NCBI RefSeq assembly: GCF_964355755.1
Contig: NC_092672.1
Coordinates: 27,286,437-27,350,436, forward strand
Direction: 5' to 3'
Source: Antedon mediterranea
Lineage: Eukaryota > Animalia > Echinodermata
Length of the DNA: 64,000 bases
The notes beneath the pieces are model-generated. The model made no database searches. It was not told the DNA's origin and worked only from the letters and a program-made list of their open reading frames with translations. Shown piece after piece: positions 1 through 64,000 of the stretch; positions within the stretch are counted from its first letter, which is position 1, and every line of letters starts with the position of its first letter. A program made the translations under genes and the position numbers.

Positions 1-400
1 TTCTATCGAGTCAAAGGCCTTCTGGTAATCTATGAATTCAAGACAGACGTTCAGTTGATATTCATTTGACTTTTCAATTAGTTGGTTTACTGCTTGCAGA
101 TGGTCTATAGTTGAATAGCCCCCTCTGAAGCCTGCTTGTTTCCTGGGCTGGTTTTGGTCCAAGATATATTTCAATCGGTTTTGGATTACTTTGGTGAATA
201 TTGTGTAAACATGTGACAGAAGGCTGATTGGTCGGTAGTTTTTGATGTCTGCTTTGTCCTCCTTTTTGTGGAGTAGTATGACTTTCGCTTCTTTCCAGCT
301 TTGTGTTATTTTCTTGGATTGCAGAATCTGGTTAAAAAGTTTGGTAAGTTGGATTACTGCTTCATTACCTCCTGCTTTAATTATGTCCCTTGTTAATTCA
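1..400 (-). mobile_element. Non-LTR retrotransposon reverse transcriptase fragment (RTE-like), truncated by the window edge
   Basis: Minus-strand translation gives NYRPISLLSHVY..QNRL..QAGFRGGYSTIDHLQ..FIDYQKAFDSIE, the standard LINE RT motifs. Confidence 0.85.
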
Positions 401-515
401 TCAATAACCTTTCTGAAATCAAGATTGACTAGAACAATGGTCGAGGAATTTGAAAAGAGATATATTTTTTTAAACTACTCGTATCAAAAAACCTGTACAT
501 TAAATCAAATTATGT

Positions 516-1232
516 TTTTAGTCGCGTGGACGCGACTCTATAGTTCACTATGTCGGTCGGTCGGTCTGTCGGTCTGTCCTGTCGGTCTGTCGGTCTGTCT
601 GTCGGTCTGTCTGTCGGTCCGGTATCACTATGCGTTTTATCGCTTTTCTTTACTTTTTGAACTGTTTTGATGTCAACATGTGGGCATTTACGTGAAATTG
701 TGCACCTCCTATTGTGAATGACGTTAGAGTTGCGCAACGTGATTTACGCGCGATTTAACGATTTTCTCCTATTTAACATAGGTCAACAGTTTAATTTATA
801 TCAGGCGCTAACATTCTGTTGAAAAAAAAAATGTGTTTTACACAAAGTTACGCGCGCACGCGCATTTAAAATTTTAAAATGCGCAAAATTAATTTTTAAT
901 CAACTTTCTACGCGTTTCTTGTCATTTTGAGCATGTCAAAAATTCCCATACGCGCGCAAATGTTTACGCGCGCGGTGCGCACATAGCGTTAAATACATAC
1001 TTTTTTCGCGTGATTTATGTTTTTGCAGCCTTTTCTAATAATTTTACCAACTTTTTAACCATTTTGACTTAAATATACGTCATACGAGCACGTCGAATTG
1101 GATAATTTGCGCACGTTTTTTATGAAAAAGTTCAAAAATTCGTCAAAATTATGCCTTTTACTCTATAGTTCACTATGTCGGTCCGGTATCACTATGCATT
1201 GTAGCACGCGACTTAATGGTTGTTGGCCTTGT
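516..1232 (+). mobile_element. Helentron/DINE-1-like non-autonomous element (family A)
   Basis: Starts TTTTTAGTCGCGTGGACGCGACT (sub-terminal inverted repeat/hairpin), has a (GTCG/GTCT)n tract, and ends GCACGCGACTTAATGGTTGTTGGCCTTGTT. The same ends occur in reverse orientation at 4805-5610, with partial relatives at about 2650-2750 and 39945-40025. Confidence 0.7.
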
Positions 1233-2809
1233 TAAATTACAAATCACAAACTATAACTCTTGTCTCTTTTTGAAAAAATAAGTTTTTTGGACAATGGTCT
1301 CCTATATTTTAACACCAGCAGTTCTGAAAATAATAATAATTTTTTATATTTGTGAAGTTATTAATAAACCGATTTACTTGAATAGGCATGGTCTGTAAGT
1401 ACATACAGTACCTTTCTATACCTTAACTTCTAAAACTGTCTTGTATTATAATGTATCATTGTTTGGTTGCGTCTGTAAGTTAATTCCTATTTGTTAAACA
1501 TTTATAGGTACTTAATTTACAGTACTGTATCCAATTTGTGTTTTTTTTTAGGCAACAAAAAGGAAGAAGATGATGGGGCATTTGGTCTTAACAATAGTTC
1601 AAATAATAAACATGGGCTGATCCAAGATGTTAAGAAAAAGAGGGTTTCTATAATTTTTTCACCTTTCAAAAAGTTCCGTCAGAGTAAGAGTAGAAAACCC
1701 CCTTCTTATGATAAAGGTAAGAAAAGAACAATTAATGATAATAAAATAATCTGAATGCTAATAATTTTAAATTTATTAGTCAACCATCATATTCAAGAAT
1801 TCAGTAACTTTGAAATATTCATTGTTATCTGTTAAAACGTTTTCAAATCATATGCACCTTCAACAACTAAAAATGGCCAACGTTCCAATTCCACAAACGT
1901 TCTTTCTCTGATAATCACTCTAACTTAGATATAATTGGTTTTCTTTACCAAAAATCCAGTCAGGCCAACATCAACTCCTGTTGACGACAACCAGGATATG
2001 TATATACAGTTTATTCATTTGATTACAATCTTTCAGGCTGCCCAAGACACACACAACAACAACAAGTTATTTGGAAAACATACTTGGGTTGTGTTCCAAT
2101 ATAAAATTTATTTCTATATGGTTAGCTGTTTTGCAAATGAAAAGTTCGATTCAAAAATTTTCACAATTTATATTAGAAATTATGACCTTCTCACGTCAAA
2201 GAAACTAGTTTTTAACTATGCATTTATTGTTATTATTTTGATTACTGACTATTTTAAGAAGAGTAATATGTATGTATGGTATCGCCATATTTGGTCATCT
2301 GTGCGATCTCTGCTATCAGGCAAAAGATCTGGTTATCTCCGATGCTATCCTTAGAGGTTTCTACATGAATACACTGAATTGATGAAGTATTTTGTGACAC
2401 CAACCAACTTCATCACCTAGCTACAAATTCACATGATCAATCAAGTCTTGTGCGTGCCATTACATACGTAATAAACTTGGTTTGCACATGTTTGTAAAGT
2501 ATGTCTAATATATACCACTATTATACCACATTAGACACCCAAAATAAACGCAAGAGAAACACACAAGTGTCTCTCGAGCACTAGTTCACTTTAACTAGAG
2601 ACTCATGAGAGATACAATTCTCATCAATCCACCGGAGTTTTGCAATTAAACAAGGCCATATACATGGCTGCAGTCGCGTGCTCAAGTTAGTGTTTACCGA
2701 ACGACCAACCGACCGACCGACCAATCGACCAACCGACCGACATAGTAAGCTGTAGCTTATATAGTTACTATAACTTATATAGTGCTTATTAAGTCCCTGA
2801 ATGGATTGA

Positions 2810-2882
2810 TAAAAGCAATTAAACTCCGAGAGTGCATACCTCCGCCTACTGTAACATTTTTCTACATAAGATTTCTCCAGGA

Positions 2883-2937
<55 letters not shown>

Positions 2938-3510
2938 GTCTCTTAATGCTGTTTGTGATTTAGGCTAATTTCACTACAAGCATGTGTATGCGAGTTTGGT
3001 GTAATGGTTATGTAACAAGCCTTTCAATTAGCAATAGCTTCAGTTGACTAACAATAGAACAGCAACGCGAAAATCAAACGAGTGAATTTAAAAAGAAATA
3101 GGTTTACTCGCATCAAAAATTACAAATCACAAATTATAACTCTTGCCTCTTGTACAAAAATCAAGTTTTTTGGACAATTAGTTCTCCAGAAAATGCAATT
3201 TCAGTTTACTTGTTACTATAAAACTGCTCGCCGGCTTTTGAAAAATTCTGTCCTATTTTTTAACACTTGCAGGTCTGAAAAGTATACTAAAAAGTGGTCC
3301 AGAATTGGGACCATGGTCCCAAATGGTCCCATTAATGGAATGGTCCTTGACCACATATCTATCTGTATATTCATTTTGGTAAAGATCTTGTAATTACTTT
3401 TTGAGTAATCCTCAACAAACAAACAGACAAACAAACAAACAAACAAACAAACAGACAAACAAACAAACAAACACATGCGACCGATTACATACCTCCTTGG
3501 CGGAGGTAAA
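2810..3510 (-). mobile_element. Helentron/DINE-like element (family B) with (TA)n and (AAAC)n tracts
   Basis: CATACCTCCGCC near 2836 and TACCTCCTTGGCGGAGGTAA hairpin end at about 3490-3510. A related end occurs at about 59540-59575. Confidence 0.5.
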
Positions 3511-4804
3511 TAAATGTTCGGCTACTTAGGGGCCAATTTAACCCTAAACATCACTGATACCTTTCAAATTTCGTTCTCGGTGTCTTCTTGGTGCAGAGCG
3601 AAATGCATTCAGGATGTTTTGAACTACCGATACGTTTGATTTTTTAATTGACACCACGTTTAGTTTGCGTGCCGGTGTGCAAACTCCAAAGTTTTGCTGC
3701 CGATTAAAAAAGGGTTTACTGTGTATGATTTCAACAAAATTTATTCTTTACTTTTTGTTTATGTGTTTGGTCGTTTTCTTCTGTTTAAGAACAGATATAT
3801 ATATATATATATATATTTAATTGATCTAATTGATAAATAGCTGACGTTTGCTCAAAATGTTGTTTTTGTTTCAATTGTTAATTATAGAAAAGATAGAAGT
3901 GTATCTAATCGGTAGACAAGAGACATTCCTTAAAAATGCTAAAAGTTTTACACCAGCAACACTGAATACAAGATACGAAGTCGACATTTCTGAACTATTT
4001 ACAGAGTTGGACCTACTTAAAGAAATGGAAGGAAGAAGGAGAGTCAGCCAACGACGTTGAAAGATATATTAGCGATTATCAAATCAAAACCTGCTTGTAA
4101 AGTCCTTATAGATGGTGAAGGTGGTATAGGTAAAACGACACTATTAAGGTACATAGCATACAATACAGCCACCGATAAATCGTTTGATGTATTTAAAGGT
4201 AAACTTGTCTTTATGTTCAATGTAAGAGATTTAGAGAAGGGTCAAACAATTTTAGAACTCATTGTAAATCAGCTTGACATGAAACATTTTAGGTTGAAGA
4301 CAAAACTTGGAGAAGATCCAACAATAATAGAAGAATTCATAATAAATCATGATGATAAAATTGTGTTGTTGTTAGACGGACTAGATGAGTTAAGATTTAA
4401 GAACAAAAGTCTCATTGAACTGTTCAGAAATGAACAATTAAAGAATAGTACAGCAATAATAACATCGCGAACAGAGAATATAGATGAATTCAGAAATGCA
4501 TGTGATGTACACGTAAGAGTGAATGGATTTAAGAAGATGAACATAGGAAAGTATATTGACAAACACTTCGAGTATTTTGGAAAACCTGACTTGGGAGAAT
4601 CACTTAAAGTCAAGCTAGGTATTAGATATTATGACAGTGATTATATTGATAATTTGTCACATCAAGAAATACATTCAATGTGCAAAAATCCAATGTTACT
4701 TCTCACAATTTGTATTATGTGGGAAGATAAACAAAAACTTCCTAACGATACATCTAATCTTTTTAAAGAAATCTTTCGAACTGTTTTGAATCAGAACATT
4801 GGAA

Positions 4805-5610
4805 AACAAGGCCAACAGCCATTAAGTCGCGTGCTACAATGCATAGTGATACCGGACCGACAGACAAACAGACCGACAGACAGACGGACCGACCGACATA
4901 GTGAACTATACTGACCGAAATTACTGAACATGTTTAAAAATGTTGACATGTTTAAAAACATTTATATTTTGTTAATTTACAGGTGCGTAGCCTGTCACTT
5001 TTGACGTGCTCGTATAACGTAATTGCGAGTTGAAAAGTAAGTCAAGAAAACAGAAATCGGGCAAGAAGAGTGCGCAATAACATTTAACTCGCAGTGCGCG
5101 CGCAAAAATCTGCGCACTCATGGCAATTTTGTAAACGCTTAAAATTGCCTGAAACGTACTCTTATTTCATCGAAAATAAATTTTGAAAATTTTTAGCGCG
5201 CTTACGCATGCGTTACATGCGCTACGCACGTAATTGTATTGCCATATGATGATTTATGCCCTGAAATTTATGAGTACCAAATTTTATTTAATTGTGATTC
5301 ATGGTTGTTAAGATATGATTACAAACGTTATTTCGTTAAATCGTGCGTAGACCGCGTAATTTTTTATTGCGCACCGTGAAAACATAACCACATCGATTCC
5401 TGGCCATAAGGAATATTCTGTGAAAAATTGACTTAGCTAGATTAAACTGATATCAAGATAAGGTCATAAAGCGATAAAACGCATAGTGATACCGGACCGA
5501 CAGACAGACAGACAGACAGACAGACCGACAGACAGACCGACAGACAGACAGACAGACAGACCGACCGACCGACATAGTGAACTATAGAGTCGCTTCCACG
5601 CGACTAAAAA
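4805..5610 (-). mobile_element. Helentron/DINE-1-like element (family A) inserted into the NACHT exon
   Basis: Ends are the reverse complement of 516-1232. Removing it joins ..NQNIGK to QNKCLSKFEEAP. Confidence 0.75.
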
Positions 5611-7707
5611 CAAAACAAATGTCTTTCTAAATTTGAGGAAGCTCCGGTAGAGTACGAAATGCTATGATATTATTGGGGAAATGCATGTATGATGGCCTAA
5701 AAATAAATCAACTTTCAATTAACAAAAAACAATTGAAAGCTGACAAACAAATCGTTAATATGTCTTTAAAACTCGGTTTCGTTTATGAAGATAAACCAAT
5801 TTCAAAATCTAGTTTCGATCAGTATTACATAGCCCCACATAAGTTGATATTTGAGTCATTGGTGGGATTTTATTTATACAAACTGTGTGACTGTGAAAGT
5901 AGAAAAAAGGAATGTACAGTTGATGAAAACCAACTACTTGCGCCATTGGACGAAACAGAATGGAAAGAAATAAGAGAAAATGAGAATTTTAAAATGGCAA
6001 GGCAGTTTTTAATTGGGTTCCTTAAGGCTGATGCTGGTAATTTCCTGAAGCATTGGTTTACAAATGAATTATCAGCATACCGATCTTTGAGTAGTAACTT
6101 GGAAATTGTTAAACAGCACCATAGAGATACTGTGGAAACAACATTGATTAATCACATGTTTAATACAACTTCAGAAATAAAACATCATTTGGAAGATGTT
6201 TCAAATTCATTGAAAATGTTTATTCAGCATGTTACACGAGATGACAACATTTATGGACATTTTATACATATTTTAAGGAAGTTTCAAACCATATCTTATT
6301 CGAGAAATGATTTTCGCACATTTTATAATTCAATATCATCCGATTGTAAGGGAAAGATTCTTGCACACATTGTATGTATTTCAACTTGGTATAGCCCAGG
6401 CAAGCTTAAATATAATGACCTTGACATGCATGATTTTAATCTATCAGGTGTTGTAATGAATGCTATGATGACAGAGTGTTGTAAAAGAGGTGGCCATTTG
6501 AGATTAAAACACCTAAATATCAGTGGTAACAATGTTGGTGACATTAATGGTATTTTACTGGGATCTCTATTAAGTATGATTACTTTGCTGCATATTGATA
6601 TGCATGATTGTAATTTATCAGGTGGTGTAATGAATGCTATGATAAGAGAGTGTGATAAAAGAAAGGTTGAGATGACATTAAGTGATCTCAATATCAGTGG
6701 TAATAATCTTAGTGATATTGATGGTACTTTACTGGGTTCTTTATTGAGTAGGATTACTTTGCTGCATATATACTTGACATGCATGATTAAAATCTATCGG
6801 GTAGCGTAATGAATGCATTTACCAGAGAGTGTTCTTATAGAATGATTGAGCTAAGATTAAATACACTTAATGTCAGTGGTAATACCCTTAGCGATACTGA
6901 TGGTACGTTACTGGGTTCTTTGTTGAGTATGATTAAAGAATCATATTATCATGCAGGTGAGCTTAAACTTGACATGCATGATTGTGATCTATCAGGTGGT
7001 GTAATAAATGCTATGATTAGAGAGTGTTCTATTAGAGGAGTTGAGTAAATAATAACTAACTTCAACATCAGCAGTAATAATCTTAGTGACATTGATGTTA
7101 GTTTACTGTTTCCTTTATTGAATATGATTAAGGAATCATATAATTATACAGGTGAGCGTACACTTGATATGCATGATTGCAATTTGTCAGATGGTGTAAT
7201 AAATGCTATGTTTAACGAGTGTTCTAATAGAGGAATTAAGTTGAAGTTAACTCAACCTTAATATCGTCTAATTTAAAGTTAGTCCTGCCAACATGAAACT
7301 AATTTGCATATTATTTTTAGACCAAATTTTCATGTCGGAATGTGTCGAAACTAGGCTATCACCTAGCCTGTTTCGGCCCATGTGTTTAGGATATTTAAAC
7401 GGCCCACTTTTAAGCGCAGTTTGTCAATATACATTATTGCGATGTTTATCAAGTTTTACTTATAAAAAGTAAAAAATTATATATTATATGCGGATATTTA
7501 TTTATTTGTAAAAATCTACCAATCATAGCCCAACTTAAGCCTAGCCTACTACGTGCAGTATCACTTCAGCGAAACGCACAACCAGTTAATTTATGAGGCT
7601 CAAGTTTACTCAAAGCATTATTACAATTGCCGAGAACCTTCGTGTACAATTATTTAAGCGAACGAAGTGCACGCTCTAGTATTTTTAATTAGTAGAACGA
7701 CACTAAT

Positions 7708-7785
<78 letters not shown>

Positions 7786-7891
7786 AATCAGGCAAAGAAC
7801 ATTAATTCTAAACCGCCCGGTGATATACTGAAATTTAATTAATTAATTTGAAACGATAAAGATGAGGAAATCCGTGAGAATGAGAAAAAGT

Positions 7892-7963
7892 CGCCCCAAC
7901 CGAGACTCGAACTCGGACCGCCTGCTTGATATGCAGATGTCCTAACCATTAGACCACTGGGGC
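7892..7963 (-). tRNA. tRNA-like gene, anticodon ATC (Asp-type), copy 1; tRNA, pseudo-tRNA or SINE head
   Basis: GCCCCAG TGGTCTAATGGTTAGGAC A TCTGC ATATCAA GCAGG CGGT CCGAG TTCGAGT CTCGG TTGGGGC G folds as a 72-nt cloverleaf with A and B boxes. It is followed by ACTTTTT. Confidence 0.6.
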
Positions 7964-8253
7964 TTTCATGGTATTGTTCGAACTCGATTGGATAGCGACT
8001 CTTTAACATTCTCGGCGTGGTACGGCGGAACAGCACTAGTCCTCAGTTGTACGCACGCGCACCAGAGATCAAATTGATACGCCCTCATCTTACAGTATTT
8101 TTATTCACGAGGCGGGATCTCCGAAGAGATACTTTTATATATAAACAAATCAGGCAAAGAACATTAATTCTAAACCGCCCGGTGATATACTGAAATTTAA
8201 TTAATTAATTTGAAACGATAAAGATGAGGAAATCTGTGAGAATGAGAAAAAGT

Positions 8254-8325
8254 CGCCCCAACCGAGACTCGAACTCGGACCGCCTGCTTGATATGCAGAT
8301 GTCCTAACCATTAGACCACTGGGGC
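8254..8325 (-). tRNA. tRNA-like gene (ATC), copy 2
   Basis: Same 72-nt sequence as copy 1. Confidence 0.6.
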
Positions 8326-8615
8326 TTTCATGGTATTGTTCGAACTCGATTGGATAGCGACTCTTTAACATTCTCGGCGTGGTACGGTGGAACATCACTA
8401 GTCCTCAGTTGTACGCACGCGCACCAGAGATCAAATTGATACGCCCTCATCTTACAGTATTTTTATTCACGAGGTGGGATCTCCGAAGAGATACTTTTAT
8501 ATATAAACAAATCAGGCAAAGAACATTAATTCTAAACCGCCCGGTGATATACTGAAATTTAATTAATTAATTTGAAACGATAAAGATGAGGAAATCTGTG
8601 AGAATGAGAAAAAGT

Positions 8616-8687
8616 CGCCCCAACCGAGACTCGAACTCGGACCGCCTGCTTGATATGCAGATGTCCTAACCATTAGACCACTGGGGC
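8616..8687 (-). tRNA. tRNA-like gene (ATC), copy 3
   Basis: Same 72-nt sequence as copy 1. Confidence 0.6.
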
Positions 8688-8977
8688 TTTCATGGTATTG
8701 TTCGAACTCGATTGGATAGCGACTCTTTAACATTCTCGGCGTGGTACGGCGGAACAGCACTAGTCCTCAGTTGTACGCACGCGCACCAGAGATCAAATTG
8801 ATACGCCCTCATCTTACAGTACTTTTATTCACGAGGCGGGATCTCCGAAGAGATACTTTTATATATAAACAAATCAGGCAAAGAACATTAATTCTAAACC
8901 GCCCGGTGATATACTGAAATTTAATTAATTAATTTGAAACGATAAAGATGAGGAAATCTGTGAGAATGAGAAAAAGT

Positions 8978-9049
8978 CGCCCCAACCGAGACTCGAACTC
9001 GGACCGCCTGCTTGATATGCAGATGTCCTAACCATTAGACCACTGGGGC
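8978..9049 (-). tRNA. tRNA-like gene (ATC), copy 4
   Basis: Same 72-nt sequence as copy 1. Confidence 0.6.
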
Positions 9050-9411
9050 TTTCATGGTATTGTTCGAACTCGATTGGATAGCGACTCTTTAACATTCTCG
9101 GCGTGGTACGGCGGAACAGCACTAGTCCTCAGTTGTACGCACGCGCACCAGAGATCAAATTGATACGCCCTCATCTTGCAGTATTTTTATTCACGAGGCC
9201 ACTGGGGCTTTCATGGTATTGTTCGAACTCGATTGGATAGCGACTCTTTAACATTCTCGGCGTGGTACGGCGGAACAACACTAGTCCTCAGTTGTACGCA
9301 CGCGCACCAGAGATCTCTGGTGCGCGTGCATATCAAGCAGGCGGTCCGAGTTCGAGTCTCGGTTGGGGCGACTTTTTCTCATTCTCACAGATTTCTTCAT
9401 CTTTATCGTTT

Positions 9412-9472
<61 letters not shown>

Positions 9473-9859
9473 GTATTAATCAGTTTACTTAAATAAACTG
9501 TGACACATGCAATGTTATTATTTTTAATAACTTTTGTAAACGTATTACTCTATATCTTTAAGCCTATATTTTTCTGATTATTAAATTAAATTTTTTTTGT
9601 AAGTAACAGTAAAACGACATTGTACAACAATAACTATCCGGATGTCCATATTAAACGTCTCATAAAGTAACAATAAAACGACATCATAGAGCATAGGTAT
9701 CTGAATTTTTCAATTAATAAACTTTTGATAAAGTAACAGTGAAATATTTATTTGTTAATTGTATAATTTTAAGAAAACCTTTTAATTGATTCTCTAAACT
9801 TTAAAGAAAACGTCTTGGTTACAATTTAAAAATTATACATAAAATACTGTCTATAATTA

Positions 9860-9940
9860 ATTTGCCGATGGAGCGTAAAGCGCTTAGAGGTTTCACAACA
9901 TTAGGCGCTATATAAACCCAGGATATTATTATTTTTATTA
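9860..9940 (+). mobile_element. L2/CR1-type LINE or SINE 3' tail remnant
   Basis: GTAAAGCGCTTAGAG..GGCGCTATATAAA..TATTATTATT resembles the L2-clade 3' stem-loop and tail. Confidence 0.5.
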
Positions 9941-10829
9941 AATGGTGAGAAATTGAAGATAAATATTCTTTGTTGTTTATTGTAAATTTCTGGAGGAAAA
10001 TTCTCAGTAGTTTAATTTAATTATACTATATATTTAAACATCTCAGGCTATTTATAAAACAAGAATGAACAAGTAAGTTTCAACTATGCATGATGCTATA
10101 GTTTTAGAATAAAGACATAACTGTTTATATCAGCGTAAATAGAGGTTGTTCAATACATGATCCGACACTGTCTTCTACCGTAATACCTAAAAGTACCCTG
10201 TCTTGAAAAGACACCTCCCTCACGAAACCCCGCCCCAACCAAACTTCTTAGATTGCAAAAGTAACATCGAAATTAAACCTTGGCTTAAGTTTAACATAAT
10301 GAAAAATGAGAGCTTCATTCATTTTTTTAAAGTTTTAATAATTAAATTACTCATGAGTATAATTATATAAAAACAAATTTAAAAACTAGATTAAGAACCT
10401 AAACTTGTTTACCAACACAAAACATTATGTTCCTATTTATTTTAAACAGTTAGCAATTATTATGTAATTATTTATTTTGTTTGTGTTTTTTTTTATATTG
10501 CTCTACATTTACATGTCATTGTAATTTGTATATACTTTTTCTGGTAAACAAATAAACTTGTACTTGAAACTTAGTCAAATATAATCGTCCACCTACATTG
10601 CCTTCAGGCGATAATATAGCAACATGAGAAATAATTAAAAATAAAACTTCAACACAACACAACCATTTATTTCTTAAGGACCAAGTAAATGTCTGAGTAT
10701 ATCTTAAATGAAACATGCAAAGCCTTGTCTGAAAGACATATCCACGGCGGCGCTCTCCACTGAGTGAATATCGTGAGTATAAAACATACACTTTCTGCGT
10801 AGTACTGACGTGTCATATTGACTTGTTAG

Positions 10830-13800
10830 TTACATATTGACTTCTTTTTCCATGATAGTCTGTGAAATTGTATGGTCTAGAGATCCACGCATGCGTGATA
10901 AGGGGACGACTCTGTTAGAACGCCAAATGGCCCAAAACCAGCGAGTAAGTGAGTTAGGTACGAGTGACTGATATCCCGATAACAACACGGGTAGAAAAAA
11001 TAACCCATGAATTAATCCTAGTGTTATAACCAAAAAGATGGTTTTGAAAAATGATATAAACATTCGCGTTTGTGAATTAACTAGAACAAGAACCCCAAGT
11101 AAGGTAGAGATTGCAGCTTGAGAGATAGGCATTCCGATTGTATAGTAAGCGTCAATAAGCTTATCGTTACAAGAGGGGGATGGAGACACTGTGTATACGT
11201 ACGACATATGAGCTGTAAAATCAACACTAAATCCTATACATAAAATTATATTGATCATTGTGACGGTATCAAGACGAACTCCCCAAAATGTCATAAGCCC
11301 TAATACCCCAAGCTCTATGGAAGCTATTGACAAAACCACCCAGATGGAGCAGATTGGTTTTGGGACAAACAAAATAGAAACAATCATCATGGCGACTAAG
11401 GCAATTACAAGATTGGAAAGAGTGGCCGGAAAAATACTTTTGTACTGATCATATAATATAAAATATGTACTAAACGCAAAAGCTTCAAACTCAAAATCTG
11501 AAACAATTTCTCTAAAAGTTTCCATTAATTCCACATCTTCTGAAGTGTCAATTCCAACATGCTGTCTTTTCGAACCAACTAAAAACCGTCAGCTTATTAT
11601 ACGTGTTCTGTCTTCATTAAATACTAAATCAAGTTCGAAATGTTTAAATTGATTTTCAACAAGAAATTGATTTTGAAGTATGTTTAGAAAAATAGTGCCG
11701 TTAGTAGGTGCTTGACCAGTAATGGAAAGATATTTTTTAAACGATCGAATCCAGGAATCTGTAGTAAAGTATTCTGAATTTAACCCATATTTACTAGTTT
11801 CTAAATCGTTATGCAATTCCATGATGTAATTGATTACGTCAGGGTGCCAATACTCAATTTCCTCTGTAAAAACGATTTGTATTAAGGGACCATATGTCTG
11901 AAAAGAATTTTGTTCTATATCTTGAAATGGAATAACATACGAATCTTTTAAAACAATATCTCGAAAATCTAACCCTTTTTTTAGTTGGGTGACACCCCAC
12001 GTTGAAAAGCCTATGTACATAGCATACACAAGAAGTGCAGCAATTTTCATCCAAGATTTTCCCATTAGAGGCCCAAAGTAATCCCTAAAGAAAACCATAA
12101 TAATGTGAGATGAATCGGAGCTTGTTGTATTATAAGTACCTCCAGCACATAGTATTCTGTAACAGGAAGAATGAGCTACATCACCGGGAACTACTTTTTT
12201 ACAAGTTATACAATGTCTATTACTAGCTTCTCTTCGTCCTGTTATCACCATACACGAAAGAAAGAATGTTAACACGTAGACGTATACAAATAAAATGGAA
12301 ACGGCATTGTAGATACAGAAAAAAGAAACTCCTGGAAATACGCTGGTACAGCCAACAGCAAATGCAATGAAGTCTGTAAGTGAGGTGATAGTAATGGACA
12401 ACGCTGCTTCTGATAACGTTTCTGATAAACGATCTTCAACCGACGAACGTACATTTGTTTTCCGCCAAGAGGCGATCAATATATACATATCATCTATGCC
12501 AATACCTGAAATAGATAAAATAGCTTGCTCTGTTATCATTTAAGTGCTTTAATCTTACATGATTTGGGTAGCCGACTCCTAGTCCACTCAGATGTAAATA
12601 AATACTATGACTGAATATACTGGGAGGATGAGGCAGTTTGGAAAGGAACTTGCCTCCCTACCGCATTACTGCCGAGGCTTAGTAGGCCTACAATGAGACC
12701 CTAACATCTCATCTTTGGATTATCGGGTAATTATAATACCCTACACTTTGTCAGAGCGTATACGTACATAATGAGTGTGCGCATAACCATTGATTATTTT
12801 AACACATAAAAAAATAACAAGAACTACTGTACGTAGCACATGAAACATGTTCCGGTTCAACATATCTGCTCATACAAGACAGATGCTACTACACTAGTAC
12901 AATACAAGCCTACAACTATTTCAGCGTGTTTGAAAGATGGAATAAAAATGACTTACTCATAATAATAATTGGAGTTAATGCACATATGGCAGTAAATGTC
13001 ACTTCAAAGTATAACAGAAGTCCATTTGCAGCAAGTCCTCCAAGAACAGCGGATACAACACCAAGTAATGTTAAAATGGGTTTATTTACTACCCAGTCCA
13101 TAGTTGCTGAAGATATCAATGAGAATGACACAATGAGCAAGAAGGCGATTGGTATTAATGGTATTATACTAAAGGTAGAGATCAGAAACTCGTCGGAAAG
13201 AGCTGTTGACGTGTCACGTGAGATACGTATCACTTCCGAATCAAATCCTTCCATTGCTTTTAAAAACTTTTCTTCCCAAAGTTCGGAGATTTCAGATACT
13301 TTAAGATAATAAGAAAGTCTTATATACTTGGCTGATTTCACGATATCAGTTTCTTTAACGAACGTCACATCTCCTAATTCGGTTGCAATTCCAAACACCT
13401 TCCCTGTCGGATGAATAGTAAACGGATAGTTGATGGTAACGAATGGTACTTTGGTAGCATCGTAGTCGTAGACCTCCAATATTGAATTTGTTGCACAATC
13501 ACCCATCCACGAAAGACACATATTACGGAATGTATTTTCTAACCCATTATTCACGACAGAGATATCTAGTATTGTTTCATGAACTCGAATCACTTCCATA
13601 AATTCTTCACTTTGTAAAATATTCTGTTGTTGACTACCACTAATTATAACGCGTCCAAATGAAGTGGGCATCGACAATCGATTGACCAACATCCCATTAT
13701 TTTTTATGTTATAGACATCATCAATGTAATCTCTATTTCTTTTAGATTCAGCGTTTTTAGGTGTGCTCAGATACTCGATATTAGTAAAAAATTTTATTTG

Positions 13801-13938
13801 TTGAAAGCCAGATCCAAGACACAAACTGACGATGACCGGAACAAAAATGAAGGGTAGTGGATGACGACAAACTACCCTGGCGTATTTTGCATAAATATTG
13901 CTTAACGGCCGACTAATACAATCCAGATTAACTTCCAT
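10830..13938 (-). CDS. Patched domain-containing protein 3-like (RND/SSD family). Exons 13938-12957 and 12505-10830, with an in-frame TGA at 11591-11589.
   Basis: SSD motifs IGIDDM and SITITSLTD, and C-terminal IGFSVDFTAH and HGLFFLPVLL. The intron is GT-AG and phase-compatible. The ORFs on both sides of the TGA are in the same frame. Confidence 0.85.
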
Positions 13939-14400
13939 TTCTGTTGAAACACAACTAAATTCACTAATTATGATACTAAACTTTCAACTCTGCCTAATTA
14001 TGCTTTTAATGTATTTAAATCCAATAAGTTGCATACGTAATTACACCCAGACACAATAAATAATACATATATTCAATATTTAGTTTCAGTAGTAACTTTG
14101 AGTCTTTGTAAATAATATTTACACCTTACTCAAGTTCCGTTAGACCAGGTAGAGGAAAATGAAGTAAATCGTCGTCTTTCATCAAATATTATGTAAACCT
14201 ACTTTTCTGTACTTGTAACACTTCAATCGGCATACTTTTGAACACAAATCATGAAGTTCATCGGATTTCAGAAATCACCTAAACAAATTCCTGCACAAAA
14301 TGCAGACACGACCATCTTATAGTGAAAAAAAAAACACTTTTGCGACGAACGTACCAAGATAATTGGTACGTTTGTCGCAAAAGTTTGTCATGTCATGATC

Positions 14401-14413
14401 GTTGCTAAGCAAC
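14401..14413. promoter_or_regulatory. Candidate RFX X-box upstream of the PTCHD3-like gene
   Basis: Near-palindromic GTTGCTAAGCAAC fits the X-box consensus and lies about 460 bp upstream of the ATG. Confidence 0.35.
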
Positions 14414-17400
14414 CGTCGCTGTGTTTACTATAAGGAAATAGAAATGTTGGCAGGTCTATTATATTGTATGAACAGAAACTAAAATAGAGACTGTTTGTTA
14501 GAAAAATTGTATTATGTATCATAAATGAACTTCAGTCTGGTAAACGTAAATGTAAATCCCCCTAATTTTACGAATGTAGTGATAAAACACATTGTTGATC
14601 TTGAATACATCAATTGTATTGAATTTGCAGAATTGTCGACATTACCATCTCTCACACCAGGGAGTTGTTCAATTCTTCAGAATTCGTATCTATAACCAAA
14701 CAAATAACAAAACAAAAAAGCCCTAATAATTGTACTGTATATTTCTATCCCGAAAGTAAATAGTATGCATAACAATATTATCTATCTATTTATACATTTT
14801 ACTACCATTAATTCATTTCATTCAATCTGTTATTTCGGAATAGAAAGTAAAATTACATATAAATTAATAACAATTAATAAGACTGTACGAATTACTACTA
14901 CTCATCTCAGGGTGGCATCTTTGACTTACATAAGACGTTCTCTATAATCGTTGAGCCTAAAACATTTTCACTTGAATTGATTCTACACATCAAATATTGA
15001 TAATATTCAAAAGGTAATGCGAATGTTTAATAAGGAGAAGAATGTAAGGCCAACACATGATCTAGAACAAGGTAACCAACATGCCAAAAGTTTGTTCGTT
15101 GAGTACGCCGCCCTCCGTAGACCGATCCGAATGAAACTTAGGCTAAAGCTAGCTATACAAATTAGATAATGTAAAATATGCGACTGCTATTCCATCGTTA
15201 TCGTTACTATGATAACATGTATAAGATACTCGTTAACCGTTTCAAACTTATTTCTGTTCAATCATCTTTATATTACATTAGGCCTATATTATTTCAACAC
15301 AACAATTTTCATTTTTATGTATTATTCATACAAGGTCATATTATATTTCAATTTAATAATAATAAATAAATAATAGGTTCAGTATTTAGGCCTGTAATAA
15401 TTCACATTCTTTCCCATGAATTCATCACTCAATATATCAATATACAGTAGCCCACGCTAGACACCTTACACGTTGATTTACCTGTGTGACGTCATTTTAC
15501 CTGTTGCGTTGGAATGTATGACGACATTTGTAATTGCATTTCACAAGTCAAGTGCGTTCCAATCGTTACTGCAATTACGAATTATGGTTAATTCAAGTTT
15601 CTATTATAGTAACAATTTGTGTTTTTACTGAAACAAGCCCGTCCCTCCACTGTTTTTTTAGGAGAATGAAATGGGATCGCGTCGTAATAACGAACGTCCA
15701 GTTTACCATTACGAATTAGGCTATCCTTGTCTTAAGAATATCGGTATGCCTAAAATATGATAAATGTTCAGCAATTAGATGCCTTAGTGCCAAGACGTGC
15801 TCTCCCACAAGGAGGAACTTAATTATGTATAATTAAGAATAGTAGTGATACAATTTTATTTTTTTTATATAAAAGTAAAGATAATCTCTGTACCAGTCGC
15901 CACACCTAATTTAAATATTATTTGACAACCACCTGTATGGTTTGTTAAGAACCAAGAATTAAATGTGTATTCGTCATCTTAACAGAAGGTACACGAGTTT
16001 ACAACATTTGTGAGTAAAAATTACTTATTTATTAGAAACAGATTATAATAAACTATTTTATAGAAATATAATAGTAACATAAAATCGTTATTGAATGGAA
16101 TCATATGAAGTGAGGCCTGACAAGTTGATAGATAATGCTCGGGATAATGCTCGGGATAATGCTCCGAGGGAGTTATATAGTGTGTATTCAGTTAGCCTGT
16201 GAATGATGGTGGACGTAACATTGCCGTTCGTTGTATTACGTTACTTATTCACGTTTATGGATGAGCATTTTTTGTTTCAAAATTATCCAAATCGGTTTTT
16301 TTGATTTCTCTCTAGTGGAAGGCTATGGTGTATCGTATCTATCTTGCGCGGGCCTCAGAAGCCAGACAGCAGACTTATTTAGTTCAAAGTTAAAAAAAAA
16401 AAAAAAAATTGTAAAAAAAAAAATAAAAAAAATATTTGGATATTGCTTGGTGAAAATATGTACAGTATATGGAAAAAATGGTTGCGGAAACATCGGGTAG
16501 GTTATGTGTCAATAACGCGATGAGAAAATGTCGACATCCCGAATAAAATATCGATCGTCAAACACTACAGAAAGAATGATAAAAGGAGTAATAAGAAATA
16601 AATAGAATGTTGTACTGTATCTTGTTATCATATCATACTGTTTGCCAACCAAATGTCAATTTTCATATTATTCCTAGTTCCTAGAGCATTCACTGACTGT
16701 AGCCACTCCTTAGCTGTACAAACAGCATTCATTAGGGATTGGCTTTTAACTTCCGAGACCAATGAACCAATAACATAATAACACTATCGTTGGAAAACAT
16801 ATCGTTATGAACTGAATAAAAACAGAGGAACTGACAAATATTAAAGATGTATTGTCTCCCAATGCAACAATATTAACAATAAAGATTAAAAAAAAAACGA
16901 ATTTGAATAGGCTATTTGTAGTTGTAATTAATCACGAAAAAACAAAAATAATGTTGTCTCCTATAAAATGACAAAATAAACGGTTAAATTGAACCAAAAA
17001 CCAATTAATGGTGCTGGCAACCAATATGACTATTTTTCGCTTTAATTTACAGTTTTTCAGGTAAATAATGTTTTGGTTGATGAGAGTATTATTCGAACCT
17101 ACAAAAAATGTCATTACAAACTTCAATTTTTAGTTGCTCCTATGCTAACCATGTGTAATTATAACAAGCAGTAATTTAAATCCTTTATATCCGCTGAATA
17201 ATCTAAACGAAAACAAAACATGTAATTGAAGAAACGGAATATTGTGAATTCCTCGTTTCGATTTGACCATTTTCAAGAAACAATGATGAAATAGATCAAA
17301 ACGTAGAATTCTCACGACAGGCCTCTCGTATGTTTTATACTGTATATTTTTATGTATGTTTGACTGCACGCTCTTGTAATTCATTCGGGTAGAAAGTTTC

Positions 17401-17794
17401 TTATCTCTTATTTGGGGTTATCTTTTCTTTCATTGTATGATTATTATTAAATATTACATAATTGTATTTGCATTTAATTCATTTTTTTTGTTTTTTAATT
17501 TAATATTGCATTGTAATAAGGATCACGGTGAGACAAGTGTACCAACTTCTAATTTATGTATGTTTGACTGCACGCTCTTGTAATTCATTCGGGTAGAACG
17601 TTTTCTTCTTCTTTTTTTTTTTCTGGGTGGGGGGGGGGGGGGGGGGTTATTTGTTGTTTCATTGTATGATTAATTTATTACATATTATTACATAATTGTA
17701 CTGTATTTGCATTTAATTCATTTTTAAAAATTTAATATTGTATTGTAATAAGGGTCAAGATGAGACAAGTACCAACTTCTAATCTTTATCCTAA

Positions 17795-18220
17795 TACTGT
17801 ACTGTCTGTCCTTCTCTACGGGTCATCGACATGGACCCTAACTAAGAAACTTGAAAACACTCTAAACGGAACATATACTAGGATGCTACGAGCCGTTCTT
17901 AACGTTTCGTGGCAAGAGCACCTCTCGAACGCTCAGCTATATGGGAATCTTCGCAAGATCACCGATGTTATCAAAGAAAGAAGAGTCCGCTTTGTTGGAC
18001 ACTCTTTCCGCAACAAAAGTGAACTGATAAGCGAACTTATGCTCTGGATGCCATCACATGGGACAAGAAGACCAGGCAGGCCCCCAAAATCATTCATTGA
18101 CCAAAGTTGCGGACTCCGGCCATAAAATTGAAGAGCTACCAGGAGCAATGATGAACAGAGACGGCTGGAAATAAGTAGTTAAAAGAATCCGAGCAAGCTC
18201 GACGCAGTAGTAGGAGTAGT
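17795..18220 (+). mobile_element. 5'-truncated RTE-clade LINE 3' end
   Basis: VLLYGSSTWTLTK..YTRMLRAVLNVSW..RFVGH..RRPGRP translation followed by a short (TAG)n-like tail. Confidence 0.8.
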
Positions 18221-20501
18221 ACCATCATTATTATTAATGAAAAAATGTTATTATTGAACTTGAACTTTTTAGGTTAGCAAGGAGTTTATTAACTATACAT
18301 CTAGGCCCTATATAATAACCACTTAAAAGAATATTCTTTTTTTTTAAGTAGCCCAAGATACTTCAACTCCCAACAAAAAGCAATTAATGCAACGCAAACT
18401 CTCTATACTTGGAATTTAACCTGTATAAAGTGCGTGGAAACTTGCATGATAATCAAACTGAGTTTTATAACTACGTCACAATAAACCGGAAACCACAGAG
18501 TAAAGCAAGCTCATGTTATATATACAATTCGGATGTAATGAAGGCGATACAGATCATTAGCGTCCTTTCCACCATAGAATGACTCTTAATAAAAAACAAT
18601 TATTTTCGCGCGTATAACCCAAGTATTTCGCGCTAAATTGTGACATGACTATTGTGACGTAGGCCTACATGGTATGACTTGCGCGTCAATGTGCCCGACG
18701 ATGTGTTTTTTGGGGATTTAAATTTTGAAGCATAGACCATTCATATTTAACTCACAGATTACTAATAATGATGGATGTCTTTTTCATCAGCCACTGACAG
18801 CTAGCTGAACAAGAGAAGGGACATCTTATAGTCATTAGGCCAATTTAACATATTAGATATTAAAAGTTTTAACTTTTAAAACCATGAATAGGCCTATATG
18901 TTAAATCAACAAATCAAAATCTGAATCACAAGTTATTTTATAAAGCTATTACACTATCAAACTACAGTAGTTTGACAAAAAAAGTGTGATGTACCTAAAT
19001 ATGGTAGTGATATGTCAAAATATGGTAGTGATATGACATCATGCCCATATATGAGCACATCACATTTGTTGTGGCATAAAGTTTAATAGTGTAGACAGAG
19101 CTTAAAGATGCAGGAAGGCATATGACACATATAAATCATATACAATAAAATAATACGCGGGGAATTAACTCCAAATAAAGAGACGGAACATTTTTCCTCA
19201 TATTATTTTCTCTGAAATTATTATGTCTATCGTCTGGTAGCATATAAAACAAATTCAACTTCTACTTTTGGTTGTTGATTTTTACCTATTTGTTTAGGGG
19301 TAGGAATGGAATGTACACAAACATAACACTTACAATAGATAAGATAAAGAGAAATTGTTAAATAAATTTGTATTATTTAATACAACAATCCATTATTATA
19401 CAATGTCTGTACAGCGTCAACTTTGGCGTTGAGAACTACACACAAATTATAGCAATACACAAAATTATTAATTCAATTCAATAGAATATTAATATTTAAT
19501 AGTTTAATAGTTTTTGTGTTACTATTCAACGAATAGTGTAGAATCCTTCATTTGAGACACCTCTATTCAGGGGGAACCCCATGGGTACTTTCCTGTGACA
19601 CAATTAAGATAAATGTTTTTAACACTATGGTCAACCTCTATTAAAGGGACACTACTATTAAAGGGACACTACTATTAAAGGGACACTATGTTGGATCCCA
19701 TAGGGGTTTTACTGTAATTGGAATTATTGATTAATGAATGCATGATATACCATGTACGTATTATCAGTTTCTGTACATCTTAATACTGTATAACTTATAT
19801 ATATATTATATAACTGTTACGTTTAATGCTATTTATAATACAGTAACATATGATTAAATTCAATTTCACTGTAGTATAATTAAACATTAATGTTAAGGTA
19901 TAGGCCTAATCTATTCAAATTGAAATACAGTAGGAGTTGGTTATAGCCTACAGTATTACATAAAGACATCTCATGATCTAACCAGAAAAGCCTCCAATCA
20001 AAAATGACCTTCAACAGGATTCTACCTTTTTGTCATTAATCCTCATTGTATGACCACAGCAATTTACCAGCTCAATTTTACATCAAATTTTTAATATAAA
20101 TTTTTCAATAATTTTTGTAGTAATTCGTATAGCAATTAAATTAAACGCAACATGATATAAAACGTTTCAAAATGTGAATTCAATCCAACTAAAAATAATC
20201 CATTTGCTGAAATATACACATCATCCAGTCATATCTCATAATCATAATTGTACTTTTTCATTCAAGTATTAAATTGCCTTATGTATAGATATTGAATATT
20301 AAATAAATAGTTTTTGTTATAATAGGTACCGTGTTCTATAATTAATATTAGTATATGTTTTATAATGATACCATATTGTTGTGTGTGATTATCATGACTC
20401 TCCCATTTGCAATATTTACAATATTTCAACATAAAAATAAATGAATGTTATTGAATATAAAGATAGGTACAACAGTGTGTTATAGAAAAAAAGAACACAA
20501 A

Positions 20502-23500
20502 TTAAACATTTTCCTTTTCTGTAAAAATTTCAAATTTAGCAGAGAGACGAGTTCCTGTCGATCCCAGGCTGTTTTGTCGTTTGCGGAATTCACCACTGTT
20601 GCGATCCAACCTGACGTATGTACGTGTTTTGTTGGTGAACACCGGCGAGTCGCTATGATGATTACGGGTTGCTAAGGGCGAGCGTTGTTGGCCCTGCGAT
20701 AATTCTTGGATCTTCTTTTTGTTGATTTTCTTCAAGCTTGGGCGGTTTGTCTTGGCTTTTTTTAGTAACTCTATAGTGTACAACATTTTAAAAACATTAC
20801 AAAATATCCCCGAGATAGATATATTAGGAAATATAATAATAATAATAATAAATATAATAAAAAAAAAAAATAGGACTTGTATTGGACGTAAAAAAACTGA
20901 TTACTGTATTTACAGTAAGCATTTTTGTGAAGAGGCGCCATTCCTATCACATTTCAGTAATTTTCAACAGTGAGTAGAATCCCTCCTTTGTTGGGTCTTC
21001 TTAAGCTCTGTCTACACTATCACACTTTGTGACAAAAAAATGTGATGTGCCCATATATTGACATGATGATGGCATATCACTACCATATTTGGTCATATCA
21101 CTACCATATTTGGTCATATCACTACCATATTTGGGTACGCCACACCTTTTTGTTCAGTGTAGATAGAGCTTTAGAGGGGTTCTACTGTATTTATATTGAA
21201 ATTAAAGGTGTAAAACGATTTTGAAAAAAAAAAAAATATATTTATAATTTTCTGCAATAATTGTAACTTTGTTTTCCCCCACCCCCATGTTTTTTCATTG
21301 ATTAAACAAACTAGAGTAGAATACTGACCATTTTTGTCTGTCTGTTCGTCCCTATAAATGACATCCTTCTTGGTGTTAGTCCTCTCCAGTGTCGCCAACT
21401 CGTCATCGTATTCAGGAGTTGAGATTTGTTTAAAACCCTCTGTAATCGCTGCTATTTCTTTATTTAGGCTAACCACAGTTGTTTGTACTGTATCATTTGT
21501 TACTTCAATTGTTGGAGGAGATGGCGTCTGCTTTACGTTAAAAACGAATGTGTCTGTATTGTCCGATTCTAAAAAAAAAGAGAAAAACAATATAATTATT
21601 ATCAATTTTCATGAAATGTTGTCTAAAATTCAATACAATGTCAATTTTCTTTTAAAAAATTTGAAGCAATTAAAACAATATCTGAAAATATTTTAATTTT
21701 GTTTGTAAATCAATGAAAATGTTTGTAATATTATGGTTAATGATTTGATAAATTTATTTCTTTTGATATACGCATTAAAAGAATGATATATGAGATTTTA
21801 TTATTCTCTTCTTTCTGGATTAAGGAATGACATTGCATCATTTCAAATCAAAATGAAAGAACAATAAAGACCATTATTGAAAAGAATAAGGCAAGTTAAG
21901 TAGGTCGCCTGGTTGAGGAATTCATTGTGGTATACCAGAACACCACTAAAATTAATTAAATGAAATAGAGGACAAGGTAAAGACAGGGTCAAAATATATT
22001 CCATATTTCAGCTTTGATCAGGTCACAAGAGGTCAATATATATGATCAATTACATTTTTTCCCATTTCGTTTTGCAGGCAATTTTTACAATCTCAATACA
22101 GGGAACACCTCTAATAAGGGGACACTTTTCTCAATGAAACAAGAAATATGTTTTATTAAGACTACTTCAGGGACACCCCTATTACAGAGATGCCTTGTTG
22201 GGTCCTGAAGGTGTCTTTAATACTGTATTCTGATAGGTGTATTATAAATGTTCGGCAAGGAATATTTGTAATCATTCAATTAGCTAAACGCTATTATAAA
22301 ATGCATAATAATAATTTTTACAGATTAAAAAAACATTAAAACATAATTTGTGGATTTTCTAATACATTTGACAGTTTAAGGAAATTTGAAGTAGGAATAA
22401 TATTTTGGCTTAAATAATTTAAATGAATATTTTAAGATTCCAACCTTTTGTGTTGCAATTAAAACCTTGTACATGGTATTAATGTTAGGAATTGAAATTT
22501 GAACTTTACTTCCTTTTACTAAAACCAACTTTTCCACAGGAAGAGGAAGTGAAAATAAAACATTTTATTTGTGGTTGATTACAATTTACTGTAGGTAGGA
22601 TTATAATTCTTCAGTAAGTAAGTTGGTATAGGAACAATATTTAATTATTATGATGAAAAGAGTTTCATTTTACAAAGATGGAAACAGTTTGGAAAACCCC
22701 ATTTTCACAGACAATAAAGATTGTAAAATTTCCCTTTTATACAAGAAAAAGGTCACCCTAAAAACATCAATAGTAAACATCTTGAGAAAATAAATACTGT
22801 AGGCCTAATAATCTTGAAAATACTTTAATTGAGATCGAAACCAGAGGAACATGTTTTCACTAATACTATAATGCTATTTTCATATTAAATTTAAAATGGT
22901 TAAGTAATAGTATTCAGTAAAGAAAATTCACACTATTTTCCGTCGTCAGCGTTCCAAGATGTAAATGACAACTTTTAGTTTTGGCACCAAATTAGCTACG
23001 GTATACAGAAGAACTGTAAAGTAAAGCCACTCATCATCACACAAATAAATTGAAACAGTCATGTGAAACTAACAAAAAAATGTTTGTTTTATTTGGCCTA
23101 AACTAAACTTAAAGTTTTCCCTAAATTTGTATACTGAAAACTATGTAGGCCTACACTCTTAATTGTCTGGAAATAAAAAATAGTAGTATAGCATGCTTTG
23201 GCCTTGATATTACATTTTATCAGACAAAAAAAGTGTACCTCCTTGAACTTAAAAAGGAATATGGTTTAAATATCACATGCTAGAACAAGTGAAGAGGCCA
23301 CTTTAAGTTCATTTCATTGAGAACGCAGACAAATAAGATTGATCTCTGGCATACAGGAAGCGACAGTAGTGATTGCGACACCGCAGGATGATCCCTCTTT
23401 GAGTGCTCTTGTCGAATTTCATCACGTTTTTTTTTAAGCGACAATATACTGTAGGGTACTAGTGTTTTATCATGTGTATTAGTTAGTAGTTAGTGTACAA

Positions 23501-25503
23501 AGCAAAGTAACAGTACTAAGTTGTACACCCAAACCGGCACTAATGCAGTTTCGTAGCCACCCCTTAACAATAACATACTCAAAATTGTTGAATAGAGGTT
23601 TGGTAATCAAAGAAGAGAGATGATGAGTTTGTGTTACTTCACACTGGTACAGTACATTGTTTTTTTTTAGGGTATAAAAATAAAAGTGCTCCTTGTACAG
23701 TATCTAAGCGCAATTTTGTATCACACACAACCCTAAAACCTTTTCAGAAATTTTGTAAGTCTACTTTTGTTACCCTTGCATTCTATATAAAAAAATTCTT
23801 CAATTAAGTGAAAATAAAATTTAATAGTACTAGCCACATGATTTGACATTGCAAAATCCTCATGTGATACAGTGGTGGTGAAACAAACTGTATATTGTTT
23901 CAATTGGTTTTTAAACTAATTAAACAAGTTTTCATTATTATCCTATGTTATTAATAATATTGTATTCACTTTCAAATCCTTTGCTTCTCATGGTCATGTG
24001 TCATGAAGTTATTTAAAGAAACAGTCATAATTTTTCAATAGTTCCTTGAATGAACAATGTTGAGCAATCTACTGTATCTAGGCCTACAAGTATAAATCTC
24101 TGTCTACACTATCAAATTTGATGTGACAAAAAATGTGATGTGCCCATAGGGAAATGATGATGTCATATCACTACCATATTTGAGTATTACACTTACAGTA
24201 TCTCTATCATATTTAGACACATTACCCCTTTTTTGTCAAACTTATTTTGATAGTGTAGACTGAGCTTAACAGTTAACTGTTTATTTTAACAGTACTGGTT
24301 TTAACGACTGCCATATCCACACCCAAGAAAAAGAAATGTACTAAATGGTCAATTTAATTAGTAATAATAATATATTTCATATCTGTTGTGAGACTTTTAA
24401 GTTACATTACAGTATGACTAAAAATTGATTTTTTTTATAAAACTATCCCTTCAATCAATCCTATTTTCAGTACTTAATTCAAATTAATTTTAATTTTTAA
24501 ATACTGTAATAATAAATTATGTTTAATCCCAAACTTGATTAAACCAATAGACTGTGCAAAATATCAAACAAGTGAGTAACCACATGTTACTGTGTACCAT
24601 ACTAACTACTGTACAAATATTTGAAAGTTTTGAATCATTTTAGTATTTTAAACTGAATTGATTTTCTAGAAAGTTGGTTAACCACAGGTACTGTATGGAA
24701 ATCACCACCAGTAGAAATGAACACTGAATCCTTGTACTGTTTTAATGTAGAGTTTATGACTCACACAAACAGGTTGTACAATTCATTTAGTCACCCACAC
24801 CACACACAAATCAATGAATCAATTATTTACTCACCTTACTGTGATTGTAATACAAATTAGGTCATGTTTAAACAATTATAATGCTATTATGAAGTACAGA
24901 TGGTATATCATTCACAGAAAATAATAGTAATCATTGTAAAAAAAGAGGTACTGTACAGTGAGTCTATCAATATCAAGAAGTTACAACAAAGTAATACAGA
25001 GTATATAATGGCAATGGACGATAAGAAAATAATAAAAAAAAAAAAAACAATGAGAACTATTGTTTATAAATTTGTTTTATGAAAAGAATTTTAGTTTGTT
25101 TTAAAGTTTCGTGTAAATGATGTATGAAAACAAATTGATTAAAATGAAAAAAAAAAAAGATGATAATTTACTAACTGTAGTAGTTTTCCTTACCTTTCTC
25201 TGTTGAATATTTTAAAAATATTGGCGTTCTTGCGACAGTTTCACAGGGTGATCTTGGATCACTCAGAGGAATAGGGGTACGTGGACAATTCGGTGATCGA
25301 GGATCAACAAAGTAGTCTGCTTTTTTGACTGGAGTTGAACACAAATCAACTTCACTGCCAACACGTGCATTGTCCATCCCATTCTCTACAGAAATCGGTG
25401 TTCTGTCGATTCCCGTTGTCGGTGATCTTGGATCCCTAAGTAACTTCCGATGCGTATTCGGTGTTTGATTACCTTCGATACCCTTGCTTTCTAAAGCACC
25501 CAT
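20502..25503 (-). CDS. CDCA3: Cell division cycle-associated protein 3 (TOME-1)-like. Exons 25503-25194, 21568-21329 and 20770-20502.
   Basis: MG start, three DPRSP..RTPI motifs, an RSPL motif and a C-terminal KEN box (EKENV*). Both introns are GT-AG and phase 1. It lies next to USP5, as in vertebrates. Confidence 0.85.
21004..21170. mobile_element. MITE with AGCTCTGTCTACACTATC TIRs and TTA/TAA target (PIF/Harbinger-like)
   Basis: TTA on both sides. Other copies at about 18943-19103, 24098-24268, 59983-60070 (partial) and 60414-60556. Confidence 0.7.
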
Positions 25504-26954
25504 GATGTTAATTCTTGCCGGTAACGATGTTCGTCTTGATATGAGATTTGTTTGGTTTTGAGCGTACTGTATTTGTAACCTGTCTGCCGTTGTATTCCGT
25601 CGTTTACTTTGTCTTCGTTTTCTTACTAAAGAGTTACAGAAACAAAGAACCAATGGTTTATTGGACTTTAATGATAGTTCATGCTGTTTGCCGCCCTCCT
25701 CAGTACCACATTTATCGCAGAAGTTTATTGGAGCCACTAAGGCTTCGTTCTGTGTTAAAATAACCATATTTTTGTGAAATAAATTGATGTTTCTGAAGAC
25801 CAAATAATTAACAGTGGGTTAACCTGATGTAGTCACTATTACGAATGAATAATCCTTGCTCACTCTAGTTAAACAATGAAGGCTTATCCTTCACGATTCA
25901 GTGACTGTCAGCTGGTAGCATTACTCAATGAACAGGATACTAACCAATCACAAAGTCTGATGGGAGTGGCTAAACCAAATAAGGGCAATGAGATCATCAA
26001 TCAATGTTTATTCAAGCGTAGGATTCTAATAAGACTTGTTTGGTGGTATAAACCACCTTATTCCTGGTAATGTATAAATTAATACATGGATATAAATATA
26101 CATTTTCTTAACAATAACATTAATGTATCCAATGATTTTAAGGAAATCAACATTTTTGGGACAGCTTAATTTAATGTGTCAAATTACATGGCACACACAC
26201 ATTAATACATTTATGTTTATAATTAACTGGTATTCAAACTTTATTCTTTTATTTAGGTTCGAAAAAGTACAATAAATAAATCATCCGTAAAAAGCTTTGT
26301 TTATTTTGGAGATCAGAATCAATATCAGTATAAAACATGTCATGAACAACTATTTTCCTTATATTTAAAAATTTAAAAAAAATTGTTCACCTCTTAGAAA
26401 TGTACTAATGGTCCATTTAAATAATTTAATTAGTAATATTATTTCATGTCGATAACGACGATTGTGAAGATCATGGAGATGGAGATCAAAATCAATATAC
26501 TAACTGTAGTATAAAATATGTCATGAACAACTGTTTTTCCTATATTTAAAAATTGTAAAAAAATTGTTCACCTCTTAAAATACACCGAAAAAATACCAGT
26601 GTATACCGATTGTCACAGTCACCGTTTTTCCGCAGTACAATAGCAGCGGATTGACAGACGATCGACCACTTTATGGGGCTCAACGCCTACAGTAAGACGA
26701 TCGGGCCAATATAATTAGACGATCAGGTCAATAATTAGATGATCGGCCCATTGTAAAAATAAAGGAAAAAAGATCAGGTACACGAAAACGAATGGATTTA
26801 TAATTGTTCACCATAAAATATATTAAGGGTGTTCTTTCCACGAGTTTGTGATACAAATGTAATAAACTATGTACATTTCGATAAGTACTCATTTATTTGT
26901 TTTGCCGAGAACTCAATTATAAACTATAATGGAACACATTTACAAACGACACAC

Positions 26955-27335
26955 TTGACTATTGGGCCCAATGTTAAGACTATTGGGCCCAACGATTAAG
27001 ACTATCGGGCCCAATGTTAAGACTATCAGGCCCAATGTTAAGACTATCGGGCCCAATGTTAAGACTATCGGGCCCAATGCTAAGACTATCAGGCCCAATG
27101 TTAAGACTATCAGACCCAATGTTAAGACTATCAGGCCCAATGTTAAAGACTATCAGGCCCAACGATTAAGACTATCGGGCCCAACGATTAAGACTATCGG
27201 GCCCAATGTTAAGACTATCAGGCCCAACGATTAAGACTATCGGGCCCAACGATTAAGACTATCAGGCCCAACGATTAAGACTATCGGGCCCAACGATTAA
27301 GACTATTGGGCCAAACGTATAAGACGATCGGGCAT
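26955..27335. repeat. Minisatellite with 21-22 bp unit GGGCCCAATGTTAAGACTATC
   Basis: About 17 tandem copies are visible. More degenerate AGACGATCGG copies flank it at about 26690-26750. Confidence 0.95.
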
Positions 27336-28636
27336 ATAAAAAAATGGGCCCAATCGTCTCTAAGAGACGATCGACTGTTCACCTAGCAGAGCCTATGCTT
27401 ACACTGGTTTTAAGAGATTAAAAATGTGTTTCTAATTTTATCAATCATACACGTAACACTACAGGCATGTACTGTACAGTAGATTCTATATTTACGCCGA
27501 TATTGCGCCCCCTATAGTTTAAAAAAAAAATACTAATAGGTTATGATATCGGTGGATTGTAAGCCAGCTGGATGGCTGAATGGGTAGTACTTGGGTCTCA
27601 CAATGTAATGCTGTAGCGTTAGGCTAGGGTCGAAACTCGTTTTTGGTTTTTTTTTTTTTTGTTTACATTTTAGTTTTACTCACCATCTTCTTTATTGATC
27701 GTCATCTTTTCTCATCATTTTCCTAGAGGGATGTTTTTTTTAGGTTACGAGGGCCGGAGGCCCGAGAAAGAGGGCCTTGGCCCGATCGGGTCAATAATAG
27801 GCATAGATATAGAATCTAGCTTGGATCTACGGACGCCTAGGCGTAGATGCAGCCACTGCAAACATTTTTTACAGTAATAACTAATTTGTTTTTCTCATTT
27901 TCATACGGCCCCTCCGTTCAGATGGTACGATTTTATTAATTAATATTATATTAATTACTGTAGTATAGTAACATGGATGGTACAGTATCCTGAAATTCCA
28001 TGAAAACACTTAGCCTAGAGGCCTAGCTAGTCTTAGCTATAGGCCCCTATGTGTTAGTAGGCTAGTCCCTGCAGTAGTAGTAGGCCTACTCTAGCCTGCC
28101 TAGCCTAGTAGGGCCAGGCCTAGCCAGCTAGATATAAAAGGCCTAGGCCCTACTACTACTAGGCCTAGGCTACTAGCTAGGTAGGCTAGCCTAGGCCTAC
28201 TAGAGCCTAGCTAGTAGGCCTACTATAGCTAGGCCTAGGCTAGGTTATAAACTAGCAGTTAATTAAACGAGATTATATAATTAATATGCCTATATTAGCA
28301 ACAAATTAACGCGAATAATTGTTAAGAGTCTTAAACATTGTTGAGATAATTTGGATATATAAAAAGCAATATTCTTACATTATTCAGTCAGATTTTGTTT
28401 GTATGTTGTTAATCCCCACCACACACACAAAAACTGCAATTTTTTTAAAGTTCCCGCTTTGACCAATCACGCTCGCCGTTAAGTTTTTAATAAAACAAGA
28501 GCTAACAACTGTGATTGGCTCGTTCCGCTCTAGAAATTTGAGGTTAAATGTCATCATTACAGGTCTGACAAGTTCTAGAACAGGCCAAGTGTTTTTAGAA
28601 ACAAAGAAAGAGGTGTAAATTGTCTTTATTTTCAAC

Positions 28637-31600
28637 ATGGCTGAAGTTTTGTCGGCATTTTTCGATAAAATATCTGTACCACAAGGTGGCGATAAAATAT
28701 ATAAAGATGAATGTACTTATTCATTTGACAATCCGGTAAGTTTGTATTCATAAAATGCAGAGTCAGGCACAAGAACAGTTGCTCAGTCATCCGTGGAAAT
28801 TTGGGCCGAAGGGAGGAGGCATCCTCTCCCCGTTTGGTTTGTGATCAATAAATAGCCTAATTTTTTATGTTATATACTAACCAGCATAATAAACTGCTAA
28901 GTTACGTACTATTTGTTGAAGGGTAGTAGTAGTGCTCTGCTAGCAGGTTAGTAGGACCTAGCTAGGCCTAGGCCCGAGGCCTAGCTAGGCTAACCAGGGA
29001 GTTGTAAAATATTATTATTAATACGCCGTGGTTAGGATTCCGGCACCGGAACTCAACTGCCCACCGTTAGGGAATCCGACACGCTATTGCGCATGCTCAG
29101 AGCTCTGGGAAGTGAATAATTATAGCTTGTGACGTGCCACACTGCACACCACACTACCACTGCTGAGAGTCGGAGTGTTAGGATTTACTGTAGCCTAGTT
29201 AGTCGTTGCGCGAGCGAGAGAGCGATGGATTAAACTTGGCCTAGGCCATACATGAATTAATAATTAAAATACGAATACGCCAGGCGCCACGCGTTAAAAT
29301 AATTATTATGATATTAATAAGAATCGGTATATCTATCTACCGTAAGAATCGTAATGCTGTATTTAGCGTTGCGACCCCGACTTCCCGAACAGTTTTTTCC
29401 GTCAATAAATTAACTTGTGATTGCATGTTATGTACAGTTATAATGCGTTATATGAAATCTTTTATTTTGTACTTGAAAAATCATAAAACTAGTCAACTCA
29501 TGTAATTATATAATTCATAATTAGGCCCTATATGAAGTTTATATATGAATGAAGCAACCACTTTTACAATTACAAAATAAATAGGCCCACTGGTCACGTC
29601 TAGCTGGTAGGCCTAGCCTAGTATTTACTATTAGTGGATCCCGTTATTAGTAGGCATCTACGCTAGTTCGCCGTGGCGGAGCTATGAAATGATCCATCGC
29701 TGTTGATAAAGTATAGAGTCACCGATTACCGGCGCTCTGAGCATGCGCAATAGCGTGTCGGATTCCCTAACGGTTGGCAGTTGAGTTCCGGTGCCGGAAT
29801 CCTAACCACGGCGTTATTAATATTATAATAATATTATTTTACAACTCCCTGCCTGGGCAGCAATTTACAATTAATGTAATTAATAGAGTAATTTTTTGTT
29901 TAATCATTCATCCTACCAATAACACATTATCTCTAGTTTTAATAACAGTCATGGATAGCTTTATGGTTTAATTGTGAAATGTTTTCCTTAATAGGAAAGT
30001 GAGAATGGGTTGTATGTGTGTATGCAGACATTTTTAGGCTTTGGCAAAGCACATGTATTGCGTCACTACAATCAAACTGGCAATCCGGTCTATCTTCACC
30101 TAAAGACAACAAAGAAGAAGGTGAGGAAATAAAAACACTTTAGCAAGGAACAAGAATGTTCTGAACTTTCTAAACAAAAGCATTTAATGTTTCCTTAAAG
30201 TATTAAGTTCCATGTACTAATGCAGTCCCTCTTCACCTTCTGTAAACCTCTTATTTTTTCCCGAGTAATCGGCCAGACTTGACCTGATTTCAATATCAAC
30301 AACAACAACAACATTTATTTAGAAACAGTTCATGAAATAAAAACAGCATACATTAATTACAATAACTTAAAATGGTAATATTAAATAAGAACTGTTTCAG
30401 GGATCAAAAAAAGAAGTAAAAGAACTTGTCAAATACCAACCTCTAAACAAAAACAACAAAAAAGCAACTGCATGACGAATCATTAGCTAATTTATGTGTG
30501 AACATGCTTCAAATAGTGTAAGCAAAATCAGTGTGTCATTCCAAATTAGATAGTGGGTCCCGGATGGAAGATGTTCTCCCTTGAAATTAGCTGACACAAA
30601 AATAATATGCCTGAAGATTTATGTGGGTAGTTTACCCCAAGGCTGACAGGTATTGAAACTGTATTCCCCGAATAAATGTATGTCTGAATTTTGTTTTTTA
30701 AGATAATCAAGGCGCCTGAAACAGAGGAAGAAAAGGCCAAACCAACCAGACTTGCTATTGGTAATTAGAATCTGTATTAACCAAGTTATGAGGCAAACAT
30801 TCAGTATGAGAAATGTTACATGTTGATATACTGTACCTTGATCTTGGGACTTTGTAAGCTTTTGACCATTGAACATACCATAAATGATACTGTAAAGGCT
30901 AAACCTCAGCTGATGATACTTTTCACACAATCAATATGAAAAACATGGTCTTAATTACTACAGATTTTGACTGCATTACTATAAAAAAGCTCTTTCTCAC
31001 CCTCAAACTCTCTTTAAAAAGTGTTATAGCCTTGGTGGATGATGATAGGATTTCATAATAATAAAACTGAATTATTTAATGTTTAATTATTAAATTTTGT
31101 GATGTATTACCATGTATTTATACATGATTTCACAATTTGACATTAGAATATTTGTAACTCTGTTAATTTTAGGTGTTGAGGGCGGTTTTGCGGGCGATGA
31201 CAGTGACCAGTATGAGTACGAAGAGAGCAATTCTGTTGTGTTGCTTCCAGACTTTATCTCATTTTCACTACCAGATGCATCTCTTCCTGAAAAGGTAAGG
31301 TTGTGATACTCCCACTTTAGAGTCTGCACACCTTCATTGAGATAATTTAAAGTTGAAAACTAACATCTTGTGGTTTTTTAAAAGTCTTTACACATAAAAA
31401 AAAATAAGTAAGTGATTTTATTGTGGCCTTATGTTATTCCGGTACAAATTCAATATAGTTTAACATCTCTTCTTTATATTTATTTTATTTCAACTACAAC
31501 CCACAGCGAAGAATCGCCAATTATAGGATGCCTTAAAAATATTTAGATATAAATATACATAAAAACACAGAAAATGACAATATGAATTATACAAAAACAT

Positions 31601-34600
31601 GCAAAATTAAATAGATTTAAACACTAAAAATTTACAAACTGTTAAAAAAATATCAATAATCTTATCTGTAATAAAAATTGAATTGTAAAGGTTGGATAAT
31701 CTTTGAATAAAAGCATTTTTAGTTACGTTGATTTGACGTAGAACACCTCCATTGGGAACATCCCTACCTGAGAAAACTGGCAATATATGTTTTAACACTA
31801 TATGGTCAACCCATATTAAGGGAACTCTTTGTGGATCCCGAAGGTGTCTCCTTACAGTATATGAAGTTTAACAAAAACAATATTAATTCTTTTCTTTTCA
31901 GATATATTATAATCATTTCCATTGATTTATATTTTGTTTTGTTTGTGTACTGTAGGTTCAGCTAGCAGTAACTGGGATTATTTCAGCTGAATCCGCATCA
32001 CGTATGGAACAGGTTGCAGCTTGGGATGGAGAGAAACGATTTATATCGAAGTTAGTTCAACATATGTTGTTGCTTAATTTCATTTATTAAGTTGTGTAGA
32101 AAATATTAGTTATTAGGGAGCTTTCGAATTTGCGGCGATCAATTGCCTCAGTAGGTCATGTCAATTTATTCAAGTTGTTTCCTTGCTGCCCACCTCAACA
32201 GAGTTGTGATAGATCCAGACAATGACATATCGATTGACCTCTTGTTGCTAGCTTGTCGGTCGTCATAAATGGAAAGCTCTTTATTCTCCCTCTTGTCCGC
32301 ATATTCATAAATTCCATCTACTTTTACTATGCGAATAATGCTCAACCAATCAGCAGAGCCTAGGAATGCTTGATTTGCCTACTGGAAAACATGTTAGAAG
32401 GACACTTGCAGAGTGCAAACCTTCGCCTAGGCATATGCAAAATTAATGACTTGTTCCTATACAGCTGAAACCATTCTTTAAAATCTTATGAAAATCGGCC
32501 AATAACTTTTTGAATAATCCTACTAACTAACAAATATAGAAAGAAACGAACAGACAAACACACTCAATCTGCCACATAACTTCTCACCATTCTGGTGTAG
32601 GTAATGAAGCAGAAATTTTTCTTTTATTGCTTAACCAAACAATCAAACATACTTGCAGGCATGCTGACAATTTGAAACAGTTGGACAACGGTGTTAAGGT
32701 TCCACCGACTGGATGGAAGTGCACAAGATGTGACCTCACCCAGAATCTTTGGATAAACCTGACAGACGGAGCGATACTGTGTGGCCGTAAATATTTTGAT
32801 GGAAGTGGGGGTAACAACCATGCGGTTGAATATTACAAGGAGAAGGGATTTCCTTTAGCTGTCAAGCTGGGAACCATTACACCAAATGGAGCAGGTGGGT
32901 GATTACTTTTTGTATTTGATAGACCTATCCACTTTGAATGATATTTTGTCCATTTTCATGTGTAAATTTAATATGTAATTTCAATAGTTTGATAAGATTG
33001 CAGGTCTTATCTTTTGACACATGGGTTTGGGATCACTCACACAACACACTCCTAAAACTTCCTTGAATGTGATTTACAACACTTACATTTGGTACTCTGC
33101 TACGCACCACACCACCTACAGCACACATGAATGTGTTGAGCAGTGCAATAAGACAATGCATGTTAATAATTATTAATTTTTCTCTCTTGTAAATCAATTT
33201 AACTATATAAATGGCGTTATTGTACAGAGACACAGGCATAATATTTTCATTGTCATGATTTTGAATTTAACCTTTAAATTGAAGGCTATTGTTTAATTAA
33301 AAAATAATTTTTTTAATGCTGTGTAATGTTAAGTATAATATGTGATGTATTGACAATGATATAGTATGCTGTTGTGTCTATGTTGTTTACAGCAGATATG
33401 TTTTTAATTATTTCAGATGTATTCTCTTATGATGAAGATGATATGGTGGAAGATCCCAAGTTAGCTCAACATTTATCACATTTTGGTATTAATATGATGT
33501 CCATGGAAAAGGTAAGATAATATTGATTTATCGTTTTATTAATTCACAACTCGAGGTAGGCAGCCTTGTGTGATGTACTTAGTATTATTATTAATTGGTG
33601 TTGCACTATAGTCCTTACTTGCTTGCTGTGAATTGAGTAGTACACTTACCTAATTTCTTAACGTCTCATCCAGAAGACACAGCGTTATATAGGTTCGTAT
33701 TCCAACCCTCCAGTTGAATGCTCAGAAAGTGACGACAGATTCAAACTGTATTTTAGGGTTCAGCACACAACACAGCCACTGTCACCAGTTTAGCCAACTG
33801 CGCTATATGCCGTTCTCTATAATACTTGCTTGTTTTCAATAACCAGCCCAATAGATTTTTAGAGTAGAAATTGTGCTCAAATAGGCATAAACTAAGCATA
33901 TGCCTACTAAGTACACAATATAACCAAATTGTGCTTACAAACACTATGTAAATCCTAATTTATGAGATACTGAAACTTTTTGTTTATAGACCGATAAAAC
34001 AATGACAGAATTAGAGATTGATGCCAATATGAAAATATCAGAATGGGATGTCATCCAAGAAGCTGGAAAAAAGTTGACTCCAATGTTTGGTGCTGGGTAT
34101 ACTGGAATGCGTAACCTTGGCAACAGGTAAATATTGATGAAAACTATATAATACTACAATTCTGATATTGGGAGAGTTTGCAGCTTTTCAGAAGTGAACT
34201 GAAACATTTGTGTTAACATTAAACTTCCAATGTATTATTTAAGTTGCATAAAGTTATTATTTTAATAGTTATTGTCAAACGTAATTTCTTAAAGGGGGAT
34301 TCTGGGTTTAAAATTGCTTTTAAATATCGTTTATTTATTAAATAAAAAATATTATAACAATATAGACATGTCAGAATGAAGAAGTAATAACGAGAAATTT
34401 AAAAAATTAAATTTCATATACATTTTAGAGTAAATTCATGGAAAGTCTGTTTTTCAGCAGCTTAGGGAAGCTCATTAATATTCATGAGATATTCACAAAA
34501 TCACGTCATCAGTGGATTCCAAACTCGCGACGTCAAGCTCGTACGTTGTGTTCTCTCTCCCCTGTCAAACGACGACCACCCGATCATTGTGAAATACATT

Positions 34601-37600
34601 TTTTTGTAGATTTTCTAAGCTAGGCCTAAAGTGTAATAATAACAGTAGTAGCATATATTTATTTGACATTTAATGAAATACAAAATTTAGTACAGATTAC
34701 GGAGTCATAAATTATACTATTTTTATACCTCGAGAATAGTACAGATCGTATATCGGCTTCACGTACTAGGCTAGGCCTAGCCTAAATCATTTTATTCATG
34801 GGTGAGAGCCATTTCTGACTAGGGATTCCATGCCACGATGGCTACGTTAAAACATTGGGGCCATCATTTGTGGGCCTAGCTAGCTAGCCTATTACTAAAC
34901 GATTGGCCCATAAATAACAAAACTCAGTGGATTCCAAACCCATCCTATCAACCAAACTCCTAAACAATCGAAACCTAAAACGTTCTACAAAAATCGGCTG
35001 TAAATATTGAGGCAAAACAAGGTCCGATCGCCGTCCACACGTATGGTGTCCCGATCGTCTAATAAGTAGGCCTAAAATAGGCCTAGTTTACTCTCCAAAA
35101 GAGCGGATACTGCATCAAGCAAGTAGACCGGTAGTAGGAAAGAGACCTAGCCGATCCGGCCCAGTTAAAAATTGAGCTAGCTTGTGTAGTAGACCCTATG
35201 CGAATTGATACTACCAGGCCTTTTACTATAAGCTACACTAAAATTAGCAATACTTATGTTTACAAATATTCCAACTCTCGAGCTATATTATCTATACCAT
35301 TCCGGTAGGTCGAGTCGACCTTCAATCAAATACTGTACATCGTTCATGTTGTGATTATAGACGGGGTATACTCGACCCGACCAGTTTGGTATTGTATACT
35401 GTATCTGCTTATCACGTGACAATGCCAGGCATGGGCAGAGAGAGCACGTGTATCGTCGTCTCGCTCTCCTCGCTCACAGCAGGAATGTATACGTTACGCT
35501 TCATTGATTTTGAAGGCTTTCCCTAAGTCAATGCGAAAATCGGCAAACGTAAAGTGCAAACGTAAAGTGCAAACTTATCTAATTTTTCACTGTTTTGATG
35601 GATTTTCATAGAAAATTAACTTTATATAAATGGGAAGACCGACTAAAATTACATCAGATAAGTATAATTTTACAAAAGTAATTGATATGGTTAATGATAA
35701 CGAGTCGTCGGAAGATTGACCATTTCACGAATTTCCTATTCTGTAACCACTTGTTGCTGCACTTGTAATCTGGCCTCATTTCACAGCCTTCGTTCTGCTT
35801 TACTGGGCGCTTATATAAATTGAAACTTTTACCGTTCGAGAGACAAACAAATATATTTTACATTTTTTACTATTCATTTTATACCCGGAACCCCCCTTTA
35901 AATGTAGGTTTTGGGGTGTTTTCTTCTTGTTTGAAAGAAATTAATGCTCTATTTGGTTATCCGCAACGAAGTTGCAGGATAACCTCTTGTGATTGTACGA
36001 AATCATCATCATCATCATCTTTTTATTCTTCTTCTTTCTTTCTGTATGATTTTTGTGTAACGCTTTTCTCTGAAACTTGCAAACATAACATTTTGTTAAC
36101 TATGTTAACATTTTGACATTTATGTAACGTCGTCAAGCGAAGCTTTTCATGATGTTTACAATTGCGCAACGTGACGTACGCGCGATTTAACGATTTTCTC
36201 GTATTTAACATATGTCGAAAACCAAATAACATTTCAACTTGAAACTTTGCAAAAGTTTAATTTATATCATGCGCTAACTTTCTGTTGAAAAAAAATTGCG
36301 TGTTTTACACAAAGTTACGCGCGCACGCGCATTTAAAATTTCAAAATGCGCGAAATTAATTTATAATCAACTTTCTACGCGTTTCATGTCGTTTTAAGCA
36401 TGTCAAAAATTCCCACGCGTGCGCACCTTTTTACGTGTGCGGTGCGCACGTAGCATTGAAAACGTATTTTTTTCGCGTGATTTATGTTTTTCCAGCCTTT
36501 TCATGTAATTTTACCAAATTTTTAACAATTTCGACTTAAAGATACGTCATACGAGCACGTCGAATTGGACAATTTGCGCGCGTTTTTTATGAAAAGGTTA
36601 AAAAATTCGTTTAAAATATGCCTTTTTTTAAACAGTCGTAATTTCTAAACTAGACGGTCAAATTTTTGTGGATGACATATTCTGGAAGTAGATGAGTTGT
36701 AGATATCGGATCAGGTATTAATATGGCTAACCGGACATTGTGACGTCATCGTATGGCCACGCGAATATAAAATTTAGGATTTTTGTATCTTTCGTCATAG
36801 CTCATCACATTGAATAGAGCGCATCTCCACTTATCCGTTTTCCATTTTCATCCCGATTTTGATATTGTCTAGATCAATCAACTATCTTTCGCATGAGTTA
36901 AAAATATTTTAATTTTTTTGACGTCATCATGCCTAAAAATTTAAATCACGTATGGCATCAATTTCATCTTTACAGTAAATTTTAATCTGTTATAGCTCGT
37001 AAGAATAGAATGTGATAATCACGATTACAACTTTTTCTGGAAGCTATTGGATTGCAGATATGAAATTATGTAAAAATGTTGCCAATCGGATGTTGTGACG
37101 TCATCATATGGCCAGTTAAATAAAAAAGGTCGTATTTTCATCTTTTGCGTCATAATTCATTACATTTAAAAGAGCGCGCATCAATATTTAACGTATTCAA
37201 ATTTCTTCTACACGCTAATACGTTGTTGCTGAGATAATTTCCTTTCGGAATTGCTACCTTCGCGTTTCATTTTAAAACCGTCAACATGTTAAAAATTGCA
37301 ATAAATAGCGGGTCCCGTAATTTCACCTATTCTACACTGTATGTGATATGGATACAGATTATACTGTGTATACTGTATATGAATTTAAATAATAAAATTC
37401 AGCAATAACAACAGATCATATTCTTCAGTTCAGGTCATAATGCCAACGTGAACACTTCCTTTTGTCCTCAACCTATCCCCTTAATGTTAATGTTGCACCA
37501 CTTGCGCGGCGGATAACCAAACTCGTCAAAGTGACGAGTTACATGTCTAGTTTAAATTACAATATTGACATTTATTTACTTTTCAGCTGTTATTTAAATT

Positions 37601-40600
37601 CAGTTATGCAAGTTTTATTCACCATCCCAGACTTTGTAGATAGGTAAGTAAAAGTGTTTGAAAGTAGTGTGTTCATAGCACATATAGTATATGTCACTAA
37701 CATTTGTATTAATTTTCCTTTTTCTTTTCAAAATATTTCCTTTTTAGAAGGATGATAGGTACAGAGAGTATTGATTTAATTATTTTGACATTATAATATA
37801 GTGTACAAACTATAGTACAGTTTGTATTTTAGTCCAGACATAGTTGAAGGTAAGCTGGGTAGGTGATAGAAAGTTTAGTTGTGAAAACACCTCATGCTAA
37901 GCAGATCAACTTTGTGAAAGGTTGTAAAACTGTGTGGACAAACTTTAGGTTGGGTTGAAAAAACAGTGTGAAGAATTTTAGGCTGTTTAGAAGACCATGA
38001 GACAGTTTGGCTAGGTAGAAACATTTTAGGCTATTATGGAAGAGAAGGGTAGGCGATACTGCCCCACCACTGCCTAGCTAAGTTGTGGCACTTGCTAAAT
38101 CAATATTTGTTTGTCTTACAGATATCCTAAAAACATAGAAACTATATACTCAGAATGTAGAAACAGTCCTGCTTCAGATTTGACAGTGCAAATGTGAGTA
38201 TGCTGTTTTAATTTTGATTCTTTGATAAGAAGAAAGTCCTCCATTTCCCAAAGACTTGTAATAGCAGAGGCAGATTTAGAGGGAGCACATCAGGCATGCT
38301 GAATGCACCCTGAATATTAGACACTGTTAATGTAGAGCGTCTTGTGAACAGATTAATTGCCACTTTTTAGAGCAGAAACTGAAATCACTTATATTTATCC
38401 TTGGCAATATGGCTAAATTGAGAATAAAAAGAGAGTGTATACTTCTTACATGAATATCAAATATTGTATCTACAGTAGCTATGAAATAAAATATAGCGGA
38501 AATCAACATTTATTCAAAATTTTATATGGATCTGTGCTGTATGCGTAATAAAGTGTCATTTCATTCCATCACACCATCACGGTATCAGGGTTTCAGGACC
38601 TGAGCACACCTAAAGCTGTACCTACACTGTTGCTAATACAAGGCTAGGTACAACCAAGGACTTTTACCATGAAAAACTGGCTCATTTGTGCCCTTCATCT
38701 AATAATCTGCTTTTGTTATGCTAATGAGAAAGATAATCCCAATCTGCACATGCTCAGACATAACTTTAAAGATGTATTGTCCCCCAAAAACATGAAAAAT
38801 GAAGATTAATTAAATCAGACTTTGAATAGGTTATTTTGTAGTTTTAATAAAGTTAATCACATCCATAGAAAGAAAAACGAAAAAAATAATGTTTTCACTT
38901 ATAAAATAACATGATAAATGGTTAAATTCAACCAAAAATCCATTGGCTGGCAGTCAATTTGACCATTTTTTGCTTTAAATTCAAGTTTTTTCATGTATAT
39001 AAATTTTTTTTCGATCCAATTTTTGGTCGAAGTCAATAACTATTATGTGACATTAACATGGCATATTCAACAAAAAAAATGTTAAAAAATTATTTTTCAG
39101 GGGGACAATACATCTTTAATATGTAGGGTTTGTGCATTTATTAAGATTTTTTGTCGCTGACATATTATAACATATGTAGTTTTACTTTTATTTATTTCAA
39201 CATTCTTCTAACGAGGAAACGCATTCCATTTCAGGGCAAAATTAGGCCATGGCTTGTTATCGGGTGACTATTCAAAAGAGACTCCACTTGAAGATGGGGA
39301 AGATGAAGCTAAAGAAAAGGTGAGAAACAATTAATAAAAATGGGCTTATAAAATTGAACTGTTTACAAGGTGGGCTTATTCCCAAACCTGTACATTAAAT
39401 ATCTTATTTTTGTCACACAGTGTCAAGTGGGCATTGCTCCAAGGATGTTCAAGGCTCTGATTGGCCGAGGACATCCAGAATTTTCAACCAATAGGCAACA
39501 AGATGCTCAAGAGTTTTTGCTACATGTCTTTAATTTAATTGAGGTAAGGACACATCTGATTTTTTGAGTGAACAGATATGAAAAATTATATCTGCCGAAA
39601 TTACATTTTGATTATTTCTTTTAAGCGGAACACGAGAGGAACAAACAACCCCTGTGATAGTTTTAAAATGCAGCTAGAAGATCGAATAGAGTGCACACAG
39701 TCTCAACAAGTACGATACACAACACGTTTTGATTATATCCTGTCAGTACCGATACCACTTGAAGCTGCTACAAATGCAGGTAAATAATTTCTTAGACACT
39801 GCAGCATGTATGAAATAAATTTAAGTACAGTACAATACTTTTAATTTACGAACAATTAAATGACAATGGTCAGGAAAACTTTGTTAAAAATGAAGGTAAA
39901 CAATTTGTTAAATTACTTACTGTGTGAAATGAATTTAACATGTAAGCACGCCGAGCTACAGCTCACTATGTCGGTCGATAACACTTTGAGCAAGCGACTG
40001 CAGCCATCTATATGCCTTTTTATTTGTTAGACAGCTGTTCCAAGACAAAACAACATAACTACAAACTGATACTTTTTTAGAAAAATTGAATTATTATTAG
40101 CGTAAATATGTAAAATTTTGCATAATATTTATATTGAAATAAAATTTAATAATTTAAAAAATGTTATCAAAAGTTATTGCCACTTTTAACAGATGCTGTT
40201 TTGTCATTGAAATGGCATAGAGTTCACAAAAACATTTTCAGTACTTAAAATCATACAAAAAAATACTTTTTATTATTAATTAATCCTTAAATGTTTCAAT
40301 TACATTTTCAGATGAATTTGCCGCTTATGAAGTTAAGAAAAAAGAATTAGAAGCCAATAAACAGTGCATTGACCCAAAGGAAATTGTGAGGTTAAAAATT
40401 CCATTCAAAGCTTGCCTTGATAAAATGACACAACCAGAAATCGTTGATGATTTTTATAGCTCGGCTCTTAAAGCAAGATCTACTGCAAAAAAGTAAGCAT
40501 TTATATTCTAAGTTAAATTCTAAATAAATAGTCTACACTTAGTTCATGTGTCACAATGTTTATTTAATATTACAGTAAACATAATTATTAAAATTAATAA

Positions 40601-43600
40601 TATTGTAGTGTTCCAACGCTCATGTCCTTAGCTCAAATCAGTATGTCTGGGAATTTCCGGTTCTGTTACATGTTTGTCTAAAGGCTTAAATATATTCTGT
40701 TTAATGACATTTTATATTTTAATAATCTTTGTTTCTTCCAACAGAACCACAAAATTAGCATCATTTCCAGATTACCTTTTGATACAGCTTAGGAAGTTTA
40801 CATTAGGTGATGACTGGGTGCCAAAGAAACTAGGTCAGTTAACAAACACTCTTTAATTAGGCAACTAGTAAACCTAATAACCTATAATCTTCAAGTCTAA
40901 TATTTGTATCCAGGAGGTTTATTGATAAATGTAAAGGCCAATTTACACAACCGAGCAGTAATGATAATTGGAAAACCGCATTGAATCTGTAATTATCCTC
41001 AGCAGGTTTCCTCTCAATTGCCCATTGTGTAAATGGTTATTCTATTTTCAGTTTTCTGCTTACCGTTATTGCTTGTCTGTGTAAATTGGCCTCAAGTGCA
41101 AACAGAACTGAGAGTCCTTCCATAAATATCTAGTTCTACTCTTTCACTGAGTACTGTACACATTCTGCCAAATGTAATTAAACGTTGAGAAGCATTGACT
41201 GTCTTACACATAATTATTTACATTTTGTTAATAGATGTGTCAGTTGATATGCCAGATGACCTTGATTTGACCTCAATACGTGGTGTAGGTTTGCAACCTG
41301 GTGAAGTTGAGTTACCTGAAGGCGATAAACCAGAGCCTAGTAAGTTTATTAATTGCAAAGATTCTTAGGTTAGAAATTGTGACATAATTTGAAGGTAGAT
41401 ATGGTACAAGATACTGGTGGTGGTGTGGTTGTGACCAAACAATGGTTGTGGTGAGTTTATTGATTTAGTTTAGAGGTACAGTAGAATGGAACAGTAGTGA
41501 TGGGTATAATGCTGTGTGTGCTGATAAAACTAATGGTTGTGGTGCGGTTATTGAGTTAGGTGGTATAATGGTAGTGACAGGTATAATCGTACAAGATACT
41601 GATGGTGATTACCAAAGGATGGTTATAATGAGATATTTTATTTAGAAGTGGTATGGTAGTGACAGGTATGGTACAAGATACTGGTGATGATGACCATAAT
41701 ATGGTTGTGGTGAGGTTATTGATTTACTTTAGAGGTGTCATTGGTAGTAACAGGTGTGGTACCAGACACTGGTGTTGGTAACTTACAGATGTTCAAACTG
41801 ATTGTGAAAGTGAAACTTATAGTTCTGGTGAGGATTTACCATAGTTTAGAGGTGTTGTAGTGGTGATGGGTATGGTACAATCTGGTTGTGGTAACCAATG
41901 GTTGTGGTGAGTTTACTAATTTTGTTTAGAGGTTGTGATTGTAGTGATACAGTATCAAGATACTGGTTTGGTGACCAAAGCAATGGTTGCGAGGATGTCA
42001 ATGGGTGTAGAAGTGCAGATGATATTAAGTTGGTGGTTGTTATGTTAGTGGCAATTGGAAAAATAGTTATATAAAAATGGATAACCACTAAATTTAATTT
42101 GTGAATGTTTGTATTACAGAAATAGAGATAAATGAAGAGTTTGTGGTGCAATTAGTGTCAATGGGATTTGACTATGAAGGGTGCAAGAAGGCTGTGTATC
42201 ATACAAAGAATCAAGGTGTAGAGCCAGCTATGAACTGGGTACTTGAACACATGGCAGATCCTGGTATGTATACTATTAATGGGACACTTCCGGGACCCAA
42301 CAAAGGGTCCCTTGAATAGAATGGCGTGGTGTTTGAGGAGAAATTTCTCCTAGACATAGCTTAAGGAAGGGGTCAGTCATACTGTATGTTATAACTGTGA
42401 CAGATCCAGAGAGGTTTTTTTTTCAGATTTCAGATTTTGATGTTAGCCCAAAAATGCTGATTCCCAGCACTTTTTATAAATGAGCTTCTGTTTTATTCAG
42501 ATTTTGCAACACCCCTTCAACTAGGAGGAGCAAAGAAAAAAGATGATAGTGGATTCACAGCAAGCGCAGAGGGTATTATGATGATAGAATCAATGGGATT
42601 TACGAGGGAACAGGCCACCAAAGCACTCAAAGCTACTGTAAGTTACCATATTGTACACACTTGCCCCATTGGCTAGTACTGTCAGGGAAAAATTTCATTT
42701 GAAAATTTTGTTTAGCAAAATTGCTAATCAAACTGATTTTTTAGTCAAGAAAGATAGTTTTGTATTGTATTTTTTGCTACACAATTGTAGAAATGTGTAG
42801 CAAAAAGGTTGTTTTGTATAGCTTTTTGCTATGCTACACTGGCGAAATTATTCCCTGACTGTACTTACCTACAGTATGTGCCTAGCCCATTAGCTACAAA
42901 GAATTATATGTTTGTAGCCCAGAGTAAGATTTACATGGGAACAGGCCGTCAAGGTACTCCAAACTACTTTAATTTATCTATAATAATGTTTAGCCCATTA
43001 GTTACGAAGAATATTAGGTTTTGTACAGTAGCCCAGAGAGAAGTTTGCATTGAACATACCGAAGTGCTTAAATCTGTAAGTTATCATTAACCCACTAGCC
43101 TTGAGCTGGTAACATAGCCCATTTATTTATTTTTTGAAGATACATTTATAGAGCAACAAGGTTGAATGAAAGTTAATTTAATTATTTTTAGAGTAATAAT
43201 GTTGAGCGTGCAGCTGATTGGATATTCAGCCATCTGGATGAGTTGAACTCTGAACCCATGGAAACAGGTGAAGCTGCTGGGGCATCAGATCAACCTGCAG
43301 TTAGAGATGGATCAGGGAGTAAGTAAAACCACAAATAAACTAACCCTGCACCCTGCTATGCTTTACTCTGCTCAGACTTCAATAAGTCTTCAAACATGTC
43401 AAGGCTCTTGTAAATTCCAACCAAGACAATCCCTGTATTGCCTCAATCTGCCATGACTTGCTAAGTCTCAACATTTTAAGCCTAACCCTATCAATCCCTT
43501 TATTGCCCTATCCAAATATCAATCTGTCGAGCCTTTGCCTAACCTGGTCTTGCCAAGCCTCAACTCTGTCAAGTCTCGTGGCACACCCTCCCAGGGAATC

Positions 43601-46600
43601 ACCCTTCCAGGCCATGGATGCATCAGACCAAACTCTGTCAAGCCCAACTTTGCTAATCTACTGTCAAAGAAAAAAATACCATTCTGTTAAGTCTTGCTAC
43701 AGTGTGGCTTTCTCCAGGTTATTACTTGTTTTTATTTTAATCAGAATACAAGTTGGTCGCATTTATAAGTCACATGGGAACTTCAACATCATGTGGTCAC
43801 TACGTCTGTCATATCAAGAAAGATGGAAGGTTAGTAATTATACACAACACATTGTTGACTTATAATAGTAGGTTTCTTTTCGACTTTCCTAATGTTATCT
43901 TTAACTTTTTTACTTATGAATACAGGGACAATGTTTTTGTTTATCTTGTGACTTAGTTGGCATAGTTGTCGCTTGACGGAGTTCGCAGATTTCTGATCTT
44001 TGAATGGCAGGATGATTCGCAGGATGATTCAAAGATCAGAAATCTGCGAACTCCGTCAATTATGTTATTGTGTATAAATTTAAATGTGACTTGTGCGATG
44101 CAAGTTATGTTGGATATACATGCCGACACCTCTACCAACGCATTGTTGAACATAGTAGATGCTTACATGCCGAAACTTTCCCTCTTACCACTCTACCCGT
44201 CAAATGATGCTTTAGACGGGTACTCTAACCAGGTTTTGCCTGAGACTAATCGATCTAATCGCATTAAACATCAAAAGCCTAGGCCGCGCGACCTTACGAA
44301 GTGGCAATAAATCACTGGGATAATGTGTCCGATCAAATTTCTCCCTCATGGTCAAATGAAGTGACTGAATGTTTGAAAATGTGTTTTTCTATAAAATAAT
44401 AATAATACCATTTGTTTAACCATGAATAAAAAGAAAAAGTAATATAACAGCAATTTCAAATCGTAAAAATTGATTAATTCTACGCGAAGTTAGAATTCGT
44501 TGAAAAATCACGATTTCCAGGCTGTGGAGAAAATCGAGCCGGCCAGAGACGACACACGAGGTCTTGGCGTATGAATATTTTACAAGCGTGGTACAGTGAT
44601 TTGTTTTTGAATTATCATATAATATTTATGATAAAATGTGTTTAAAAACAATACTGTATGTAGTTTTTAATACCTTTAAGATGTATTAAAATATAATATA
44701 GAACAATTAATTGTGTTTATAGTAATATACGTCACTACTTTATTGTAGCGTAGGTATTATGTTGGTACAAAAACAATGTCGTCATCATATAAACAAACAA
44801 ACGAGGGGTCGCGATGAGCTTTCCATGTACAGTATTTTGAAAATAACGCCGAAAGCCGGCCAAGACGATGGTCATTTATGTTTTGGTTCGCCTAGGGGTA
44901 GGACATGAGTTGCTAATTTTTAAAAACAACAATGGCAGAAAATATAAGTGTTGGCAGTCGAATACAAGCCATCGACATTTTAGGAAGATGGGAAAACGGA
45001 CGCGTACTCTCTTGTGAAGTGCCTAGGCCTAGTACAAGTAGTAGTAGCAGCAGCACTACTACTACGCTAGTGTCATTTACAGGCTGGTCATCAAAATGGA
45101 ACAGAGAGGTGTTACCCCATCAAATAAGAAAACCAGTTGAACCATTCGCTAAACGTAAGTAAATACGATCGTTCAATATTGATTTATTACATTGCACAAC
45201 GGATTTTCCCAAGAAAATATGTTTTTGCCAAGGCTAGGCCTAGTAGTAATTGTGCTTGTGAGGGTTTGTGAGTCGAAGCATCCATATAAAATGACATGCT
45301 AATTTAGGCTAAGCCTAGCCCTAGCCTAGGTATACTCACTCGCTCGAGTATGTGTGGCGTAAACAAAAACTTATTTAACACATTTTGTTATTAATATTTG
45401 TAACTTAAAACACTTTCTAATCCGATATTTAACCTAGGCCTAGTAGGGGTTCCACGTATGGACTACCATGTATCTCCGTTAGATGTTCGTAGGCTACGAT
45501 ATGATGGATTAAAATAGTACATAATTACAATCGACCTTAGCCAACAAGGCCGGCCAAGCCTATAATACCGATCGTGCATTTCATGCAGAGAAGTCGTTTC
45601 GTCCTAGTTAGATAAGATAGAGTGACTATTGACATGAAGAGATATTTTTTAGAGAAGGCTTTGGTATTTGTTTAGTTATTATTAAATAATATAATAAATT
45701 TATGATATCTTTAATATATTCTTTATCTTAATGTACAATTAGCGACACCCAATAATAGCTACTACAGTAACTCTCTTATCTCACAAGTGTTTATAATTTT
45801 TATGGAAATGGAATTCTGCCTGTTCATGTTTTTTAATATTTAATTTAGGCATAAAATTAGTGCAAATAAATTGTTTATAATATTAATTTGTATTTTAATT
45901 TCTCAGGGCTACCAGAAAATTCTAGACGAATTTGCCAAAAATCTAGTAAACAACAACTTTCTCTTCTACAAACTTTGACATCTGAGGACAAAGTTATTGT
46001 ACATGGAACGTCGGTACAAGTAAAAGAAGTGGATAAGTTCACGCATTCTTTAATTGTGGTTACTGAAGGTGGTGAATGCCAAAAGATTAACATAACGGAT
46101 ATAGAAATAGAAAATGAAAAGGATGCAACAGGTATTTATTTTTTGTCATTAAAATTGGATTGTTTTCAATTTTTCTGTAATTCAGAAAATGAATTTTAAT
46201 TATGCACTTTTTTTTCTTATTATTTTTGTGTTTTATAATATTGGAATTTGCTGATAAAAATAAATGTGTGTTTTACAGTTTCAATATCCTGTTGATATAT
46301 TTGTAACTTAAATAATTATTTTACTGCAAAAATGGTTAGGCAACCACAACATAATTGCTTACATACAGTATTATGTAATATCTATTAAACAATAGATCAA
46401 AGAGTTAATTCTTGATTTGATGTAAAATCAATTACTGTCAATCTAAGACTATTTTGCAATGTTTACCCTACATAAGCAAAGTTCAACCCACTGATAATAA
46501 TGTGATTTTGCATTCAATCATTATTGAATTTACTGGTACATTGTTTATTGGAAGGGAAGTAGTGAATAACTATTATTTTGTTGTCCTAATATGCTTGCTT

Positions 46601-49600
46601 GTGCTAAATTAATTTGTGTAGAAAGTTTAATTTTGAAGCATAATGGCTTAAATTGTTTGGATAATAATTGTCTGAATGACTAGACTAATAAGAATTCTGT
46701 AACCATTATTTAAATAATATAATTTATACATGTATTATATAAAATATTAAAAGTTTGATAATTAAAAAAGCAAACTAACATTTTAAATATTTTATTTTAG
46801 ACACACAGGTTGTCCGGAAAACAAAGAAACAAAAGACTTGTGCAGTTGTTTATGAGCCACAGAATAAAGATGTTCAAACAGATTTATGGGTAAGTCTTAA
46901 ACAGAAATATATTTTTTTAATAATTGTAATTATTCCTGATGATGATAAAATAAAGATCAAAACATTTTAATTAAGAATATTAGGATTAATATTATTATGC
47001 ACTTTTTATACATTATTTTTTTGTTTTATAATATTAGAATTTGCTGATAAAAAAATAAATGTGTGTATTACAGTTTCAATATCCTGTTAATAATTATATT
47101 TGTAACTTAAATAATTATTTTACTGCAAAAATCATGACATAATTGCTTACATATTACTGTATGTAATATCTATTAAACAATAGATCAAAGAGTTAAGTCT
47201 TGATTTAAAAAATCAATTACTGTCAATCTAAGACTAATTTGCAATGTTTACCCTACATAAGCAAAGGTCAATCCACCGATAATAATGGATGTGCATTGGA
47301 AGGAAGTAAACTGTTATTTTAAAATTGTACATAAATGAGTGATTTTTTTTCTTGCTTTTGTCCAGTTACCAGCATCTGTGGAGTCCAATGACTCATGCGT
47401 TGATGAAATGCTTGGATTTGAAGTTGGGGAAATATACAAGGTAAAATTACTTTTAAGAATATATAATCTGCTCTAAAAAAATTGAAAATAAGCCTCAAAA
47501 TTGCAAAAATGTAAAAGTGTGCTTGTTTAGAAATAACTAGAAATTACCATTACATTAACAAAATATAATTTTTTTTTTTCAGATGAAGGGTAGTGACACA
47601 ATTTTAGCAATAACAAAACTGGATCTATTCAACAGGCAAATCCAAGGTAATCTAATAATCAATGATGTGCTGGATCATCAATCAACCGTCATTGCTCCAG
47701 TTGACAGGTTAGAGAAAAAAGTACAACTAAATGTTTCAGCAACTGACAAACATTTTTTAAATGATGTAAAAATATCAGCAAAGCAACAAATGCTGAATAA
47801 CCTCAATAATATCAGTTATCGTATTCAGTATCGAAAGATACAAGTGACAGGTTTGCTCAAATCAGAGGTTAAAACCATTTTAAACCGAAGAATTAGAGCC
47901 ATGAATAATTTTAATTTAGGTCCTATTACGCCTGATGTTGACTGTAAAATGTTTAATTTTGATTTTGCCAAGGGAAATACATCTGTTAAGTATAACTACA
48001 AAAACCAAAATCTTAATGCTCTAGATGAAGTTCTGGGAAGTTCCTGGGACATAGAATCATTTGATAATGGTGTAATGTATGTAACCTGTTTATCAATACA
48101 CTTAAATAAAAGAAAATACCTTGTAGGTTCAGTGGCTGTTGCCCATCATCATGGTCCTTTAGCACCAAATAGCTTTTACAGGGATCAACTAAGTCACCAT
48201 ATGACAGTTGTAAGTAAGTGTGTGGCAGAATAAACTCTAAAATAAAGCAATCTATCAAAAATCTTTTTATTTATGAAACTGGTGTAGATTGGCTGCCAAC
48301 ACTTATAATTTCTGTCATGTTGTGCTTAGTTTCATAATATAATGGATAAGGTTATACATTTTTCTAATGGATTGTTATGCAAGAAACACCATCATGGTGC
48401 TTCTTGTAGTGTTGATTGCCTTTTAGAAATCTTTTATTGGGGTGTATTTCCATACACAAAAAAATTGTTTTTTAATCATCCTCTTCTTCTTAGGTTATTA
48501 AGTGTTTGTCAATTAAGAAAAACGTTTCCACTATCCGCTCCACTACCTTGTAATATTCGTGAGCCAGTATGGGATTGGCTAGTAGACAATTTGCCAAATG
48601 GATTTGGACCAAAAGGAACAAATCATGCCGAAATCATTCAGGCCTTCGATTGTTTAACTGATACATCATTTCTCACAACATTTGCAAGCAAACAACAATG
48701 TCAAAATTGTAGTAGTACAATTAACATTACCTCGCAATGCAATCCAGTTTTTCTTTATTCTCAAAGTTTTAATGAAAAGTATCCGAGACAGTTCAGTAGT
48801 TGTGTTGAGAAGCTAATAAAGCAATCTTTATCACATCGGGTAAGAGATTGCTTTAACTGTAATTCATGTAACAAACAAATCCTAGAACTTAAAGGACAGT
48901 GTCTAATGCCTGAATTCCTTATACTAAATCTGGGACTAAAGGAATGGCAAAACTGCCAAAAGCCACCAGTAGTTGTGCCGGAGACAACAAATATACACGG
49001 TTCTAATTACATTTTAACATCAGCAGTTCAAATGGAACCAGGCCACTTCATCTCAATATGTAAAACAACTGCAGGATATTCTGTTATCAATGATATGTCT
49101 AAATCTATTGTAACTTACAATACCTTCGCAGCTGCGGCAAATAGAAATCCACAAATTCTTGGTACCTCTGAACCTATTGCTAGTTCAGATGGCATTGGTC
49201 AAAAGGGAGGAATTCATATGCTTGTTTATGCAAAGCTTTCTACAAATCACCTACCTGCTTTTGTATTTAAACCTAAAAATAAAGTAGAAGAAAATTTATC
49301 AGGGAATGTACAAAAAGATAAAGGCCATATGACAGATCTAAACGATAATTTACAATCAACAAATGACTCTATTACTAGCCCATTATCTGATACATGCACT
49401 CCTAAAATTGTGAAAAAAAGAAGTATTAGTCCAACAAGTCAAAAAACAAACATACAAACAAAAAAAGTTAAGCAAGGAAAAGAAAACAAAAATGTGTGTA
49501 GCAGCACTCCTCTATCTACTAGGATGAGCAAACCAGCAAAAAGAGACATTTTAAAAGACATTAAAGTGCCCGTCTTTGACAGTGTCGCTAACATTAAAGT

Positions 49601-52600
49601 TGATAAAATTAAAAAATCTTCTCCAAAGTTGATTGGCATACAAATTCCAAAAAACAGCATTGTAGAAATTGGCTTTAAAACAATTTGTTCGAAAGACTTG
49701 CCATTCACACTGTATAAGTCTCGTGTATTTTTTAGTTGTCCAGAAACCTTTCAGTTGTTAGGACAAACAAAGGAAATATCCCGTCAGGGATATGCTAAAC
49801 ATGACAGAATATTGGAGGCAAATGGGCTCAATCCAACCGAGTTGTTTCTTTCACATGGACGACAGAGAAAATGGATAGACAAAGAAGCATTAATGGTAAT
49901 TTTAAAGCATTGCTCTTTCAAAAGGCAGAATCTAATTAATCTGATTAAGACAGAGTTACAAGATAAATTTAAAAAGACAAGATTTTCGGAAAGAAATGAA
50001 TCGGTCACTGTGAACTGTAACACTAAAAGTTCCCTGTCAGATGAAAAAATAGTGTTTCATAATTGTACAAGTAATACACAACAAAACAAGGCAAGTAACG
50101 TAGCAAAAATGTCTGAAAAAAATGAATCGGTCACTGTGAACTGTAACACCAAAAGTTCCCTATTAGATGATTCTGAAAAAATAATGTACGATAATTGTAC
50201 AAGTAATAGTATTACGCAACAAACTACTACCAGTATTGGAAAAAAGCATTCTAAAAAAAATGACGCAACTGTGAACTCTAAAACTAGAAGTTCCCTATTA
50301 GATGAAAAAATAATGTATGATAATTGTGCAAGTAATAGTAATACGCAACAAGGTACTCGTAACGTGGGAGAAATGTCCCCAGAAAAAGACTCCGTCACTG
50401 TGACCTCAAAAACCAAAATTCCACTAAAGGCTGAAGTTGAAAAGTGTCAAGTGAACACCAAAAACAAGCCGGATATATCTGAAACAAATTATTCTGTTAC
50501 TGAAAAATCAAAAAATAAATGTACAATAACAGAAAACCAAACTTGTAACTTACCAAATATGACAAAAATAAATAGTCCTATAATTACAAGAGTCTCAGAC
50601 GATAAAATCTGCCAGATGAAAAATACCGAGGTTATAAATTGCTCAAAAAATGTTGATATTACAACAAAAGAAATCAAGACCAGTAGATTGCCAAATGTGT
50701 CAGAAAAAAATTTCTCATCTACTTGGCCTATAAATGTTGGGACATTAATCATTAATGGAAATAATGTGAGATATGCATTAAACATGGATAAAAATGATAT
50801 TTATTTATCAACAGATGACATATTTTCTGCTGTAGGTTTACTTAAGCATGTCAAAAAGGAAGGCTTTAAAACAATTGATCGACATCTTCTAAATGAAGGG
50901 CTTGACCCAAAATCTTGTTTTACACTCAATGGTATAAAACGAAATTATATTACTGTACATGCTGTTTACGTTTTAATATCATCCTTCTCAAGTAAAACAA
51001 TTTCTGTTGACAAAAAAAAGTCACTGTGCACTGATTTAGTACTAACATTACAAAATGTTGTAATTAAACTGTTAAACAGCAATAAGCCAAAAGAAAATGA
51101 TGGTATGCTGCAAATTAACAGCAAAGAGAAACTACTGGAGTGCTTGTCGAGCATGATCAGTTGTACGAAAGCTAAAAATCACCAACAATTTACAGCTGAT
51201 GATATTACTACATCACTGTATAGAGCAACAATTCAATCTAAAAAAGGTTCTAAAATAGTTAGAGAAACTGTAACAAATTTGTATTCAGCAATAAATCCTC
51301 TATATGCTGAAGATATAATTCATTGCCGTGAAAACTTCAGTGGTGTAAGATTGTTTCATAGGCTACGCAAATTACTTCCTGGCATTTTACCATCTAACAG
51401 AAATATTTTGGAAACATCTGCAAAATTAAATCAAAGCATGAGAGCAGTTTTATGTCCTCGTAGAACATCAACAGGATGGTACATTGATCCTGTTCGATTG
51501 GTTGAAATATTATTATTTAGATATCCTTTTTTAGAAAATAAATTGCACATCAAAATACAAGGTGATGCAGCAAAGATGGGTGGTCGTCATGTAACATATA
51601 TAGGGATATCCTTTATCAACCATGAATTTAAACTACAAAATCTTTCTTATCAAAACCCCAAAGAGATATATCCTGTCGCATTGTTTTATGAAAGCGATAG
51701 CCGTGATAATTTAGAGGAAAATTTGAAACACCCCTTCATGAATCGGTTATTAAATATTTCACATCCAAATTCACAATTTTACTTGGGTGGCGATGAAATG
51801 TTCATCCAAAGTATTCTTGATGATGAGTCCGTATTAGGACCAACCACAGAATCCGGATGGAACATCTACCACAAATGTGATAAACAATCAAAAAAAGATG
51901 TGTCAAACAATGGAATGAGAACGGATTTAGATGTCCCTATGGATCGTGTACATCCATCTAACCTACTGTCAGATATACCATTAGCTCGGGTATTTCCATG
52001 TATTCTACACTGGATCTCGCGATGCACAGAAAAACTTCTAACAATTGAGGTGGAACAAATTATCTCACTAGGAAATAAGTTATCGCAAGGCAACAAAAAC
52101 AGTACAAATTTTGAAGACCTCTTACGGAATTTAGAATCTAATATTACTTTAAGAGGGTTGCCTAATTTTCGAATTTCTCTAGATAAAAATGGGAAGGTAG
52201 AGAAAATATCTCTTAATAAAGATCATGCATTAACAATATTATGTCCAAACCCTCCTGGAAAACAAACTTACCAACATGTGTTAGAAAATGTAGTTCCTAA
52301 AAATAAAATTACTAATCCTCTACCATTCAATATTAGACAGTTTTTGAAATTAGATTATGATTTTACAGAACTTGAGTGCGTGAAAATGATTTGGCAAAGT
52401 TTGTACACGATGTTTGAAATTTTACAAAAGGAACCCAAGCCACAAATTAAACAAGATTGTATAGAAGGAACTTTAAAGCCTTGTGATTATGTATGGGGAT
52501 ATACAGAGCTACAAAAAAGTACATACAAATTTCATGCAGAAAGGTTGTACCAGCTTGTAACGATCCGTTATGGCTGGAAAAACATTACACCATACATGAT

Positions 52601-55571
52601 TAAATTCATTGACTATGGCCTAAGATTTATGTCAAATGATGGTGATTTTCCGTTGTCAAGATTTTCCACTGAAGGAGGCGAGCATAGCCATTACGACAGG
52701 AATTGCTTTTATTTTCACCATACTACAAGGAATGGAGGAAAAAGTAATTTTGACCCTAATTTTGCTCAATTTAATACAACATGGAAACGGTTATCTTATG
52801 AAATTTTAAATTGTACCAATGACGAGGCCAAAAAATCTTTTAAAGAGTATGTTGCTATGCATGAAGCAGCATCTAAAATACAGCGTTGTTTTAGATTATT
52901 TAATGTAAAAAACAACTTGAAAAAATTAGGTTTTATTCAAAGTCCGCAAACAAAACAAGAAAAGTCAAATAACTTATCATGTCTATCTAATTTGGTGGCT
53001 AAGAACACACAAGAAGTTGATTGTCAGAATAAAATCTTTTCTGGCAAGACTTTCATTTTAATTGGAAATGTTCCTAAGTATAAAGGAGAAAAAATGACAC
53101 AGCCAAAAATAACCAAATTAATTTTAGATAATGGTGGAAAAGTACGGAAAAGTCTCCCCGGAACTGCCAAGGGAAATTCCACAAAAAAGTTCATAATTTT
53201 AGCTACTCTCTCAGAAGGCAAAAATGTTGCCAGTGTTATAAAGAATGCTCTGAGAAAACATTGTAAAGTAGTAGACTATAGCTATGTGTACAAGTCAATA
53301 GACTTGGATAATTTAGAAATGTTTTCTGCTCATCAATCCCCACTTATTAAACAAATAAAGTCTAAAATTTCTGTTCTACCAACTCTTAACCAAGTACATT
53401 TTAAAAAGAATTTTCGAATGATTTCAATGCTAAAAGGGCCACGTAAAACCAAACCTTGTAGGAAAGATGTGTTGATGACCTGTGCAAAAAATGTTGCAGT
53501 GTTTTATGGTAATTTAAAAAGGAAAGAATTTTGCAAGCTTAACAAAAACTTAACGTTCAGAGAATCTCGTGGCATATTTGTAAAGCATATTAAAGAGTAC
53601 TCTACATTAAATATTGTAGAAAAAGATAGGTACGTACAAATGTGGTTAAATAAGAAAAATGAAAAAAATAACCAGGCAAAAAGAATACAGGCACTTAAAG
53701 CTTACAATTGCCCACAAACACCACATTTTAAAGTTGTTGGAAACTGGAAAAAAACATCATCATAATTGTACACAATATAGTCAAACATTTAAATTTTAAG
53801 TCAAATGTTGATATGAATCACTTTCAAAGATAAATCATTTTTCTGTGCAGTACTTCAATGAGAGTACAGTATTCAATGATTTCTAAAATCAAATTTGGTT
53901 ACATTTACCATACTGTATATCAATGGCTTTAAGAATATAATGGGGTACTGAGTGGAAATGAGTTTCTTTAAAGGCAAGCTGATAAATATTGTGTTAGTGT
54001 CTTTTTTGTATGTAACAGTTATATATTTAAAGTAAATTTACAGTAGGCCGTACTTGCTTTTTGTACCGTGTTAATGCAATGGATAATGCCTTTAAACTGG
54101 AATAATGGTTATGATGGTTGATTATTTATTTTTCATTGATTTTAATATTATACAGTAGTACAGTTTTTTTTAATCATTTTGTTGTACAGCTATTGTGTAA
54201 TGTGTAAATAAACAGTAGTTCATTTTTTTTAATTTGACAGTAGGCCTACAGTTTTATGTATCCCATAAATAAATCCTATTACTGATTTCTAATATAAATC
54301 AAATGTTGTTATATCAAATCAATGACTTTACCCAATAATGGGATACACAGTTCATCATAGTGGTATTGAATTTCTTTAAAGGCAAGCTGATAAATATTGT
54401 TTTGTTTTTTGTATGTAACAGTTATAAAGTAAATTTACAGTATGAAGCTTTTTTACCATGTTAATGGATAATGCCTTTAAACTGGACATAGTAATTGTTA
54501 TGGTTGATTATTTTCCAGTGACTTTAATGTTTTTACAGGTTTTTATCATGTTGTTGTACAGCTATTGTGTAATAGGGAGTAAAAAGAATTTTCTTTTTTT
54601 AAATTTGACAGTACAGTTTTATGCATCCTATTTACTTGTTAACTGATAAAATAAATACAAACAACATAAAATAGTGAATTTTAGATTTGTTTCTTAAAAA
54701 AATAATTTGCATGGTATTTACTTTGCAGTAGTAGGCCTAATTGGTGAAAGCTACTCAAATATTTCTATTAGATGATGCATTTCATTTGTAAAAAATATGT
54801 TGTTTAATGAATAAATATTTGGATATTATATTCGTTTCAGTTCTATTTTGTTGAGTGTTTTGGTTGCTGCCTTTTTTTTAATGTTCAGTAAAAAAGATCA
54901 CAGGAAATACCTAGATAGCTTACATGCTTTAATCCATTTAGCATTTAATGAGGTCACATGCTGAGTAAAGTCATTAGGCTGTCACTATCAAGGTCAGGCG
55001 AAACCTGGTTCAAAAGTTAGAAATTTGGTAAGAGGGAAAGTTTCCTCATGTAATAGGACAGCATTTGAAGGATCATAACGTGATTGTTAATCCAAGTAAA
55101 ATTAATTCATGTTTTAGTATACTTAGGAAATGCAAAAACAAATTTGACTGTCTTATCTATGAAATGTTGTATATCAGACAATTAAAACCTAGTCTGAATA
55201 AACAAAGTGACTCTGTAAAAGCTAAGCTTTTCATTTGACAGGATGTTAGACAATAGGTCTTTTGTTATTTAAACTTTGACCCTTGGCTTGTGCTACTTAA
55301 TTAGTTGTTGTTTTATATTTTATTCATTGGACTTGATAATGACCCCATGATGGAGTCGAAACGTCGTTCTCTTTTAAGCGTTATTTTTATATTATGTATT
55401 TACAATAAACGTACCCTCATTATTATTACATTATGTATTGAATAATTATATATTGAATAATTTTTAAATTATTTATTTATTAGGTGGGTGTTATATAACG
55501 ACAACAAAGTAGCATTGTCTGAGAAGCTTCCATATGATCTTGGCTATTTATACTTGTACCAACGTCACTGA
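28637..55571 (+). CDS. USP5: Ubiquitin carboxyl-terminal hydrolase 5 (USP5/USP13 family), 21 exons: 28637-28735, 29995-30120, 30703-30760, 31173-31294, 31956-32050, 32659-32894, 33417-33511, 33990-34126, 37587-37643, 38122-38193, 39235-39319, 39421-39543, 39626-39779, 40312-40492, 40745-40833, 41235-41339, 42120-42263, 42501-42637, 43192-43318, 43745-43829, 55484-55571
   Basis: ZnF-UBP ([27 protein letters not shown]), Cys box NLGNS|[15 protein letters not shown], two UBA domains (LVSMGF, IESMGF), and His box [20 protein letters not shown]|WVLYND. Splice junctions are GT-AG. Confidence 0.93.
28995..29851. mobile_element. MITE/foldback element with about 105-bp TIRs in USP5 intron 1
   Basis: 28995-29103 is the near-perfect reverse complement of about 29733-29851. 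Confidence 0.8.
34293..35897. mobile_element. Non-autonomous Kolobok-type DNA element with TTAA target duplication
   Basis: TTAA|AGGGGGATTCTGGGT ... ACCCGGAACCCCCCT|TTAA. No internal transposase ORF. Confidence 0.65.
35953..37551 (+). mobile_element. Helentron/DINE-like element (family C)
   Basis: Sub-terminal inverted repeats TTGGTTATCCGC / GCGGATAACCAA, 3' hairpin ACTCGTCAAAGTGACGAGT, and (ATC)n near the 5' end. Confidence 0.7.
38770..39115. mobile_element. TTAA-flanked MITE with AGATGTATTGTCCCC TIRs (Kolobok-type)
   Basis: TTAA on both sides. Another full copy at 55664-55952, and single ends at about 16845 and 62600. Confidence 0.75.
41395..42060. repeat. Degenerate GT-rich intronic repeat
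   Basis: Recurrent GGTATGGTACAAGATACTGGTG and ATGGTTGTGGTGAG motifs. Confidence 0.6.
43865..44165 (+). mobile_element. Penelope-like element, 5' part (GIY-YIG N-half, with an inverted upstream segment)
   Basis: [28 protein letters not shown] at about 44070-44155. 43865-44005 on the minus strand encodes the preceding [22 protein letters not shown]. Confidence 0.8.
44932..48233 (+). CDS. Transposon gene A, about 420 aa, N-terminal Tudor/chromo-barrel-like domain. Exons 44932-45154, 45907-46131, 46801-46889, 47366-47440, 47583-48233.
   Basis: All introns are GT-AG with phases 1,1,0,0, giving one open frame. The N-terminus reads [31 protein letters not shown]. Confidence 0.7.
48342..53765 (+). 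CDS. Transposon gene B, 1807 aa: USP-like protease, two Bro-N-like repeats, RAG1/Transib-like DDE transposase, IQ, BRCT and HMG-box-like domains
   Basis: Uninterrupted 5.4-kb ORF. Protease motifs GASCSVDC (C22), GHF (H235), NDM (D251). Transposase motifs IKIQGD (D1075), YLGGDE (D1151), CILH (H1223), TPYM, FSTEGGE (E1447). Tail motifs [10 protein letters not shown] and [19 protein letters not shown]. Confidence 0.8.
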   Translation: MDKVIHFSNGLLCKKHHHGASCSVDCLLEIFYWGVFPYTKKLFFNHPLLLRLLSVCQLRKTFPLSAPLPCNIREPVWDWLVDNLPNGFGPKGTNHAEIIQAFDCLTDTSFLTTFASKQQCQNCSSTINITSQCNPVFLYSQSFNEKYPRQFSSCVEKLIKQSLSHRVRDCFNCNSCNKQILELKGQCLMPEFLILNLGLKEWQNCQKPPVVVPETTNIHGSNYILTSAVQMEPGHFISICKTTAGYSVINDMSKSIVTYNTFAAAANRNPQILGTSEPIASSDGIGQKGGIHMLVYAKLSTNHLPAFVFKPKNKVEENLSGNVQKDKGHMTDLNDNLQSTNDSITSPLSDTCTPKIVKKRSISPTSQKTNIQTKKVKQGKENKNVCSSTPLSTRMSKPAKRDILKDIKVPVFDSVANIKVDKIKKSSPKLIGIQIPKNSIVEIGFKTICSKDLPFTLYKSRVFFSCPETFQLLGQTKEISRQGYAKHDRILEANGLNPTELFLSHGRQRKWIDKEALMVILKHCSFKRQNLINLIKTELQDKFKKTRFSERNESVTVNCNTKSSLSDEKIVFHNCTSNTQQNKASNVAKMSEKNESVTVNCNTKSSLLDDSEKIMYDNCTSNSITQQTTTSIGKKHSKKNDATVNSKTRSSLLDEKIMYDNCASNSNTQQGTRNVGEMSPEKDSVTVTSKTKIPLKAEVEKCQVNTKNKPDISETNYSVTEKSKNKCTITENQTCNLPNMTKINSPIITRVSDDKICQMKNTEVINCSKNVDITTKEIKTSRLPNVSEKNFSSTWPINVGTLIINGNNVRYALNMDKNDIYLSTDDIFSAVGLLKHVKKEGFKTIDRHLLNEGLDPKSCFTLNGIKRNYITVHAVYVLISSFSSKTISVDKKKSLCTDLVLTLQNVVIKLLNSNKPKENDGMLQINSKEKLLECLSSMISCTKAKNHQQFTADDITTSLYRATIQSKKGSKIVRETVTNLYSAINPLYAEDIIHCRENFSGVRLFHRLRKLLPGILPSNRNILETSAKLNQSMRAVLCPRRTSTGWYIDPVRLVEILLFRYPFLENKLHIKIQGDAAKMGGRHVTYIGISFINHEFKLQNLSYQNPKEIYPVALFYESDSRDNLEENLKHPFMNRLLNISHPNSQFYLGGDEMFIQSILDDESVLGPTTESGWNIYHKCDKQSKKDVSNNGMRTDLDVPMDRVHPSNLLSDIPLARVFPCILHWISRCTEKLLTIEVEQIISLGNKLSQGNKNSTNFEDLLRNLESNITLRGLPNFRISLDKNGKVEKISLNKDHALTILCPNPPGKQTYQHVLENVVPKNKITNPLPFNIRQFLKLDYDFTELECVKMIWQSLYTMFEILQKEPKPQIKQDCIEGTLKPCDYVWGYTELQKSTYKFHAERLYQLVTIRYGWKNITPYMIKFIDYGLRFMSNDGDFPLSRFSTEGGEHSHYDRNCFYFHHTTRNGGKSNFDPNFAQFNTTWKRLSYEILNCTNDEAKKSFKEYVAMHEAASKIQRCFRLFNVKNNLKKLGFIQSPQTKQEKSNNLSCLSNLVAKNTQEVDCQNKIFSGKTFILIGNVPKYKGEKMTQPKITKLILDNGGKVRKSLPGTAKGNSTKKFIILATLSEGKNVASVIKNALRKHCKVVDYSYVYKSIDLDNLEMFSAHQSPLIKQIKSKISVLPTLNQVHFKKNFRMISMLKGPRKTKPCRKDVLMTCAKNVAVFYGNLKRKEFCKLNKNLTFRESRGIFVKHIKEYSTLNIVEKDRYVQMWLNKKNEKNNQAKRIQALKAYNCPQTPHFKVVGNWKKTSS
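55051..55430 (+). mobile_element. Penelope-like element, 3' part (GIY-YIG C-half and 3' UTR)
   Basis: [45 protein letters not shown], followed by the hammerhead-like TTGATAATGACCCCATGATGGAGTCGAAACG. Confidence 0.8.
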
Positions 55572-56329
55572 TAATACTGACCATCTGATGGCAGCAGACA
55601 GTTCATACCATTAGCAATATATAATTGAACATTTTGAGTACATGCATGTGACAATCTATTTAAAGATGTATTTGTCCCACTGACAATTTTTTTAAATTAT
55701 TTTTTTGTTGAATATGGCATTTCAAGGTTCCATAATAGTTATTCACTTTGACCAAAAATTGGATTGGAAAAATGATTTACTTGAAAAGACTGGCTGCCAG
55801 CCAATAGGTTTTTGGTTGACTTAGCCGTTAAATGTTTTTAATAATTAAAAACATTATTGTTTTGGTTTTTTGGTGAATAAAACTAGAAATAGAACTACAA
55901 CATTGCCTAAAGTCCGATTAAAAAAAAAATGTTTTTGGGAGACAATACATCTTTAAGCTGAATATAGACACTGCAAAACTAAGTTTTGGGTTGTGTTTTA
56001 AATAGATACATGTTACTTTTAAATTGAAATTCAGTTTTTTTTGTTAAGGCATATTTTTTATTATAATGTATTAACCATCTTTAGAGAGGATATCACATGC
56101 ATTTTTTCTGATAACTGATATTTCAGAATCCTCTATAAATCGAAATAAAATACATATTCAACATAAATATGAAAACGTTTATAAAGAAAATAAAACAATA
56201 CAAAGCAAACAAATTCAGATGTTAAAATAATAAAATCATTATTAAATAAATGATAATAATGCAATACTATGACCATATATAGCAATATTATTTCATAATA
56301 ATGGAGTTTTTTTGTGGACATAACTGCTG

Positions 56330-56960
56330 GTACAGGGAAATTTTCTAAAAATGGCCAAATTTCAACCCTTATATTTTTTTACATAACTGCTACTTAAACA
56401 ATAATTGGAATGCACAGAATCACATAATGTGTTCTGCGCATATACCTCAACATATTCTAAAAAGTCAATATTTATTTTCCATTTTTTGAAAAATGTCAAA
56501 ATTTTGACCCTTATTTTTTTTACATAACTGGTTACTATAGCAAAATTGACTTGTGAAGAATCACATATGTGGTGTAAGTCAATATTTTTGGCAATTTCTT
56601 TTTAAATAACTGGTTACCACCCTAATTGACTTGACTTTTCCCTATTATAATATATTTTTGGCCTATTTTTTAAAATGAATCTATATATATACCTAGTACA
56701 GGAAAATTCACCAACCCGACTCGAAAATGTTGGAAATATGGCAAAAATTTGACCCTTTTATTTTTTACATAGCTGGTTACCATACAATAATTGACATGTA
56801 CAGAATCACATAATGCATTCGGTGCATTATTTTCGAAAAATGACAAAATTTCAGTATTATACCACCGTAAATGCGCAGAATTACTGCGCATGTAGTTTTT
56901 CGAAAAATCAATGCTAATAATAGTACAGGGAAATGAACAATTTCGAAAAATTGCCCTTTT
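56330..56960. repeat. Degenerate tandem repeat
   Basis: Recurrent AAATTTGACCCTT..TTTTTACATAACTGGTTAC..AGAATCACATAATG blocks. Confidence 0.55.
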
Positions 56961-58837
56961 AAATTTTTTTTTATGGTAATTAATAACACAATATTTGCGC
57001 ATGGCAATAAACCTTCAGGACACAGCAAATTGTTCCTTTGTCGAAAAGGGATGTCCCAAAAAAAGGGTTTACTATAATAATAATGTTTAGATTTTGAATA
57101 AATACAGTATTTAAAAGTGCAGATAAAGTTTATTTCCATATCTTATACACAATTTCAATCATTTATAAACAATAAATATATCTTTTTCTTTTACTATAGT
57201 ATTATTACACATAGTTTACAATAATAAATTTCACAACATGACTTAACTTAATTCAGATTGATGGAATGTTCAGACCACATCAGGTCAAAGTTTAACCTAT
57301 GTCACTGCTACGCCTCGCATCTAGAGTTCATAAATTCATCAAGGTAGTGTTCTCCCAGTATTATAGAAATCAATTCTGGAATTAAGCTTGAGTAGGAATA
57401 AGCTATCATATCTTATCTTATTATCAATAATCCTACAATTGACAAAATATAGTTTCTGATTATCCTCCTCAGTCAACTCTCCCATTCTCGGGGACACCTT
57501 TGAGCTGGCCAATTACTGTATGTCTGGTTTTCCAGAAAGCCTGGTATTCGGAATGTGCTTTTAATGTTAAAAAGGAATTCCGTATCTTTTGGTCTGGTAT
57601 TGGGAGAGTTTCTGGTTTTCTGTGTTTACAACTTACTAGATAAGTGTTTATTTTATGTTATATTTTCTTACACTGTTTTTAATACCGGTTGGAAGCAGTT
57701 TATTCCGTTAAATCATGCTGGTAAACCGGTTTTGGCAGAACACTGTAGGGGCTAGATCTACTATTTTATTTTTGACTTGGTCAGTGTTGCTGAGAGGCTT
57801 CCATTGGGATAGCTATCTGACGATGCATGTTTAAACATTTCCTGTGAACATTGGGCCTGTTTCTGCTGCAAAAACTGTTTAATAACTGAGTGAATAAATT
57901 ACCCCCAATTAATTAATAATGAAAATTTTAAAAATCATTGGTTTTTCAAACGTGCAACTCTTAGATGCAACGCAAAATAACAATTATTTGATTGACAGTA
58001 TAGTATAAAGTTTGACCGCCTGATCGCATTGCATTTTGGGTAATGTTTTTGTCAACGACCAGATCACTTATTTAAACGGATTATTTGGGAGCACAAATTT
58101 AGCAGAAATGCAGACGGTTTAAAAATTATATTTTGAATAAACTGTTTATTCAGCACTATGCAGCAGAAACAGGCCACTATCAATCTACGTCTTATCAACA
58201 ATGGCAAATCACTAGACTACATGCCTATTGAGTCAAAAAGTCATTCTGCATATGCATATATATAAGTGGAAAGGTCACTACGGTACAATAATATAAAGTG
58301 AAAAACTCTAAACCTGCACACTCATCAAAATAATGCTAAAATAAACAAACTGTTACGTTTTTTTAAAACCCAAATATACATACTTTTAGAATAAACCTTC
58401 GGGCCAGTAAATTAGTTTTTTAGTGGCCCGAATTCAATTTACTTGTTTTGTATCATGATTAGTTTTTAAAATTAACTCTTCCACAGTTTTAAATGTTCAT
58501 TTATTTAGCACATTTTGTTGTTAAGTGCTCTTAATTTAAAATTATATGATACAGTATTTACAATGTCATAGCTATAAAACTTAATAGTGCATTTAAATTA
58601 AGGCAACTCGAAGAAACTCCTTAAAACATTAATTTTTTAAAAATTAATAAAATAAAAACTAAAAAAAAAAATGGAATAAGTTATAAAAAGAAATAAAATT
58701 AAACCCCCAAACTAGCTGTGAAAGACGGGCACCACAATGACTTCGAGCTTTTCGATAATCAACATGATCATTGTGGGAACTTGACGATATAAAAATGTTA
58801 TAAAAAATATTATGTAAAACCATTCTGTGAATTTATT

Positions 58838-61296
58838 TCAAATGTGCCAGAGACAAGAACAACAAGCCGTTGGCTCATAGCAGACGCCTGTCCGTTCTTT
58901 GCGATTCAATACAGAGTTTGGAAAGAAGTAGTTCAAGAGCCAAAATGGTATCATTACCATTAAAAATGCTGAAAAAGAAAAATAATTTGTGTGTTCAAAA
59001 TAAATATGTAACAAAAAAAATTGAATTATACAAATAATGAATGTTCTGTATTTGTTGAATGGTGAGAATATAATCTTTGAAAAAGATTGATTTCTCTATT
59101 TAATGAGGTGGTGTCGAATGAAATATTTTTATCATTAAAATAGACTTTGAATCATTGACTATAAGGCTAGACTTGGAAAATAATGAATGTCTTAAATTTG
59201 TGCAATGGAAGAAATTATTCATTCGGTGAAAGATGACAATTTGTTCTATTTTCACCGTATTAAATTATTTGTACCAATGCACTCATAAACATTCAATAGT
59301 TGTTTAATATAGTATACTTTTATTTTCATACAGTAACAATATAAAAAATAAACCATATTTAAGTCAAAAGAGGCTCAAAAAGTAAAAAAATTTCGCCTAT
59401 CAAATCATTTGTTAGGCCTAATGATGAATTACTTACCGAAAGATGTTACAGTGAGAACTGCAGCTGAAACAGACAGATAGTAAAGCTCCAGGGTGTTGTT
59501 TCTCTGATGGAAAAAAAAAACAATCCAATTTACAAATAGCAAGAGCAATTAGAGATTACATACCTCCGCCAATGTATAAAAAAACTATGTAGTATCAGAC
59601 AATCATCACACAGCCTAGGCCCTAAAAGTGATCCAGAATTAGGATGGCCATTTAAAGTAAGCTTTAGGCTGGGTGAAAGGCCTTTGGTCCTTGCCAATTT
59701 CCATCAGAGGTGGATTTAGAGAAAAGGGAGGAGGTATGGGTTTCAGGCCTTTCACCCACCCTTTATACTTCACTTGAAAAGAATTTAAGTACACAAACCA
59801 TTTACCACACTATACTTACACAATCAACAGCTAATGAAGCGAAAACAGTTAGAGTTAAGCCCATTACAAAAGCTATGACACCAAAGATGTGAAAAGCTAG
59901 CTTCACCTCCCATGGTACAGGGTCCATCAACGAGAATATAAAACTGAAGCCTGGAAGAAACAAGCAAATTAACATATTTTAAAGCTCTGTTTACACTATC
60001 ACATTTTATGTGGCAAACAAATGTAATGTGCCCATATTGGGACACTGCCATATTTGGGTCCATGAGCTTAAAACTAGTAAGGAATTATGTGTAAAGAGAA
60101 GTCACCCTAAAATCTGTGTGGGTGCAATTTTCTGTATATTTTTACTGTTTTATTTATATAATGATACGCCAGTTTCCATAACAAATTTCTGTTAATTCTT
60201 TTTAATGGACAAATAAAGATACTATGACTATGACTAAAAAAGTAAATTTTATTTGATAATATACATACCAATCATGAAGAAAGTAAAAACAATGGAGACA
60301 ATAAGAAAATCAAATAAATGCTGGCCACAATACCGAGTTGAATGCTCCCTACAAAGTAAAAACAATATTATTCAAATGACAATAACACGACGATACACGT
60401 TCTAACACCCTAAAGCTCTGTCTACACTATCAAACTAGTTTGATGATAAAAAAATGTGTGATGTGCTCAAATATGGTAGCGATGTGGCATTATCGTGTCA
60501 ATATATGGACACATCACATTTTTTGTCAAATAAAGTTTGATATTGTAGATAGAGCTTATAAGATTGTGAGTGTTAAATTGCTATCAATGGAAAACCACAC
60601 CATGTTGGAACTTGGTACAATTTGATTCTTTTTAAAATGCAATTGAAGTTTTGTGTCATTTCGTATCTATACCAAAAACTGAACTCGGCTAGTAGACATG
60701 TTGGTTTTTTAAAAGCATGCATTTCAATTAGAAATCTTTGGTATTTGTTACCATTTTTCAGTTCGTGATATTTGGATAATAAAATGAATGTCCTTTTTGT
60801 TGAGTTATTAAAGGCAGTAATTTACCAGCCATTATGTTTACTTTGGAAGTCGGTCGGTTGGTTTAATTTATTGCATAATTTACATTTGACGTACATTTTC
60901 CCAAAGGTTTTATTATTTTGGATAATTACCTGGACAATACGAACAATTGAGGAAACAGCAACCCGAATGAAAACAGAACAATTACAATTCGACTGAAAAT
61001 AAATAAAAGTTATTCAATAGAAAGATATAGAGCATTAATACAGCCCAAAGGCTGAATTGCAAAATATTTTTTTTTAAATAAAAAAAATTAATATACAGGA
61101 CATTCAAATATTAAACAATTTAAAATCTGGAACTACTGTACACTTCAGTTTAATTATAACAACTTGTAATACAGCTTAAAAAGTTTTGTTGATAATAATT
61201 AGTATTAAAGATAAAAACGTACATTTTAAGTCTGTTGTTTTTCGGGAACCAACGTATCAAGTGATAAACAACATGAGCGAAAGTATACCACCACAT
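58838..61296 (-). CDS. Uncharacterised 181-aa multi-pass membrane protein. Exons 61296-61223, 60992-60930, 60348-60269, 59950-59820, 59503-59437, 58968-58838.
   Basis: Six GT-AG exons with compatible phases (2,2,1,0,1) give MWWYTFAHVVYHLIRWFPK..HSTRYCGQHLFDFLIVSIVF..VCYEPTACCSCLWHI*, with about four hydrophobic helices. The gene is absent from the ORF track. Confidence 0.8.
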
Positions 61297-64000
61297 CTTC
61301 AAGCAGTTCTGAAAGGAAATGAGTTTAATTTACTGCCACAGCTCTTATGTATGTAGGTAGCCTAGGCTAGTCCTACGGCCGGCTAGGCAAGGGCCAAGGC
61401 GCGGCCTAGCTACCTAGTAGTAGGCCTAGGCTATGCCTAAAAAATAGTAATATGTAGCAAGAATATCCTTAAACAGAACTATTGATTAATAAAGCCTTTA
61501 AAAAGTAATTTACCAATCACTTTTCACTCACTGGGCCTAACACTAACTAGCTCTCCGATCGATCCGCCATTAATTCTCCTCAAAGCTTCACCGTGATGTC
61601 ATCGTTACCAGGCTACATAAGTTGAGGGCGTTAGTCAATCAAGCAGATTTCGTGCAATTTAATTTATTAACAAAATGTTTTATGCAACGAATTACATTAT
61701 TGCATTGTTTAGAGTTTAATACTTTCAAATTTATGTTCATGTATGTTACTGGAACAGTTTTAATTAATTTAAACCCTTTCAGTTAAATGCAAAAAATACT
61801 TTTAAAAATGTCTAGTCCCTATAATTAGGCTTCCCACGCGGTTCCTCTTTTTACTGATGGTGTTCAGTATTAAAACAGCACATTACAAGTTATAATTAAT
61901 GTTGCTTATATTTTAATTATTTGAACCAGGTGCTAACATTATAGGCCTAAATGATTAAGTGAAAAAAAAGTCCCGCAAAAAAGTATTATAGGCGGATGGT
62001 TTGATAAAGCTGATAATGATATTGCAATAAGTCGTAGAAAAAAATTAACGCACGAAGTTCATGTATTGTCCCTTTGTCAAATTCCAAAAAAATAAAAAAT
62101 AAAAGATTTCGAAAAAAGTGGGTCATTTTGAAGTATCATAATAGTTATTAACTTTCACAAAAAATTTGTCGAAAAAAAATATCATTTAACTGAAATACAG
62201 ACGTTTTTTGGTTCAAAAAATTTGACTTCCAGTCAAAGTTTTCAATCAAAACATACCTCATACAGCAACGCGCTTATTTGGCTACTCTGTATGCATACTC
62301 ATAAAACTTCCTCGCGATCTGTGTGAAAACACCTTCTCAACCGTGACGAGTTGTAAACAATCCTAATCAGCATATGCAGAATGCGTACTTGTGGTTTGAA
62401 ATCTTTGTTTACTTTCGCTCGCGACGATTTTCCAGACGAAATGTAATCAAACTAATTTAACTGTTAATTACGTAAACTTGTTGCTTTTGACTCGAATTTT
62501 CGACTTAAAGTGAATAACTTTAATATTACTTTGATATGGCGAATTAAAATTTAGAATATTTTGACCTTCATTTTTTTGTGTTTGAAGGGACAATACATCT
62601 TTAAAAGAATAGATAAAGATAATGCACTTCAGAATTTCTTTGGAAAAATTATCTGGAAAAACGTGCCTATACTTAAGTTGCTAATAAAGGTGGACCAAGG
62701 GGTAAAAACTTATGGAAGCCGAAGTTCAAAACATAAACAGGCCGGGGTGGTCAGTTTTATTAAACACCTAAAACACACGGGAAACGCTAGGAAAATGCAT
62801 GCCTATAGGCCTATGTCTGATTGCACTACTTACTAAAACGTCAAGGTGTACGCTCATAACTAGATTTAATTCGTCACTATGACGAATTATAGGTTATAGG
62901 CCTATAATGCATTGATTTAAATTAAGATAATTAATTTTTAAAAGTTATTTTGATTGATTGCTTGATTTTGTCAGAATCTTTAATTATTTATAACATAGGA
63001 TCTTGCTAACGCAAATACAATAGTCGGTACCACAATCCGATCAAAGATCCCTCTGCGTAAAATGTCATAAACCACATAATAATAAAGACATAAAATGGCC
63101 CTAAGTTATTTTTTCTCTAGATTTCATTTTAAATCATGGATATAATCTATAGGCCTACACTAAGAAATAAAATTGAACAAACAATACGGATGATAAAAAA
63201 AAATTATTTTGTTTCGTTTCCCAAGGTGAAACTCGATCTCGGTACCTTGAATGCTATATAGGCCTAGCCGCGATAATCACAGACCACCGAGCTACACACA
63301 ATTCTGAATGAAAGTTGAAGATCAGAAAGATTCTCCGTGTATTTTTCTATGCAGTAGTAGGCCTAGTATAACCACTTTGGTGGAGATAGATTATACACCG
63401 GAAGAAGAAGGTTAATGTTAAGTTTGTATGTATTCAATATGCAATTAATAATGACGTAATCAACGTTTTCCTCTTAATTTCATAATAACTCATAAAATAG
63501 ATAGGGGTTCCCGAGCATTCTGACGATCTATATTTAATTTCAAAATTTAGCATAATTTTCACCATTTTGTTAACTTACACGTGCGTAGCCTGTTACATAT
63601 CTGACGTTAGGGCCTACTCGTATAACGCAATTTGTTGAAAGCAGTGGTGGCTGCAGGATCTCCGACACGGGGGATAAATTCCCAGACGGTGTGTGGGGGG
63701 GGGGGGGGAGGCATTAGCGTAATTTGAGGCCGTTTTAATCAGATTTTGGGTAGCCAACTTTATAATAAACATTCGGAATTATGACCTTCTGGCCTTGTCC
63801 GTATGTCATAATCACTATCGGAAGAGCCTAAATCCGTTTGAGCACATATTTAAACGCATGCGCACCTAATGTATGTAATGTGATTAATGGACACTGCCAA
63901 GTTCGATTATCTATATTATCTGATTTGTGTTTTGATTATTCACCATTTCCTTTAGTTTGTTGACTTGACAACAAACGTGATGACCTTATTTGGTTATTTA

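Follow-up and report, generated by a model that had tools for sequence, protein, structure and literature searches.

Within the 64-kb stretch of DNA analysed here (the window) lies an unbroken 10.9-kb DNA transposon (44166-55050), bounded by terminal inverted repeats (TIRs) with TA on either side, which carries two genes in tandem: a spliced gene A, whose product is Tudor-like, and a single-exon gene B, which encodes the predicted transposase (Table 1). The element sits in a USP5/13-like host gene, within its final intron. The inverted arms (44163-44190 and 55026-55053) span 28 nt and are 93% complementary when the flanking TTA/TAA is counted in; the TIR proper is 25 nt long, with CATG at 44166 at its start and at 55050 at its end, and matches at 23 of 25 positions, compared to a best of 18-20 in 30 shuffles. 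Both of the mismatches sit near the tip. Removing the element together with one TA rejoins an interrupted GIY-YIG frame of 96 codons, and when 0-5 bases were dropped at the junction this frame stayed open only with 2 or 5, which is most simply read as a duplication of 2 bp. An earlier note on this DNA had described a TIR-bounded unit of 10.9 kb with a TA duplication, and the matched TIRs, the TA on both sides and the restored host frame bear this out. No Rfam match was found within 43900-55300. Among public sequencing runs, four from a single sample, possibly the source, contain 85-93% of the sampled words, three with a different organism label contain 44%, and none of those listed is an RNA run; they bear on the element in neither direction.

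Table 1. Features of the element and its flanks (window coordinates).
Feature	Position	Strand	Basis
Host side: first 35 codons of GIY-YIG (Penelope-like) frame	44061..44165	+	Pfam GIY-YIG E 0.01, below cut-off
Left copy of TA target-site duplication	44164..44165	+	junction and end comparison
Left TIR, 25 bp, CATG start	44166..44190	+	23/25 to right end
Predicted stem, 5' arm, over gene A start codon	44926..44965	+	predicted
Gene A, five exons, 420 aa	44932..48233	+	splice model; homologous exons in L001
AATAAA, possible poly(A) signal	48241..48246	+	just past gene A stop, ahead of antisense arm
Predicted stem, 3' (antisense) arm, ending ~20 nt ahead of gene B ATG	48284..48323	+	predicted; same geometry in L001
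Gene B, single-exon transposase, 1807 aa	48342..53765	+	unbroken ORF
USP-fold cysteine protease domain (predicted), aa 1-305: C22, H235, N250/D251, four zinc-finger Cys	48342..49256	+	predicted structure and alignment
Repeat domain copy 1, aa 441-545, possibly DNA-binding	49662..49976	+	structural match (rank 49, Z 6.5)
Repeat domain copy 2, aa 798-907	50733..51062	+	second copy of the repeat
Predicted RAG1-fold DDE core, about aa 940-1500: D1075, D1151, E1447; C1220-x-x-H1223	51159..52841	+	predicted structure, alignment
BRCT domain, aa 1564-1658	53031..53315	+	Pfam/profiles
HMG-box-like tail, limits approximate	53439..53666	+	weak profile matches
Right TIR, CATG end	55026..55050	-	23/25 to left end
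Right copy of TA duplication	55051..55052	+	junction and end comparison
Host side: other 61 codons of GIY-YIG frame	55053..55238	+	junction frame; no Pfam match alone

The earlier note had made its case depend on further TIR-bounded relatives, and a family of these was found, with the same ends and near-identical copies at different sites. The relatives come from marine invertebrates (29-56% identity); across eight ends from five loci, the terminal C follows TTA at all eight, ATTA at seven and CATTA at five. The first letters of the elements vary (CATG, CGTG, CAGA, CGGT): the window element and L011/L012 have CA..TG termini, while L001 and L015 begin with CG. L011 and L012 share 99.8% identity along 7711 nt, and their sequences part immediately past the right end; on this basis they are two insertion sites of one element. 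The family comprises 216 clusters at E 1e-30 or better, and seven of the ten clusters examined have 3-13 members, the long ones being 93-99.8% identical and located on different contigs. Named relatives are annotated as hypothetical, uncharacterized or BRCT-containing proteins. None of 100 pattern matches among viral contigs is a relative, nor is any of 21 among prokaryote genomes. The within-family tree (58 rows) is midpoint-rooted with no outgroup and has no bearing on superfamily placement.

Gene A is predicted to have five GT-AG exons (44932-45154, 45907-46131, 46801-46889, 47366-47440 and 47583-48233) that encode 420 aa without a stop; exons 1, 2 and 5 have counterparts, identically ordered, in an L001 homolog, in agreement with the spliced gene of about 420 aa that had been proposed. 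Its product has an N-terminal Tudor/Agenet-like domain, more SH3-like segments and a conserved C-terminal domain. The Tudor-like (Royal-family) matches are weak and below Pfam cut-offs, and they are consistent in all four gene A copies searched; leave-one-out profiles recover each copy, and for the C-terminal part of L012 gene A such a profile finds the correct frame at E 1.4e-10, the other two C-terminal profiles having contained an out-of-frame L012 row. Profile searches with protein A gave these Royal-family matches and no kelch match; gene A likewise has no PHD match, and the C-terminal part of five copies shows no conserved Cys/His pattern. A word-based search with the last exon gave no match among proteins of 118-378 aa. 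An Atlas match of L012 gene A to Agenet/BAH, at 0.81, falls below 0.9 and is a lead only. As to the co-occurrence of the two genes, which the earlier note had wished to see checked, gene A adjoins the transposase in four distinct relatives (L001, L006, L011/L012 and the Holothuria model P0127, which contains both genes), in tandem or convergent order; the contigs L002, L003, L008 and L015, which are incomplete, yielded no gene A. An in-frame splice from gene A exon 1 into B was considered and rejected, as by eye the phases seem to fit in L001 and not in the window. The chromatin-reading label for protein A rests on the weak Royal-family matches together with conserved aromatic residues, from which we suggest that it is likely a histone-reading partner standing in the place of RAG2.

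Gene B is, as described before, a single ORF of 1807 aa without interruption. The predicted structure of its N-terminal domain matches the USP fold (Foldseek E 9e-9; Z 14.9 to USP12), and among 31 relatives C22, H235 and a D or N at position 250 are each present in all. A BRCT domain in B is supported at the sequence level, with a Pfam E of 1.5e-4 that is below cut-off in B itself and matches above cut-off in many relatives. The HMG box is weak (E 0.002 in P0115, 0.018 in L012 and 0.016 for the family profile against HMGB2) and stays below Pfam cut-offs. For the repeat domain, which may resemble Bro-N/KilA-N, the sole structural match is the N-terminal domain of granulovirus Orf22 (rank 49, Z 6.5, 90 residues aligned, rmsd 3.7), in the range of chance. 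Of the accessory kit named in the earlier note, the USP fold, BRCT domain and gene A have stood and the HMG and Tudor assignments are weak, while the USP domain is missing from the complete distant relative L012 and was detected in 42 of 68 proteins of at least 900 aa (near-identical members counted), and is therefore not required in every lineage. As read from these comparisons, the conserved kit is the repeat domain, the RAG-fold core, the BRCT domain, the HMG-like tail and gene A, with the USP domain not universal.

The model of the core (pLDDT 87.5) has RAG1 as its top Foldseek match (E 2e-8, TM 0.52; HzTransib E 3e-7), and VIA-align gives Z 20.2 to RAG1 (419 residues aligned, rmsd 3.6), compared with 19.1 for BbRAG1L, 12.5 for HzTransib, 11.5 for P and 7.7 for Hermes. 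Among 58 relatives, D1151 and E1447 are invariant and D1075 is present in 55, with gaps in the other three; in the model the first triad residue lies in strand one, the second follows a later strand and the third is helical, as expected of an RNase H core, and an E-x-x-E motif accompanies it. The proposal of a RAG1-like catalytic core thus agrees with the predicted structure, both in the Foldseek and VIA-align rankings and in the placement of the conserved D-D-E residues. The C/DxxH signature is also kept (C in 49 and D in 9 of the 58; H1223 in 57). Sequence profiles do not detect RAG1, so that the kinship rests on predicted structure (10-12% identity); no transposase turned up when PDB sequences were searched with single sequences and with profiles, and none of Pfam, NCBIfam and PHROGs matched a transposase family. 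Atlas matches of the core to RAG1-related clusters, at 0.84-0.88, lie below 0.9 and are leads only. Two zinc motifs are missing from the core of B: CxxC, and with it C(2)C, occurs in none of the 58 relatives, and H(3-4)H in two, at a homologous place in neither. The start of the right end, CATGAGGAAA, had prompted a P-element reading, which was dropped: P elements duplicate 8 bp of target, no such duplication is present, and P scores well below RAG1.

Between the two genes, an RNA stem is predicted that had not been noticed before and that rests on two elements. It is a 37-bp, G-U-tolerant antisense pairing of the gene A start codon region with the sequence just 5' of the B start, present in the window element and in L001, which are unrelated in sequence here; none of 300 shuffles reaches it in either element, and every one of the six transition mismatches in the ungapped stem cores gives G-U on the sense strand, with no A-C among them. 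The stem was not seen in L012, whose genes are convergent (18/26).

We are fairly confident that the locus holds a two-gene TIR/TA transposon with a predicted RAG1-fold transposase, which likely moves by cut-and-paste, and that protein A is likely a chromatin-binding helper. The steps that we propose are given in order of falling confidence. Protein B would bind both TIRs and cut the element out with D1075, D1151 and E1447, likely by the nick-and-hairpin route known from RAG and Transib, and would integrate it, by cuts staggered by 2 nt, in the middle of a palindromic target near CAT-TA-ATG. RAG borrows host HMGB1 for DNA bending; here the fused HMG-like tail likely does this for B, and the likely task of the BRCT domain is to bring in host break repair or to set its timing. 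The USP domain is, going by its modelled fold, likely an active protease that would free the transposase or nearby chromatin of ubiquitin or of a ubiquitin-like tag. Just as the PHD finger of RAG2 reads methylated histones for RAG, the Tudor-like domain of protein A, of an unrelated fold, likely does so here. Lastly, we speculate that in tandem elements read-through RNA folds the sequence ahead of B back on the gene A start codon, masking it, while the B start is left some 20 nt past the stem, which would set the A:B ratio.

Other readings of these data were weighed. The termini could be one base longer (AC..GT), with insertion between TT and AA and no duplication; because TA is palindromic, both readings give identical letters at the junction and restore the host frame equally, and Spy, cited in the available text of PMC12730594, is an element without duplications. 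RAG-fold relatives, as far as the sources at hand describe them, start with C and cut with a stagger, however, and C directly follows TA at all eight ends, which makes this reading very unlikely. Still harder to credit is that both genes have been domesticated by the host or form an immobile fossil, with inverted repeats that are left over or due to chance: self-comparison finds no second copy within the window, but the unit, bordered by a clean duplication of 2 bp, splits a retroelement remnant in an intron, both frames and every catalytic residue are intact, and near-identical copies of relatives occupy different sites. As to protein A, it could be a regulator or anti-silencing factor for the chromatin or expression of the element and not a partner in the transposition complex, which we hold to be possible, if somewhat short of likely. 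Its recognisable parts resemble chromatin readers, the stem suggests a trade-off between A and B output, and Transib functions without a partner protein; against this, gene A is kept within the TIRs in both tandem and convergent relatives at about 30-45% core identity, and RAG2L is likewise kept with RAG1L (PMC9435367, in part), retention that fits either role.

Equally tentative is the view that the protease mainly strips SUMO or another ubiquitin-like tag, or processes its own polyprotein, and is not chiefly a deubiquitinase. USPL1-SUMO complexes rank 3, 5 and 7 and USP18 ranks 4 in the Foldseek search with the USP domain, Pfam Peptidase_C98 matches weakly in three relatives (E 0.01-0.017), the Glandiceps protein P0115 has a ubiquitin domain with a Gly-Gly end directly ahead of the protease, L008 has a 2A-like motif at that same place, and Ulp1 SUMO proteases are commonly carried by other transposases (PMC2836005, in part). 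Scores at least as good are reached by USP1, Ubp8, USP46, USP2, USP12 and USP35, though, and the Helitron proteases, of a different fold, were ubiquitin/NEDD8-specific when tested (PMC9741609, in part). Finally, the element may be real and its lineage already deposited in Repbase or Dfam, as an animal EnSpm, ESTA, Transib or an unclassified TA-duplicating branch. In its favour, ESTA joins a TA duplication to RAG1 similarity, the CMCT clade has mostly CA..TG ends and 2-5 bp duplications (both from the available text of PMC12730594), the family is large and present in annotated genomes, and one lineage, Lanisha, was published solely in Repbase Reports, according to the text at hand. We nonetheless consider it rather unlikely, given that CMCT and ESTA share the zinc motifs that are missing here, that ESTA is described there from rust fungi with a first listed family beginning CACC, and that neither the names of annotated relatives nor the open literature searched reveal such an architecture.

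We conclude that the element represents a real RAG-fold lineage, probably undescribed, outside RAGL, Transib and ESTA. The earlier suggestion of an undescribed family or superfamily is strengthened by the missing zinc motifs and by the open literature, in which no such architecture was found; Repbase and Dfam lay outside the scope of that search. More speculatively, and with less than even confidence, it could be an undescribed animal lineage of superfamily level that constitutes a second, independent two-component RAG-type system, in which a zinc-free RAG1-fold transposase with an HMG box, a BRCT domain and a ubiquitin-family protease is combined with a Tudor reader in the chromatin-targeting role of RAG2, and in which translation is switched from one gene to the other by a long-range RNA stem. 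The antibody recombinase descends from RAG-type two-gene transposons, and zinc motifs had been regarded as a common mark of the RAG/Transib/CMCT clade; if the proposal is true, a widespread and apparently intact lineage that has the RAG1 fold, a duplication of 2 bp and an unrelated reader gene, and that lacks the zinc motifs, would mean that the pairing of a RAG1 fold with a chromatin-reading partner arose more than once. One intact element makes testable the role of the zinc site, the setting of 5-bp versus 2-bp target geometry, the replacement of HMGB1 by a fused HMG box and the targets of transposon-borne ubiquitin-family proteases, and a preference for palindromic 8-bp targets could interest tool builders.

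Compared to known systems, the protease domain of B resembles USP deubiquitinases in its modelled fold and Cys-His-Asp/Asn triad. Ubiquitin-family cysteine proteases joined to transposases are known from Ginger1 and MuDR (Ulp1 or OTU), Helitrons (OTU or VTD) and a Trichomonas IS5-like transposase with peptidase C19 (PMC2836005, PMC9741609); none described in the portions of these papers at hand has a USP fold on a RAG-fold transposase. The element has the C/DxxH signature of hAT, MuDR, P, Kolobok and Dada, while its core structure is far nearer to RAG1 than to P or Hermes, and Kolobok duplicates the whole TTAA and has RR..YY ends, neither of which applies here. Tc1/mariner transposases have a D-to-E spacing of about 34-37 residues, whereas D1151 and E1447 are 296 residues apart, with a large helical insertion between. 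With Transib and Chapaev the element shares the fold (Z 12.5 to HzTransib, as above) and ends that start with C; it differs in the lack of zinc motifs, the TA duplication, the presence of a second gene and accessory domains that add 1,300 residues.

The RAGL elements (ProtoRAG, TransibSU, AanRAGL) and vertebrate RAG1/RAG2 are closer, with a core Z of 19-20, the D-D-E triad with E-x-x-E, two genes within the TIRs in tandem or convergent order (in AanRAGL tandem, with the partner gene upstream; PMC9435367, in part) and occurrence in echinoderms and hemichordates. In contrast to these, the present family is without C(2)C/H(3-4)H and without the CAC-initiated, RSS-like heptamer ends, its partner is Tudor-like without the conserved PHD cysteines, the N-terminus carries a USP protease instead of the RING ubiquitin ligase of RAG1 (PMC4411706, in part), a BRCT domain and HMG-like tail are added, and sequence-level similarity is absent. 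Since the duplication is 2 bp here and 5 bp in RAG and Transib (PMC10462144, in part), RAG target geometry is not simply transferable.

ESTA and the CMCT clade, compared by description only from the available text of PMC12730594 (Kojima 2025), share with the window element a TA duplication, a RAG1-like transposase (similarity by HHpred), CA..TG ends, size (ESTA-1_PGr is 12 kb) and chromatin-aimed cargo, which in ESTA is TET/JBP. The 2-bp duplication falls within the CMCT range, and CA..TG is found in the window element and L011/L012; the zinc motifs C(2)C and H(3-4)H, which all CMCT lineages including ESTA are said to share, are not. The CATG ends and TA duplication that the earlier note took as distinctive are both present, then, without being unique among RAG1-like elements, and the missing zinc motifs are a sharper difference from those elements than the ends.

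The 10,885-bp element and a host USP5/13-like gene share a strand, the element lying within the gene's last intron; the host exon with the His box ends at 43829 (Pfam UCH E 6e-7), and the final exon lies ~0.4 kb 3' of the element. Its 25-bp ends are complementary at 23 positions, where shuffles (n=30) reach 18-20, and TA is present at each flank. The flanks are two halves of one GIY-YIG frame (left half Pfam E 0.01, sub-cut-off): excising the element and one TA in silico leaves the frame open over 96 codons, taking 0, 1, 3 or 4 bases from the junction does not, and taking 5 requires the loss of three additional host bases. Gene A is modelled with five GT-AG exons (420 aa), and ORF B, the transposase, runs for 1807 aa uninterrupted. 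The earlier note had proposed a 10.9-kb unit bounded by TIRs and a TA duplication, holding a spliced gene of about 420 aa and an unbroken 1807-aa frame; both proposals hold, and we regard the element as almost certainly a real, apparently intact two-gene transposon.

The host sequence at the insertion site is a decayed fragment that we take, from its motif, to be Penelope-like: a minus-strand piece of the pre-endonuclease region, followed by an inverted repeat and next by the GIY-YIG frame that the transposon divides. This fragment, internal duplications and features elsewhere in the window are listed below.

Features of the window (positions in the 64,000-nt stretch)
Feature	Position	Strand	Remarks
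Non-LTR reverse transcriptase (two fragments); proline-rich minus-strand gene (two exons)	1-474, 17736-18122, 21174-21608, 25174-25818		by eye
NACHT/NLR-type-like protein, two long ORFs	4021-6806	+	P-loop motif, by eye
Patched-domain-like protein, three ORFs	10833-13983	-	apparent stop and frameshift breaks, by eye
Host USP5/13-like gene	32540-55570	+	UBP zinc finger, catalytic boxes, two UBA-like exons
Presumed Penelope-like fragment	43831-44165, 55053-55238
Inverted repeat in this fragment	43973-44005 / 44027-44059		33 bp, perfect
Element	44166-55050
Arms of predicted RNA stem	44926-44965 / 48284-48323		first arm 40 nt
Duplication, gene A introns 2 and 3	46189-46514 / 46985-47297		86%
ORF B	48342-53765	+	single exon
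Degenerate in-frame repeats between B's two repeat domains	49969-50443		four, ~43 codons each
Duplication 3' of gene B	53951-54266 / 54359-54631		75%

A metagenome scan gave 55 pattern matches, reduced to 20 loci, among them L001 (33% identity to B), a circularly permuted contig reading B C-terminal part, junction, gene A, B N-terminus; the junction consists of a perfect inverted pair of 16-bp ends, opposed across TA-5 nt-TA. Right and left ends thus stand head to tail (6369-6409) and the contig's two ends share a repeat; the joined ends may be a tandem copy, an excised circle or an assembly collapse. A ~150-bp unit occurs four times in tandem between its genes A and B (11290-11820). Locus L012 (796-10064) is a complete distant element whose intron-containing transposase has a BRCT domain and an HMG-like tail and gave no USP match; its gene A (402 aa) has no introns and runs on the other strand. 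About 600 nt of L014 are apparently missing from this element, so it may be defective. L014 is without eight segments present in L012, most of them GT-AG-edged, as would be expected of a spliced transcript; intron-like segments of the genomic relative L015 are likewise missing from L004. L011 and L012 are 99.8% identical over 7711 nt and diverge from six bases past the right end, which indicates a second insertion site. Of ten clusters looked up, seven had 3-13 members, the long ones 93-99.8% identical on contigs of differing length. A second inverted pair in L011 (580-636 / 8996-9051, 84-89%), with one arm inside the element and the other outside, is probably an unrelated small repeat.

L015 has a similar left end, which splits an ORF (1745-2219) that we take, from its motif, to resemble a RecQ-type helicase C-terminal domain. 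Outward of eight ends, the flank reads TTA in all, ATTA in seven and CATTA in five. A TA duplication within a preferred CAT-TA-ATG palindrome is the sole fit to all eight, besides the equivalent rival reading of insertion without duplication.

Two word-based searches with the core of B (aa 940-1540) found relatives at 39-56% identity, 25 of them shorter and 27 near-length. By profile, 817 clusters reach E ≤0.001 and 216 reach 1e-30; the profile takes in the BRCT and tail, so weak matches may be single domains. Relatives with a host name come from Holothuria leucospilota (8 gene models), Anneissia japonica and Glandiceps talaboti. RAG1 is the top Foldseek match (E 2e-8, TM 0.52) for the AlphaFold model of aa 937-1543 (mean pLDDT 87.5), ahead of HzTransib (3e-7), BbRAG1L (3e-5) and P transposase (3e-4). 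VIA-align to RAG1 gave Z 20.2 (419 aligned, rmsd 3.6), compared with 19.1 for BbRAG1L, 12.5 for Transib, 11.5 for P and 7.7 for Hermes. Among 58 non-redundant cores (85 before rows >90% identical were removed), D1151 and E1447 are kept in all and D1075 in 55, the other three having gaps; C/DxxH is kept in 57. The RAG1-like catalytic core claimed earlier is thus upheld, and on the predicted structure B very probably has a RAG1-fold.

Of the zinc motifs, CxxC was found in none of the 58 cores and H(3-4)H in two, neither at the matching place; we presume the correspondence to RAG1 residues from position and the RAG1 sequence rather than from residue-level alignment. This absence sets the family outside RAG/Transib membership: judged on sequence by the motifs stated for those groups, it is not part of RAGL, Transib or ESTA, and its predicted mode of action is RAG/Transib-like without such membership.

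Of the accessory domains claimed for B, the USP fold stands on predicted structure and triad, the BRCT on Pfam matches in many relatives, and the HMG box is weak. The N-terminal 305 residues adopt a predicted USP fold (pLDDT mostly 80-97; Foldseek E 9e-9, Z 14-16). Among 31 rows in which the N-terminus is complete, B itself and near-identical members included, C22 and H235 never vary, and position 250 holds D in 29 and N in two. Enzymes acting on ubiquitin, SUMO and ISG15 appear side by side with the inactive PAN2 domain among the top structure matches, which therefore do not narrow the substrate of the predicted protease. The BRCT exceeds the Pfam cut-off in many relatives, and the best PDB match of the family profile is the DNA ligase IV BRCT (E 1.8e-4); HMG box matches in the B tail are weak. 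B carries two copies of a 105-residue repeat domain; of 52 proteins with at least 1200 aa, 35 have two copies, 12 one, three have three and two none. Between these domains relatives carry low-complexity repeats unrelated to those of the window. In the Glandiceps relative P0115 a ubiquitin domain (residues 164-245, Pfam E 7.5e-9) ending in Gly-Gly directly precedes the USP domain, and in L008 a 2A-like ribosome-skipping motif does (~1719); either would, from its sequence, release the protease N-terminus.

The claim of a Tudor-like partner gene holds for its co-occurrence; the Pfam Tudor matches are sub-cut-off. Gene A homologs lie upstream of the transposase on the same strand in L001, downstream on the same strand in L006 and convergent in L011/L012, and A and B are merged in the Holothuria model P0127; the incomplete contigs L002, L003, L008 and L015 gave no such homolog. 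Profiles built with one copy left out find that copy for the window, L006 and L012 (E 2e-6 to 1e-21). The first domain matches MSL3 chromo-like, Agenet and Tudor models at sub-cut-off level (E 3e-4 to 0.07) and also gives E 0.025 against the Pcl Tudor domain, with four aromatic positions kept in all four copies; neither a kelch nor a PHD signal turned up in gene A. By analogy with the Royal family, its product is likely a methyl-lysine reader.

A predicted, conserved RNA stem, which the earlier note had not mentioned, is known from two examples, the window element and L001. In the window, the stretch around the gene A start codon is complementary to one ahead of B (37 pairs, 3 G-U); in L001, 6996-7033 pairs with 11931-11968 (37 pairs, 4 G-U) in the same arrangement, the sequences being unrelated. 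None of 300 shuffles reached the observed duplex energy in either element. Each of the six transition mismatches in the ungapped cores reads as G-U on the sense strand, with no A-C among them; stability likewise favours the sense duplex (-50.6 vs -39.8 and -56.4 vs -50.5 kcal/mol), and both results indicate pairing as RNA. The core arm ends 24 nt (window) and 18 nt (L001) from the B ATG. The window AATAAA precedes the 3' arm; we propose that an A-only mRNA ending there would be free of the stem, and that in a read-through RNA the stem would cover the gene A start. L001 has, by eye, only ATTAAA variants at the corresponding place, which leaves such a switch speculative. No stem was found in the convergent L012 (18/26).

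We think it fairly likely that the lineage is undescribed; a deposited family may exist in Repbase, Dfam, Repbase Reports or the supplements of RAG surveys. The full-text literature searched showed no description of the architecture, nor did passages of PMC12730594, PMC10462144, PMC2836005, PMC9741609, PMC10045372, PMC4411706, PMC9587614, PMC9435367 and bioRxiv 10.1101/2021.09.26.461848; no paper in that search combined Tudor, BRCT, HMG, RAG1 and transposase, and the passages of PMC10462144 do not mention Tudor or BRCT. What we say of how the protease, gene A and the stem act is inferred. Transposases with a fused protease have precedent in other superfamilies (PMC2836005, PMC9741609).
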